The translations under genes and the position numbers were made by a program. Source: Candidatus Limivicinus faecipullorum (GTDB lineage Bacteria; Bacillota; Clostridia; Oscillospirales; Oscillospiraceae). Taken from it: a stretch of 42,656 nucleotides of DNA. The stretch covers positions 1 through 42,656 of the forward strand of contig DVHY01000170.1 in assembly GCA_018711755.1 (NCBI GenBank). Direction: 5' to 3'. Positions 1 to 42,656 of the stretch are shown here, in pieces. Position 1 is the first letter of the stretch. Every line of letters begins with the position of its first letter. The notes under the pieces are model-generated. The model worked only from the letters and a program-made list of their open reading frames with translations, did not search any database and had not been told where the DNA came from.

Positions 1-49
1 TATATATCGAAAACTCTCTTATTAACTTTACATCATAAGACTAACAGCA

Positions 50-101
50 GCGGCGAAAAAAGTCAAGTGTGCCTCCTGTACGATTTTGACATTTTTCGCC
101 G
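50..101. repeat. 17-bp inverted repeat (arms 50-66 and 85-101, 16/17 complementary, 18-nt spacer) downstream of xpt
   Basis: The arms are GCGGCGAAAAAAGTCAA and TTGACATTTTTCGCCGC. The spacer contains CCTCC (GGAGG on the minus strand). Confidence 0.5.
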
Positions 102-127
102 CGATTAATTGTAGACATTCACCAATA

Positions 128-697
128 TCAACAGAAAATCAGTTTTCCGTTCTCCATAGAGGCGATACGGGCCAGGGATTCTATACGCAGGCCCTGGGAG
201 CGGAGCAGGTCGCCGCCGCCCTGGAAGACTTTTTCTATGGCAATGCCGGCGCCCACCAGGGTGGCCCCGGACAGCTCCACCAGCTTTTTGAGCCCCACCA
301 GGGCGGCGCCGGTAGCGAGAAAGTCGTCGATGATGAGCACCCGGTCCTCTTTTTTCAGGTACTCTTTGGACACCACCACGGTGTTGGTGTTGCCGTGGGT
401 AAAGGACTCCACCTCCACGGAGTACAGGTCGTTGGAGATGTTTTTGCTTTTGCTCTTTTTGGCGAAGACCAGGGGGCAGCCGAAGACATAGCCCGTCATG
501 GCGGCGATGGCGATGCCGGAGGCCTCGATGGTCAGCACCTTGGTGACCTCTTCCCCGGCGTAGAGCCGTTTCAGATCCAGGGCCATCTCATAGAGAAGGG
601 CGGGGTCTATCTGGTGGTTGAGAAAGCCGTCCACTTTCAGTATCCCTCCCGGCAGCACCCTGCCGTCGGAGAGGATGCGCTGCTGCAAAAGTTCCAT
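128..697 (-). CDS. xpt: xanthine phosphoribosyltransferase
   Basis: The track ORF 128..1036 is trimmed to the internal ATG at 697, which has GGAGG upstream. The protein reads MELLQQRILSDGRVL..KVDGFLNHQIDP and carries the PRPP motif VLIIDDFLATGAA. At 189 aa it is collinear with B. subtilis Xpt as I recall it. Confidence 0.9.
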   Translation of the reverse strand: MELLQQRILSDGRVLPGGILKVDGFLNHQIDPALLYEMALDLKRLYAGEEVTKVLTIEASGIAIAAMTGYVFGCPLVFAKKSKSKNISNDLYSVEVESFTHGNTNTVVVSKEYLKKEDRVLIIDDFLATGAALVGLKKLVELSGATLVGAGIAIEKVFQGGGDLLRSQGLRIESLARIASMENGKLIFC

Positions 698-774
698 GCT
701 CAGTCCTCCAAAAAGAATAGTCGCCTTGATTCTAGCGCAAAAGCCCCGCCTTGGCAAGACGAAAAAAGTCCTTT

Positions 775-2364
775 TCAGGGGATTTTTGTCATATCCTGTA
801 AAATGGCCTGGGCGCAGCGCAGGCCGTCCACGGCGGCGGAGGTGATGCCCCCGGCGTAGCCGGCCCCCTCGCCGCAGGGGTAGAGGCCCTTTACCGAGCT
901 TTGCAGGTCCTCTCCCCGGACGATGCGCACCGGGGAGGAGGAGCGGGTCTCCGGGGCGGTGAGCACCGCCCCGGCATCGTCGAAGCCCCGGAGCTTTTTT
1001 CCCAGCTCCGGCAGGGCGGCGGCGAGCACGGAGCATATCCTCTCCGGCAGCACCCGGCGTATATCCCCCCAGAAGACCCCCGGCTCATAGCTGGGCTTCA
1101 CCTTCCCCGGCCCGGAGCTGGGCTGTCCGGAGAGGAAATCCCCAACCAACTGGGCGGGAGCCCGGTACCCGCCGCTATATTCATAGGCCCGGCGCTCTAT
1201 CTCCCTCTGCCAATACATGCCGGCGAGGATGTGCCTGGAGGGGAAGTCCTCCGGCCGGAGGGTGACCAGCAGGGCCGAGTTGGCGTTTTCCCCGTCCCGC
1301 TGTGAATAGCTCATGCCGTTGGTGACCACGCCCCCCTCCTCGGAGGCGGCGGCGAAGACCTTGCCCCCGGGGCACATGCAGAAGGTGTAGGCGCTGCTGC
1401 CGTCGGGGAGATGGACGCTGAGCTTATAGGAGGCGGGGGGCAGCTTGCCTCTGGGGCGGCCGTACTGGGCCAGGTCGATGTCCCTTTGCAGGTGCTCTAT
1501 GCGCACGCCCATGGAAAAGGGCTTTTGCTCCATGGCTATGCCCTGGGCGCAGAGATTTTCAAAGCTGTCCCTGGCGGAGTGGCCTATGGCCAGGATGAGC
1601 CGGGAGCAGTCCAGGCTCTCCCTGCTGCCGCAGCGGCTGTACTCTATGCCGGTGAGATGGCCCTCATGGATAAGCAGCCTTTCAAAACGGGAGCCGAAGC
1701 GTATCTCGCCCCCCAGTTCAAGAATCTCCCGGCGGATGTTCCTGACCACATCCACCAGGATGTCGGTGCCCACATGGGGCATTGCGTCGTAGGTGACGCT
1801 CTCCGGGGCCCCGTGGCGGTAAAACTCCCGGAGCACCCAGCTCATCCGGGGGTCGTGGGTGCCGGTGTTCAGCTTCCCGTCGGAGAAGGTGCCGGCGCCC
1901 CCCTCCCCGAACTGCACGTTGCTCTCCGGGTCCAGGGCTCCGCCCCGGCGGAAGGCGTCCACGTCCTTTTGCCGCCGCTCCACCGGCTGTCCCCGCTCCA
2001 GGACTATGGGCCTGGCTCCGGCTCTGGCCAGGGCCAGGGCGGCGAACATCCCCGCCGGGCCGAAGCCCACCACCACCGGGGGGCTGTCCGGCTCCACCCG
2101 GGGCAGCTCCAGCTCCGGCGGCTCATAGGGGGAGATGGGGGCGATGTGCCGGTTCCGCTCCAGGTACTTCTCCTCCCCGGGCAGGCTCACGGCCACGGAG
2201 CAGACATAGTGTATGTCCGTTTTCTTTCTGGCGTCCAGGGAGCGCTTGACCAGTTTCAGTTCGCCTATCTCCCGGGCGGGACAGCCCAGGACCTTGGCGG
2301 CCCGGGGGCCCAGGGCGGAGATGTCCTCCCCCGGCTCCAGGCGCAGAGAACGTATAAGTATCAT
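775..2364 (-). CDS. FAD-dependent oxidoreductase (COG2509-type NAD(FAD)-utilizing dehydrogenase)
   Basis: The Rossmann motif VVVGFGPAGMFAALALA and the segment GEGGAGTFSDGKL are present. The start is trimmed to ATG 2364 (MILIRSL), which forms an ATGA overlap with the upstream stop. Confidence 0.8.
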   Translation of the reverse strand: MILIRSLRLEPGEDISALGPRAAKVLGCPAREIGELKLVKRSLDARKKTDIHYVCSVAVSLPGEEKYLERNRHIAPISPYEPPELELPRVEPDSPPVVVGFGPAGMFAALALARAGARPIVLERGQPVERRQKDVDAFRRGGALDPESNVQFGEGGAGTFSDGKLNTGTHDPRMSWVLREFYRHGAPESVTYDAMPHVGTDILVDVVRNIRREILELGGEIRFGSRFERLLIHEGHLTGIEYSRCGSRESLDCSRLILAIGHSARDSFENLCAQGIAMEQKPFSMGVRIEHLQRDIDLAQYGRPRGKLPPASYKLSVHLPDGSSAYTFCMCPGGKVFAAASEEGGVVTNGMSYSQRDGENANSALLVTLRPEDFPSRHILAGMYWQREIERRAYEYSGGYRAPAQLVGDFLSGQPSSGPGKVKPSYEPGVFWGDIRRVLPERICSVLAAALPELGKKLRGFDDAGAVLTAPETRSSSPVRIVRGEDLQSSVKGLYPCGEGAGYAGGITSAAVDGLRCAQAILQDMTKIP

Positions 2365-3572
2365 TTCCCCAGCCTCCCGGCCAGACGGCCGCTGCTCCAG
2401 GCCCACTGGAGGTTGTAGCCTCCGCAGTCCCCGTCCACGTCCAAAAGCTCTCCGCAGACGAAGAGCCCGGGCATGAACCAGCTCTCCAGGGTCTCCGGGT
2501 CGAAGCCGGCGGTCCTTATGCCCCCGGCGGTGACCTGGGCCTTGTCGAAGCCCTCGGTGCCCAGGAGCTTCAGCCGGAAATCCGTCGCTGCCCGGGCCGC
2601 GCTCTCCAGCCGGATGTCGCTTAGCCGAGCCAGAGCCGTCTCCTGGGGGATGGCGGCGTATTTCACCAGCATCCGGCCCAGGCGGTTGTGGAGCATGCCG
2701 GTGAAGAGCTCTGAGGCGGGCAGCCGGGGGAAGGTCTCCCGGCGGCGCAGCAGCAGAGCTGCCAGCTCCTCCGGGCTGAGGGCACGGAAGAAGTTTATGG
2801 AAAGCTCTCCCCCCTCACCGAGCCGGGCGGCGCTGCGGGAGATGTCGAAAGCCGCCGGGCCGGAGACGCCGTTTTCCGTGAACTGTATCTCCCCCAGGCC
2901 CCGGCAGAGGACTTCCCCTCCGGCCAGGAGCTTCAGCTCCCCGTCGGCACGGATGCCCTTCAGGGCCCTGGGGTATTCCGGGGCGGTGAGCAGCTGCACC
3001 AGGGCCGGGCGCAGGGCGGTGCGCTTGTGGCCCAGGGGCTTTAAAAGCTCGTAGCCGTCCATGACGCCGCCCAGCCTGGCCCCGGCGGCCCCGCCGCAGG
3101 CGACTATAACATAGTCCGCCTCCAGCCGCCCCTCATCGGTGATGACGGCGTAGCCCTTTTCCCGGCGCTCAATGGCCCGGGCGGGGCAGGAGCAGCGCAG
3201 CTCCACCCCGTATTTGTCCAGGGCGAAGCGCAGCAGGTCCGCCACGCTGTTGGCGGAGTCGGAGAGGGGGTAGACCCGTCCGCCCTCTTCGGTGACGGTG
3301 AGCAGGCCCAGGCCGTGGAAAAAGTCCAGGGCCTGGGCGGGAGTGAACTTGCTGAGGGCGGGGGCGGCGAAGCCCTCCTGTTCCCCATGATAGTTTTCAA
3401 GGGAGGCTCCGGTATTGGTGAGATTGCAGCGGCCGTTGCCGGTGGCCAGGAGCTTGCGGGCTATGCGCTGCTGCCGCTCCAAAAGGATGACCCGGCGGCT
3501 CCCCGCCTCCGCCGCGGTGATGGCGGCCATGAGGCCGGAGGCCCCGCCGCCTATGACTATGACAGTTTCCAT
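2361..3572 (-). CDS. HI0933/BaiN-like NAD(P)/FAD-dependent flavoprotein
   Basis: The N-terminus reads METVIVIGGGASGLMAAITAAE, followed by ATGNGRCNLTN. The C-terminus (GGYNLQWAWSSG) is typical of the HI0933 family. Confidence 0.85.
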   Translation of the reverse strand: METVIVIGGGASGLMAAITAAEAGSRRVILLERQQRIARKLLATGNGRCNLTNTGASLENYHGEQEGFAAPALSKFTPAQALDFFHGLGLLTVTEEGGRVYPLSDSANSVADLLRFALDKYGVELRCSCPARAIERREKGYAVITDEGRLEADYVIVACGGAAGARLGGVMDGYELLKPLGHKRTALRPALVQLLTAPEYPRALKGIRADGELKLLAGGEVLCRGLGEIQFTENGVSGPAAFDISRSAARLGEGGELSINFFRALSPEELAALLLRRRETFPRLPASELFTGMLHNRLGRMLVKYAAIPQETALARLSDIRLESAARAATDFRLKLLGTEGFDKAQVTAGGIRTAGFDPETLESWFMPGLFVCGELLDVDGDCGGYNLQWAWSSGRLAGRLGK

Positions 3573-3575
3573 GCA

Positions 3576-4574
3576 TCAACCTCTGTGGAGAATATCGTGG
3601 GCTACGGGGGTGTAGAACAGGCGGTTCACTTTCTCCACGTCCCCGGTCTGGGCCAGTATCCACATCATCTTGGCGTAGACCGCCTCGGTGGTCATGTCGA
3701 AGCCCTCCAGCACGTAGGGGTTGCCCTTCAGGCTGTGGCCAACGGAGTAGACGGACAGGTCGGAGCCCTCGTTCTGCACCTGGGTGGTGACCACGATGAA
3801 CTTGCCCTGGGCGGTGTGCCGCTCCACCAGCTCCAGGAGGCGGCTGTCCTCATAGGAGGGCAGGCCCCCCACGCCGAAGCACTCGATGATGAGGGCCTTG
3901 TTCCGGCTGAGGAGGAAGTCCAGCAGCTCCGGCTCGGTGCCGGGCACCATCTTCACCAGGGCCACCTTCTCCTCCAGCTCATGGAAGAAGCGGGGGTGGC
4001 GGCGGTAGCGGGGGCTGATATAGCACATGAGCCGGTGGTCCTGGAGTATGGCCAGGTCCGGGTAGTTGATGCTGGAAAAGGCGGCGAAGCTCTTGGAGCA
4101 GGTCTTTCTGGCCCGGGTGCCCAGGATGACCCGGCCGCTGAACACGATGTCCACCCCGGCCAGCTCCTCTGAGCAGGCGCAGACGAAGGCGTCGGTGAGG
4201 TTCAGCTTGGAGTCGGTGGAGTCGTAGTTGATGGGCTTTTGGGCGCCGGTCATGATAATGGGCTTGTCCGCGTCCTGGACCATGTAGCTGAGAGCGGCGG
4301 CGGTGTAGGCCATGGTGTCGGTGCCGTGGCTGATGACGAAGCCGTCGTAGAGCTGGTAGTTCAGCTCCAGGGCCCGGGAGATGGCGCACCAGTGCCGGGG
4401 GGTGATGTTGGTGGAGTCGATATTGAAAAGGGAGAGGCATTCCACCTGGCACAGCTCCCTGATGGCGGGCACATAGCTGAGCAGCTGGGCCGGGCGCAGC
4501 TCCGGGGTCAGGCCCTCCGGCGTCATCTCCGAGGCGATGGTGCCCCCGGTGCCCAGCATGAGAATCTTTTTCAT
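3576..4574 (-). CDS. ansA: type I L-asparaginase
   Basis: MKKILMLGTGGTIAS carries the active-site Thr motif, and HGTDTM is the second asparaginase signature. A GGGAGG ribosome binding site precedes the start. Confidence 0.85.
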   Translation of the reverse strand: MKKILMLGTGGTIASEMTPEGLTPELRPAQLLSYVPAIRELCQVECLSLFNIDSTNITPRHWCAISRALELNYQLYDGFVISHGTDTMAYTAAALSYMVQDADKPIIMTGAQKPINYDSTDSKLNLTDAFVCACSEELAGVDIVFSGRVILGTRARKTCSKSFAAFSSINYPDLAILQDHRLMCYISPRYRRHPRFFHELEEKVALVKMVPGTEPELLDFLLSRNKALIIECFGVGGLPSYEDSRLLELVERHTAQGKFIVVTTQVQNEGSDLSVYSVGHSLKGNPYVLEGFDMTTEAVYAKMMWILAQTGDVEKVNRLFYTPVAHDILHRG

Positions 4575-4623
4575 GGTCTGCCTCCCTTGTTTTTCTGCGC
4601 AAAGCGCATTTTTTTACTGAGTT

Positions 4624-4652
4624 ATTATATCAGTCCCGGCGGAGTTTATCAA
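4624..4652 (-). promoter_or_regulatory. sigma-70-like promoter for ansA
   Basis: On the minus strand: TTGATA, a 17-nt spacer, then TATAAT (plus-strand tatcaa 4647-4652 and attata 4624-4629). Confidence 0.4.
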
Positions 4653-4667
4653 TAAGGGGCCGCCGGC

Positions 4668-4695
4668 AAAAGCAAAGGCCGGGCGCAGCCCGGCC
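4668..4695 (-). terminator. intrinsic terminator after the DUF3267 gene
   Basis: The stem is GGCCGGGC/GCCCGGCC (4677-4695) with a 3-nt loop. It is followed on the minus strand by TTTGCTTTT. Confidence 0.5.
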
Positions 4696-4756
4696 GGAGA
4701 AGATATGGGATTTGGATAAAGACCGCCGGCAATGGGTGGAGAGCCCCGGCGGAGGC

Positions 4757-5386
4757 TCATCTCTCGAAAGCGGTCAGCCCGCATTCGTAGGGGTGGTCGT
4801 AGTACAGGGCTTCCCGGCCCTCCGGCCGGTAGCACAGGAGCTTTGCAATTATCAACATATCGCCCCCGCCGGCCAGGACCATGGTCACCGCCAGGACCAG
4901 CAGGAAGGGCCGGGCCAGGGCGATGGCGGCGGCGGAGAGGACAAGGCTCAGCACCAGAGTGGGCATGGCTCCGCCCAGGATGTACTGGCCCTTGGTGAGG
5001 GGTTCGGAGCAGCTGCAGTAGGGGGTGAGAGCTTTCCATATCACGCCGAAGGCTATGGAGCCGAAGCCCCTGGAGCAAAAGCGGCTCCAGGTGAGGCCGT
5101 GGATGAACTCGTGTACTGCTGTCAGGAGGAAAAAGACGGGGAAGAACACCAGCCACCAGAGCGAGCTCAGCTGAAAGCTGCCCTGGGGATTTACCAGAAA
5201 ATAAATGACCGTTATGGCAATGGCAAAAGGCAGACTCAACAGAAGGGAGAGTGTGTTGGCCGCCAGCAGACCCACTGTGAGCTCCCGTTTCCTGTAGCCG
5301 GCCTGCTCCATCTCCTGACAAAGCCGTTCATAGGCTTCCTTCCTCTTCAGCTCCGCCGGGCTCAGCTTCCGCTCTTTTCCCTTCAT
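4757..5386 (-). CDS. DUF3267-like polytopic membrane protein with HExxH motif (putative zincin peptidase)
   Basis: There are several hydrophobic segments, and HEFIH sits at the end of the second one. The start is trimmed to ATG 5386 (MKGKERK, GGAGGAG ribosome binding site) because a promoter lies inside the longer track ORF. Confidence 0.7.
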   Translation of the reverse strand: MKGKERKLSPAELKRKEAYERLCQEMEQAGYRKRELTVGLLAANTLSLLLSLPFAIAITVIYFLVNPQGSFQLSSLWWLVFFPVFFLLTAVHEFIHGLTWSRFCSRGFGSIAFGVIWKALTPYCSCSEPLTKGQYILGGAMPTLVLSLVLSAAAIALARPFLLVLAVTMVLAGGGDMLIIAKLLCYRPEGREALYYDHPYECGLTAFER

Positions 5387-5423
5387 TGCATGCTCTCCTC
5401 CATCCGAATTAACTGTGCCGTGG

Positions 5424-5452
5424 ATTATATCATGCCGTCCCGGCAAAAGTAA
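5424..5452 (-). promoter_or_regulatory. promoter with extended -10 for the DUF3267 gene
   Basis: On the minus strand: TTACTT, a 17-nt spacer, then TGaTATAAT. Confidence 0.45.
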
Positions 5453-5497
5453 AGATATCGGGGCGGGATTTAAGAATAATTAAGGGGATGCCGCCTT

Positions 5498-5686
5498 TCA
5501 TGGCCTGAAAAGTTCGTCCACCGTCAGCCCCAGCTCCCCGGCCAAGGCAAAGGCCAGGGCCAGGGTGGGGTCGTACTTGTTGTTCTCTATGGCGTTCACC
5601 GTCTGCCGGGTGACGGAGCAGCGTTTTGCCAGTTCCTCCTGGGAAAGGCCCAGCTCCTTTCGCCGCTCTCTTATGCAGTTTTCCAT
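5498..5686 (-). CDS. short XRE-family helix-turn-helix transcriptional regulator
   Basis: The 62-aa protein contains LSQEELAKRCSVTRQTVNAIENNKYDPTL, a classic Cro/C1 HTH. Its start lies 1 nt after the stop of the upstream membrane ORF. Confidence 0.85.
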   Translation of the reverse strand: MENCIRERRKELGLSQEELAKRCSVTRQTVNAIENNKYDPTLALAFALAGELGLTVDELFRP

Positions 5687-5687
5687 C

Positions 5688-5972
5688 TCAGCCCCCCAGC
5701 TTCCGCTTGAAATAGAGGCTGAAACAAAAATACATCGTGGCCGTCACGGTGAGGTGGATAAAGGGGTTTATCAGATCCACGCTGCCGGTGACAAAGCCCC
5801 TCACTATCTCGATGACCAGCATGCCCACCAGGCCCATAAGGGTCCAGGTGCTGGCCTTCCACACCACCATCTGCCGCCGCTCGTCCCCCGGCCGGAGCAG
5901 GGATATCAGCATGGCGATGTCCAGAACTATCATGGCGCAGAGCCACAGAATAAACAGCAGCGTCAAAAACAT
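5688..5972 (-). CDS. small membrane protein (about 3 TM) co-transcribed with the XRE regulator
   Basis: The 94-aa protein has three hydrophobic stretches. An AAAGGAGGA ribosome binding site lies 4 nt before the ATG, and the gene is coupled to the downstream HTH gene. Confidence 0.65.
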   Translation of the reverse strand: MFLTLLFILWLCAMIVLDIAMLISLLRPGDERRQMVVWKASTWTLMGLVGMLVIEIVRGFVTGSVDLINPFIHLTVTATMYFCFSLYFKRKLGG

Positions 5973-5991
5973 GGCGTCCTCCTTTGACAGA

Positions 5992-6065
5992 AAAAATGTA
6001 AAAAACTTTTGACATCCTCAGCATATAACAGGAGGGCAAAACTGTCAAGAGTTTTTTACATTTTT
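5992..6065. repeat. 23-bp inverted repeat (5992-6014 / 6043-6065, 22/23 match, 28-bp spacer) in the divergent regulatory region
   Basis: The left arm is AAAAATGTAAAAAACTTTTGACA. The reverse complement of the right arm is AAAAATGTAAAAAACTCTTGACA. A third TTGACAG lies at 5984-5990. Confidence 0.7.
6020..6048 (-). promoter_or_regulatory. candidate promoter of the membrane-protein/XRE operon
   Basis: On the minus strand: TTGACA (in the right arm of the inverted repeat), a 17-nt spacer, then TATGCT. The left arm would lie in the 5' UTR. Confidence 0.35.
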
Positions 6066-6147
6066 CCCGGAGGAAAATTTTGCCCGGTCTCTGCCGGGGC
6101 GGCCCTGGGGGAACCGGGAGCTTCCCGCCGGGCGGGCCCCGGACGCA

Positions 6148-6176
6148 TTGACGAAAGGGGGAAAAAGGGGTATAAT
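6148..6176 (+). promoter_or_regulatory. sigma-70-like promoter of the CotH operon
   Basis: TTGACG (6148-6153), a 17-nt spacer, then TATAAT (6171-6176). It lies 30 nt upstream of the ATG; the ribosome binding site is GAGGAG. Confidence 0.5.
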
Positions 6177-6205
6177 ACAATGTATTTTTCTGCCGAGGAG
6201 CAAGC

Positions 6206-8650
6206 ATGAATAAGAAAAGCCTGATAGCCTTTGCCGCCACGGCGGCAGCGGTGATAATAATAGCCCTGGCGGCGGCGCTGCTGCCGGGCGGGGGCGAGGG
6301 GGCGCCGGAGCAGCCGGCGGCCACGGCCCGGCCCACGGCCAGCCCCAGCCCGGACCCGGAGGAACTGAGCCGGGGAGCGGGCCAGGTGGTGATAAGCGAA
6401 TTTATGGAGAAGAACCGGAGCACCCTGCGGGACGAGGACGGGGACTTCTCCGACTGGATAGAGCTTTGGAACCGGAGCGATGAGGCGGTGGACATCTCCG
6501 GCTGGAATCTTTCCGACCGGGAAAATCAGCTGGGCTGGACCCTGCCGGAAATGAGCCTCCAGCCGGGAGAGCGGATAGTTATCTTCGCCTCCGGCAAGGA
6601 CCGGCAGGGGGCTGAGCTGCACACCGGCTTCAGCCTCTCCGGGGACGAGGGGGTCTGGCTGCGCAATGAGTACGGCTACCTCTGTTCCTCCGCCCTTTGC
6701 GCCGACTGCGATGGGGACGTATCCATGGCTCTGGGGGACGATGGCAGCTATGGGCAGAGCCTGTACCCCACGCCGGGCTATGAGAACACGGCGGCGGGCT
6801 GGGAGAGCTTCCAGCAGAGCCTGAGCTGTGAAAGCCCCCTTATAATAAACGAGGCTCAGGTGTATAACCTGAACCTTGCCCCGGTGAACAAGGAGTACTA
6901 CGACTGGGTGGAGCTGAAAAACAACAGCGGCGCCGCCCTGCTCCTCTCGGACTATTACATATCCGACGACAGGGACGACTATCTCCGATACCGTCTGCCG
7001 GAGGTGGAGCTGGGCCCCGGGGAGTTCATCCTCCTATACTGCACTTCCGAGGCCCTGCCGGAGGGCTATTACGCCGCCGGCTTTGAGCTGAACTCGGAAA
7101 ACGAGCAGCTGTACCTGGCCACGGCGGAGGGAGAGCTGCTGGACAGCGTCTCCCTGAAGGACATCCCCTATCTGGGCAGCTTCGGCCGCATGGCCGGGGA
7201 GAACGGCTGGTTCTACTTCTCCAGCCCCAGCCCCGGCAGTGAAAACAGCGGCGGGCAGCGCCGGGTGGCGGAAAAGCCTCTGAGCCTGACGGCGGACGGG
7301 GTGTATAACGGTATAGAGGGCATGTATGTGGAGCTCAGTGCCTCCGGCAGCATACGCTATACCCTGGACGGCTCGGCCCCCACGGCGGAGAGCCCGGAGT
7401 ATACCGGACCCATTTACATAGACAAGACCACGGTGATAAGGGCGGTAAACTTTGAGGAAGGCGCTCTGCCCAGCCGGGCAATGAGCCTGAGCTATATAAT
7501 AAACGAGAACCACAGCCTGCCGGTGCTGAGCCTGCTGACGGACAGCCCAGCGGAGTTTGACACCATGTATAACGCCAAGCAGAAGGGCGTGGAGCTGCCC
7601 GCCAGCCTGTCCCTTTACGAGGAGGACGGCAGCTTCACCATAGGCTGCGGGGTGTCCATGCACGGGGAGACCAGCCTGGTGCTGCCGAAGAAGAACATGT
7701 CCGTGCGCTTCCGTGGGGCCTACGGCCAGAGCACGCTGAACTACGACATCTATGACGGGGGCGTGACGGAGTTTACAAATCTTCTGCTGCGCTCGGGGCA
7801 GGACTTCCCCATATCCATTATAAGAAACGAGCTGAGCCAGGAGCTGTGCGCCCAGGCTACGGACAAGGTGATAAACCAGCGCAGCATCTACTGCATACTG
7901 TACATAAACGGGGAGTACTCCGGCATCTACACTCTGAAGGAGAAGGCCAACGAGCAGCTCTACGCGGGCATAGCCGGGGTGAGCCGGGACAGCGTGGAGG
8001 TGCTGGAGGCAAACGTGTCCCAGGGCTCGGATTTTTTCCATGAAGTGGTGGAGTTCTGCCGCTTCAACGACATGAGCCAGGAGGAGAACTACAGTCACTT
8101 CTGCCACATGTTCGATATAGACAGCGTCATCGACTGGCTGATACTGGAGGGCTACTGCGCCAATACGGACCTGACTTCCGGCAATGTGCGCTACTGCCGC
8201 TCCACGGAGAACGACGGGAAATGGCGGCTGATGTTCTACGACCTGGACGCCAGCTTTTCCACGCCCGCCAGCGTGTTCATGAACGTGCTCAGCGAATACG
8301 CCCAGCAGAACCGGCAGTTTGCCAGCTTCATGGTGCCCCTGATGGATAATGGGGAATTCAAGGACCGCTTCCTCAGCCGGGCGGCGGAGCTGATGGGGAG
8401 CGTGCTGACGGTGGAGAACGTGATGGGGGAGATAGACCGGCTCTGCGCCATAGTCGCCCCGGAGGTGGAGCGGGACTATGCCCGCTTCGGGGGTACGGCG
8501 GCGGACTGGGAGTGGTCGGTGGAGCAGCTGAAGGCGGTGCTCATCGACTACGACTGGCAGCAGCTGAATATAGACAATCTCTGCGAGCTCTTTGACCTGA
8601 GCTCAGAGGAGCGGGAACATTATTTCGGAGAGATAGACGGACGGCAATGA
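6206..8650 (+). CDS. membrane-anchored CotH-family kinase with two lamin-tail domains and a chitobiase-C-like module
   Basis: - N-terminal hydrophobic anchor followed by a Pro/Ala linker.
- Two LTD-like segments (ISEFMEKN..DWIELWN..ISGWNLSD and IINEAQVYN..YDWVELKNNS..LSDYYISD).
- IRYTLDGSAPT..IRAV, a CHB_HEX_C-like module.
- The C-terminal ~370 aa are CotH-like (LLLRSGQDF..IRNELS..YINGEYSGIYTLKEK..FYDLD). Confidence 0.85.
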   Translation: MNKKSLIAFAATAAAVIIIALAAALLPGGGEGAPEQPAATARPTASPSPDPEELSRGAGQVVISEFMEKNRSTLRDEDGDFSDWIELWNRSDEAVDISGWNLSDRENQLGWTLPEMSLQPGERIVIFASGKDRQGAELHTGFSLSGDEGVWLRNEYGYLCSSALCADCDGDVSMALGDDGSYGQSLYPTPGYENTAAGWESFQQSLSCESPLIINEAQVYNLNLAPVNKEYYDWVELKNNSGAALLLSDYYISDDRDDYLRYRLPEVELGPGEFILLYCTSEALPEGYYAAGFELNSENEQLYLATAEGELLDSVSLKDIPYLGSFGRMAGENGWFYFSSPSPGSENSGGQRRVAEKPLSLTADGVYNGIEGMYVELSASGSIRYTLDGSAPTAESPEYTGPIYIDKTTVIRAVNFEEGALPSRAMSLSYIINENHSLPVLSLLTDSPAEFDTMYNAKQKGVELPASLSLYEEDGSFTIGCGVSMHGETSLVLPKKNMSVRFRGAYGQSTLNYDIYDGGVTEFTNLLLRSGQDFPISIIRNELSQELCAQATDKVINQRSIYCILYINGEYSGIYTLKEKANEQLYAGIAGVSRDSVEVLEANVSQGSDFFHEVVEFCRFNDMSQEENYSHFCHMFDIDSVIDWLILEGYCANTDLTSGNVRYCRSTENDGKWRLMFYDLDASFSTPASVFMNVLSEYAQQNRQFASFMVPLMDNGEFKDRFLSRAAELMGSVLTVENVMGEIDRLCAIVAPEVERDYARFGGTAADWEWSVEQLKAVLIDYDWQQLNIDNLCELFDLSSEEREHYFGEIDGRQ

Positions 8651-9369
8651 ACGAGACGCAGCTGAGCTTCAAGCGTTATGAAAAGAAATATCTGCTGTCC
8701 CGGGAAAAGTACGGGCAGCTGTGGCGGGGGCTGGAGCCCCGGCTGGAGCCGGACCGCTTTTTTGAGAGCACGGTGCTGAGCCTGTACTACGACTGGGACG
8801 ATTTCCGCCTGATACGCAGCTCCATCGAGCAGCCGGTGTACAAGGAAAAGCTGCGCCTGCGCAGCTACAACGTGCCCGGGGCGGAGGACCAGGTCTTTGT
8901 GGAGCTGAAGAAGAAGTACAAGGGCATAGTGTATAAGCGCCGGGTCCGGATGCGGGAGCGGGAAGCGGAGGAGTATCTGGCGGGAGGGGGGAGCCCCCTG
9001 GCCGCCGACCAGATAAGCCGGGAGATAGACTGGTTTTTAAAGACCAACCCGGTGCGGCCCAAGGTGCTCATCGCCTGTGACCGCCGGGCCTATGTGGGCC
9101 GGGAGGAGCCGGGGCTGCGGCTGACCTTTGACAGCTCCATCCGCTGGCGGGACACCCAGCTGAGCCTCACCGCCGGGGACTTCGGCCGGGAGCTTTTGGA
9201 GGAGGGGCAGGTGCTCATGGAGATAAAGATGCCGGAGTCGGCCCCCCTGTGGCTGGCGGAGCTGCTCAGCAGCCTGGAGATCTTCCCCCGGAGCTTTTCC
9301 AAATACGGCCAGTGCTATAAAAACGAACTGATAGAAAAATACTTTGACGGAGTGATGGTAATTGCTTAA
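8647..9369 (+). CDS. VTC-domain protein (polyphosphate-polymerase-like triphosphate tunnel fold)
   Basis: It starts SFKRYEKKYLL and has alternating charged strands (KLRLRSY, VELKKKYKGIVYKRRV, RLTFDSSIRWR, VLMEIKMP). There is no signal peptide. The start forms an ATGA overlap with the CotH stop. Confidence 0.85.
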   Translation: MNETQLSFKRYEKKYLLSREKYGQLWRGLEPRLEPDRFFESTVLSLYYDWDDFRLIRSSIEQPVYKEKLRLRSYNVPGAEDQVFVELKKKYKGIVYKRRVRMREREAEEYLAGGGSPLAADQISREIDWFLKTNPVRPKVLIACDRRAYVGREEPGLRLTFDSSIRWRDTQLSLTAGDFGRELLEEGQVLMEIKMPESAPLWLAELLSSLEIFPRSFSKYGQCYKNELIEKYFDGVMVIA

Positions 9370-10039
9370 CCAACTGATAACCGACAGCGTGATAAACGGC
9401 GTGATCACCCTGCCCAGCTTTTTCATCTGCGTGCTGACGGCTCTGGCCCTGGGCTTGCTGACGGCCCTGGTCTTCACCGCCTACAGCTACCATACCGGCT
9501 CCCTGGCCATATCCCTGGCCCTGCTGCCCCCGGTGGTGGCGGTGGTCATCATGCTGGTCAACGGCAACGTGGGGGCGGGCCTGGCGGTGGCGGGCACCTT
9601 CGCTCTGGTGCGCTTTCGCAGCGTCCCCGGCTCCGCCCGGGAGATAACGGGGCTGTTCATGTCCGTGGCCCTGGGCCTGGCCTGCGGCATGGGTTATGTG
9701 GGCCTGGCGGCGCTGTTTTTCCTTGTGATGGCCGCCGCGGTGCTGATTCTGGGCCGCCTCCGCTTCGGGGAGGGGAGCCGCGCTAACCGGCAGCTGAAGA
9801 TAACCATCCCGGAGAACCTGGATTACGAGACCCTTTTTGACGACCTGTTTGAGAAATACACTCTCAGCCACGAGCTGGTGCGGGTGAAGACCAGCAACAT
9901 GGGCACCCTCTACGAGCTGTGCTACGAGGTGCGGCTGAAAGAGGCGGGGATAAGCAAGGCCTTTCTGGACGAGATACGCTGCCGCAACGGCAACCTCACC
10001 GTCATCTGCGGCCGGGAGAAAGAGGTGGAGACCATATGA
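9362..10039 (+). CDS. DUF4956-like membrane protein (4 TM plus soluble C-terminal domain)
   Basis: The TTG start overlaps the VTC gene by 8 nt. Hydrophobic segments are followed by VRFRSVPGSAREI and a ~95-aa soluble tail. Confidence 0.8.
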   Translation: MLNQLITDSVINGVITLPSFFICVLTALALGLLTALVFTAYSYHTGSLAISLALLPPVVAVVIMLVNGNVGAGLAVAGTFALVRFRSVPGSAREITGLFMSVALGLACGMGYVGLAALFFLVMAAAVLILGRLRFGEGSRANRQLKITIPENLDYETLFDDLFEKYTLSHELVRVKTSNMGTLYELCYEVRLKEAGISKAFLDEIRCRNGNLTVICGREKEVETI

Positions 10040-11226
10040 AAAAGACCCTGGCCCCGGCCCTGCTGCTGAGCCTGTGCCTGGCCCTGGCCGGGTGCAGCGG
10101 CGGCGCCGGCGTCCCCGGAGAGGAATTGACGGAGCTGGAACAGCTGGGGGCCGCCGCCACGGTTATAAGCCTGGAGGGCGGCACGGCGGAGATAGAGGGC
10201 CCGGGTGCTTCTTTTGAAAACGGCCTTGTCACCCTCAGCACCGGGGGCAGCTTTCTTATCCGGGGCAGCCTGGAAAACGGCCGCATCCTGGTGGACACCG
10301 GGGAGACCAAGCAGGAGGTGGAGCTCATCCTGGAATCGGTGAGCATCCACTGTGAAAATGACGCCGCCTTGTATGTGGAGCGGGCGGAAAAGACCCGGAT
10401 ATACGTGAAGGAGGGAGAGCCCAGCCGCCTCAGCTCCGGCGCTCCGAGGACGGACAGCCAGGTCCTCACCGAAGCCAGCGGCGCCGCGGTCTACGGGGAG
10501 GACGACCTGGACTTCATGGGCCCCGGCACCCTTATAATAGAAGGTAACATCAATAACGGCATAGGCTGCAAAAACGACGTGGATATAAACGGCGGCGAGC
10601 TGAAGATCAGCGCCGCGAACCACGGTATAAAGGGCAACGAGTCGGTGGATATAAAGGGCGGCCAAGTGAGCATCAGCTGCCTTAACGACGGCCTGAAGAC
10701 CGACGACGCGGAGAAAGAAGGCAAAGGCTCGGTGAATATCACCGGGGGCGCCCTGAATATCAGCTCCCAGGATCAGGGCATCAGCTCCATAAAGGATATC
10801 AACATCACCGGCGGTGAGGTGAATATCGTCTCCCAGAGGGACGGGCTGAATGCCGACAAGGAGCTGGGCGGCTCCGTGAATATAAGCGGCGGCAGCGTGT
10901 TCATAAGCTCCGGCAACGACGCCATAGACGCCTCCGGCGGGGTGCTGAGCATCAGCGGCGGCAGCCTGTTGGCCCTGGGCAAGGACAAGGATATCAAGGC
11001 CGCAGTGGAAGCCTCCATCCCCTGCTATGCAGGGAGCCTGAAGCTGGCGGAGGGGGAGACTCTGGAACTCCGCAGAGCCAGCGGAGAGAGCCTGGTAAGT
11101 CAGAGCGCCTGGGAGATAAAGACCGCCTATATCGCCCTGGCAGACGCCTCCGACGGTGAGGAGCTGGAGCTCTTCATTGGCAGCGGAGAGGAGCGGGAGA
11201 GCCGGGGGAGCATTACTCTTGACTAA
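10036..11226 (+). CDS. Cthe_2159-like carbohydrate-binding beta-helix lipoprotein
   Basis: The track ORF is trimmed to ATG 10036, which forms an ATGA overlap with the upstream stop. The signal peptide MKKTLAPALLLSLCLALAGC ends in a lipobox. The C-terminal part contains six V(D/N)I.GG...I repeats. Confidence 0.75.
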   Translation: MKKTLAPALLLSLCLALAGCSGGAGVPGEELTELEQLGAAATVISLEGGTAEIEGPGASFENGLVTLSTGGSFLIRGSLENGRILVDTGETKQEVELILESVSIHCENDAALYVERAEKTRIYVKEGEPSRLSSGAPRTDSQVLTEASGAAVYGEDDLDFMGPGTLIIEGNINNGIGCKNDVDINGGELKISAANHGIKGNESVDIKGGQVSISCLNDGLKTDDAEKEGKGSVNITGGALNISSQDQGISSIKDINITGGEVNIVSQRDGLNADKELGGSVNISGGSVFISSGNDAIDASGGVLSISGGSLLALGKDKDIKAAVEASIPCYAGSLKLAEGETLELRRASGESLVSQSAWEIKTAYIALADASDGEELELFIGSGEERESRGSITLD

Positions 11227-11250
11227 GAAAAGCCGATAACAAAACAAGAA

Positions 11251-11277
11251 AAGCGAGCCGGATTTCGGCTCGCTTTT
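11251..11277. terminator. bidirectional intrinsic terminator between the CotH operon and the GNAT gene
   Basis: The stem is GCGAGCCG/CGGCTCGC (11253-11260 with 11266-11273). It is flanked by an A-run upstream and TTTT downstream. Confidence 0.6.
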
Positions 11278-11296
11278 GCATGTATCAGTTATAGAT

Positions 11297-11776
11297 TCAC
11301 TTGTTTTCCAGCCCACGGAGACTGTCGCCGGCAAGGCGGTAGACTGTCCAGTCCTCCATGGGTGTGGCGTCCAGAGAGAGGTAAAAATCTATGCTGGGTT
11401 TGTTCCAGTCCAGGCAGGCCCATTCCAGACGCCCGCAGCCGCGCTCCCGGGCTATGCGCCCCAGCTGCTGCAAGGTGGCCTTGCCATAGCCCTTGCCCCG
11501 GTGCTCAGGCTTTATGAACAGGTCCTCCAGATAGAGCCCGGCCCGGCCCAGGAAGGTGGAGAAATTGTGGAAGAAGAGGGCAAAGCCAACTTCCTCCCCG
11601 TCCACTACAGGGAAGATGACCTCGGCCTTTCCCTTTTCAAATATCCACTCCCTCAGCAGCTCCTCCGTGGCCACCACCTGGTCCGGCATCTTCTCGTATT
11701 CTGCCAGGGCCTTTATAAAGGAGAGGATAAGGGGGCAGTCCTCAGGGGAGGCGAAACGAAAGCTGATATCCTTCAT
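11297..11776 (-). CDS. GNAT-family N-acetyltransferase (diamine/SSAT-like)
   Basis: The 159-aa protein has the acetyl-CoA motif KPEHRGKGYGKATL. The overall layout matches spermidine/spermine-type GNATs. Confidence 0.85.
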   Translation of the reverse strand: MKDISFRFASPEDCPLILSFIKALAEYEKMPDQVVATEELLREWIFEKGKAEVIFPVVDGEEVGFALFFHNFSTFLGRAGLYLEDLFIKPEHRGKGYGKATLQQLGRIARERGCGRLEWACLDWNKPSIDFYLSLDATPMEDWTVYRLAGDSLRGLENK

Positions 11777-11787
11777 GCCCGGCCTCC

Positions 11788-12990
11788 TCAGGAGTAGCTG
11801 GCATAGATGTCGGAGTAATCCCGCACCATGTCGTCCCCTTCGTAGGTGCCCAGTATCTTGCTCATGGCCCGGTCGTATTCCTCGGTGCCCGGCTCATAGG
11901 GGGTGGGCTTGTAGTCGTTGTAGTTGTCCACATTGTTTGCAGCCCCCTCCAGGTCGCTGGACACACAGCAGGGGATGATCTCATAGCTGTCGTTGTGGAT
12001 GCTGCCGTCGCCGTCCCGGCGTATCTTCAGCTGGAAGATGGCGGTGTCCGGGTCGGTGGGCTTGGTGCTGCCGCCGAAGCTCCAGTTGCCCATGGAGTAG
12101 AGGATGATGCCGTCCTTATACTCCTCCAGGGGCTGGAGACAGTGGGAGTGGCTGCCGTAGATCAGGTCGGCCCCGGCGTCTATGCAGGCGTGGGCCAGCT
12201 CCACCTGGGCGTCGGTGGGCCGGTATTTCAGCTCGCTGCCCCAGTGGAACATGCACACTATGTAATCCACGCCCTGGCTCTCAAAGTCGGCAATGGCGGC
12301 CAGGGCCTTGTCCTTGTCGGGGATGTTGGTGCTGCCGGTGCCTATGGAGTCCCCGTCCCCGGCGGTGTAGATGCCCATCTTTATGCCGCTGGGGGTGGTG
12401 ATGACCTGGGACTGCTCGTCCTCGCCGTAGGCCATGCCTATGCCGTCCAGGGCGGCCTTGGTGTCCTCCAGCCCGGCGTCGTTAAAGTCCATGGTGTGGT
12501 TGTTGGCTATGGTGACGAAGTCCACTCCGCCTTCCGGCAGTATCTGTATCCACTCGGCAGGGCAGAGGAAATAGAACTGGGCGTAGATGGAGTTTTGCAG
12601 CTTCTTATCGGAGAAGCTGCACTCCAGGTTCCCCAGGGTCAGCTCGTCGCCGGAGAAGTACTGGACGGTGTTGGCAAAGGGGTAACTGTAGTCCCCGTTC
12701 ATCTTGGAGGCATAGTGGGCGGAACTCTGCTCAGAGAAATACTGGTTGGTGGTAAGGGTCATGTCTCCGATGCAGGAGATGGTGAAGTACTCCGGCTCCG
12801 GCTCGGGGGTGGGCTCCGGCGTGGGGGTGGGGGAGCTCTCCGCCGCCAGGGTGTCCACCGTCTCATTGCTGCTGTCGTCGGCAGCGGCCTCCGGTATTAT
12901 GGTCAGAGCCAGATCCAGTCTTGCCTTGGATATAAAGACCAGGGTCAGGCACAGCAGGGCCAGAATGATGACTTGCAGAACTCTTTTCAT
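11788..12990 (-). CDS. CapA-family (PGA_cap metallophosphatase-like) exported protein
   Basis: The track ORF is trimmed to MKRVLQVIILALLCL, a signal/anchor sequence. CapA-type motifs are present: ISCIGDMTL, ANNHTMDF, MFHWGSE and GSHSHCLQP. Confidence 0.8.
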   Translation of the reverse strand: MKRVLQVIILALLCLTLVFISKARLDLALTIIPEAAADDSSNETVDTLAAESSPTPTPEPTPEPEPEYFTISCIGDMTLTTNQYFSEQSSAHYASKMNGDYSYPFANTVQYFSGDELTLGNLECSFSDKKLQNSIYAQFYFLCPAEWIQILPEGGVDFVTIANNHTMDFNDAGLEDTKAALDGIGMAYGEDEQSQVITTPSGIKMGIYTAGDGDSIGTGSTNIPDKDKALAAIADFESQGVDYIVCMFHWGSELKYRPTDAQVELAHACIDAGADLIYGSHSHCLQPLEEYKDGIILYSMGNWSFGGSTKPTDPDTAIFQLKIRRDGDGSIHNDSYEIIPCCVSSDLEGAANNVDNYNDYKPTPYEPGTEEYDRAMSKILGTYEGDDMVRDYSDIYASYS

Positions 12991-13050
12991 ATCTCTTGTC
13001 CTCGTCCTCCGGCGAAGCTGCGGGAGCGGCCGGAGCATATGTAAATATAA

Positions 13051-13080
13051 ATTATATCTCTCGCCAGAATAAGACGGCAA
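13051..13080 (-). promoter_or_regulatory. possible promoter for the CapA gene
   Basis: On the minus strand: TTGCCG, an 18-nt spacer, then TATAAT. It lies just after the acyltransferase stop. Confidence 0.3.
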
Positions 13081-13084
13081 AAAG

Positions 13085-14101
13085 CTACAATAGTTTCCGC
13101 ACCAGGGGCATCTTTTTTGCAGCCAAGGCCAACAGCGTACACACCAAGGCCAGCAAGGCTGTGAAGCCCAGCACGCTGAGCACCGGCCTGTCCAGACTCA
13201 TGTTGAGCCCCAAAAGCTGGAGAATGTTTATCAGCATGGGGTGGAGCAGGTATATACCCAGGGTGGCGTCGGCCAGGGCGGCCCAGGCTTTGGGATGGCG
13301 GAATTCCCGCCCCTTCAGGGCCTGGAAGAAGCAGAAGATCATGGTGGCCTGGATGAGGCTGGGCAGGGAGAAATAGCTGAAGAGCCAGCCGTCGGCCACC
13401 TGCTTGTAGTTGGAGTACCAGATGTTGCCCCAGGTGGTGAGGGCCGTCACCGCCAGGAACACCGCCGGGGCGATGAGGAGCCAGACTTTTTTAAACTCCC
13501 TGCCGCTGAGCCAGTAGCCCCAGACGGCGTAGCCCAGATAGGGCAGGTAGTCGAAGGAGAAGTTCAGGGTTATACGGTAGAGTATGGGGGCGGTGTCCGG
13601 GGTGAGGTTGAAGTTTGCAAAGAGTATGGACACGCCGAAAAAGAGGAAGAGCAGATAGCCTGTGGGCAGGCCGCCCCGGTGGATGGCGGCGTGGGCCGCC
13701 GGGAGAAAGAGGCAGCAGAGCACCATGGCCGTGAGGAACCACAGGTGGTAGTGACCCTGGACAAAGGAATAGACAAAGTCGTAGAGGCTGCCGAAGCTGC
13801 CGGAGGCCAGGCGGCTCAAAAGGGCATAGGCCAAAGACCAGAAGCAGAAGAGGAGCAGCAGCCGCAATGGGTGCCTTATAAGGAAAGACTTCAGCTCCAG
13901 CTTTTCCCGGGAGAGGAAGAGGGCCCCGGTGAGCATGAAGAACACCGGCACGCCGCCCCGCAGCATGGTGCTTATGAAGCTGAGGGACAGGAAGGCCGGG
14001 GAGTCCAGGGGGCAGATATGGTACAGCTCTGCGCTGGTGTGTATAAATAGGACCATAAGGCAGGCCGTGATACGGCACAGGTCCAGTTCAGTTCGTCTCA
14101 T
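13085..14101 (-). CDS. acyltransferase-3 (AT3) family integral membrane acyltransferase
   Basis: The protein has about 10 hydrophobic segments. The N-terminal DLCRITACLMVLFIHT (His in TM1) is typical of AT3. Confidence 0.8.
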   Translation of the reverse strand: MRRTELDLCRITACLMVLFIHTSAELYHICPLDSPAFLSLSFISTMLRGGVPVFFMLTGALFLSREKLELKSFLIRHPLRLLLLFCFWSLAYALLSRLASGSFGSLYDFVYSFVQGHYHLWFLTAMVLCCLFLPAAHAAIHRGGLPTGYLLFLFFGVSILFANFNLTPDTAPILYRITLNFSFDYLPYLGYAVWGYWLSGREFKKVWLLIAPAVFLAVTALTTWGNIWYSNYKQVADGWLFSYFSLPSLIQATMIFCFFQALKGREFRHPKAWAALADATLGIYLLHPMLINILQLLGLNMSLDRPVLSVLGFTALLALVCTLLALAAKKMPLVRKLL

Positions 14102-14354
14102 TTGTCTGTGTGTCCTTTTCAGAGATGAGCTCCAGCTTTTCCCGGCGGCTGAGGGCCTTTATCTGCCGCTCCCGGCTCATGGCCTCATGGGGGCCGGGGA
14201 GGCTCTCATAATAGACCAGCTCCACCGGCAGATGGGAGCGGGTGTATTTGCCGCCTTTGCCGGAGGCGTGGGCGGCCAGGCGCTTTTTCAGGTCCTTGGT
14301 CCAGCCGGTGTAGAGGCTGCCGTCGCCGCAGCGGAGGATGTAGACCCAGTTCAC
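14088..14354 (-). CDS. GIY-YIG nuclease-family small protein
   Basis: VYILRCGDGSLYTGWTKDLKKRLAAH..GKGGKYT is a GIY-YIG signature. The GTG start overlaps the DUF951 stop (GTGA), and the 3' end overlaps the AT3 gene by 14 nt. Confidence 0.85.
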   Translation of the reverse strand: MNWVYILRCGDGSLYTGWTKDLKKRLAAHASGKGGKYTRSHLPVELVYYESLPGPHEAMSRERQIKALSRREKLELISEKDTQTNETN

Positions 14355-14527
14355 CGCCGGACCTGCCGGATATTCTTTTCAAATTTGCTCCGGGGCCCCA
14401 TGACCTCGCGGCCGCAGCCGCAGCAGCGGAGCCTGAAGTCCGCTCCGACGCGCAGCACCTGCCAGTCCCGGCTGCCGCAGGGGTGGGCTTTTTTCATGGT
14501 GAGGGTGTCGCCTACCTGGATGTCCAT
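14351..14527 (-). CDS. DUF951-like small protein (58 aa, not in the ORF track)
   Basis: My own translation is MDIQVGDTLTMKKAHPCGSRDWQVLRVGADFRLRCCGCGREVMGPRSKFEKNIRQVRR. The ATG overlaps the rarA stop (TAATG). The ORF exactly fills the gap between rarA and the GIY-YIG gene. Confidence 0.7.
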   Translation of the reverse strand: MDIQVGDTLTMKKAHPCGSRDWQVLRVGADFRLRCCGCGREVMGPRSKFEKNIRQVRR

Positions 14528-15777
14528 TATTTTTTTATCTCCTCCCAGTAGCGGCGGGCGGCCTGTTCGGTCTTGTTGTCGCCGTACTCGTAATAGCGGG
14601 CGTTTTTCAGCTCGTCGGGCAGGTACTGCTGCTTCACCCAGCGGTGGGGGAAGCTGTGGGGGTACTTGTAGCCCTGCTCCCGCTCAAAGCGGGTGCCGTC
14701 GGCGTGGACGTTCTGGAGCTCTCTGGGGATGGCCCCGGTGCGTCCGGCCCTCACGTCGGAGAGGGCGGCGTCTATGGCCAGGCAGGCGGTGTTGGATTTG
14801 GGGGCGGTGGCCAGGAGCAGGCAGGCTTCCGCCAGGGGCAGCCTTGCCTCCGGCAGGCCCAGCTGCATGGCCGAGTCCACGCAGGCCTTGACTATGGGCA
14901 CCGCCTGGGGGTAGGCCAGGCCGATGTCCTCGCTGGCGGAGCAGAGTATGCGCCGGCAGGCGCCGATAAGGTCCCCCACCTCCAGCAGCCTTGCCAGGTA
15001 GTGCATGGCGGCGTCGGGGTCGGAGCCCCGGAGGGACTTCATCAAAGCGGAGAGAATGTCGAAGTGCTCGTCCCCCTCCCGGTCGTAGCGCATGGCGCTG
15101 CGCTGGGATATGGCGGAGGCGTCCTCCAGGCTTATCTCCTGCCGGTCCCCGGCGGCGGAGAAGAGCAGCTCCACGGAGTTTATGGCCTTGCGCACATCCC
15201 CGCCGCAAGCGGTGCTTATCCGCTCCATGACCCCCGGGCCCAGGCTCAGGGGCTTTTCCCGGCGGGAGTTCATGATGTCCACCGCCCGCTGGACCGCCCT
15301 GGCGATGTCCGAGGGGCTGACGGCCTTGAACTCAAAGACGGTGGAGCGGCTCAAGATGGCGTTGAAGACGCAGAAATAGGGGTTTTCCGTGGTGGAGGCG
15401 ATGAGGGTTATCCGCCCGTCCTCGATGAATTCCAGCAGGGACTGCTGTTGTTTCTTGTTGAAATACTGTATCTCGTCCAGGTACAGCAGCACGCCTCCCG
15501 GGGTGAGGAAGGTGTCCAGCTCGTCGATTATCTTTTTGATGTCGGCGATGCCGGCGGTGGTGGCGTTGAGCTTGCGCAGAGAGCGGTTGGTGCGCTGGGC
15601 GATTATCCGGGCCACGGTGGTCTTGCCGGTGCCGGAGGGGCCGTAGAATATCATGTTGGGTATCTGGCCGCTGTCCACTATGCGCCGGAGCATGCCGTCT
15701 TTTCCCAGAATATGTGGCTGGCCCACCACGTCCTCCAGACTGTCGGGCCGTATTTCGTCTGCAAGAGGCTTGTACAT
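14527..15777 (-). CDS. rarA: replication-associated recombination protein A (AAA+ ATPase)
   Basis: The Walker A motif is GPSGTGKTT and the Walker B motif is LLYLDEIQYFNK. The MgsA C-terminal region (AMHYLARLLE, DIGLAYPQA) is present. Confidence 0.9.
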   Translation of the reverse strand: MYKPLADEIRPDSLEDVVGQPHILGKDGMLRRIVDSGQIPNMIFYGPSGTGKTTVARIIAQRTNRSLRKLNATTAGIADIKKIIDELDTFLTPGGVLLYLDEIQYFNKKQQQSLLEFIEDGRITLIASTTENPYFCVFNAILSRSTVFEFKAVSPSDIARAVQRAVDIMNSRREKPLSLGPGVMERISTACGGDVRKAINSVELLFSAAGDRQEISLEDASAISQRSAMRYDREGDEHFDILSALMKSLRGSDPDAAMHYLARLLEVGDLIGACRRILCSASEDIGLAYPQAVPIVKACVDSAMQLGLPEARLPLAEACLLLATAPKSNTACLAIDAALSDVRAGRTGAIPRELQNVHADGTRFEREQGYKYPHSFPHRWVKQQYLPDELKNARYYEYGDNKTEQAARRYWEEIKK

Positions 15778-15865
15778 CTCCGCTCCCTCTCTTCAAAAAG
15801 CCGGGCTCTCCCGGGGCAGTCCGGCCTCCGGGACAAATGCCGGCTTTGATTCCATTATAAAGCAC

Positions 15866-15894
15866 ATTATAGCACCCACGCCGTCTTTTGTAAA
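15866..15894 (-). promoter_or_regulatory. sigma-70-like promoter of rarA operon
   Basis: On the minus strand: TTTACA, a 17-nt spacer, then TATAAT. A second TATAAT lies 12 nt downstream. Confidence 0.4.
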
Positions 15895-15947
15895 AGGTAT
15901 AGTTATTAAGGATTGATGAAATTTTCCCCGGCAGGAACATTGCCTTG

Positions 15948-15976
15948 TGGACAAGCGTCAAAGTATGCAGTATAAT
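15948..15976 (+). promoter_or_regulatory. promoter of the 16011 gene
   Basis: TGGACA (15948-15953), a 17-nt spacer, then TATAAT (15971-15976). An AAGGAG ribosome binding site follows. Confidence 0.45.
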
Positions 15977-16010
15977 CAGTTTACATATTTTCTGAAAAGG
16001 AGAATGAAAA

Positions 16011-16697
16011 ATGGCAAGAGGAAAGATAAAAGCCGTTTTGTTTATAGTGGTCTTTGTTCTGGCCGTGGCCATCGGCTGCAACGCTCTCATCGGCATGGCC
16101 AACATGAAGCCGGAGGAGACGGAGCCCACCCCCGATCCCTTCCTGATGACTCCCGACGTGAATTCCCAGACCGGCAGCACCGTTGCCCCCAGCACCGTGG
16201 CTCCCACCGTCGTGCCTACCGTGGCTCCCACAGTGGCTCCCACCATAGCCCCCGCGCCCACTCCCACCCCCACCCCGGTGCCTACGGCCACCCCGGCCCC
16301 GGCGGGCCAGGTTTTGGGCAGCGGCAGCTTCAGCTCCGAGACCGGCGTGCCCATAAACATCCGGGCCAACTGGACAGCCACCGTGCTGGACAGTGAGCGG
16401 GTGCAGGTGAAGGTGGAGGTCATTTTGGACTCCTACGCCCTGCACATAGCCGAGAGCTACGGGGCTTTGAACGTCAGCGTGGGGGACCAGTACGCCAGCA
16501 GCAATACCCCCGCCGTGGACTATGACGGCAATGAGCAGCTGAGCACCGTGCTGGGCAGCACCACCCACACCCTGAACCTGGCCCAGGGCCAGAGCAGCAG
16601 CTTTACCATGGCTGTGGAATACCACTTCGGCGGAACCTACAGCGACCAGGAGCTGCCGGTGATAGAGTGCGGCGGCTCCATCCAGCTCAGCCGCTGA
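16011..16697 (+). CDS. membrane-anchored hypothetical protein with Thr/Val/Ala/Pro repeat linker
   Basis: There is a good ribosome binding site and an N-terminal TM segment (VLFIVVFVLAVAIGC). The (S)TVAP repeats and PT-rich linker are followed by a ~130-aa beta-rich domain that I do not recognise. Confidence 0.6.
   Translation: MARGKIKAVLFIVVFVLAVAIGCNALIGMANMKPEETEPTPDPFLMTPDVNSQTGSTVAPSTVAPTVVPTVAPTVAPTIAPAPTPTPTPVPTATPAPAGQVLGSGSFSSETGVPINIRANWTATVLDSERVQVKVEVILDSYALHIAESYGALNVSVGDQYASSNTPAVDYDGNEQLSTVLGSTTHTLNLAQGQSSSFTMAVEYHFGGTYSDQELPVIECGGSIQLSR
16176..16306 (+). repeat. imperfect 12-nt (TVAP) tandem repeats followed by Pro/Thr low-complexity coding DNA
   Basis: The run is accgtggctccc / accgtcgtgcct / accgtggctccc / acagtggctccc / accatagccccc. 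It is followed by a PTPTPTPVPTATPAPA-coding stretch. Confidence 0.65.
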
Positions 16698-16712
16698 GAG
16701 GTGCGGTAAGCT

Positions 16713-17348
16713 ATGAGGACACAGGAACAGGTAAACGAGATAGTGCGCCTGCTGCTGGCGGAATACCCGGAGGCGGACTGCACCCTGGACTGGCGTAAGG
16801 ATTATGAGCTGCTTTTCTCCGTGCGCCTGGCCGCCCAGTGTACCGACGAGCGGGTGAACAAGATAAGCCCCGCCCTGTTTGAACGCTTTCCCACCCTGGA
16901 GGCCTTTGCCCGGGCGGACGTGGGAGAGGTGGAGGAGTATGTCCGCTCCTGCGGCTTCTTCCGCTCCAAGGCCCGGGACATAGTGGAGTGCGCCAACGTG
17001 CTGCTGGAAAAGCACGGCGGCAAGCTCCCCTCCACCATGGAGGAGCTGACGGCCCTGCCCGGCGTGGGCAGGAAGACCGCAAACCTCATTCTGGGGGACG
17101 TGTTCAAGGTCCCCGGCTCCACGGTGGTGGATACCCACTGCATCCGCATCTCCAACCGCCTGGGCCTGGTGGACAATCTGAAAGACCCGGTGAAGATAGA
17201 GATGGAGCTTAGAAAGATACTGCCCCCGGAGCACTCCTCCGCCTTCTGCCACTGCATAGTCCTCCACGGCCGGGCGGTGTGCCAGGCCCGCAAGCCGGAC
17301 TGCGCCAGGTGCTGCCTGGCCCATCTGTGCCGGAGCTTCTCCGGCTGA
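16713..17348 (+). CDS. nth: endonuclease III
   Basis: The HhH-GPD motif LPGVGRKTANLILG is present. The C-terminus carries the 4Fe-4S cluster pattern C-x6-C-x2-C-x5-C (CQARKPDCARCCLAHLC). Confidence 0.9.
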   Translation: MRTQEQVNEIVRLLLAEYPEADCTLDWRKDYELLFSVRLAAQCTDERVNKISPALFERFPTLEAFARADVGEVEEYVRSCGFFRSKARDIVECANVLLEKHGGKLPSTMEELTALPGVGRKTANLILGDVFKVPGSTVVDTHCIRISNRLGLVDNLKDPVKIEMELRKILPPEHSSAFCHCIVLHGRAVCQARKPDCARCCLAHLCRSFSG

Positions 17349-17361
17349 ATACATAGCGTTG

Positions 17362-17400
17362 AAAAACGGACTGAGTTCATCAAAGCTCAGTCCGTTTTTT
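17362..17400. terminator. bidirectional intrinsic terminator between nth and ogt
   Basis: The stem is CGGACTGAG/CTCAGTCCG (17367-17375 with 17386-17394). AAAAA precedes it and TTTTTT follows it. Confidence 0.7.
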
Positions 17401-17406
17401 GGCTTT

Positions 17407-17904
17407 TTAAGGCAAAGCAGCGCCCTCCAGCTCCAGCAGGCGGCGTTTTACATCCAGGCCCCCGGCATAGCCGGTGAGCTGTCCCCCGGCCCCCAGCACC
17501 CGGTGGCAGGGGATGATTATGCTTATGGGGTTGTGGCCCACGGCGCCCCCCACCGCCTGGGCGGACATGCGCTCCAGTCCCCGGCGCTGTGCCAGCTCCT
17601 TTGCCAGCTGCCCATAGGTGACGGTCTGGCCATAGGGTATCTCCAGCAGCAGTCCCCAGACCTGCCGGGCAAAGCCGCTGCCCCTGGGGGCGAGCCTCAG
17701 TTCCCCCGGCTCCGGCCTCTCCCCGGCAAAGTATCGGTCCAGCCAGCGGCGGGTCCGGGCGAATATCTCCCCCTCCCCGCTGCCCACAGGGGGTAGCTCC
17801 TTGGGGAAATATTTCTGGCCCATGAGCCAGAGCCCCACCAGTTTTCCATCCTCCTCTGCCATGACGTAGCTGCCCAGGGGGGATTCATATAAGGCGGTAT
17901 TCAC
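17407..17904 (-). CDS. ogt: methylated-DNA--protein-cysteine methyltransferase
   Basis: The active site IIIPCHRV and the segment YGQLA are present. The N-terminal domain reads YESPLG..DGKLVGLWL. The start is trimmed to GTG 17904, which overlaps the upstream stop (GTGA). Confidence 0.85.
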   Translation of the reverse strand: MNTALYESPLGSYVMAEEDGKLVGLWLMGQKYFPKELPPVGSGEGEIFARTRRWLDRYFAGERPEPGELRLAPRGSGFARQVWGLLLEIPYGQTVTYGQLAKELAQRRGLERMSAQAVGGAVGHNPISIIIPCHRVLGAGGQLTGYAGGLDVKRRLLELEGAALP

Positions 17905-18374
17905 TTCTCGTCGCCCTCGCTGTCCAGCTTTTGCCGCCGCTTTTTGTAGGCCGACACGGAGACGACCAGGACAAGGAGACACAGAACAAAGGTGAACAGG
18001 CTGGCGAGGATCACGGTGGCCAGAGCGGTGAGCACATCCCCGTAGATCAGGTAATTGTATACCGCTACAAATATGCCGGTGACCAGTCCGGCCAGAAGGC
18101 TGATAAGGCACAGACTCTTGAAGCTGGGGATACCCCGGCGGCTCCAGATCCCCAGGCGTACGCAGCCGATCACCATGTAAAGATTGGAGGCCATAAAGAC
18201 TATCCATTCGCCCTTGAGATACTTTCCGGCCTCCTCTTTATATATCAGCATCTGTATCATTATGCTCAGCAGCAGGGCGCCCCAGGTGAGCCAGAAGCCC
18301 CAGCTCTCCAGCTTCCGCAGATTCTGCTCCTGCATCTCGTCCAGTTGGTTTTTGCCTTTTTTAAAGAGTTTCAT
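17901..18374 (-). CDS. 4-TM membrane protein partnered with an XRE regulator
   Basis: I prefer the second ATG (18374) because GGGAGG lies 9 nt upstream; the track start is 18383. The gene overlaps the 3' end of the HTH gene out of frame. Four hydrophobic segments are present. Confidence 0.65.
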   Translation of the reverse strand: MKLFKKGKNQLDEMQEQNLRKLESWGFWLTWGALLLSIMIQMLIYKEEAGKYLKGEWIVFMASNLYMVIGCVRLGIWSRRGIPSFKSLCLISLLAGLVTGIFVAVYNYLIYGDVLTALATVILASLFTFVLCLLVLVVSVSAYKKRRQKLDSEGDEK

Positions 18375-18576
18375 CTTCCTCATCCTCCCAGAATAGTTCG
18401 TCCAAAGTCTTGCCCAGAACCCGGCATATGGTCAGGCACAGTTTTATGGTGGGGTTATATTCCCCCTGCTCTATGGCGTTTATGGTTTGCCGGGAGACCC
18501 CGGCGGCATCGGCCAGAGCCTTTTGGGTCATGTCCCGCTCCGCCCTTGCCGCCTTCAGCTTCAGATTTTTCGACAT
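18361..18576 (-). CDS. short XRE-family helix-turn-helix transcriptional regulator
   Basis: The track ORF is trimmed to MSKNLKLK (AGAGGTGA ribosome binding site). MTQKALADAAGVSRQTINAIEQGEYNPTI is the HTH. The protein has an acidic tail. Confidence 0.85.
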   Translation of the reverse strand: MSKNLKLKAARAERDMTQKALADAAGVSRQTINAIEQGEYNPTIKLCLTICRVLGKTLDELFWEDEEDETL

Positions 18577-18595
18577 CTCATCACCTCTGGGGGAT

Positions 18596-18624
18596 AATGT
18601 AGCACATAGCAGATATAATGTCAA
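18596..18624 (-). promoter_or_regulatory. candidate promoter of the XRE/membrane/ogt operon
   Basis: On the minus strand: TTGACA, a 17-nt spacer, then TACATT. A second TTGACAT lies 21 bp upstream (plus-strand atgtcaa at 18618-18624 and 18639-18645). Confidence 0.35.
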
Positions 18625-18645
18625 GTATATATTACATCATGTCAA

Positions 18646-18681
18646 ATAAAAATGTCCCGGACTTTTTCGGTCCGGGACATT
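18646..18681 (-). terminator. intrinsic terminator after the threonine-aldolase-like gene
   Basis: A 12-bp stem, AATGTCCCGGAC/GTCCGGGACATT (18651-18662 with 18670-18681). A T-run follows on the minus strand. Confidence 0.65.
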
Positions 18682-18719
18682 AAAAGGGGATATGAACCTG
18701 ATATAAAGGGAGGTGAGCC

Positions 18720-19745
18720 TCACAGCAGAGCGATGAGGGCCTCCACGTCCTCATCCCTTGTGGCCCAGCTGGTGGCCAGGCGGATGGCCACCCGGCCGTC
18801 CTCCATCCACTGCCAGAGATTGAACCGGACATTTTCCCGGAGCTTTTCCATCTGTTCTTTGCTGAGGATGGGGAACTGCTGGTTGGTGGGGGAATCCATC
18901 AGCAGCTCATAGCCCTTGTCCAGGCAGGCCCGCTTTATCCTCATGGCGGTGTCTATGGCGTGGCGGCTTATCTGGAAATAGAGCTCGTCGGTGAAGAGGG
19001 CGTCGAACTGCTGGCTGACAACGCGCATCTTAGCCAGGAGGGCCCCGTGCTGCTTGACGCTGGTGAGGAAGTGCCTGGGCATGTTGTGCTTGGTGAAGAC
19101 CAGGGCCTCGCCGCAGAGGGCGCCCACCTTGGTGCCGCCGATGTAGAACAGGTCGGTGAGCTCCACCACGTCGGCCAGGGTCACGTCGGTCTCCGGGCTC
19201 ATAAGGCCGTAGCCCAGGCGGGCTCCGTCCATGTACAGGCTCAGCCCGTATTTATGGCAGCAATCCGACAGGGCGCTCAGCTCCGCCCGGGTGTAGAGGG
19301 TGCCGAACTCCGTGGGGTGGGAGATGTACACCAGGCCCGGCTGCACCAGGTGTTCCCGCACCTCGTCGTTGACGAAGGCCTCCATGTATTTTTCCAGGTC
19401 CTCCGCCATTATCTTCCCCTGGACGTGGGGGATGGGCAGCACCCGGTGGCCGGAGTATTCTATGGCCCCGGCCTCGTGGACGTTGATGTGTCCGGTGTCG
19501 GCGGAGATGACCCCCTCATAGCTTTGGAGCATGGAGTCTATGGCCACCTGGTTGGTCTGGGTGCCTCCCACCAGAAATTGTATCTCCAGGTCGTCCCGGC
19601 CGCAGGCGGCGCAGATCTTGGCCTTGGCGGCCTGGGTGAGCTCATCGTCGCCGTAGCCTGGGAGGGAGACCATATTCAGCTCCATGAGGTGTTCCAGAAC
19701 TTTGGGGTGGGCCCCTTCGGTATAGTCAGAGAGAAAGGAAAGCAT
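18720..19745 (-). CDS. low-specificity threonine aldolase / beta-eliminating-lyase-family PLP enzyme
   Basis: The N-terminus reads LSDYTEGAHPKVLE. IGGTKVG contains the candidate PLP lysine. The protein is 341 aa with the overall fold-type I layout. Confidence 0.8.
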   Translation of the reverse strand: MLSFLSDYTEGAHPKVLEHLMELNMVSLPGYGDDELTQAAKAKICAACGRDDLEIQFLVGGTQTNQVAIDSMLQSYEGVISADTGHINVHEAGAIEYSGHRVLPIPHVQGKIMAEDLEKYMEAFVNDEVREHLVQPGLVYISHPTEFGTLYTRAELSALSDCCHKYGLSLYMDGARLGYGLMSPETDVTLADVVELTDLFYIGGTKVGALCGEALVFTKHNMPRHFLTSVKQHGALLAKMRVVSQQFDALFTDELYFQISRHAIDTAMRIKRACLDKGYELLMDSPTNQQFPILSKEQMEKLRENVRFNLWQWMEDGRVAIRLATSWATRDEDVEALIALL

Positions 19746-19783
19746 AAAAAATATCCTCCGAATGTAATATCGGAGGATATTTT
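19746..19783 (-). terminator. 11-14-bp hairpin plus U-run immediately 5' of the threonine-aldolase ATG; its 3' arm contains the SD
   Basis: The minus-strand RNA reads ATATCCTCCGA-tattacat-TCGGAGGATAT-TTTTT-ATG (plus-strand 19751-19761 pairs with 19770-19780). Confidence 0.6.
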
Positions 19784-19807
19784 AAACCTTTATCGCCTGA
19801 TATGCAA
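19779..19807 (-). promoter_or_regulatory. promoter overlapping the 5' arm of the hairpin
   Basis: On the minus strand: TTGCAT (19802-19807), a 17-nt spacer, then TAAAAT (19779-19784). The predicted start of transcription falls inside the 5' arm of the hairpin. Confidence 0.45.
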
Positions 19808-19810
19808 GAC

Positions 19811-20380
19811 TCAGGTGATGGTAAGGTAGCCGGTGGCGGCTTTTTTCAGGCTGTCCGTATCGCTGATGCCGTAGAGCACGAAGCGGTCGCACATGCTGCT
19901 GTCCTGGTCCACCAGGGCGCCGGAGAGGGTGGCCACACGGCGCTTGAAGGCGGGGAGCTTGTCGGCCAGGGGGCCGCAGAGCAGGGAGCTGAGCCCGTCC
20001 TCATCCTTGGCCAGTCTGGCGGTGGGGATGCTGGAGAGCTTCACGCTGCGCACGTCGCTGGGGGTGACCAGGAACAGGTTCTCGTTGGTGAGCACGTAGG
20101 AGCACTTGCGCAGTCTGTTTATATCCAGAACGGGGGAGACCAGGGAATACAGGGCCACGGCCAGGAGCACGGCCACCACGCCCCACTTGATGCCGGCGCT
20201 GGTGGCGATGGCGCTGTAAAAATAAGCGGAGAGGATGGCCACCGACACCACTGCCACGATGATGCTGCGGCGTATGTAGTAGCTCTTGTGGGTCTTGTCC
20301 ATGGGCTGGAAGGCGGCGGGCCGGCTGCTCCAGAGTATCTCTTCTCCCTGTACCAAATTGTCTTTGATTCTTTCTTCCAT
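19811..20380 (-). CDS. membrane protein with bacterial PH-like (YdbS/YdbT-type) features
   Basis: The start is trimmed to ATG 20380 (GGAGGT 6 nt upstream). GEEILWSSRP is followed by two TM segments and a soluble tail. Family assignment is tentative. Confidence 0.55.
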   Translation of the reverse strand: MEERIKDNLVQGEEILWSSRPAAFQPMDKTHKSYYIRRSIIVAVVSVAILSAYFYSAIATSAGIKWGVVAVLLAVALYSLVSPVLDINRLRKCSYVLTNENLFLVTPSDVRSVKLSSIPTARLAKDEDGLSSLLCGPLADKLPAFKRRVATLSGALVDQDSSMCDRFVLYGISDTDSLKKAATGYLTIT

Positions 20381-20587
20381 GAGGGTACCTCCATAATATT
20401 TTTCCATTTCCCATTATAGTATGAAGAAAATTAAATGTGCGCAAAGGAGAAAGACTCCGGCGTTAAGACTTCGCAAAAATGCGGAAAAACGGGAAAAAGA
20501 GCCGGAGAAACCCGAAAAGAGGCAAGAAAAATGCCTCCATGCCCGGAGAGCCGCGGACAAGGGGGCGGAGAAAAGAAAGGGATATTC

Positions 20588-20649
20588 AAAAAAACGGGCC
20601 GGACGGTGGATAAATCCAAAGCCCTGGCCGTAGGGCTGACTGCGTCCGG
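20588..20649 (-). terminator. branched GC-rich structure followed by T7 on the minus strand (putative terminator of the KdpDE-like operon)
   Basis: The outer stem is CCGGACG/CGTCCGG (20599-20605 with 20643-20649). It encloses two hairpins: TGGA-taaa-TCCA and AGCCCT-ggccgt-AGGGCT. An A7 run at 20588-20594 gives U7 on the minus strand. Confidence 0.35.
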
Positions 20650-20720
20650 GAACCGCATCCGGGGCCTGGGCCGTGACCAAGACCTAAGCCCTGGCCGTGA
20701 CCCGGGCCGGGGGCAGGGCC

Positions 20721-21428
20721 TCAGTCGCCTTCTATCATGCGGTAGCCCACGCCCACCTCGGTGAAGATATAGTGGGGCTCGGCGGGGTTCTTCTCTATTT
20801 TCCGGCGGATATTGGCCATGTTCACCCGGAGTATCTGGTTGTTGCCCTTGCTCTGGGGGCCCCAGAGCTCCTTCATGATGAAGTCATAGGTGAGCACCTT
20901 GCCGGCGCATTTGCCCAGCAGGGCCACTATCTTGTATTCGTTCTGGGTGAGGCGGCAGTTCTCCCCGGCGATGAGCACCTGGTGCTTGTCGTAGTCGATG
21001 GTCAGCTCTCCGGCGGTGAACTTGCCGGAGTTGGAAATGGCCTCGTTGCCCAGGCCGGAGCGGGTGTGGCGGATGGCCACCCGTACCCGGGCCAGCAGCT
21101 CCGCCGGGCTGAAGGGCTTGGTGACATAGTCGTCGGCCCCCTTGTCCAGAGCCTGCACCTTGTCCCGCTCGTAGCTGCGGGCGGAGACCACGATGATGGG
21201 CATGCTGGTCCAGGAGCGCACTGCCTCTATGATGTCCATGCCGTCCATATCCGGCAGGCCCAGGTCGAGGACCACCAGGTCCGGGCAGTGGGAACTTATC
21301 ATGGAGAAGGCCTCGCTGCCGGAGCTGGCCACGATGACGTCGTAGCCGTTGGCGGTGAGGATGGCCTTTATCAGGCCGGAGATGGTCTTTTCGTCTTCAA
21401 CCACCAGTATCTTGTCTTTTATAGTCAT
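20721..21428 (-). CDS. OmpR-family response regulator, KdpE-like
   Basis: The track ORF is trimmed to MTIKDKILVVEDE. The phospho-acceptor region is DLVVLDLGLPDMDG. The winged-helix C-terminus reads NIRRKIEKNPAEPHYIFTEVGVGYRM. Confidence 0.85.
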   Translation of the reverse strand: MTIKDKILVVEDEKTISGLIKAILTANGYDVIVASSGSEAFSMISSHCPDLVVLDLGLPDMDGMDIIEAVRSWTSMPIIVVSARSYERDKVQALDKGADDYVTKPFSPAELLARVRVAIRHTRSGLGNEAISNSGKFTAGELTIDYDKHQVLIAGENCRLTQNEYKIVALLGKCAGKVLTYDFIMKELWGPQSKGNNQILRVNMANIRRKIEKNPAEPHYIFTEVGVGYRMIEGD

Positions 21429-21432
21429 AAGC

Positions 21433-22521
21433 TCACGCTCCTTTGCTTTCCAGAGGGAGGGTAAATTCCACCCTTGCCCCGCCCTGGGGCAGATTTTCCG
21501 CATGTATGCTGCCGCCGTGGGCCTCCACGATACTGCGGCAGACGCTGAGGCCGATGCCCATGCAGCGGGTGGTGTCCGCCGCGCCGGAGCCGCTGAGCTG
21601 CAGGCTGCCGTCGAAAAGATGGGGCAGGGTCTCCGGGGCTATGCCCACTCCGTCGTCCTCCACGCCTATGGCCACGCCGCTGCTGAGCTGCCGGGCATAG
21701 AGGCGTATGCTGGTGGTGCCCCGGCCGTGGGTGCGGGCGTTGTCCATAAGGTTGAAGATGACCTGCTCGATGAGCATGGCGTCCATGGGCACCAGCAGCA
21801 CCTCTTCCGGGACGGAGACGGTGAGCTTCACGTCGCTGTAGCGTTTGCGGAAATTCATCACCGCCTCGCTGAATACCTCCTCCACTATCTCGTCCTGCTT
21901 GTTGATGCGGCTTATCTCGCCGCCGCTGATGCGGGTGATGGACAGGAGGTTCTCCACCATGCGGCAGAGCCAGTCGGCGTCCTGCTTGGCGTCCAGCAGC
22001 AGCTCTTTCTGCTGCTCTCTGGACAGGGCCTCACCTCCGTCCTCCAGCACCGTGGCAATGGAGCCGCTGATGGCGGTGAGGGGGGTGCGCAGATCGTGGG
22101 ACACGGCCCGCAGGAGATTGGCCCGCATCTTCTCCCGCTCCGACTCGGCCCGGAGCTTTTCCTGGGCCTTCAGCCGGGTGGTGAGAGTGCTCACCGCAAA
22201 GCCCACCGCCAGCATGGTCATGAAGGTGAGGGGGTAGCCATAGATGGAGAAGTCCAGCTTCAGGTAGGGATAGGTAAAGGCGTAGTTCACGCCCAGCACG
22301 CTGCTGCCGGCGGCCAGCAGCCCGTAGAAATAACCGTCGGTACACAGGGCCACCACCAGCACCGCCAGCACGAATATCATGGGCACGTGGGTATCGGAAC
22401 TGGTAGTGTGTCCCAGCATCCAACACAGGGCTGAAGCTACGGCCATGGCAGCCACATAAACCAGCCAGCCCTTGGAGGACAGGGGGAAATATTTCTTGAA
22501 AAATTCGCATATGGCGCTCAT
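21433..22521 (-). CDS. sensor histidine kinase with KdpD-type membrane domain only (no N-terminal KdpD/Usp sensor)
   Basis: Four TM segments (DUF4118-like) are followed by the H-box RAVSHDLRTPLT. The N and G boxes are present (FNLMDNARTH, GIGLSVCRSIVEAHGG). Confidence 0.85.
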   Translation of the reverse strand: MSAICEFFKKYFPLSSKGWLVYVAAMAVASALCWMLGHTTSSDTHVPMIFVLAVLVVALCTDGYFYGLLAAGSSVLGVNYAFTYPYLKLDFSIYGYPLTFMTMLAVGFAVSTLTTRLKAQEKLRAESEREKMRANLLRAVSHDLRTPLTAISGSIATVLEDGGEALSREQQKELLLDAKQDADWLCRMVENLLSITRISGGEISRINKQDEIVEEVFSEAVMNFRKRYSDVKLTVSVPEEVLLVPMDAMLIEQVIFNLMDNARTHGRGTTSIRLYARQLSSGVAIGVEDDGVGIAPETLPHLFDGSLQLSGSGAADTTRCMGIGLSVCRSIVEAHGGSIHAENLPQGGARVEFTLPLESKGA

Positions 22522-22611
22522 AGATTCAACTCCCTGTAAAGTATAACACAGCCGGCTGTTAAGAGGCCGCTAAGAAATTTATACATCCCCGGCGCCGGGG
22601 CGGCCCGGGGA

Positions 22612-22646
22612 CGAAAAGACCCGGCAGGGGGAAGGCCCTGCCGGGT
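22612..22646 (-). terminator. intrinsic terminator after the DD-carboxypeptidase gene
   Basis: An 11-bp stem, ACCCGGCAGGG/CCCTGCCGGGT (22619-22629 with 22636-22646). CTTTTCG follows on the minus strand. Confidence 0.65.
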
Positions 22647-22651
22647 TGAGC

Positions 22652-24118
22652 TTATTGTCTGTCGTCGAAGAAGCTGTCGTCGATGGAGCCGTCGTAGCGG
22701 TCGGAGGGGTCCACGGAATAGGTCTTGGGGCCCTGGCGCTGCCGGGCGTACATCTGTTCTCTTTCCATGCGCCGGCGCTGCTCCATGCGGCGGCGCTCCC
22801 TCAGGTGCCGCTGGCGCAGGCGGCGGTAGCGCAGGACCAGGATGATATACAGGCTCAGGAAGACCAGCACCAGCACGATTATGGCGATGACCCAACCCTG
22901 GGAGAGGATATCCAGAACGCGCTGCTTCATATACTCCACCCGGCTCAGCTCCACCTCGCTGTTGTTCACCAGGGTGACGGTGCCCAGCACCTCCCCGTTC
23001 AGGCTGAGGGTCATCTCTCCCAGGGGCGTGCCGGCGGCGATGGGGGCCACCAGCTGCTCGTCATAGAGGACGATATCCCGGGTGATGTTCTCTGCGGCCA
23101 CGTCGTTGGGCAGCAGGGCGGTGATGTCGCTTTGAGGCCGGAGCATGGCGCTGCCGCCGTCGCTGAGTTCCACAGGCACGCTCATCACGTTCTCACTGGC
23201 GGAGATGATGCTGCGGTGGGAAAAGTTATCAAAGGCCCAGTCGTACATGGCTATGGTGTCGTCGAAGTTGTAATACTTTTCTATCTGGGCGTTCAGCTCC
23301 CCATCGCAGCCCATGGCCACTGCCAGCAGGCGGATGTCTCCCCGCTGGGCGGTGGACACCAGGCAGTAGCCGGCGGCGTTGGTGTAGCCGGTCTTGACTC
23401 CGGAAGCCCCTTCATAGAGGTAGCTGCCGTTTCTGGCATAGTAGGCGTCGTCGGTGAGAAGGGCGTTGGAGTTGGAAAAAGCGTTGCCCCAGTTCACGTC
23501 GGGGTTGGAGGACTGGTAGCTCTTGGTGTTGGCCATCTCCATGAACATGGGGTACTTCATGGCCTCCACGGTCATCAGGTACAGGTCGTAGGCGGAACTG
23601 TAGTGGTTGTCCGCAGGCAGGCCGTTGGGGTTTACAAAGTGGGTGTTGACGCAGCCCAGCTCTGCCGCCTTGGCGTTCATCTCCTCTACAAAGGCGCTGA
23701 TGCTGCCGGAGATGCAGGTGCCCAGCACGTTGCAGGCCTCGTTGGCGGAATGGAGCATGGCGCAGTAGAGCAGGTCCTTCACGGACAACTGCATTCCCGG
23801 AGTAATGCCGGCGGTGCTGCTGTCCTCCGCCAGGCCGGAGAGGCAGTCGTCCTGGGCGGTGACCATGTCCTCCAGGGAGATGCGCCCCTCGTCCAGGGCC
23901 TCCAGGGCCAGCAGGGTGGTCATTATCTTGGTGAGGCTGGCGGGGGCCCGCTGCTCGTCCTTGTTCAGCTCATAGAGGATATCCCCCGTGTCCAGGTCTA
24001 CCAGCAGGGCGGCTTTGCCGTTGAGGCTGGGGTCTTCCAGGGCGTAGGCTCCCGGGGCGGCGAAAGCCATCACCAGGCATATGATAAGCACCAATGGAAA
24101 GATGCGGAAAATTTTCAT
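22652..24118 (-). CDS. serine-type D-alanyl-D-alanine carboxypeptidase (PBP5/DacB-like) with C-terminal TM and Arg-rich tail
   Basis: The track ORF is trimmed to the signal peptide MKIFRIFPLVLIICL. The motifs are SLTK (SxxK), SANE (SxN) and KTG. The C-terminal anchor is WVIAIIVLVLVFLSLYIILVL. Confidence 0.85.
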   Translation of the reverse strand: MKIFRIFPLVLIICLVMAFAAPGAYALEDPSLNGKAALLVDLDTGDILYELNKDEQRAPASLTKIMTTLLALEALDEGRISLEDMVTAQDDCLSGLAEDSSTAGITPGMQLSVKDLLYCAMLHSANEACNVLGTCISGSISAFVEEMNAKAAELGCVNTHFVNPNGLPADNHYSSAYDLYLMTVEAMKYPMFMEMANTKSYQSSNPDVNWGNAFSNSNALLTDDAYYARNGSYLYEGASGVKTGYTNAAGYCLVSTAQRGDIRLLAVAMGCDGELNAQIEKYYNFDDTIAMYDWAFDNFSHRSIISASENVMSVPVELSDGGSAMLRPQSDITALLPNDVAAENITRDIVLYDEQLVAPIAAGTPLGEMTLSLNGEVLGTVTLVNNSEVELSRVEYMKQRVLDILSQGWVIAIIVLVLVFLSLYIILVLRYRRLRQRHLRERRRMEQRRRMEREQMYARQRQGPKTYSVDPSDRYDGSIDDSFFDDRQ

Positions 24119-24182
24119 TTTGTTCTCCCGTTTTTTCTGGAATATGGTATAGTAGCACTGTATAATATGTGCATACTTCGTT

Positions 24183-24211
24183 ATTATAAAATTTATGACA
24201 GGAAATTGCAA
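24183..24211 (-). promoter_or_regulatory. sigma-70-like promoter of the DD-carboxypeptidase gene
   Basis: On the minus strand: TTGCAA (24206-24211), a 17-nt spacer, then TATAAT (24183-24188). Confidence 0.5.
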
Positions 24212-24269
24212 CATAAAGTTCCCTGTTCTGCATAGATTTAAAATTTTAAAATAGGGCGGAAAAAACAAA

Positions 24270-24956
24270 ATGCGGATTTTGGTGGTAGACGACGAGAAGC
24301 TGCTGGTCAAGGGCATAAAATTCAATCTGGAGAACGAGGGCTACACCGTGGACGCCTGCTATGACGGGGAGACGGCGGTGGAGCTGGCCCGGAAGGGTGA
24401 CTACGACCTCATCATCCTGGACCTGATGATGCCGAAAAAGGACGGGCTGGAGGCCTGCCAGGAGATACGGGGCTTTTCCACCGTGCCCATCATCATGCTC
24501 ACCGCCCGCAGCCAGGATGCGGACATGCTTTTGGGCTTTGAGTCCGGGGCGGACGACTATGTGACCAAGCCCTTCAACATACTGGCTCTGAAGGCCCGGG
24601 TGCGGGCGCTGCTGCGCCGGGCCTCCATAACCTCGTCCCCGGAGCACGGGGAGGCGAAGCTCCTGAGCGCCGGGCACATAAGCCTGGACGAGCAGGGCCG
24701 CCGGGCCATGAAGAACGGCCAGGAGGTGGAGCTGACCATGAAGGAGTTCGACCTGATGCTCTTTCTCATGAAGAACCCCGGCAAGGTCTACAGCCGGGAG
24801 AGCCTGCTGGACCTGGTCTGGGGCTACGACTACCAGGGGGACACCCGCACCGTGGACGTGCATGTGCGCCGGCTGCGGGAGAAGCTGGAGCTGAACCCGG
24901 CCAAGCCCAGGTACATCCTCACCAAATGGGGTGTGGGCTACTACTTTGCCCAGTAA
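24270..24956 (+). CDS. OmpR-family response regulator
   Basis: The receiver domain reads MRILVVDDE..DLIILDLMMPKKDG..ADDYVTKPF. The winged-helix region reads RTVDVHVRRLREKLE..TKWGVGY. Confidence 0.9.
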   Translation: MRILVVDDEKLLVKGIKFNLENEGYTVDACYDGETAVELARKGDYDLIILDLMMPKKDGLEACQEIRGFSTVPIIMLTARSQDADMLLGFESGADDYVTKPFNILALKARVRALLRRASITSSPEHGEAKLLSAGHISLDEQGRRAMKNGQEVELTMKEFDLMLFLMKNPGKVYSRESLLDLVWGYDYQGDTRTVDVHVRRLREKLELNPAKPRYILTKWGVGYYFAQ

Positions 24957-24971
24957 GGGAGGAAGAGCCTT

Positions 24972-26369
24972 ATGAGGAGCCTGCGCTTCCGCTTTTTCTT
25001 TTTCCTGGCCGTGCTGCTGATTGTGCTGCTGCTGATGCTGAATATCTTTCCCATCACCTCCTCCCGGGACACGGTGTTCCAGGAGAAGGAGAGCTCCATC
25101 TCCGGCCAGGCGGCCATCCTGGCCGCCTCCCTGGCCAAGCTGGACGAGCCGGACCAGGCCAGCGTGGGGGAGGTGCTGCGGCTGCTGAACATCAGCGGCT
25201 TTGAGCGCACCGTGGTGGTGGACACCCAGGGCCGGACCTTGTACTATACCTACGGCAGCACCGCCAAGGACAGCGAGGAAAAGGACCTGAGCACCGCCCT
25301 GTCGGGCAAGACGGTGTTCCGCTCAAAATATGACGGGGACTCCTTCCTCAGCAGCTACGCCATACCCATCAGCCGCCAGGGTGCCATAACCGGGGCGCTG
25401 TACCTGCAGGAGCGGGACGAGATGCGGGCGGGGATAATTCTGGACGTGGAAAACCAGATACGGATGATCTCCGCGGTGATAGTGCTGACGGTGCTGGTGC
25501 TGGCGATGGTCTTCTCCTCGGTGATACTGCGGCGCATACATGAGCTGTCCAACTCCATGCGCATCGTGGCCGCCGGGGACTACAGCCACCGGCTCCAGGT
25601 CAGCGGCAGCGACGAGCTGACGGACCTGGGCAACGAGTTCAACACCCTCACCCAGCGGCTGGACGCCACGGAGCGGGAGCGGCGGCGCTTCGTCTCCGAC
25701 GCCTCCCACGAGCTGAAGACCCCTCTGGCCTCCATCCGGCTGCTGTCCGACAGCATAGTGCAAAACGAGAATATCGACACGGAGACGGTGCGGGAGTTCG
25801 TCACGGACATCGGCAACGAGGCCGAGCGGCTCCAGCGCACCACGGAGAAGCTGCTGGACCTGTCCCGCCTGGACGACGACATCCAGGTCATACCCGAGCC
25901 GGTGGACGTAAAGCAGGTGGCGGTGGACGCCCTGGTGCTGCTGCGGCCCCTGGCCAAGGAGCGGCAGATACGCCTGCGCTGTGAGCTGGAGGACGGCTGC
26001 GTGGTCATGGCCACGGTGGACGACATGTTCCATATAATTTTCAATCTCATAGAAAACGCGATAAAATATAATGTGGACCAGGGCAGCGTCTATGTGAAGC
26101 TGGAGCAGACGGAGGACAAGGTGCAGTTCACCGTGGAGGACACGGGCATCGGCATCCCCGAGGAGGACAGGTACAATATCTTCACCCGCTTTTACCGGGT
26201 GGACAAGGCCCGCTCCCGGGAGGCGGGGGGCAGCGGCCTGGGGCTGAGCATAGTGCATGCGGCGGTGAAGGCCCACGGGGGCAGCATCCTGGTGGGGGAC
26301 AACAAGCCCCAGGGTTCCCGTTTTACGGTGAGCTTTCCAAAACCTACGGAGGAAGAGACAGGCATATGA
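24972..26369 (+). CDS. sensor histidine kinase (2 TM, extracytoplasmic loop, HAMP, HisKA, HATPase)
   Basis: The H-box is FVSDASHELKTPL, the N-box is LIENAIKYN, and the G-boxes are DTGIGIP and GGSGLGLSIV. Confidence 0.9.
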   Translation: MRSLRFRFFFFLAVLLIVLLLMLNIFPITSSRDTVFQEKESSISGQAAILAASLAKLDEPDQASVGEVLRLLNISGFERTVVVDTQGRTLYYTYGSTAKDSEEKDLSTALSGKTVFRSKYDGDSFLSSYAIPISRQGAITGALYLQERDEMRAGIILDVENQIRMISAVIVLTVLVLAMVFSSVILRRIHELSNSMRIVAAGDYSHRLQVSGSDELTDLGNEFNTLTQRLDATERERRRFVSDASHELKTPLASIRLLSDSIVQNENIDTETVREFVTDIGNEAERLQRTTEKLLDLSRLDDDIQVIPEPVDVKQVAVDALVLLRPLAKERQIRLRCELEDGCVVMATVDDMFHIIFNLIENAIKYNVDQGSVYVKLEQTEDKVQFTVEDTGIGIPEEDRYNIFTRFYRVDKARSREAGGSGLGLSIVHAAVKAHGGSILVGDNKPQGSRFTVSFPKPTEEETGI

Positions 26370-27442
26370 ACAACATAGCAAAGATACAGGAGAAGCTGGC
26401 GGCCCGGGGCCTGGACGGCCTTCTTATAAGCGACGAGAAGAACCAGCGCTACGCCTCGGGCTTCGCCTTTACCGACGGGGCGGTGCTGGTGGGCCTGGAG
26501 AGGGCCTGGCTCATCACCGACCCCCGCTATATAGAGGCGGCGGAAAAGGCCGCCGGGGACGTGCTCACGGTGCAGCTCTACGACCGGCAGCTGCCTCTGA
26601 AGGAGCTGCTGCGCCGGGACATAAAGGAAGCGGGCATGGAAAACCTGGCAGCGGAGGACGAAAAGCTGAGCCACAGGGATTTTCTGGACTATCAGAAGGC
26701 CCTGGGCCTGGAGCTCAGACCCTGCGGCGGCCTGCTCTCGGAGCTGAGGGCCTCCAAGAGCCGGGAGGAACTGGAATACATGCGGCAGGCCCAGGCGATA
26801 GCGGAGCTGGCCCTGGAGGACGTGCTGCATATCATAAGGCCGGGGATGACGGAGCGGCAGGTGATGGCGGAGCTGGTGTACTCCATGCTGCGCCACGGTT
26901 CCCAGGGCAATTCCTTTGACCCCATCGTAGTTACCGGCGCCAAGACCAGCATGCCCCACGGGGTGCCCGGGGATGAAGTGATACAGGCCGGGGACTTTGT
27001 GACCATGGACTTCGGCTGCATAAAGGGGGGCTACTGCTCGGACATGACCCGCACCGTGGCGGTGGGCCATGCCACGGAGGAGATGAAGCGGGTGTATGAT
27101 ATCGTGCTGAAAGCCCAGCTGGCGGGGATAGCCGCGGCCCGGGCGGGGATACCCGGCCGGGACATTGACGCCGCCGCCCGGAAGGTGATAAGCGAGGCGG
27201 GCTACGGAGAGTATTTCGGCCACGGCTTCGGCCACAGTCTGGGCCTGGACATCCACGAGAGCCCCAGCGCGAATCCCTCGGGCCTGGCCCCCATGCCGGT
27301 GGGGGCGGTGTGCTCTGCCGAGCCGGGGATATACCTGCCCGGCCGCTTCGGGGTGAGGATAGAGGACGTGATGGTCCTGGAGGAAGGGGGCTGCCGTCTG
27401 CTCACCAGGGCCAAAAAGGAGCTCACCATATTGCCCGTCTAG
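26366..27442 (+). CDS. M24-family Xaa-Pro aminopeptidase/dipeptidase
   Basis: The metal ligand pattern is DFGC..YCSDMTRT, HGFGHSLGLDIHE, EPGIY and RIED. The start forms an ATGA overlap with the kinase stop. Confidence 0.85.
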   Translation: MNNIAKIQEKLAARGLDGLLISDEKNQRYASGFAFTDGAVLVGLERAWLITDPRYIEAAEKAAGDVLTVQLYDRQLPLKELLRRDIKEAGMENLAAEDEKLSHRDFLDYQKALGLELRPCGGLLSELRASKSREELEYMRQAQAIAELALEDVLHIIRPGMTERQVMAELVYSMLRHGSQGNSFDPIVVTGAKTSMPHGVPGDEVIQAGDFVTMDFGCIKGGYCSDMTRTVAVGHATEEMKRVYDIVLKAQLAGIAAARAGIPGRDIDAAARKVISEAGYGEYFGHGFGHSLGLDIHESPSANPSGLAPMPVGAVCSAEPGIYLPGRFGVRIEDVMVLEEGGCRLLTRAKKELTILPV

Positions 27443-27472
27443 CTCCGGGGCCCCGGCTTTGACAAATAATGC

Positions 27473-27501
27473 TTGCAAAACAGGGCCGGATACTGTAAAA
27501 T
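27473..27501 (+). promoter_or_regulatory. promoter of efp
   Basis: TTGCAA (27473-27478), a 17-nt spacer, then TAAAAT (27496-27501). Confidence 0.4.
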
Positions 27502-27540
27502 GTCTGAGATAAATATAAATTGATTTGGGAGGTCCCTTTT

Positions 27541-28098
27541 ATGATTACAGCAGGCGATTTCAGAAACGGCGTCACCTTTGAGATGGACGGCCAGGTCATG
27601 CAGGTCATCGAGTTCCAGCATGTCAAGCCCGGCAAGGGCGCCGCTTTCGTGCGCACCAAGATGAAGAATGTCATCACCGGCGCCGTCACCGAAACGTCCT
27701 TCAACCCCACCGCAAAGTTCGAGAACGCCACCGTAGACCGCATGACCATGGAGTACAGCTACTCCGACGGCAACCTGTACTACTTCATGAATCCCGAGAC
27801 CTACGAGCTGGAGCCTGTGGATGCCTCCGTTCTGGGCGATAACTTCAAGTTCGTCAAGGAGAATATGGAGTGCACCGTCTACTCCTACAAGGGCAAGGTC
27901 TTCAATGTGGAGCCCCCCTTCTTCGTGGAGCTGGAAGTCACCGAGACCGACCCGGGCTTTGCCGGCAACACCGCCACCAACGCCACCAAGCCCGCCACTC
28001 TGGAGACCGGCGCCGAGATAAAGGTGCCTCTGTTCATCGAGCCCGGCGAGAAGGTGAAGATAGACACCCGCACCGGCGAGTATCTGTCCAGGGCATAA
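27541..28098 (+). CDS. efp: elongation factor P
   Basis: The track ORF is trimmed to [35 protein letters not shown] (GGGAGG ribosome binding site). The protein is 185 aa. Confidence 0.92.
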
Positions 28099-28172
28099 GC
28101 CGTCCCCGGCGGGAAGAGCCCGCCCCCATTTGCAGGAACTTTATTTTGTTCAGAAAAAAGGAGGTTTTCCAA

Positions 28173-28652
28173 ATGACTGTAGTTGAAAAGGCCGCATATC
28201 TCAAAGGATTGGTAGAGGGTCTGGGCATAGAGCCGGATTCCAGGGAAGGTAAGCTCTGGGGCGCTCTGGGCGAGCTGCTTTCAGACATGGCTCATGAGAT
28301 CGAAGACCTTCAGGCCACGGACATGGACCATGCCGAGGCCCTGGACGAAATGGCTGAGGAGCTCAGCTATCTGGAGGATCTGGTCTGCGATCTGGACGAG
28401 CCGGAGGATTTTGACGACGAGGACTGCGACGGAGACTGCGATTCCTGCGGCCTCTGCGATGAGGACGATGAGGACGAGGATGATGAAGAGCCGGAGTATG
28501 ACGGAGTAATCTACGACGTCACCTGCCCCGTCTGCGGCGAGGAGATCAGCTTCGACGAGGAGACCCTGGACAAGGGCTCCATTGAATGCCCCTCCTGCGG
28601 GGAGACTCTGGAGTTCGACCTGAGCGATGAGGAGGACGAGGACAAGGACTGA
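28173..28652 (+). CDS. highly acidic protein with C-terminal CPxC...CPxC zinc ribbon (resembles the clostridial CD1247 N-terminal-domain family)
   Basis: The track ORF is trimmed to MTVVEKAAYLKGLVEG (AAGGAGG ribosome binding site). D/E-rich stretches are present, together with DCDGDCDSCGLCDEDD and CPVCGEE..CPSCGE. The family name is from memory and is tentative. Confidence 0.65.
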   Translation: MTVVEKAAYLKGLVEGLGIEPDSREGKLWGALGELLSDMAHEIEDLQATDMDHAEALDEMAEELSYLEDLVCDLDEPEDFDDEDCDGDCDSCGLCDEDDEDEDDEEPEYDGVIYDVTCPVCGEEISFDEETLDKGSIECPSCGETLEFDLSDEEDEDKD

Positions 28653-28755
28653 CCGGCCCGCAGGAGCCGCTGGGCGGCCGCTGAGGGCAAAGCCCGGAAA
28701 GACCGGGAAAAGGTCCATATCCCAAAAGACAGCTTAAATAGTAAAAGACAATATG

Positions 28756-28795
28756 AAAAGCGGTCCCGCCGGGTATTCGGCGGGACCGCTTTTTA
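28756..28795. terminator. strong bidirectional intrinsic terminator
   Basis: A 12-bp stem, GCGGTCCCGCCG/CGGCGGGACCGC (28760-28771 with 28778-28789). AAAA precedes it and TTTTT follows it. Confidence 0.75.
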
Positions 28796-28842
28796 TATTC
28801 ATTTTCCCTTTTATATGCCCCGGCTCGCCGGGCCTTGCGGGC

Positions 28843-29904
28843 TCATCTCCCCTGCTTTTCAGGCAGCAGCCGCAGCAGCGCCGGACGTATCAGGGAATCC
28901 AGGGGCTTGTATATCCAGTGGACCAGCTGAGCCATCAGAAGGGAAGAGAGCAGGCCCAGGAGCACCAGGGGGAATATCCAGGGGAATCTGTCCTGGGGTA
29001 TGGGGAAATGGGGGACGAATTCCCGGTATATTATCCCGTCGCTTATCCAGGACATGAGGTAGGCGGCGAAGGAGAGCTCCGATATCCTGTTGATGAGCCT
29101 GGAGAGCCGGCCGGGCAGTCTGCTGAGGTCCAGGGAATAGAGCAGCATGAACAGCAGCACGGACAGGGTGTATACCTGATAGTGCTCATAGTGAATGCCC
29201 TCGTAGTTCTGCGCCTCGCCGTGGAAGAAAAACTGATTGAACAGGCAGAAGGCCGCCAGGACCAGGACAAAGGCCAGGGCCAGGGGACCGCGCCTCCGCC
29301 TGCCCAGGTGCTCCCGCAGGAAGGCGCCAGTGAAATAGTAGCATATGGGGTAGAGCTTGGCCCACCACAGGGAGTAGACATGTACGAAGGAATTGAACAG
29401 GGAGGGCAGGATGGACAGGGCCAGGAAGCTGAAGATAAGGACCAGCTGTTGGTTTTTGTTGGAGCAGCCGGCGTACATCATGTTCAGGAAGGGCATCATG
29501 AGGAAGAGCCCGCCGTAGAGCAGCACGTACCAGGCGTAGCCGTTTATCTCAAAGTTTATCAGACCGCCCGCCATATCCCTCAGGCTCATGAAATTGTGCA
29601 GGTACAGGGCCTCGAACAGGATGCAGGCCAGGGTGCTGATGAAATAGATCTCAAGTATTCGGAGCATGCCCAGGTAGTAGCGCCGGGAGAGCCTTTTGCA
29701 GCTGCACAGCCAACCTGACAGAAGCAGAAAGAGGGGCACGCAGGCAGTGCAGAGCATGCGGCCGAGGGCCATGATAAAGTCTCCGCCGCCGTGAAGGCTG
29801 ATAGTATAGAACCCCGAATTGTCGTAATAGTGCATGCCCAGGACAAGAACCAGGGCAAGGCTGCGGATGAGATCCAGGTTGAGGTCGCGTTTTTTTTCAG
29901 TCAT
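28843..29904 (-). CDS. AT3-family membrane acyltransferase (paralog B)
   Basis: The track ORF is trimmed to MTEKKRDLNLDLIRSLALVLVLGMH, and the start forms an ATGA overlap with the stop of paralog A. The protein has about 10 TM segments and aligns along its full length with paralog A. Confidence 0.8.
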   Translation of the reverse strand: MTEKKRDLNLDLIRSLALVLVLGMHYYDNSGFYTISLHGGGDFIMALGRMLCTACVPLFLLLSGWLCSCKRLSRRYYLGMLRILEIYFISTLACILFEALYLHNFMSLRDMAGGLINFEINGYAWYVLLYGGLFLMMPFLNMMYAGCSNKNQQLVLIFSFLALSILPSLFNSFVHVYSLWWAKLYPICYYFTGAFLREHLGRRRRGPLALAFVLVLAAFCLFNQFFFHGEAQNYEGIHYEHYQVYTLSVLLFMLLYSLDLSRLPGRLSRLINRISELSFAAYLMSWISDGIIYREFVPHFPIPQDRFPWIFPLVLLGLLSSLLMAQLVHWIYKPLDSLIRPALLRLLPEKQGR

Positions 29905-30986
29905 TGTTCGCTCCTTGAGATGAGAGGGTCTTTGGTGGAGAAGAAGGGCTTTTGCCCCAGGGCTTTGGTAAAGGCCGCTGCGGGCCGGTATATCAGCTCC
30001 ACCAGCTGGGCGCCCAGCAGGGCGGAGACAAGGGAGATGGGCACCGTGAGGAAGAGCCACTTGTACCTGGGGGCCCCGGCGGGCACCGCCGCCATGAGCA
30101 TGGGGTAAATGATGCTGTCCGGTATCCAGGTGAGCAGATAGGCGGGGAGGGTCAGGTCCGAGACCTTTTTCAGGCACCAGGCCAGGGGCCGGGGTATGCC
30201 GGCCAGGGGCAGGCGGTAGAGGATGGTGAAGAGGAGCACCGAGAGGATATATACCTCCCAGGTGTCCTGATATACGCCGATAAGGGCGGCGCCCAGGGCG
30301 TCAAAGTGGAAATAGAAATAGACGCTGTAGGCGGCCAGGAAGGCCAGCAGGCCCAGGGCGGCCTTCCCCGGCTTTATCTCCGGCATGTACTCGCTGAGGT
30401 ATGCCCCGGTGAAGTAGTAGCAGACGGGGTAGAGGCGGGACCACCAGAGGGGGTATATATGCACATACTGATTGAGCAGGGAGGGCAGGGCCGACAGGGC
30501 GATGAAGCTGAACACCAGCAGCTGCTTCTGCTTTTTGGAATTGCAGCCGTGGTAGGCCATGTTGAGGAAGGGTATCATCAGGAAGAGCCCCAGATACATC
30601 ATGATATACCAGGCGTAGTCGCAGCAGCTGTAGTTGAGCAGGGCGCTGAGCATCTCCCTGGGGCTTCGCCGGGCGATGCCGCTGAGCTGCTCGAATATAA
30701 GGCAGGCCCCGCCGCAGATCAGGTAGGTGACCACTATGCGGATAAGCCCCAGATAGTAGCGGGCGGAGAGACGCTTTTTGTTGTTCAGGTAGCCGGAGAG
30801 CATCACATACAGGGGTATGCAGCAGGTGAAGAGGGTCTTCACGGCTATCATCAGCCGGTCCGGCCAGCTGTAGAGCAGCTGCTCGTAGAGCCCCGTGTGG
30901 TCCAGGGAGTGCATTATGGGCACCATCAGCAGGGCGGCGCAGCGGACAAGGTCCAGGTTGATATCTCTGATTTTAACTGTAGTCAT
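29901..30986 (-). CDS. AT3-family membrane acyltransferase (paralog A)
   Basis: The N-terminus reads MTTVKIRDINLDLVRCAALLMVPIMH. Blocks shared with paralog B include RYYLG..RI, YAWY, MPFLNM, LPSL and LYP.CYYFTGA. Confidence 0.8.
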   Translation of the reverse strand: MTTVKIRDINLDLVRCAALLMVPIMHSLDHTGLYEQLLYSWPDRLMIAVKTLFTCCIPLYVMLSGYLNNKKRLSARYYLGLIRIVVTYLICGGACLIFEQLSGIARRSPREMLSALLNYSCCDYAWYIMMYLGLFLMIPFLNMAYHGCNSKKQKQLLVFSFIALSALPSLLNQYVHIYPLWWSRLYPVCYYFTGAYLSEYMPEIKPGKAALGLLAFLAAYSVYFYFHFDALGAALIGVYQDTWEVYILSVLLFTILYRLPLAGIPRPLAWCLKKVSDLTLPAYLLTWIPDSIIYPMLMAAVPAGAPRYKWLFLTVPISLVSALLGAQLVELIYRPAAAFTKALGQKPFFSTKDPLISRSEQ

Positions 30987-30998
30987 AGCAATCCCGCC

Positions 30999-33900
30999 CT
31001 ATTTCACCACAACGTTCTCGTCCCCCAGCAGCTCCCTGAGCTCCTCCACCAGGGCCTCATGGATGAGGCAGCGGCAGCCCATGCGTTTTTTCTCGGCGGC
31101 GCAGTAGACTATCATCTGCTGCTGTCCCGGGAACATGCTGAGGATGAGCTGGATGCGTTTGAGCCTGGGGTCGCCGGCGCCGGGGAGCTTCACCCAGAGC
31201 TTCCGCTCCGCCTGGGGGGCCGGGGGCTCCTGAGGGGCGGGGGCGTCCTGGGCGGCAGGGCCGTCCTGGCCGCCGGAGGCAGAGAGCTCCGAGATGGGGC
31301 GGAGGCTGTCCACCATGAGCTGGGGCTCCTTCTCGTCCCGGGCGGAGATGCGCCCTCTGACGAGAAGGGCGGCGTTGTCCTTTATGTACATGCCCCCCTT
31401 GTCCAGCGCCTTCTGGAAGGCCATGAGCTCCATGGTCCCGGTGTCGTCCTCCAGCTGGATGTAGCTCATGAGGGTGTTGTTTTTCGTGGTGCGGGTCTTG
31501 GCCGAGGCCACCACTCCCGCCACGGTGACGTATTGATTGTCGGCGAAGCGCCGGGGCCCGCCCTCGGCGGCAAAGTCGCTCATTATAGCACCCAGGGGCA
31601 CCGCCCCCATTTTCCGCGCCGTCTCCCGGTAGCCGTCCATGGGATGGCCGCTGAGATAGAGGCCGGTGGTCTCCTTCTCCATGGCCATCAGCTCCATGGG
31701 GCTGTACTCCTCCACCTGGGGTATGGCCACGGCGGCGGGGGCCTTGTTCTCCCCTGCCAGGCCGAAGAGGTCCAGCTGTCCGGCAATATTGTCCCGCATA
31801 GACTGGGCGATACTGTCCAGCACCGCACCGGCTATCTGGATGAGGGCCTTGCGCTTGTAGCCCAGGCTGTCAAAGGCTCCCGCCTTGATGAGGTTCTCCA
31901 CGGCCCGGCGGTTCAGTTCCCGGCCGTTCATCCTGCGGCAGAAGTCGTCAAAGCTCTTGAAAGGCCCGTACTCCCGCCGGTCCGCCACCAGGGACTCGAT
32001 GGCCCCCCAGCCTATGCCCTTTATGGCCACCAGGCCGAAGCGGATGTTGTCGGAGGAGACGGTGAAGTTGGCGTCGGACTCGTTCACGTCCGGGGGCAGC
32101 AGCTTGATGCCCATATCCCGGCACTCGGCGATGTATTCGGCCACCTTCTGGCTGTTGTCCAGCACCGAGGTGAGCAGGGCCGCCATGTATTCCCTGGGGT
32201 AGTGGCGCTTCATGTAGGCGGTGCGGTAGGCCACGATGGCGTAGCTCACGGCGTGGGCCTTGTTGAAGGCGTAGCTGGCGAAGTCCAGTATCTCGTCGTA
32301 GATGCTGTTGGCCACAGCCTCACTCACACCATTGGCCAGGGCCCCGGGGATGTTCCGCTCCGGGTCGCCGTGGACGAAGGCCAGGCGCTCTGCGTCGATG
32401 ACCTTGTGCTTTTTCTTGCTCATGGCCCGGCGTATCATGTCCGCCTGGCCCAGGGAGAAACCCGCCAGGCGGCGGAATATCTCGATGACCTGCTCCTGGT
32501 AGACTATGCAGCCGTAGGTGACGGAGAGTATGGGCCGGAGCAGCTCGTGCTTGTAGCTTATCTTCTCCGGGTGGGCGGAGCACTCCAGAAAACGTGGTAT
32601 GCTGTCCATGGGCCCGGGGCGGTAGAGGGAGATAAGAGCGGTGATATCCTCGATGCTCCTGGGCTTGAGGGCGACGCAGACTCCCGTCATGCCGGTGCTC
32701 TCCAGCTGGAACACGCCGCTGGTGCGCCCGGCGGAGAGCATGTTGAAGGTCTCGGCGTCCTCCTCGCTCACCTTTTCTATACGGAAGTCCGGCTCCCGGC
32801 GGCGCACCAGCTGCACCGCGTCCTCCAGCACCGTCAGGTTCCGCAGGCCCAGAAAATCCATTTTCAGAAGCCCCAGCTCCTCCAGGGTGGTCATGGGGTA
32901 TTGGCAGACCACGGCCTCGTCGTTGGTGGCCAGGGGCACGTACTCGTAAACCGGCTTTTCGGTGATGACCACGCCGGCGGCGTGGGTGGAGGCGTGGCGG
33001 GGCATGCCCTCCAGGGCCTTGGCCACGTCGATAAGGCGCTTGAGCTTTTCGTCCCCCTGGTACATCTCCCGCAGGGGCTTGGACAATTGCAGGGCCTCGT
33101 CCAGGGTGATGTTCAGGGCCCCGGGGCCGGAGGGTATCTGCTTTGCCACCTGGTCGGCCTCGCCGTAGCTGATGTTCAGAGCCCGGGCCACGTCCCGCAC
33201 GGAGCCCCGGGCGGCCATGGTGCCGAAGGTGACTATCTGGGCCACATGGTCGTGGCCGTAGAGGCGGTTGACGTAGTCGATGACCTCGCCCCGGCGGTTG
33301 ACGCAGAAGTCCACGTCTATATCCGGCATGGACACCCGCTCCGGGTTGAGAAAGCGTTCAAAGAAAAGGCTGTACTTTATGGGGTCCACGTCGGTGATGT
33401 GCAGGCAGTAGCTCACCACGCTGCCGGCGGCGCTGCCCCGGCCGGGGCCGACAGGAATACCGCTGCGCTTGGCAAAGCCTATAAAGTCGGAGACTATGAG
33501 GAAATAGTCCACGAAGCCCATCTTTTTTATCATGTCCAGCTCGTAGTCCAGCTGCTTGTGGACCTCCGGCCGGGTGGGGAAGCGATCTTTAAAGCCCTGC
33601 TCGCAGAGCTTGCGCAGGTACTCGTAGCTGTCCGTCTCCCCTTCCGGCAGCTTGAAGCGGGGCAGGTGGTAGTGGCCGAACTCAAAGTCGAAGTTGCAGC
33701 GGCGGGCGATGTCCACCGTGTTGTCCGCAGCCTCCGGCAGCTCCGGGAAGAGGGAGCGCATCTCCTCCTCGCTTTTCAGGTAGAGCTCCTGGCTCTCAAA
33801 GCGCATGCGGCCGGGCTCGTCCACGGTCCTGCCCATCTGTATGCACATGAGCACGTCCTGGTAGTAGGCGTCCTCTTTCTTTATGTAGTGGGCGTCGTTG

Positions 33901-34508
33901 GTGAGGGCCAGGGGTATGCCCGTCTCCCGGTGGAGGCGGATGAGGCCCTGGGCGGCCTTTTTCTCCTCCCGGAGCCCGTGGTCCTGTATCTCCAGATAAA
34001 AGTCCTCCGGGCCGAAGAGGGCCTGCAGCTCCAGGGCCTTGGCCTTGGCGGCGTCGTAGTCGCCGTTTATTATGAGCTGGGGTATGGCCCCGGCCAGGCA
34101 GCCGGAGAGGCAGATGAGGCCCTGGCTGTGCTCATGGAGCAGCTGCCAGTCTATCCGGGGCTTTATGTAAAAGCCCTCGGTAAAGGCGGCGGAGACCAGA
34201 TAGCACAGGTTGCGGTAGCCCGTCTCGTCCTTGCACAGGAGTATGAGATGGGAGTAATCGTTGTCCAATCCGTGCTCCTTCTGGTCCATGCGCCGGGGTG
34301 AGACGTAGACCTCGCAGCCGATGATGGGCTTGATGCCCTGGGCCAGGCAGGCCTTGTAGAAGGCCACCGCTCCGTACATGACACCGTGGTCGGTGACGGC
34401 GATGGCCTCCTGGCCCAGCTCTTTGGCGGCCTTGGCCAGCTGTTCTATGCGGCAGGCCCCGTCCAGCAGGGAATATTCCGTATGCACATGGAGATGAACA
34501 AAGCCCAT
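30999..34508 (-). CDS. dnaE: DNA polymerase III alpha subunit (DnaE-type)
   Basis: The PHP domain reads FVHLHVHTEYSLLDG. The polymerase core reads GPGRGSAAGS..PDIDVDF. An OB fold lies near the C-terminus. The protein is 1169 aa. Confidence 0.93.
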   Translation of the reverse strand: MGFVHLHVHTEYSLLDGACRIEQLAKAAKELGQEAIAVTDHGVMYGAVAFYKACLAQGIKPIIGCEVYVSPRRMDQKEHGLDNDYSHLILLCKDETGYRNLCYLVSAAFTEGFYIKPRIDWQLLHEHSQGLICLSGCLAGAIPQLIINGDYDAAKAKALELQALFGPEDFYLEIQDHGLREEKKAAQGLIRLHRETGIPLALTNDAHYIKKEDAYYQDVLMCIQMGRTVDEPGRMRFESQELYLKSEEEMRSLFPELPEAADNTVDIARRCNFDFEFGHYHLPRFKLPEGETDSYEYLRKLCEQGFKDRFPTRPEVHKQLDYELDMIKKMGFVDYFLIVSDFIGFAKRSGIPVGPGRGSAAGSVVSYCLHITDVDPIKYSLFFERFLNPERVSMPDIDVDFCVNRRGEVIDYVNRLYGHDHVAQIVTFGTMAARGSVRDVARALNISYGEADQVAKQIPSGPGALNITLDEALQLSKPLREMYQGDEKLKRLIDVAKALEGMPRHASTHAAGVVITEKPVYEYVPLATNDEAVVCQYPMTTLEELGLLKMDFLGLRNLTVLEDAVQLVRRREPDFRIEKVSEEDAETFNMLSAGRTSGVFQLESTGMTGVCVALKPRSIEDITALISLYRPGPMDSIPRFLECSAHPEKISYKHELLRPILSVTYGCIVYQEQVIEIFRRLAGFSLGQADMIRRAMSKKKHKVIDAERLAFVHGDPERNIPGALANGVSEAVANSIYDEILDFASYAFNKAHAVSYAIVAYRTAYMKRHYPREYMAALLTSVLDNSQKVAEYIAECRDMGIKLLPPDVNESDANFTVSSDNIRFGLVAIKGIGWGAIESLVADRREYGPFKSFDDFCRRMNGRELNRRAVENLIKAGAFDSLGYKRKALIQIAGAVLDSIAQSMRDNIAGQLDLFGLAGENKAPAAVAIPQVEEYSPMELMAMEKETTGLYLSGHPMDGYRETARKMGAVPLGAIMSDFAAEGGPRRFADNQYVTVAGVVASAKTRTTKNNTLMSYIQLEDDTGTMELMAFQKALDKGGMYIKDNAALLVRGRISARDEKEPQLMVDSLRPISELSASGGQDGPAAQDAPAPQEPPAPQAERKLWVKLPGAGDPRLKRIQLILSMFPGQQQMIVYCAAEKKRMGCRCLIHEALVEELRELLGDENVVVK

Positions 34509-34510
34509 GT

Positions 34511-35407
34511 CTACTCCTTAGCTTCAAAAGTCATGATTTTTTTCAGCCGGTGGCTGAGACAGCTCTTGGTCACCGGCTCCTGGCTCAGCTGCACCAGGTC
34601 CGAGAGGCTGGCCTCGGGGTTGGCGATGCGCAGCAGGGCGGCCTGGTGCAGGGGCTCCGGCAGGGCGTCCAGGCCGTAGTCCCGGGCGATGCGCCGGATG
34701 GCGGCCATCTGGGCCTGGGCGGCGGCCACGGTCTTGTCGGTGTTGGCGTTGTCGCAGTTTATCTGCCGGGTTATGGTGTTGCGCATCTCCTTTTCCACCT
34801 TGGCGGTCATGACGGCCATGGCGGTGCGTGAGGCGCCTATGGTGGTGAAGAAATCGGCGATAGCGTCGGCCTGCTTGAAGTACAGAAGGCAGTTGCCGCC
34901 CCGCTGGGTCTCCTTGGGGGCAAAGCCCATGTCCAGCAGCAGGGAGTAGGCCTCCCGGCTGACGCTGCGGTGGGGGGTGGCCAGCTCCAGATGGTAGCGT
35001 TTTTCCGGGTCGGTGACGCTGCCTCCGGCCAGGAAGGCCCCCCGGATGAAGGAGCAGCGGCAGCAGTCCTCCTCTATCATGCCGAAGTTGATGTGGTGGG
35101 AGAGGGTGGAGTCTATCTCCGCCCCGAAGGCGGCGAAGATGAGCTCCAGCTTTTCCGGACTGGTGATGGAGAAGCTCTGCTTTCCCGCACCGGAAGCGGG
35201 CAGAGAGTCGAAATTCAGGTTGAAGGCCCGGCGGAAGAGCCGGGGCAGACGCTGGGCAAAGTGGCTGCTGGCTGTGATTATCCTTATCTCCCTGGGGCTG
35301 AAGGTGTTGCAGTAGAGCAGCACCCCATAGCTCTCCGCCAGGGCGCAGCATTTCCGGTCCGGCCTGAGCTGACAGAGCTCGGCCTTTGCCTGGGATGAAA
35401 AGGACAT
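34511..35407 (-). CDS. whiA: DNA-binding protein WhiA
   Basis: The N-terminus reads FSSQAKAEL..CC..AE. The middle is LAGLIDADG-like (FIRGAFLAGGSV). A C-terminal HTH (SCLSHRLKKI) is present. Confidence 0.9.
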   Translation of the reverse strand: MSFSSQAKAELCQLRPDRKCCALAESYGVLLYCNTFSPREIRIITASSHFAQRLPRLFRRAFNLNFDSLPASGAGKQSFSITSPEKLELIFAAFGAEIDSTLSHHINFGMIEEDCCRCSFIRGAFLAGGSVTDPEKRYHLELATPHRSVSREAYSLLLDMGFAPKETQRGGNCLLYFKQADAIADFFTTIGASRTAMAVMTAKVEKEMRNTITRQINCDNANTDKTVAAAQAQMAAIRRIARDYGLDALPEPLHQAALLRIANPEASLSDLVQLSQEPVTKSCLSHRLKKIMTFEAKE

Positions 35408-35417
35408 GGCGGCACCT

Positions 35418-36275
35418 CTACTTGTCGATATCCCTGTTGATGTTCACGGAGCTGACGCCCTCGGCCTTCAGATGGTCGCAGAGGGCGGAGGCAATGGCCA
35501 CGCTGCGGTGGTGGCCGCCGGTGCAGCCTATGGCCACGGTGAGGCTGAGCTTCCCCTCCTCGATGTACAAAGGCAGCAGGAAGTCCAGCATGTCCGTTAT
35601 CTTTTCCATAAAGGTCCTGGTCTGCTGGCATTTGAACACGAACTCCGCCACCGGCAGGTCCAGACCGCTGAGCTGGCGCAGCTCCTCCACATAGTAGGGG
35701 TTGGGGAGGAAGCGCACGTCGAAGACCAGGTCGGCGTCCATGGGCAGGCCATGCTTGTAGCCGAAGGACATGACGGTGACGTCTATCTCCCGCTTGGCCC
35801 CCTCCCCGGCGAAGAGGGAGAAGAGCTTGCTTTGCAGCATGCCCAGAGTGAGGTTGGAGCTGTTGACTATATAGTCGGCCCGCTCCCGGATAGGGGCGAG
35901 CAGTTCTATCTCCTTGTAGACGGCGGCCTCCACCGGGGAGCCGTGGCTGGCCAGGGGATGGGGGCGGCGGCTCTCCTTGTAGCGGCGGATGAGGGTGCGC
36001 ACGTCGGCGTCCATGTAGAGGATGCGGCAGTTGCAGCCCCGCTCTTTCAGTTGGTCTATGGTCTCCAGCAGCTGGCCGAAGCCGTCCTTTTCCCGCACGT
36101 CGGTGACCAGGGCCACCTTCTCGTAACGGCCGGCGGTGGCGATGCACAGCTCGGCGAAGCGGGGCATCAGGGCTATGGGCATGTTGTCCACGCAGTAGTA
36201 GTCCAGGTCCTCCAGCACGTCGGCGGCCCGGCTCTTTCCCGCACCGGACAGCCCGGTTATTATCAAAAATTCCAT
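35418..36275 (-). CDS. rapZ: RNase adapter / nucleotide-binding protein RapZ (YvcJ)
   Basis: MEFLIITGLSGAGKS is the Walker A motif. DVRFLPNPY and CTGGHHRSV are present. Confidence 0.9.
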   Translation of the reverse strand: MEFLIITGLSGAGKSRAADVLEDLDYYCVDNMPIALMPRFAELCIATAGRYEKVALVTDVREKDGFGQLLETIDQLKERGCNCRILYMDADVRTLIRRYKESRRPHPLASHGSPVEAAVYKEIELLAPIRERADYIVNSSNLTLGMLQSKLFSLFAGEGAKREIDVTVMSFGYKHGLPMDADLVFDVRFLPNPYYVEELRQLSGLDLPVAEFVFKCQQTRTFMEKITDMLDFLLPLYIEEGKLSLTVAIGCTGGHHRSVAIASALCDHLKAEGVSSVNINRDIDK

Positions 36276-36290
36276 GTTGCCTCCCGGGGC

Positions 36291-37307
36291 TTATGACCCG
36301 CTCTGTTCCTGCCCATCCTCCCGGCTTCCGGGGCTGCTGACAAAATGCAGGGGGACGGCGGGACCCTTATCCTCCAGGCGGTAGTCCGGGGGCAGGATTA
36401 TCATCTCCGGCTCCAGGGCTATGCCGCTGTTTTCGTATACTTTTTTCCGCACCTGGCGCATCAGTTGGTGTACGTCGTGGGAGCTGGCGTTGCCGGTGTT
36501 CACCACAAAGCCCGCGTGCTTTTCCGATACCTGGGCGCCGCCCACGGCGTAGCCTTTCAGCCCCGCCCGGTCGATGAGGGCGGCGGCGTAATTCCCCTCC
36601 GGGCGCTTGAAGGCGCTGCCGGCGGAGGGCAGGTCCAAAGGCTGCTTATCCCGGCGCTGCTGGTTCAGCTGCCGCATTTTTGCGGCTATCTCCTCCCCGT
36701 CCCCCTTTTCCAGGCGGAACACGGCGGACAGCAGCACGCAGCCCCCCATTTTCTGGAACAGGCTGCTGCGGTAGCCGAAGCTGCACTGCTCATTAGAAAG
36801 CTCATAGAGCCGCTGCTCCGGCAGGTAGTAGAGCACCACGCTCTCCACTGCGTCCTTCAGCTCTCCCCCGTAGGCGCCGGCGTTCATTATGAGCCCGCCC
36901 CCCACGCTGCCGGGGATGCCGGAGGCGAACTCCAGGCCGGAAAGCTCATGCTGCTGGGCAAAGCTGGCCAGCTTCGACAGGGACACCCCCGCCTCCGCAT
37001 AGATCGCCCCGTCGGGCAGGAGGAACATTTTGCCCAGCTTGGCGGTGCTTATGATGAAGAGCTGGGGCAGGCCCTCGTCGGGGAAGAGGATGTTGGTGCC
37101 GTTGCCCAGGATGTATGGGGCCAGCTGCTGTTCTTTCAGCAGGTAGCATATCTTGGTGAGGCTGCTCACATCCGAGGGCACTGCCAGGGCCCGCACGGGC
37201 CCGCCTATCCTGAAGGAGCAGTGGGCGGACATGTTCTCGTTTTCCAGCAGCTGCAGGCCGGGCAGGGCCTCCTTTATCCTGGCTATGGCTTTTTCCAGAT
37301 TTTCCAT
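36291..37307 (-). CDS. murB: UDP-N-acetylenolpyruvoylglucosamine reductase
   Basis: The motifs are FRIGGP, LGNGTNILF, GIPGSVGG and SAGSAFKRP. A ~30-aa C-terminal extension is present. Confidence 0.9.
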   Translation of the reverse strand: MENLEKAIARIKEALPGLQLLENENMSAHCSFRIGGPVRALAVPSDVSSLTKICYLLKEQQLAPYILGNGTNILFPDEGLPQLFIISTAKLGKMFLLPDGAIYAEAGVSLSKLASFAQQHELSGLEFASGIPGSVGGGLIMNAGAYGGELKDAVESVVLYYLPEQRLYELSNEQCSFGYRSSLFQKMGGCVLLSAVFRLEKGDGEEIAAKMRQLNQQRRDKQPLDLPSAGSAFKRPEGNYAAALIDRAGLKGYAVGGAQVSEKHAGFVVNTGNASSHDVHQLMRQVRKKVYENSGIALEPEMIILPPDYRLEDKGPAVPLHFVSSPGSREDGQEQSGS

Positions 37308-37326
37308 GGGATACTCCAGTCAAAAA

Positions 37327-38265
37327 TCATAATAGACCTGCGTCGATGGCGTAGTCGTGGGCTCCCGCCAGGGCCTCTGCGGCGTTGAAGCCCATCTTCT
37401 TCTGGCGGTTGTTCATGGCGGCCAGCTCCATGATGACGGCCAGGTTCCGGCCGGGGCGGACGGGGATGGTGACCTGGGGCAGGGTGACGCCCAGGATGTC
37501 ATAGGTCTCGCTGCTCAGGCCCAGGCGGTCATAGGCCTTGCCCTCCTCCCAGCGTTCCATCTTCACCACCAGGTCGATGCTGGTCTCCGGCTTCACGGCG
37601 CCCACGCCGTAGATATGGCGCACATTAATAACACCTATGCCTCTCAGCTCCATATAATACCGGATGAGCTCCGGGGCGGAGCCGACCAGCTCGTCCTTGG
37701 ATATGCGCTTTATGTCCACCGCATCGTCGGCGATAAGGCGGTGGCCCCGCTTTATAAGTTCCAAGGCGGTCTCGCTCTTGCCGATGCCGCTGTCCCCCAT
37801 AAGGAGCACGCCCTCGCCGTAGACCTCCACCAGCACGCCGTGGGTGGTGATGCGGGGGGCCAGGTGGGCTTTCAGGGAGCTTATCAGGTCGGCCTGGAAC
37901 TCCGAGGTGTCCATGGGGGTGATGAAGAGGTTGCGGTCGTACTTCTCCGCCATATCCAGGCACTCCTGGAAGGGCCGCACCCCGTGGCAGATGACCAGGG
38001 CGCCGATGTCGTACTGCATGAACTGCTCGAAGGTCTGGAGCCGCTGTTCCGGGCTGAGGGTGTCCAGATAGGTGCTCTCCACCCGGCCTATCATCTGGAT
38101 GCGGTGGGGGTCGAAGTAATTGTAAAAGCCGGTGAGCTGCATGGCGGGGCGGTTCACGTCGGTGGTTTTGATAAGGGCCGTCTCATAGTCCTTAGAGGTG
38201 TGCAGGGGCTTGAGCTGGTGTTCCTCCACCAGCGTTTTAAGTTTGACCGAATACTTGCTTATCAT
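37327..38265 (-). CDS. hprK: HPr kinase/phosphorylase
   Basis: The track ORF is trimmed to MISKYSVKLKTLVE. The P-loop is GDSGIGKSETALELI and the signature sequence is MELRGIGVINV. Confidence 0.9.
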   Translation of the reverse strand: MISKYSVKLKTLVEEHQLKPLHTSKDYETALIKTTDVNRPAMQLTGFYNYFDPHRIQMIGRVESTYLDTLSPEQRLQTFEQFMQYDIGALVICHGVRPFQECLDMAEKYDRNLFITPMDTSEFQADLISSLKAHLAPRITTHGVLVEVYGEGVLLMGDSGIGKSETALELIKRGHRLIADDAVDIKRISKDELVGSAPELIRYYMELRGIGVINVRHIYGVGAVKPETSIDLVVKMERWEEGKAYDRLGLSSETYDILGVTLPQVTIPVRPGRNLAVIMELAAMNNRQKKMGFNAAEALAGAHDYAIDAGLL

Positions 38266-38305
38266 GGCGCCATCTCCGTTCCTGAGCAATAGATATCTAT
38301 GCTAC

Positions 38306-38334
38306 ATTTTAATCGCTTTCCCCGGCTTTGGCAA
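38306..38334 (-). promoter_or_regulatory. promoter of the hprK-murB-rapZ-whiA-dnaE cluster
   Basis: On the minus strand: TTGCCA, a 17-nt spacer, then TAAAAT. Confidence 0.4.
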
Positions 38335-38406
38335 CAGAAATTTTACGCCCGGCTGCGTGTGCAGGGAGAAATGTTGATTTTTGTTTACAGAATTGAAAAG
38401 TTTCTC

Positions 38407-38435
38407 TTGCATTTGACTTTCGTATCTGCTATTAT
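38407..38435 (+). promoter_or_regulatory. promoter of rpmB
   Basis: TTGCAT (38407-38412), a 17-nt spacer, then TATTAT (38430-38435). An alternative reading is TTGACT, a 16-nt spacer, then TATAAA. Confidence 0.4.
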
Positions 38436-38483
38436 ATAAAAGCTGTTCAATCAGCGAAACACAAGCAAGGAGGTGCTTCAATA

Positions 38484-38672
38484 ATGGCAAAGTGCGAATT
38501 TTGCGACAAGGGCGTTACCTTCGGCATTAAGGTCAGCCATTCCCACAGACGGACCAACCGTGCATGGAAGCCCAATGTGAAGCGCGTCAAGGCCATCGTG
38601 GACGGTAGCCCCAAGCATGTCTACGTCTGCACTCGCTGCCTCCGCAGCGGCAAGGTCACCCGCGCTGTGTAA
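38484..38672 (+). CDS. rpmB: 50S ribosomal protein L28
   Basis: The protein reads MAKCEFCDKGVTFGIKVSHSHRRTNRAWKPNV and is 62 aa. An AAGGAGG ribosome binding site precedes it. Confidence 0.92.
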   Translation: MAKCEFCDKGVTFGIKVSHSHRRTNRAWKPNVKRVKAIVDGSPKHVYVCTRCLRSGKVTRAV

Positions 38673-38701
38673 TTTTAATCTTATTTAAATTACCCGAAAC
38701 A

Positions 38702-38731
38702 AGCCTGTCTGCTGAAAAGACGGGCTTTTTT
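38702..38731 (+). terminator. intrinsic terminator after rpmB
   Basis: The stem is AGCCTGTCT/AGACGGGCT with one G-U pair. TTTTTT follows. Confidence 0.65.
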
Positions 38732-38777
38732 CGGTTCTATGGGGGAAAAGGCCCCGGGGCCGCCGGAAGCAAGACGC

Positions 38778-38806
38778 TTGACCGGAGAAGGGCTCTGTGG
38801 TATTTT
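38778..38806 (+). promoter_or_regulatory. possible promoter of the lipoprotein gene
   Basis: TTGACC, a 17-nt spacer, then TATTTT. Confidence 0.3.
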
Positions 38807-38863
38807 CTGAATACGGCCCCTCCCCCAAGGGAGGACAGGGCCGAGGCAAAAGGAGATGAATAA

Positions 38864-39571
38864 ATGAAGAAGCTGAAAAAGACTGCCGTTTTGCTGACGG
38901 TCCTGGCCCTGGCCCTGAGTCTCAGCGCCTGCGGCGAGAGCGAGCTGACGGGGACCTGGAAGGGCAGGCTGGATATGAGCCAGCAGGCGGCGGCCCGGAC
39001 GGAGGCGGCCCTGGAGGGCTTTGCCCCGGCCGGGGATACGGAGAGCGGGACGCCGGAGCTGAAAGACTGTCTGGGCGGGTTCAGCTTCGGATATACCATA
39101 GTCTTCAGCGAGGACGGCAGCTTCAGCGCCGGGGCCGATGAAGAGGAGCTTGCAGCCTGCCTTGAGTCCCTGAGGGAGAGCATAAAGGAGTATTACAGGC
39201 AGCGCCTGTTCGTGAGCCTGAGCCGGACTGCGGAGGAGATGGGCCTGGCCTCGGGGGTAAGCGGGCCGGAACAGCTGGAGTCGCTGATGGGCGTCTCCCT
39301 GGACGAGGCCATATCGGAGGTCCTTGGGGTGGACCTGGAGGAGCTGGCGGAGCTGGCCCTGGCTGAGCTCCGCGCCGGACTGTCCGGGCTGGAGCTTGAG
39401 GGCAGCTGCGAATCCGGCGACGGGGAGCTTGTCCTCTCCGTCGGGGCTGGGGAGTCCGCCCGGCTCAGCTATGTCCTGGAGGGGGACAGGCTCAGCCTGA
39501 GGGCGCCGGGCGCCGGGTATCTTTTCGGCCTGGAGGGGCTGAGCTCCCTGGAACTGAGCCGGGCCTCCTGA
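38864..39571 (+). CDS. hypothetical lipoprotein
   Basis: The signal peptide MKKLKKTAVLLTVLALALSLSAC ends in a lipobox. An AAAGGAG ribosome binding site is present. I do not recognise the mature domain. Confidence 0.6.
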   Translation: MKKLKKTAVLLTVLALALSLSACGESELTGTWKGRLDMSQQAAARTEAALEGFAPAGDTESGTPELKDCLGGFSFGYTIVFSEDGSFSAGADEEELAACLESLRESIKEYYRQRLFVSLSRTAEEMGLASGVSGPEQLESLMGVSLDEAISEVLGVDLEELAELALAELRAGLSGLELEGSCESGDGELVLSVGAGESARLSYVLEGDRLSLRAPGAGYLFGLEGLSSLELSRAS

Positions 39572-39620
39572 GACCGGGAAAGATAAAGGAAAAAATAAGG
39601 AAAGAATAAAGGAAAAACAG

Positions 39621-39655
39621 ACGCCGGGCCTGACTGTAAAAGTCAGGCCCGGCGT
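39621..39655. terminator. 15-bp hairpin between convergent genes (bidirectional terminator)
   Basis: ACGCCGGGCCTGACT-gtaaa-AGTCAGGCCCGGCGT. The T-run is better on the minus strand (TGTTTTT). Confidence 0.65.
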
Positions 39656-39674
39656 ATTTGCGGCCGTTTTGTCC

Positions 39675-40406
39675 TCAGTGGCCGGAGGGCTTGCGGTAGA
39701 GCATGTTCTTTTCCCTGGTGCGGTCGGCGTAGGCCAGGTCCGCAAAGACTATCAGCAGCAGCACCCCTGCGCCCCAGATGGAGGGGCCGCCGAAAATGCC
39801 TGCGGCCAGGGTGGAGACCACGGCTCCGGCGGCAAAGGAGCAGAGCATCAGCAGATGCACCCGGAAGCGGCGGCGGATGGAGGCGTCCTCCCGGTGTCTC
39901 AGCCCCCGGGTGAGCAGCACCCCCACCTGGCGCACGTGGTTGGTGCAGAAGGTGGTGGACATGGGTATGTGCTCGGCCTGGCGGAAGGTGTTGTACTGCA
40001 TGGAGCAGATGAAGTTTATGCTCACCTGGGAGATTTGGAAGGGCCAGCTGTCGGGGATGAAGCCCAGCAGCAGCACGGTGATGAGCTCTATGCCCACCAG
40101 CATGGTGTCCCAGCGGAGGAAGTGGAGCCGCTTGACCCGGTTGGGCAGCAGCTCGGAGATGACAGCCCCCAGGATATAGGCGCCGATGGGGATAAGGTAG
40201 TAGAGGGCCCGGCTCCACTGGCCGTTGCCCAGGGCCATGGACAGCAGCACCACGTTTGCGGTCTGGGCGTTGCAGAAGACGCCGCCTCTCAGGGAATAGG
40301 TAAAGGCGCCCAGGTAGCCGCCGGCGGCTATGAGCAGGGCGAATATCCATATCTTTTCACATTCCAGCACCGGCTCTTCCCGGCGCGGCTCCGGCTGGCA
40401 GTCCAT
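39675..40406 (-). CDS. YoaK/DUF1275-family membrane protein
   Basis: A GAAGGAGGAG ribosome binding site is present. GGYLGAFTY..RGGVFCNAQTAN..L is typical of DUF1275. The protein has 6-7 TM segments. Confidence 0.8.
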   Translation of the reverse strand: MDCQPEPRREEPVLECEKIWIFALLIAAGGYLGAFTYSLRGGVFCNAQTANVVLLSMALGNGQWSRALYYLIPIGAYILGAVISELLPNRVKRLHFLRWDTMLVGIELITVLLLGFIPDSWPFQISQVSINFICSMQYNTFRQAEHIPMSTTFCTNHVRQVGVLLTRGLRHREDASIRRRFRVHLLMLCSFAAGAVVSTLAAGIFGGPSIWGAGVLLLIVFADLAYADRTREKNMLYRKPSGH

Positions 40407-40429
40407 ATATCTCCTCCTTCAATATTAAT

Positions 40430-40454
40430 CCCGGCCGCTCGAAGAGCGGCCGGG
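40430..40454 (-). terminator. GC hairpin after rplA (weak U-run)
   Basis: The stem is CCCGGCCGCT/AGCGGCCGGG. On the minus strand it is followed by ATTAATATT, then the yoaK ribosome binding site. Confidence 0.4.
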
Positions 40455-40478
40455 AAGGCATCGACTGTGTTGCTTTTA

Positions 40479-41171
40479 TCAGAGCTGCTTCTGGGCGTTG
40501 ATCTTCACGCCGGGGCCCATGGTGGAGGCGGTGACGCAGGAGCGGATGTACTGACCTTTCGCAGCTGCGGGCTTGGCCTTGATGATGGCGCCGATGAGGG
40601 CGGCGTAGTTCTCGTAGAGCTTCTCTGCGCCGAAGCTGACCTTGCCGATGGGGCAGTGGATAATGTTGGTCTTGTCCAGACGGTACTCCACCTTACCGGC
40701 TTTGGCCTCGGAGATGGCCTGCTTCAGGTTGGGGGTGACGGTGCCGGCCTTGGGGGAGGGCATCAGGCCCTTGGGGCCCAGGACTTTACCAAGACGGCCG
40801 ACGGTGCCCATCATATCGGGGCTGGCGATAACGGTGTCGAACTCGAACCAGTTCTCCTTCTGGATCTTCTCCACCAGGTCCATGCCGCCGGCGTAGTCGG
40901 CGCCTGCCTCCAGGCACTCCTCCTTGCGCTCGTCCTTGCAGAAGACCAGGACGCGGACGGTCTTGCCGGTGCCGTTGGGCAGCACGATGGCGCCGCGGAC
41001 CTGCTGGTCGGCGTGACGGCCGTCAACGCCCAGCTTCACGTGGAGCTCCACGGTCTCGTCGAACTTGGCCTTGCTGGCGCTGATGACCAGCTTCAGGGCC
41101 TCCATGGGGTCATAGAGGGCCTGCTTATCTATGAGCTTTGCGCTCTCTTTGTAATTTTTACCTCTAAACAA
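40479..41171 (-). CDS. rplA: 50S ribosomal protein L1
   Basis: The TTG start has AGGAGG 7 nt upstream. [26 protein letters not shown] is present. Confidence 0.92.
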
Positions 41172-41230
41172 TTTGATTTCCTCCTAATAATGTGGTTGAG
41201 TCGGATGGATAAATCCTCCCACGTTTAGGC

Positions 41231-41656
41231 TCAGTCTCCAACGACTACGCCCATGGAGCGGCAGGTACCGGCGATCATGCTCATGGCGGACTCGATGTCG
41301 GTGCAGTTGAGGTCGGGCATTTTCTGCTCGGCGATCTTGCGGACATCTTCCTTGCTGATGGTGGCCACCTTGTCCCTCTGGGGCACGCCGGAGGCGGTCT
41401 CGATGCCGCAGGCCTTCTTGATAAGCAGGGCGGCAGGAGGAGTCTTGGTGATGAAAGTGAAGCTGCGGTCGGAGTACACGGTGATGACGACGGGGATCAT
41501 CATGCCCATATCGCCCTTGGTGCGCTCGTTGAAGTCCTTGGTGAACTGACCGATGTTTATACCGTACTGGCCCAGAGCGGGGCCGACGGGGGGCGCCGGA
41601 GTTGCCTTACCGGCGGGAACCTGGAATCTAACGTATCCAACAACTTTCTGTGCCAT
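41231..41656 (-). CDS. rplK: 50S ribosomal protein L11
   Basis: The protein reads [35 protein letters not shown] and is 141 aa. Confidence 0.93.
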
Positions 41657-41679
41657 TTAAAGCACCTCTTTCTTAAATT

Positions 41680-42204
41680 TTAATGTTTGATGACTTCCAC
41701 CTGGTCCAGCTCCAGATCCACGGGGGTCTCTCTGCCGAACATGGACACCACCACACGGACCCGGTTTTTATCCGGCTCCAGCTCGTCCACTACGCCAAGG
41801 AAGCCTGCCAGAGGCCCGTCGTTGACCTTGACCTCGTCGCCCAGGCCGTAGCCCACCACGATCTCCCGGCGTTCCACGCCCAGGTCGTAGATCTCCTGCT
41901 CCGTGAGGGGGACGGCCTTGCCGTCGGAGCCCACGAAGCCGGTGGCGCCGCGCACGTTGTGGATAAGGTGCCAGCTGTCGTCGGTGAGTATCATCTTCAC
42001 CAGCACGTAGCCGGGGAACACCTTGCGCTCGACGGTTTTCTCGCCGGCGTCGGTGTATTCGGTGACGGTCTCCATGGGGATGTTGACTTCCTTGATGAGG
42101 TCCGTCATCTTTCTGTTTTCCGCAGCCTTCATCACGGCGGCGGCAACAGCGTTTTCATACCCTGAGTAGGTATGGACCACATACCATTTCGCTTCTTCGG
42201 CCAT
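41680..42204 (-). CDS. nusG: transcription termination/antitermination factor NusG
   Basis: The NGN domain reads KWYVVHTYSGYEN. The KOW motif reads GDEVKVNDGPLAGFLGVV. Confidence 0.92.
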   Translation of the reverse strand: MAEEAKWYVVHTYSGYENAVAAAVMKAAENRKMTDLIKEVNIPMETVTEYTDAGEKTVERKVFPGYVLVKMILTDDSWHLIHNVRGATGFVGSDGKAVPLTEQEIYDLGVERREIVVGYGLGDEVKVNDGPLAGFLGVVDELEPDKNRVRVVVSMFGRETPVDLELDQVEVIKH

Positions 42205-42209
42205 GTCGC

Positions 42210-42482
42210 TTAACCTGCCAGGGTGAGCAGCCCGTTGACCAGCATGGTAGCCAGTTCGTCAAAGCCCCAAAGGACGATTGCGGAAGCAAACATCACGCCG
42301 AGGGAGATGAGCACGTTCTTACCCAGAGTCTGGGGGGTAGGCCATATGACCTTTTTCAGTTCGCTCTTCATCTCACGGAACCAGCGGACTATCCTCTGAA
42401 AGAAGCCGGGCTTGACGTCGTCCTTTTTGACGGCGGTGACAGCCTTGCTGGGTGCGCTGCCGCGTTTCTTTTCTTCAGCCAT
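42210..42482 (-). CDS. secE: preprotein translocase subunit SecE
   Basis: ELKKVIWPT is followed by a single C-terminal TM segment. I prefer ATG 42482 over the track's GTG 42488 on ribosome-binding-site spacing. The position between rpmG and nusG is canonical. Confidence 0.8.
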   Translation of the reverse strand: MAEEKKRGSAPSKAVTAVKKDDVKPGFFQRIVRWFREMKSELKKVIWPTPQTLGKNVLISLGVMFASAIVLWGFDELATMLVNGLLTLAG

Positions 42483-42503
42483 TTTCACGCATCCTTTCAG
42501 AAC

Positions 42504-42656
42504 TTACTTGGTTTCCACATGCTTGGTGTGCTTTCTGCAGAAGGGGCAATATTTGCTGCGCTCCAAACGGTCGGAAGTATTCTTCTTGTTCTTGACCGTG
42601 TTGTAGTTCCTCTGCTTGCATTCTTCGCATCTGAGTGTGATTTTAACTCTTGCGCC
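42504..42656 (-). CDS. rpmG: 50S ribosomal protein L33 (5' end cut by window edge)
   Basis: My own translation is [50 protein letters not shown]. Only about 1 codon is missing. Confidence 0.85.

Follow-up and report, generated by a model that had tools for sequence, protein, structure and literature searches.

A translationally coupled operon with a conserved VTC-DUF4956 core in a gut Clostridia genome, and its candidate role in envelope polyphosphate metabolism

The DNA analyzed here, referred to as the window, is a stretch of 42,656 nt (contig DVHY01000170.1) from Candidatus Limivicinus faecipullorum, a member of the gut Clostridia, in which four genes occupy positions 6206-11226 on the plus strand. 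The first ORF (6206-8650, 814 aa, ATG start) encodes a CotH-family kinase, the second (8647-9369, 240 aa, ATG start) a VTC-domain protein, the third (9362-10039, 225 aa, TTG start) a DUF4956 protein and the fourth (10036-11226, 396 aa counted from ATG 10036) a Cthe_2159-type lipoprotein. The CotH and VTC genes meet in an ATGA junction (8647-8650), as do the DUF4956 and Cthe_2159 genes (10036-10039), and the VTC and DUF4956 genes overlap by 8 nt (TTGCTTAA, 9362-9369); all three junctions lie where the initial annotation had placed them.

A sigma-70-type promoter-like site (TTGACG-17 nt-TATAAT, 6148-6176, plus strand) with 11 of 12 consensus matches was the top scorer within positions 5000-12500 (promoter scan, 9 sites against 2.0 expected). 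Its 3' end is separated from the first start codon by 29 nt, and a Shine-Dalgarno sequence, GAGGAG, was read from the same strand at 6195-6200, 5 nt upstream of the ATG at 6206. Downstream of the last gene, a strong palindromic hairpin (AAAAGCGAGCCG-loop-CGGCTCGCTTTT, 11249-11277) had a folding energy of -24.4 kcal/mol on the plus strand (z = -4.97; 0 of 200 shuffles as stable). The terminator scan called the hairpin on the minus strand, for the convergent GNAT gene, and the U-tract that follows on the plus strand has only four U. Since the structure is an A-run/stem/T-run palindrome, it is able to act both ways, and it is probably a bidirectional terminator common to the operon and the GNAT gene. 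The overlapping ORFs, the one promoter-like site and the one hairpin agree with the tightly coupled unit, bracketed by a single promoter and a single terminator, that had been proposed earlier. The four genes form one operon, the joint products of which span the envelope by predicted topology.

In a Pfam search of the four proteins with curated cut-offs, every family scored above its cut-off: CotH (1.8e-37), LTD (1.2e-25, two copies) and CHB_HEX_C_1 (6.9e-14) in the first protein, VTC (1.7e-39) in the 240-aa protein, DUF4956 (3.9e-14) in the 225-aa protein and Cthe_2159 (1.9e-60) in the 396-aa protein. The five family labels given from the letters (CotH, LTD, VTC, DUF4956 and Cthe_2159) were thus all recovered.

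The VTC protein is a stand-alone domain with no hydrophobic segment and is predicted to be cytoplasmic. Its profile matched Vtc4 (3g3q, E=1.3e-14), and the best 13 PDB fold matches of its AF2 model (pLDDT 88.8) were all Vtc4/2/3 (E about 5e-13, TM 0.74). The next matches, CYTH hydrolases and class IV cyclases (E 3e-7 or worse, TM 0.54 or lower), trailed Vtc4 by about six orders of magnitude in E-value. The tunnel residues R10, E12, K14, R70, R72, K88, K97, R99, R146, E192, K194, S218 and K219 are conserved in three phyla. Mutation of nine ligands in Vtc4 (K200, R264, R266, K281, Y359, R361, E426, S457 and K458) reduces polyP (bioRxiv 2023.01.27.525886). Eight of these nine triphosphate/metal ligands are kept (K14, R70, R72, K88, R146, E192, S218 and K219) and are identical across Clostridia, Bacilli and Actinomycetota, so that the tunnel is not degenerate. 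The invariant K219 corresponds to K458, the lysine that marks catalytic Vtc4, a position that is Ile/Leu in the inactive Vtc2/Vtc3.

The ninth position, Y359 in Vtc4, is Cys (Cys144) in this clade (54/81), and an invariant Glu of the bacterial family, E12 in the R-x-E-x-K of the first strand, replaces Vtc4 Thr198. The ExExK motif binds metal in the hydrolytic TTM enzymes of the CYTH/TTM superfamily, and the E12 strand recalls half of it. These two residues, together with the second place of the hydrolases and cyclases in the fold ranking, would be compatible with a tunnel enzyme that hydrolyzes tripolyphosphate, NTPs or polyphosphate, or with a TTM enzyme that transforms nucleotides in another way, in place of a polymerase, and the operon would then consume or remodel a phosphorylated compound at the membrane. 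We consider this improbable, given that no Pfam CYTH match to the protein was obtained even at E<=10, that Vtc4 is much closer by both E-value and TM score, and that the lysine separating it from its inactive paralogs is invariant. No measured activity of any bacterial VTC-domain protein was found in the searchable literature; we lean towards the view that the VTC protein synthesizes polyP.

The AF2 model of the DUF4956 protein (pLDDT 74) has five predicted helices and a C-terminal beta-alpha-beta-beta-alpha-beta tail of the ferredoxin/ACT-like type; the soluble tail noted earlier was thus confirmed, but not the count of four hydrophobic segments. The family has an invariant motif, VNGNxGxG...LVRFRSxPG. 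Neither solved structures nor the channel subunits of yeast showed a detectable relationship to it. About five N-terminal helices followed by a cytoplasmic ACT-like domain are shared with the MgtC virulence/ATP-homeostasis membrane proteins, and a CDD assignment to this effect has been cited. However, the Pfam MgtC match was third-ranked and non-significant (E=0.89), and the protein did not match solved MgtC domains. An MgtC-like layout would suit intracellular phosphate/polyP signaling, in which polyP, made or sensed by the VTC protein, is kept in the cytoplasm. DUF4956 would then be a membrane anchor that controls the enzyme, or further membrane proteins, through a small ligand bound by its ACT-like domain, and the surface proteins would be no more than co-regulated adhesion/biofilm cargo. 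The MgtC homology is statistically unsupported, however, and an ACT-like fold by itself is weak evidence of ligand sensing.

The CotH protein consists of an anchor (aa 3-33), a Pro/Ala linker, two LTD domains, a CHB_HEX_C/Fn3_assoc domain (aa 374-429) and the CotH kinase domain (aa 483-778). Its N-terminus reads as KK plus a 22-residue hydrophobic anchor, from which export is predicted; both the N-terminal anchor and the linker had been pointed out before. The profile matched B. cereus CotH (5jd9, E=1.9e-5), with D655, N660, D679 and D681 aligned to its catalytic and metal-binding residues. These Asp residues are invariant, and the kinase is judged catalytically intact by residue conservation.

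The spore coat is the best-known setting of CotH kinases, and the B. subtilis/B. cereus protein shares with the one encoded here the catalytic Asp (D228, here D655), Asn660 and the metal-binding Asp (D251, here D679). In contrast, the operon protein is export-anchored, multidomain and 814 aa long, is expressed from a vegetative-type promoter and has no CotB/CotG-like substrates near the operon. The spore-coat association and one weak PHROG match to the CotH C-terminus (1.2e-6, function unknown) are all that would hint at a spore-coat, phage or defense element, or at a chance juxtaposition of unrelated genes. We give this virtually no credence: apart from the promoter and the export anchor, the cassette is present in non-sporulating streptococci, bifidobacteria, enterococci and actinomycetes, PADLOC returned no matches, gene order is kept in dozens of species and several phyla, and the reading is refuted by the census below.

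The fourth protein, of the beta-helix type, carries the lipobox LALAGC with Cys20, in keeping with the LAGC reported earlier, and is predicted to be tethered. A phmmer search matched it to the crystal structure of Cthe_2159 (4peu/4phb, E=5.3e-36), which has an identical lipobox and has been reported to bind cellulosic and pectic polysaccharides. The lipoprotein (pI 4.35) and the CotH protein (pI 4.26) are both acidic, and such acidity is general for the exported proteins (median pI 4.3 in 63 orthologs). Because both are strongly acidic (pI about 4.3), direct binding of polyP is unlikely, and holding of such a polymer by the lipoprotein would need divalent-cation bridges. Pectate lyases use such bridges for polygalacturonate.

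We compared the gene neighborhoods of 80 species/loci carrying the VTC gene, of which 62 provided complete context for a count of partners. VTC and DUF4956 genes were adjacent in this order in 79 of the 80 loci, and the 8-nt start/stop overlap was kept in 73 of these 79, despite protein divergence to 46-50% identity. The usual third partner is Cthe_2159, which adjoins the pair in 62/80 loci, while CotH was present in only 37/80; one or both stood beside the pair in 58 of the 62 complete-context loci, and a phosphodiester glycosidase occupied the partner slot in one locus. Co-conservation of all four genes, as earlier envisaged, thus applies to VTC and DUF4956, mostly to Cthe_2159, and not to CotH as a constant member. 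Gains and losses of the CotH gene, an optional member, map to a single chromosomal site, and the lipoprotein is the regular partner in this lineage. The conserved core is the Vtc4-like tunnel enzyme with its obligate membrane partner DUF4956, and we are highly confident that this core defines a conserved functional module. The pair was also identified in Desulfotomaculum, Pelotomaculum, Sinanaerobacter, Marasmitruncus, Paenibacillus, Enterococcus, Planococcus, Acetoanaerobium and Nonomuraea.

The commonest extra partner among distant relatives is a two-component system. In Desulfotomaculum, Pelotomaculum, Sinanaerobacter, Marasmitruncus and Paenibacillus, the order VTC, DUF4956, Cthe_2159 and its coupling are identical to those seen here, but an OmpR-type response regulator and a HisKA kinase, encoded divergently or downstream, are added, CotH is absent and the Cthe_2159 proteins are longer (506-701 aa). 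A description of such units was not found in the literature searched, and no orthologous two-component system adjoins the operon in the window.

The combination of CotH, a polyP-polymerase-like protein and DUF4956 is known from Gram-positive pel operons, as an uncharacterized group of accessory genes (Whitfield 2020, PMC7112168). The initial annotation had considered it to be without assigned function, which holds for biochemical function, but the group SIR_1594-1591 of S. intermedius (cotH-PPP-DUF4956(-DUF4832)) has been dissected by deletion (mBio 2025, PMC12345266). Deletion of the DUF4956 gene (SIR_1592) or the CotH gene (SIR_1594) altered aggregation and the Pel level, which rose in the former and fell in the latter, whereas deletion of the VTC gene had no clear phenotype; the trio was stated to be absent outside pel loci (PMC12345266). 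The operon described here shares three families and their local order with that group: the CotH-like kinase is exported, the VTC-like protein is cytoplasmic, and the membrane protein ends in an ACT-like tail. Both groups also have a fourth extracytoplasmic, carbohydrate-related lipoprotein-like protein. They differ in that this fourth protein is a Cthe_2159 beta-helix here and a DUF4832 glycoside hydrolase there, and in that CotH carries LTD and CHB_HEX domains here and a C-terminal FN3 domain there. Furthermore, neither the window nor the surroundings of the operon in the 80 related loci contained a polysaccharide synthase, glycosyltransferase or pel operon. The trio has been described already; the stand-alone, pel-free version with a beta-helix lipoprotein is new.

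The frequent two-component systems of distant relatives fit a regulatory circuit, and the opposite effects on Pel also favor intracellular signaling. In the S. intermedius study, DUF4956 was likewise read as MgtC-like, and retention of polyP in the cytoplasm was proposed (PMC12345266). We nevertheless regard purely intracellular signaling as rather unlikely, because an extracytoplasmic partner beside the pair and the conserved translational coupling would be superfluous for it.

The mechanism that we favor, albeit tentatively, is polyP synthesis coupled to membrane transit. At the inner face of the membrane, the VTC protein, docked by the cytoplasmic ACT-like domain of DUF4956, would polymerize polyP from nucleoside triphosphate. 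DUF4956, probably oligomeric and with the invariant Arg84/Arg86 at its cytoplasmic mouth, would move the chain across as it grows, and on the outer face the beta-helix lipoprotein may hold or process it. Passage of the product through DUF4956 as a putative pore is suggested with more reserve. In loci with CotH, the exported kinase may draw on the polymer for phosphorylation of surface proteins or glycans, although use of the polymer as its phosphoryl donor is doubtful. A simple linear pathway from VTC through DUF4956 to CotH is disfavored by the acidity of the exported proteins and by the S. intermedius data, since a strictly linear pathway does not predict a VTC deletion without phenotype while deletions of both neighbors show one.

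If true, coupled synthesis and transit would make the module a prokaryotic functional analog of the yeast VTC complex (Vtc4/Vtc3 or Vtc2/Vtc1), a polyphosphate polymerase-translocase, with an unrelated membrane subunit. The two share the family and fold of the catalytic domain, eight of nine ligands including the catalytic-subunit lysine, and a tie, here genetic, to a multi-helix membrane protein. Unlike its yeast counterparts, the bacterial 240-aa protein has neither SPX nor a fused DUF202 transmembrane domain and differs at E12 and, in this clade, Cys144; DUF4956 is unrelated in sequence to the membrane domains of Vtc1/3/4, and the destination would be the cell exterior rather than the vacuole.

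Besides pel, the trio adjoins a second, distinct exopolysaccharide synthase system in C. perfringens NELoc-2 and on a Planococcus maritimus plasmid, in clusters that contain VTC, DUF4956, CotH, a protein of about 685 aa, a HEAT-repeat protein and a chitin-synthase-like GT2. CotH adjoins the VTC-DUF4956 pair there as well, but lies 3' of it and is followed by the GT2 synthase module, and the Cthe_2159 protein is absent. The physical links to both synthase systems, the clear homology of the lipoprotein to a polysaccharide binder, the locus with a phosphodiester glycosidase and the relatedness of CotH to the Fam20 secretory-pathway kinases could also be accommodated by maturation of a surface polymer, with CotH as a conventional ATP-dependent kinase of proteins or glycans, a beta-helix protein that binds or cuts polysaccharide, and VTC-DUF4956 providing unrelated support, such as local phosphate or energy homeostasis. 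We judge this unlikely, as it leaves unexplained both the invariance of the pair relative to the variable surface proteins and the ATP source of an exported kinase, and a polysaccharide synthase is lacking from the window and from the vicinity of the operon in the 80 related loci. The DUF4956 gene of the C. perfringens cluster is annotated as a 'tubulin/FtsZ GTPase'.

The four genes of the operon lie on the plus strand and encode, in order, a CotH-family protein (6206-8650, 814 aa), a VTC protein (8647-9369, 240 aa), a DUF4956 protein (9362-10039, 225 aa, TTG start) and a Cthe_2159-type lipoprotein (10036-11226, 396 aa counted from the ATG at 10036). The junctions reported in the initial annotation, namely ATGA, an 8-nt overlap (TTGCTTAA) and again ATGA, were reproduced exactly on re-reading. 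The proposed promoter, TTGACG-17-TATAAT at 6148-6176 (11/12), is the top-scoring promoter-like site of the region, and a ribosome-binding site, GAGGAG, is located 3' of it on the plus strand at 6195-6200. A strong hairpin is present where a terminator had been placed (11249-11277, 13 bp, folding energy -24.4 kcal/mol, z = -5.0), but in the scan it was attributed to the GNAT gene, which is convergent, and the plus-strand U-tract is short; since a run of A and a run of T flank the palindrome, it is able to terminate in both directions. All families named for the four proteins (CotH, LTD, VTC, DUF4956 and Cthe_2159) were recovered above the curated Pfam thresholds, and searches of the four against NCBIfam, PADLOC and PHROGs added nothing further. 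The four-gene observation is confirmed, and the functional interpretation placed upon it is partly supported.

The operon is flanked by unrelated genes, which on the upstream side are divergent (a 94-aa membrane protein, an XRE regulator, DUF3267, an asparaginase and two flavoproteins) and on the downstream side convergent (GNAT, PGA_cap and Acyl_transf_3). No ppk, ppx or pel gene and no glycosyltransferase was identified among the window ORFs examined. Synteny of the asparaginase and flavoprotein genes extends to about 30 species, in which the operon occupies a conserved position between the asparaginase/HI0933-like/FAD-dependent genes (775-4574 in the window) and MgsA (14527-15777), as in the relatives L007-L009, L015, L027, L036 and L037. 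Occurrence of the genes at 4757-5972 (XRE, 94-aa membrane, DUF3267) and of those at 11297-14101 (GNAT/PGA_cap/Acyl_transf_3) was limited to the closest relatives, L001-L006. Two of these convergent products, encoded on the minus strand at 11788-14101, are envelope-related but are not conserved together with the operon: the membrane acyltransferase Acyl_transf_3 and PGA_cap, a CapA-like protein of 430 aa that has a membrane segment at its N-terminus and a Thr/Pro/Glu linker. Three long window ORFs had no Pfam match (15981-17354, minus, 457 aa; 28753-29718, plus, 321 aa; 38690-39745, minus, 351 aa).

The gene neighbourhoods were surveyed with a VTC profile scan of one genome per species, in which at least 542 species contained a relative. 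The best 80 loci (49-94% identity) come mostly from gut and rumen MAGs of Oscillospiraceae and 'Ca. Limivicinus', which assigns the window to that lineage; their neighbours were labelled with iterated HMMs and Pfam. The VTC gene is followed by the DUF4956 gene on the same strand in 79 of the 80 loci, the remaining locus being broken by a contig end, and in 73 of these 79 a start codon precedes the end of the VTC stop by 8 nt, despite protein divergence to about 50% identity. A Cthe_2159-family gene adjoins the pair in 62/80 loci, 46 times directly downstream and 16 times directly upstream (mostly divergent), while CotH does so in 37/80, including a divergent CotH in L015 that was missed by the HMM of close relatives. 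Complete context was available for 62 loci, of which 22 have both CotH and Cthe_2159, 29 have Cthe_2159 alone, seven have CotH alone and four have neither; the complete four-gene arrangement was found in 26 species. The proposed co-conservation of all four genes is unequal: VTC-DUF4956 is an obligate pair, Cthe_2159 a usual partner and CotH optional. Since the stretch between the syntenic upstream genes and VTC carries CotH in some species and lacks it in others, CotH is an optional gene inserted at a fixed position. No further recurrent operon gene was detected by Pfam among 56 other neighbours of at least 200 aa in the 80 loci. The module is conserved and translationally coupled, with an invariant core of a Vtc4-like enzyme and DUF4956 and a variable periphery of extracytoplasmic, membrane-tethered proteins (the Cthe_2159 beta-helix and the CotH kinase), often accompanied by a two-component system. 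The VTC-like family comprises at least 5,000 clusters at 50% identity, and its best 150 representatives are, where named, from Firmicutes.

The VTC protein consists of a single VTC domain free of hydrophobic segments, and matches PF09359 with 136.2 bits (cut-off 23, E=1.7e-39) over profile positions 1-232 of 235, with no CYTH match in Pfam even at E<=10. A single-sequence search of the PDB yielded no matches, but a profile built from 69 diverse relatives retrieved yeast Vtc4 at E=1.3e-14. The 13 top PDB fold matches of the AF2 model (pLDDT 88.8, pTM 0.86) were Vtc4, Vtc2 and Vtc3 (E 4.7e-13 to 4.4e-10, TMq up to 0.75), with CYTH cyclases, triphosphatases and other tunnel enzymes following at E>=3e-7. 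In cryo-EM work on the VTC complex (bioRxiv 2023.01.27.525886), nine residues bind triphosphate and Mn2+, and mutating them lowers polyphosphate (polyP). The tunnel residues are mostly retained: identical counterparts are found at eight of the nine positions in the window protein, with Vtc4 K200 corresponding to K14, R264 to R70, R266 to R72, K281 to K88, R361 to R146, E426 to E192 (placed by motif and strand position in the model, not by a printed alignment), S457 to S218 and K458 to K219, while Y359 is replaced by C144. Lysine at position 458 marks the catalytic Vtc4, the inactive Vtc2 and Vtc3 having Ile or Leu there (bioRxiv 2023.01.27.525886), and K219 shows no variation in any of the 81 sequences or among the distant relatives, which include Bacilli and Actinomycetota. 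The Y359 position is Cys in 54/81 sequences, which form one clade, and Tyr in 26/81 and in 11/11 distant relatives. Within the 80 loci, Cys or Ala at this position coincides with an adjacent CotH (37/37) and Tyr with its absence (26/26). Because the CotH-linked VTC proteins of Planococcus, Enterococcus and Nonomuraea keep Tyr, the pattern is phylogenetic, and Cys144 as a CotH-linked adaptation was rejected. The apparently fused VTC ORFs of 918 and 1139 aa in L016 and L021 are longest-ORF artefacts, in which the only recognisable part is the C-terminal VTC domain.

By analogy with the yeast VTC complex, the Vtc4-like enzyme would make polyP at the membrane. Unlike yeast Vtc4, it has neither an SPX regulatory domain nor a fused DUF202 membrane domain, and there is no Vtc1-type partner. 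The position of Vtc4 Thr198 is taken by a Glu (E12) that is invariant in the family; this additional Glu in the tunnel argues against the synthesis and export of polyP, and the protein may instead be a hydrolase-type enzyme. No report of an activity of any bacterial VTC-domain protein, polyP synthesis included, was found in the searchable literature.

The DUF4956 protein matches PF16316 with 53.2 bits (cut-off 30.6). It had been described as four hydrophobic segments plus a soluble tail; membrane segments and tail were both recovered, but the predicted model (pLDDT 74) has five helices rather than four (17-39, 46-65, 70-87, 92-110 and 113-132), followed by a C-terminal beta-alpha-beta-beta-alpha-beta domain whose predicted location, judged from the charge distribution, fits the cytoplasm. 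The most conserved stretch is VNGNxGxGxAVxGxFxLVRFRSxPG, in which G78, R84, F85 and R86 are invariant. In the fold search, the tail matched ferredoxin/ACT-like folds only and the membrane part had no match; a phylogenetically broad profile found no solved relative in the PDB. We detected no relation between DUF4956 and the membrane subunits of the VTC complex. The yeast system serves as the analogy by which DUF4956 would convey polyP outward, but no sign of a pore was seen in DUF4956, which counts against this reading. A cytoplasmic, MgtC-like regulatory role may be considered for the module instead, as the protein resembles MgtC in overall layout; the score against MgtC PF02308 is non-significant (10.4 bits, cut-off 31.4, E=0.89), and a reading of DUF4956 as MgtC or as kin of the Vtc membrane subunits is unsupported by the Pfam, fold and profile searches.

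The two remaining proteins are predicted to be exported. The CotH-family protein carries KK and a hydrophobic anchor of 22 residues, then a Pro/Ala linker, two LTD domains, CHB_HEX_C/Fn3_assoc and a C-terminal CotH domain (130 bits against PF08757, cut-off 23.8). Its single-sequence PDB match to CotH was non-significant (E=0.084); such searches were thus uninformative for both the VTC and the CotH protein, and profiles were needed. The CotH profile retrieved B. cereus CotH (5jd9, E=1.9e-5), with N-x-D655...N660 and D679-x-D681 aligned. D655 corresponds to the catalytic Asp (D228 in B. subtilis) and D679/D681 to the metal-binding Asp (D251 in B. subtilis), and the catalytic Asp, the catalytic-loop Asn and the metal-binding Asp residues are invariant in 36 orthologues. 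A role in the spore coat, with CotB/CotG-type substrates, was rejected on the basis of the N-terminal export anchor, the vegetative-type promoter and the presence of the cassette in non-sporulating taxa. Residues 628-765 weakly match (E=1.2e-6) phrog_27151, a phage family of 1469 positions and unknown function; with zero PADLOC matches and this single weak PHROG match, a defence or phage element was likewise rejected. The lipoprotein matches PF14262 with 204.8 bits; over residues 3-265, which include a lipobox common to both, it also matches the solved structure of Cthe_2159 (4peu/4phb, E=5.3e-36). Its position beside VTC-DUF4956 suggests that the role reported for the founding member of the family, binding of cellulosic and pectic polysaccharide, merits re-examination. 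If polyP were exported, these surface proteins would then use it or act on it; they are very acidic (pI 4.26 for the CotH protein and 4.35 for the lipoprotein), which speaks against such a pathway.

We compared the operon to a published gene set. An accessory group consisting of cotH, a "poly-phosphate polymerase", DUF4956 and DUF4832 directly adjoins pelDEADAFG in streptococci, clostridia and bifidobacteria (Whitfield et al., 2020; PMC7112168). A study of S. intermedius (PMC12345266) describes the products as a secreted CotH-like kinase, a cytoplasmic VTC-like protein and a membrane protein with four transmembrane segments and an ACT domain, the last of which is assigned to MgtC by CDD. Deletion of the DUF4956 or the CotH gene halved aggregation in artificial sputum medium and shifted the Pel level in opposite directions, and deletion of the VTC gene had no clear effect (PMC12345266); the lack of a phenotype in the VTC deletion is further counter-evidence to polyP synthesis and export. 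Both the window and the pel cassette have successive CotH-like, VTC-like and DUF4956 genes, but the window operon is not contiguous with pelDEADAFG and its fourth gene encodes a Cthe_2159-type lipoprotein instead of the DUF4832 glycoside hydrolase. It was stated that the trio of CotH, VTC and DUF4956 is not found outside pel loci (PMC12345266), which is contradicted by the window and by the census loci without pel; neither pel genes nor glycosyltransferases were detected among the operon neighbours in the 80 loci. The window operon is a stand-alone version, with a beta-helix lipoprotein, of a known but functionally uncharacterised cassette.

Other settings were identified in more distant relatives. 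On their Pfam-annotated contigs (47-53% identity), a five-gene unit recurs in which an OmpR-type response regulator (RR) and a HisKA kinase (HK) adjoin, in divergent orientation, VTC, DUF4956 and a Cthe_2159 protein of 506-701 aa, without CotH (Desulfotomaculum, Sinanaerobacter, Marasmitruncus, Pelotomaculum, an ENA MAG and Paenibacillus). A related two-component system is located directly 3' of DUF4956 in about 15 of the 80 loci. Outside the clade of the window, no other extra partner accompanies VTC-DUF4956-Cthe_2159 as often as the OmpR-type regulator and the HisKA kinase (about 410 aa); in L081-L085 and L087 the system lies on the minus strand at about 5850-7830 and VTC at about 8001-8726, and other linked loci are L047, L051-L054, L056, L058-L061, L069, L071-L073 and L076-L078. 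Typing of this system as PhoR/PhoB-like was not obtained, the top NCBIfam matches (RppA/B, PnpS and PhoR) all being far under their cut-offs. The gene order is VTC-DUF4956-RR-HK-CotH on an E. faecalis plasmid, VTC-DUF4956-CotH in Nonomuraea and RR-HK-VTC-DUF4956-PLD-like protein in Acetoanaerobium (L090). A Planococcus maritimus plasmid (NZ_CP059541, L088, 4470-12824) has the order VTC-DUF4956-CotH-689-aa protein-HEAT-GT2 (chitin-synthase-like), which is also the order published for NELoc-2 of C. perfringens, where the DUF4956 gene is annotated as "tubulin/FtsZ GTPase". This cluster is a second exopolysaccharide-synthase setting of the trio, separate from pel. No link of Vtc4 to CotH and no Cthe_2159 or two-component association is described in the searchable literature.

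Bacterial polyP synthesis is ascribed to PPK1 and PPK2. A distinct, unstudied polyP route, perhaps coupled to export, would be provided by a widespread Vtc4-like family whose catalytic residues are intact and whose membrane partner is obligate. Exported CotH kinases are known from pel loci, cellulosomes and fungal surfaces, where they would need a phosphoryl donor outside the cell, and the operon sets a candidate donor-making machine right beside such a kinase. We consider it rather improbable that VTC-DUF4956 is a polyP synthase-exporter whose product, a high-energy phosphate polymer, reaches the outer face of the membrane, is captured by the Cthe_2159 lipoprotein and serves as the phosphoryl donor for exported CotH kinases. 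If true, bacteria would have a third polyP route in addition to PPK1 and PPK2, together with their first dedicated device for polyP export, and secreted and cellulosomal CotH kinases could function without extracellular ATP. The most useful outcome is the census, which shows that the invariant element is the VTC-DUF4956 pair rather than a trio limited to pel loci, and that its commonest partners are the Cthe_2159 beta-helix protein and a two-component system, previously not described as such; with an obligate unit and regular partners named, polyP export becomes directly testable.

The window itself contains two OmpR-type two-component systems (20721-22521, minus, and 24270-26369, plus) on either side of a Peptidase_S11 D-Ala-D-Ala carboxypeptidase (22652-24325, minus); these probably have no connection to the operon, since they score at the generic rather than the orthologous level against the VTC-linked system. 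In C. thermocellum, strains adapted to ethanol carry convergent mutations in the VTC-domain gene Clo1313_1989, the expression of which is cut by half by a promoter-proximal mutation. In B. thetaiotaomicron (BT3498-BT3499), DUF4956 is listed as adjoining a DUF2490 protein, a combination that could be a candidate Gram-negative form of the module. Finally, the slot 3' of DUF4956 is filled in single loci by a NAGPA phosphodiester glycosidase (L042, 5182-6273) and by a PLD/cardiolipin-synthase-like protein (L090, 9513-11069), both of which are phosphodiester-handling enzymes.

Follow-up and report, generated by a model that had tools for sequence, protein, structure and literature searches.

A conserved gene pair encoding a predicted Vtc4-type tunnel-domain protein and a DUF4956 membrane protein in a four-gene operon of a gut Oscillospiraceae bacterium

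Results and Discussion

The VTC and DUF4956 genes constitute a two-protein core unit that occurs across Bacillota and extends to Actinomycetota, and on the chromosome of the gut Oscillospiraceae bacterium Candidatus Limivicinus faecipullorum they occupy the middle of a translationally coupled four-gene operon, CotH-VTC-DUF4956-Cthe_2159, in which every neighbouring pair of genes overlaps. The window analyzed was the whole 42,656-nt stretch of contig DVHY01000170.1 (GCA_018711755.1), and its features are listed in Table 1. The gene pair is already catalogued, the cotH/VTC/DUF4956 set having been published in 2010, 2020 and 2025 as accessory genes; the locus in the window adds a CotH-VTC-DUF4956-Cthe_2159 case.

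Table 1. Features of the operon in the window and equivalent residues of the VTC protein and yeast Vtc4.
Feature	Position	Strand	Basis or remark
Candidate sigma-70-like promoter, TTGACG-17-TATAAT, 11/12	6148..6176	+	Consensus match alone; ~30 nt 5′ of CotH start
Gene 1, CotH, membrane-anchored extracytoplasmic protein, 814 aa	6206..8650	+	Pfam, hydropathy
Gene 2, VTC (Vtc4-type triphosphate-tunnel) domain protein, soluble, 240 aa, putative polyphosphate polymerase	8647..9369	+	
Translational-coupling junction	9349..9369	+	GGAG Shine-Dalgarno, TTG start, 8-nt overlap
Gene 3, DUF4956 integral membrane protein, 225 aa, ~5 TM helices in residues 17-132	9362..10039	+	
Conserved cytoplasmic loop VRFRSVPGSAREI, residues 83-95	9608..9646	+	Signature RFRSxPG...EI, three conserved Arg
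C-terminal ACT/PII-like, ferredoxin-like domain, residues 142-216	9785..10009	+	AF2 secondary structure; invariant RxRNGNL motif
Gene 4, Cthe_2159 beta-helix carbohydrate-binding lipoprotein, 396 aa	10036..11226	+	Pfam E 1.9e-60
GC-rich 12-bp hairpin, A-run and T-run on either side	11249..11277	.	
VTC residues (Vtc4 equivalents): R10 (R196), E12 (T198), K14 (K200), R70 (R264), R72 (R266)			
VTC residues (Vtc4 equivalents): K88 (K281), K97 (K294), C144 (Y359), R146 (R361), R158 (R373)			
VTC residues (Vtc4 equivalents): E192 (E426), K194 (K428), S218 (S457), K219 (K458)			

Operon Structure and Conservation of the Gene Pair

Both ORFs of the pair were present exactly as the original prediction had given them. 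The VTC ORF runs from an ATG start to a TAA stop, and ATGA overlaps join the CotH TGA stop to the VTC ATG and the DUF4956 TGA to the Cthe_2159 ATG. At the central junction, the anticipated 8-nt overlap was observed, with the DUF4956 TTG start (9362) sitting inside the last 8 nt of VTC (TTGCTTAA) and a GGAG Shine-Dalgarno (9349-9352) inside the VTC gene, 9 nt 5′ of this TTG. Through this overlapping stop/start junction, the two proteins are expected to be produced in fixed proportion. Judging from the consensus match, the TTGACG-17-TATAAT element is likely the operon promoter, while the hairpin, which separates the operon from a convergent GNAT gene, probably terminates transcription in both directions. 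The GC3 was 0.83 in the VTC ORF and 0.77-0.83 in the flanking operon ORFs (the DUF4956 ORF being left out by the ORF filter), which is typical for coding sequence of the host genome.

DUF4956 was located directly downstream of VTC in 84/84 testable loci; the same arrangement on the same strand was found in 78/78 testable GTDB-species loci, and the order was also observed in 5/5 plasmid-collection records (Actinomycetota included) and one fecal scaffold. The paired loci span Clostridia, Enterococcus, Planococcus and Nonomuraea, covering three classes and two phyla. An NTGCTTRA junction with the start codon exactly at −8 was carried by 55 of 79 loci (the window and 78 fetched loci), the start codons being GTG, ATG and TTG in 34, 18 and 3 of them, respectively. 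In addition, the pairwise-distance correlation between VTC and DUF4956 was 0.62-0.66, and that with Cthe_2159 was 0.40-0.49. The original prediction had proposed a tight coupling of the tunnel protein to a dedicated membrane partner, and the adjacency and the recurrent 8-nt overlap bear it out. A chance adjacency and overlap of two genes with unrelated functions is a reading of negligible probability; no point was found in its favour, and it is effectively refuted by the synteny data, namely the unbroken adjacency across classes and phyla and the conserved −8 junction.

The VTC-Domain Protein

The Pfam assignments of VTC (E 1.7e-39, 136 bits, cut-off 23) and DUF4956 (E 3.9e-14, 53 bits, cut-off 30.6) are far above chance. 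Sequence and structural model both identify the 240-aa product as a true tunnel domain of the Vtc4 type, and its resemblance to the CYTH/TTM enzymes is weaker. A PDB search with a profile of 77 VTC homologues matched only Vtc4, Vtc2 and Vtc3 (best 3.6e-14), and the top 13 Foldseek neighbours of the AF2 model (pLDDT 93) were Vtc4, Vtc3 and Vtc2 (E 7e-14), yeast VTC being the best structural match with a TM of 0.73, while the CYTH/TTM hydrolases ranked after them (E 5e-8 or worse, TM 0.41-0.54). All the motifs quoted in the original prediction were recovered (YEKKY 11-15, KLRLRSY 68-74, VELKKKY 85-91, YKRRVRM 96-102, RLTFD 158-162 and MEIK 191-194), and a maximum 19-residue hydropathy of 0.83 agrees with its view that the protein lacks TM segments.

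The catalytic tunnel domain (Pfam PF09359) has its homologue in the VTC complex of eukaryotes (yeast Vtc4/Vtc3/Vtc1; PDB 3G3Q/3G3R, 7YTJ, 8I6V). The protein retains eight of the nine catalytic residues of Vtc4, and the comparison with the Vtc4 core that had been suggested revealed a conserved basic tunnel lining and metal-binding Glu. The equivalents of the triphosphate-binding K200, R264, R266, K281, R361, S457 and K458 and of the Mn2+ Glu, E426, are at least 98% conserved among 145 cluster representatives, the pairing of E192 with E426 being taken from motif position rather than from a printed residue-level alignment. The polymerase-specific Lys equivalent to K458, which is 99% conserved, corresponds to a residue by which Vtc4, which is active, differs from the inactive Vtc2 and Vtc3 and whose equivalent is dispensable in TTM hydrolases. 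The protein also shares with Vtc4 an exit path of basic character and a plug-type helix at the C-terminus that begins at the SK motif, and, as in yeast, it has a membrane protein as its associate, here through gene pairing. However, it differs from the yeast system in having no SPX domain, in being a separate soluble protein that is not fused to TM helices, and in its shorter beta4-beta5 loop, which in Vtc4 docks on the pore (with W287). The partner also differs, a ~5-TM DUF4956 protein with an ACT-like domain replacing the 3-TM DUF202.

Two departures from Vtc4 bear on the reaction. The Y359 position is occupied by Cys in the window clade (16/19 close homologues) and by Tyr in 63/77 diverse homologues, and Y359F in yeast leads to less polyP. 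Thr198 of Vtc4 is replaced by an invariant Glu, E12, at the position of the second ExExK Glu of hydrolytic TTM enzymes. Both features would suit a VTC protein that is no polymerase. Working at the membrane with DUF4956, it might instead hydrolyse triphosphates or polyP, bind polyP, or catalyse some other TTM-type reaction, for instance that of a cyclase. The hydrolases of this group (AtTTM3, E. coli YgiF, C. thermocellum TTM, ThTPase and the CyaB cyclase) share the eight-stranded tunnel fold and the triphosphate substrate chemistry predicted for the VTC protein, and AtTTM3 shares the Vtc4 tunnel centre and yet is a tripolyphosphatase only, so that polymerase activity does not necessarily follow from the fold and the centre residues. 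We nevertheless regard such a function as rather improbable, since three of the four acidic-patch positions that a second, hydrolytic metal site requires carry basic residues, as they do in Vtc4 (R10, K97-R99 and K194), with Arg in place of the first ExExK Glu, Lys at the E171 equivalent and KRR in the E90 region. The near-invariant Vtc4-type catalytic Lys and the Vtc4, Vtc2 and Vtc3 neighbourhood in both sequence and structure likewise argue against it. A literature search found no assay of any bacterial VTC-domain protein.

The DUF4956 Membrane Protein

Family-averaged hydropathy and the positive-inside rule fit five TM helices better than the four of the original prediction, with the N-terminus predicted outside and the C-terminus inside. 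The loop VRFRSVPGSAREI, which had been described as conserved-looking and cytoplasmic, is the most conserved stretch of the family (77 sequences, 42-91% identity), R84, R86 and S87 being invariant, and its family average of 3.0 K/R places it on the cytoplasmic side under the positive-inside rule. The C-terminal domain, put earlier at ~95 aa, comprises ~93 aa with a predicted cytoplasmic beta-alpha-beta-beta-alpha-beta fold (AF2, pLDDT 68-76 there), and Foldseek returned weak matches to PII-like, SbtB and ACT-type folds (E 0.03-0.1); in the streptococcal orthologue it was named an ACT domain in a published AF2 analysis. The whole model has low confidence (pLDDT 62).

Overall, DUF4956 looks like a five-TM MgtC-like domain to which an ACT-like domain is joined on the cytoplasmic side. 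In 50/77 members, MgtC was matched consistently but below the family threshold (best E 0.0094; threshold 31.4 bits), and MgtC/SapB/YhiD proteins (PF02308) similarly carry a small multi-TM domain with Gly-rich central helices and then an ACT-like domain. The relationship is unproven because hhalign against E. coli YhiD was negative; moreover, the RFRSxPG and VNGN signatures are DUF4956-specific, and MgtC proteins have no known pairing with a TTM enzyme. DUF4956 is no homologue of the eukaryotic VTC transmembrane domain; DUF202, the channel domain there, gave only noise in the family (5/77 members, E ≥ 1.4).

MgtC-family proteins are known as regulators, not pores. A tentative reading is a membrane-tethered intracellular module, in which DUF4956 would serve as an MgtC-like anchor or regulator, its ACT-like domain sensing a ligand and the VTC enzyme being switched by it, the polyP staying in the cytoplasm. 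On the same tentative footing, this polyP might serve phosphate or energy homeostasis or envelope-stress adaptation, with the surface proteins merely co-regulated. The MgtC signal and the shared MgtC/YhiD architecture favour this reading, as do the OmpR-type two-component systems often found adjacent and the known action of MgtC on F-ATPase and PhoR rather than in transport. However, the YhiD comparison counts against it, and it leaves unexplained the consistent company of secreted and lipoprotein partners and exopolysaccharide loci.

Surface Partners and Proposed Function

The CotH and Cthe_2159 products are both predicted from sequence to be extracytoplasmic. The former carries an N-terminal hydrophobic anchor (residues ~7-25), a Pro-rich linker, two LTD domains (E 1.2e-25), a CHB_HEX_C/Fn3-associated domain and a CotH kinase domain (residues 483-778, Pfam E 1.8e-37), and the latter has the lipobox LAGC at residues 17-20. 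Cthe_2159 adjoins the pair in 38/53 loci, and a two-component system does so in ~23/53. The original prediction was silent on CotH, on Cthe_2159 and on the published accounts of the gene set.

In other species, the cotH/VTC/DUF4956 set adjoins Pel and GT2-type exopolysaccharide loci. Gram-positive pel loci carry cotH, "polyphosphate polymerase" and DUF4956 accessory genes (Whitfield et al. 2020, PMC7112168), and C. perfringens NELoc-2 also carries the set (Lepp et al. 2010, PMC2879425). The same three families cluster there: CotH, which is secreted, the VTC domain, and a membrane protein that combines 4-5 TM helices with an ACT-like domain; in the window, however, the order is CotH-VTC-DUF4956, followed by the Cthe_2159 lipoprotein instead of DUF4832. 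Unlike the pel loci, the window contained no pel genes or GT2 synthase among the ORFs scanned with Pfam; the 2025 paper reported no such trio outside Pel loci (PMC12345266). In S. intermedius (SIR_1594-1592), deletion of DUF4956 or cotH altered Pel-dependent aggregation and Pel levels, and no phenotype was reported for the VTC-gene deletion (PMC12345266); this is the only genetic study of these orthologues.

The best explanation is that the tunnel enzyme would, like yeast Vtc4, use a nucleoside triphosphate and a divalent metal to polymerise phosphate, as suggested by the full set of phosphate-contacting basic residues, the metal Glu of site 1, the polymerase-specific Lys and the basic, non-acidic chain-exit path. 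DUF4956 would hold the polymerase at the membrane and then either control it through the ACT-like domain or pass the nascent chain outward. The product would most likely serve a cell-surface or matrix function, because CotH and Cthe_2159 are predicted to be extracytoplasmic and the pair lies beside exopolysaccharide loci elsewhere. We give this explanation, taken whole, about an even chance of being correct. Counted against it are the Cys at the Y359 position, the invariant E12 and the motif-based E192-E426 pairing, together with the MgtC-like character of DUF4956, its lack of kinship with the VTC pore and its model pLDDT of 62, and also the S. intermedius VTC deletion, which has no reported phenotype, unlike that of DUF4956.

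A specific form of the outward route, synthesis-coupled export, is as tentative as the intracellular reading. A DUF4956 oligomer would form a polyanion-conducting pore, with VTC docking on the basic RFRS loop and nascent polyP being threaded to the cell surface, and in function the pair would then be a genuine counterpart of the eukaryotic VTC complex. The universal pairing and conserved translational coupling are consistent with it, as are R84, R86 and R93, a conserved ring-forming candidate at the cytoplasmic face, and the Gly-rich DUF4956 helices, which suit tight packing. By prediction, two of the four gene products lie outside the cytoplasm; secreted Cthe_2159, CotH and exopolysaccharide loci are frequent neighbours, and yeast VTC provides a precedent for coupling. 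However, DUF4956 has an MgtC-like signal instead of homology to the VTC pore domain, its predicted TM helices contain no conserved basic residues, only N67/N69 and boundary arginines, and its structural model falls below usable confidence. The S. intermedius VTC and DUF4956 deletions also do not phenocopy each other, whereas matching phenotypes would be expected of an obligate synthase-channel pair. The synthesis-coupled translocation put forward in the original prediction is a plausible hypothesis, and the sole published genetic result does not favour it.

The placement of CotH varies among the loci, the gene being located downstream of the pair in Enterococcus, Nonomuraea and Planococcus.

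Operon Organization and Conservation of the VTC-DUF4956 Pair

The genes for the VTC tunnel-domain protein and the DUF4956 membrane protein are the second and third genes of a four-gene operon, of which the original prediction covered these two only. Both ORFs begin and end where they had been placed, with the ATG and TTG starts shown in the table. The CotH, VTC and DUF4956 genes are contiguous on one strand over 6206-10039, and every junction of the operon overlaps; in the raw sequence, the CotH TGA overlaps the VTC ATG and the DUF4956 TGA overlaps the Cthe_2159 ATG. Its four products are thus a cytoplasmic enzyme, an integral membrane protein and two extracytoplasmic proteins, and translational coupling extends over all of them.

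Features of the operon and of its surroundings, in window coordinates
Feature	Coordinates	Strand	Description
DUF3267 protein	4757-5446	-	putative zincin peptidase
HTH_3/XRE regulator	5498-5686	-	62 aa
Membrane protein	5688-5972	-	94 aa, without Pfam match
Sigma-70-like promoter	6148-6176		consensus match 11/12
CotH (gene 1)	6206-8650	+	814 aa; one N-terminal hydrophobic anchor, Pro-rich linker, two lamin-tail domains, CHB_HEX_C/Fn3-associated domain, CotH kinase domain
VTC (gene 2)	8647-9369	+	240 aa, ATG start; Pfam VTC E 1.7e-39
DUF4956 (gene 3)	9362-10039	+	225 aa, TTG start; Pfam DUF4956 E 3.9e-14
Cthe_2159 (gene 4)	10036-11226	+	lipoprotein, lipobox LAGC, Cthe_2159 beta-helix domain
Strong hairpin	11249-11277		separates operon from convergent genes
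GNAT acetyltransferase	11297-11776	-
PGA_cap/CapA-like protein	11788-13080	-	N-terminal anchor
Acyl_transf_3 O-acyltransferase	13085-14101	-	membrane protein
KdpD-like histidine kinase	21433-22521	-	DUF4118-HisKA-HATPase, without N-terminal sensor
OmpR-type response regulator and HAMP histidine kinase pair	24270-26369	+

The pairing of the two genes was examined in 80 Clostridia loci from different GTDB species (44-88% identity), two of which lay at a contig end and were left out. DUF4956 was located directly downstream of VTC in all 78 remaining loci, in 5/5 plasmid-collection records with a VTC match (Acetoanaerobium, Enterococcus, Paenibacillus, Planococcus and Nonomuraea, down to 29% identity) and in the single unverified "phage" fecal scaffold, giving 84/84 in total. 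The raw sequence at the junction reads ...GGAGTGATGGTAATTGCTTAA, in which the DUF4956 TTG stands 8 nt before the end of the VTC stop codon, with a GGAG 9 nt upstream of the TTG, so that the predicted 8-nt overlap is seen directly. A start codon at exactly -8, within an NTGCTTRA junction behind GGAGG, was observed in 55 of 79 loci (the 78 fetched and the window); the start is usually GTG and otherwise ATG or TTG, and the junction is read as "-Ala-stop" in one frame and as "Met-Leu-Asn/Asp" in the second. This conservation validates the unusual TTG start and rules out an artefact, since GTG, ATG or TTG occupies the homologous position. It also indicates that stoichiometric co-translation persisted while the proteins diverged to 41-91% identity. 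The synteny of VTC and DUF4956 is therefore obligate, with translational coupling, and the tight coupling to a dedicated membrane partner that had been proposed is borne out. Pairwise distances of VTC correlated with those of DUF4956 at r 0.62-0.66, against 0.40-0.49 with Cthe_2159, without phylogeny correction, which lends weak extra support to the pairing.

Two metagenomic scaffolds deposited as phage carry a VTC gene, namely MT836222.1 and MT835527.1 (5188-6616), the latter an "UNVERIFIED: Bacteriophage sp." fecal scaffold that also harbors DUF4956, again overlapping at -8. Either bacterial contigs have been misclassified here, or the copies are prophage-borne.

Family and Fold of the VTC Protein

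Both family assignments made originally are borne out by Pfam, well above the curated cut-offs. The VTC match (PF09359) scored 136.2 bits against a cut-off of 23, with residues 9-225 spanning positions 1-232 of the 235 in the profile, and the VTC domain alone covers the 240-aa protein, with no SPX domain found by Pfam. All six motifs quoted in the original prediction are present in the translation, and the protein has no hydrophobic or transmembrane segment, the maximum 19-residue hydropathy being 0.83. The family is very large, with at least 7,917 clusters at 90% identity and at least 5,001 representatives at 50% identity (E ≤ 1e-3), 768 of them at ≤ 1e-30 among the matches listed. Its members are nearly all free-standing proteins of 230-260 aa, and no fusion proteins were seen among the best 150 of the 5,001 or more representatives.

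A phmmer search of the PDB with the single VTC protein gave no match, so a family profile was needed to reach the structures; a profile built from 77 diverse members recovered yeast Vtc4, Vtc2 and Vtc3 and nothing else (best E 3.6e-14). The AF2 model (pLDDT 93) placed the protein in the same company, as its 13 best Foldseek neighbours were all tunnel domains of Vtc4, Vtc3 or Vtc2 (E 7e-14 to 7e-11, TM 0.73), whereas the CYTH/TTM hydrolases and cyclases ranked after them (E at least 5e-8, TM 0.41-0.54).

Catalytic Residues: Polymerase or Hydrolase

In the VTC cryo-EM paper, the triphosphate ligands of Vtc4 are K200, R264, R266, K281, R361, K458, S457 and Y359, with E426 as the Mn2+ ligand, and K458 is the only listed residue at which the inactive Vtc2 and Vtc3 depart from Vtc4. 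Residue roles were taken from that paper and transferred by profile alignment to 3G3Q. The window residues K14 (Vtc4 K200), R70 (R264), R72 (R266), K88 (K281), R146 (R361), S218 (S457) and the polymerase-specific K219 (K458) are 98-100% conserved among 145 representatives. Y359 is not kept: the window protein has Cys144 (codon 144, 9076-9078), and in this Oscillospiraceae clade the position is Cys in 16/19 close homologues and Ser in a few, while Tyr occurs in 63/77 diverse homologues (~80%). The Cys may alter nucleotide handling or reduce activity. From motif register and global superposition, E192-I-K194 of the MEIK motif is inferred to be the counterpart of Vtc4 E426-V-K428. E192 is 99% conserved and lies 10 residues before the conserved PxW...FSK[YF], against 14 residues for E426-x-K428 in Vtc4; the HMM alignments did not span this stretch, and a C-terminal sub-profile aligned only the RxTxD strand.

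According to Martinez et al. 2015, the acidic patch of hydrolytic TTM proteins (AtTTM3 E2, E4, E90 and E171) binds a second, water-activating metal, while the same positions in Vtc4 are basic and guide the chain out. Three of the four positions are basic in the bacterial family as in Vtc4 (R10, K97/R98/R99 and K194), and the fourth (AtTTM3 E4) is E12, an invariant acid. The original prediction had suggested an alignment to Vtc4 as a check; by it, the seven basic and Ser ligands, K458 included, are kept, and Y359 is lost. That the protein is a non-polymerase enzyme appears quite improbable to us; AtTTM3 does teach that having a Vtc4-like tunnel centre is no proof of polymerase activity, and E12 and C144 are real caveats, but on balance the residues make the protein look like a polymerase, not a hydrolase. 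In the literature that we searched, no bacterial VTC enzyme has been characterised or assayed.

The DUF4956 Membrane Partner

The partner matched DUF4956 (PF16316) at 53.2 bits against a cut-off of 30.6, in a family of at least 7,932 clusters. Its conserved core reads LP..V..I..VNGN.G..AV.G.F.L.RFRS.PG..EI..F...GL..G.G, in which the signature VNGNxG...RFRSxPG...EI is invariant or nearly so in 77 sequences, and the C-terminal domain carries an invariant RxRNGNL. Though four TM helices had been predicted, five fit the family-averaged hydropathy and the Lys/Arg distribution, with the N-terminus predicted outside and the RFRS loop and C-terminal domain inside. The loop itself is as conserved as had been suggested, with R84, R86 and S87 invariant and a predicted cytoplasmic location. 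The AF2 model was poor (pLDDT 62, from a shallow alignment of 19 sequences) and has helices at 17-40, 47-67, 70-86, 92-110 and 113-132, followed by a beta-alpha-beta-beta-alpha-beta domain. Foldseek matches to this model were all non-significant and covered the C-terminal ferredoxin-like domain only, with weak PII-like and ACT-type matches. Within the operon, CotH and Cthe_2159 are extracytoplasmic, while a cytoplasmic location is predicted for the VTC enzyme and for the RFRS loop and ACT-like domain of its partner.

The DUF4956 profile found no match among PDB sequences, and DUF202 was hit in only 5/77 DUF4956 members at E of at least 1.4, which is noise. Judged by such profile comparisons, DUF4956 is unrelated to DUF202, the 3-TM pore domain of eukaryotic VTC. 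The originally proposed analogy to the eukaryotic complex thus extends to the Vtc4-type tunnel domain and not to the partner, which is not a DUF202-type pore domain. By far the commonest secondary match was MgtC (PF02308), sub-threshold in 50/77 members (best E 0.0094); the window protein reached 10.4 bits (E 0.89), short of the gathering score of 31.4 bits. A 2025 study (PMC12345266) described an AlphaFold model of the streptococcal orthologue as an MgtC-type TM domain with an ACT domain. Despite the recurrent weak Pfam signal, MgtC membership was not adopted, as the hhalign comparison of the DUF4956 profile with E. coli YhiD (MgtC family) was negative (probability <1%). The protein is MgtC-like in architecture, with no membership claimed.

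Genomic Neighbours and the Published Accessory Module

Cthe_2159 adjoins the pair in 38/53 analysed loci, and OmpR-type two-component systems do so in about 23/53 Clostridia loci. CotH, sought with a sensitive HMM, lies within 6 kb of the pair in only 8/80 Clostridia loci, which rules it out as part of a universal core, though it recurs beside the pair in the distant taxa Enterococcus, Nonomuraea and Planococcus. The Planococcus maritimus plasmid NZ_CP059541.1 (4067-10666) carries a plasmid-borne variant of the module, in the order hypothetical TIM-barrel-like protein, VTC, DUF4956, CotH, a 689-aa protein without Pfam match and a HEAT-repeat protein. This order matches that of C. perfringens NELoc-2, where a chitin-synthase-like glycosyltransferase comes next (PMC2879425), suggesting a second conserved type of super-operon. 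A two-component system lies inside the module on the Enterococcus faecalis plasmid LR962858.1 (6001-11128), where genes for an OmpR-type response regulator and then a histidine kinase stand between VTC-DUF4956 and CotH.

Whitfield et al. 2020 (PMC7112168) listed accessory genes that lie contiguous with pel operons of Gram-positive bacteria, namely cotH, a "polyphosphate polymerase", DUF4956 and DUF4832. In the window, cotH, VTC and DUF4956 are likewise contiguous, but they do not adjoin a pelDEADAFG locus, and no pel-type genes or other polysaccharide synthase were found among the Pfam-scanned ORFs of the 42.6 kb. The S. intermedius paper of 2025 did not find the trio outside Pel loci (PMC12345266), a statement to which the window is a counter-example. 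Pfam, NCBI and three papers already contain these families with their annotation and synteny, and the window is a further instance and not a new class; its arrangement, with Cthe_2159 and without Pel, is slightly new.

Proposed Function and Significance

We propose that the VTC enzyme and DUF4956 would form a complex that makes polyP at the membrane, and that the product would serve a surface function. This general reading, of a VTC-type polymerase unit that is associated with the membrane and has a role directed to the surface, stands, in our judgement, at an even balance of probability. Indirect support for docking of the tunnel exit on a membrane pore and for polyP translocation comes from synteny and translational coupling. 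Two narrower readings overlap with this general statement. DUF4956 might act as a conduit through which polyP is actually translocated, a tentative reading for which the surface partners of the operon and the precedent of yeast VTC speak; against it, the partner is MgtC-like, no conserved basic residues lie within its TM helices, and the phenotypes of S. intermedius mutants do not match, since loss of either the DUF4956 or the cotH orthologue cut aggregation in sputum medium by half and altered Pel levels while deletion of the VTC gene gave no reported change (PMC12345266). Alternatively, DUF4956 might be a gate, that is, a purely regulatory partner, which we likewise consider possible but doubtful.

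The stronger proposal, that a bacterial VTC-type polymerase and DUF4956 deliver polyP outside the cell as a non-homologous prokaryotic counterpart of synthesis-coupled translocation, is rather improbable; it is drawn from homology and genomic context, with one discordant genetic result, and our literature search found no explicit proposal of the pair in this role. If true, exported polyP could be the phosphoryl donor of anchored or secreted CotH kinases, which would solve the problem of kinases working where ATP is absent, or it could be a polyanionic cross-linker or ligand for surface polymers, cationic Pel included, and for Cthe_2159-type beta-helix proteins. The eukaryotic Vtc4 catalytic domain could then also have its evolutionary origin in the bacterial module, and polyP biology and biofilm matrices would both be concerned.

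In the usual division (e.g., in a 2025 review), the "eukaryote-type" polyP polymerase is VTC and the "prokaryote-type" one is PPK. Against this division stands a very large bacterial family that keeps the Vtc4 catalytic signature and is locked to one membrane protein; should the enzyme prove active, bacteria would have a third route to polyP. The partners in these operons (CotH kinases, beta-helix lipoproteins and exopolysaccharide loci, the last including C. perfringens pathogenicity loci and streptococcal Pel loci) point to a cell-surface or biofilm-matrix role. The module is compact (two genes, ~1.4 kb) and easy to test, and the residue map tells which point mutants to make.

Surroundings of the Operon

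The remaining window is ordinary chromosome, with dnaE, whiA, rapZ, murB, hprK, rplA, rplK and nusG among the ORFs scanned with Pfam, and the closest relatives, all from gut samples, are uncultured Oscillospiraceae and Candidatus Limivicinus. None of the four operon proteins has a model in NCBIfam, and an Rfam scan of the whole window found nothing, hence no riboswitch leader. The KdpD-like kinase and the response regulator-kinase pair lie 10-15 kb from the operon, and nothing ties either to it. Three genes (4757-5972) diverge from the operon promoter, of which the small XRE regulator is a candidate that could control the operon. Convergent with the operon is another group of three (11297-14101), encoding the acetyltransferase, the CapA-like protein and the O-acyltransferase, which may be another surface-polymer modification cluster.
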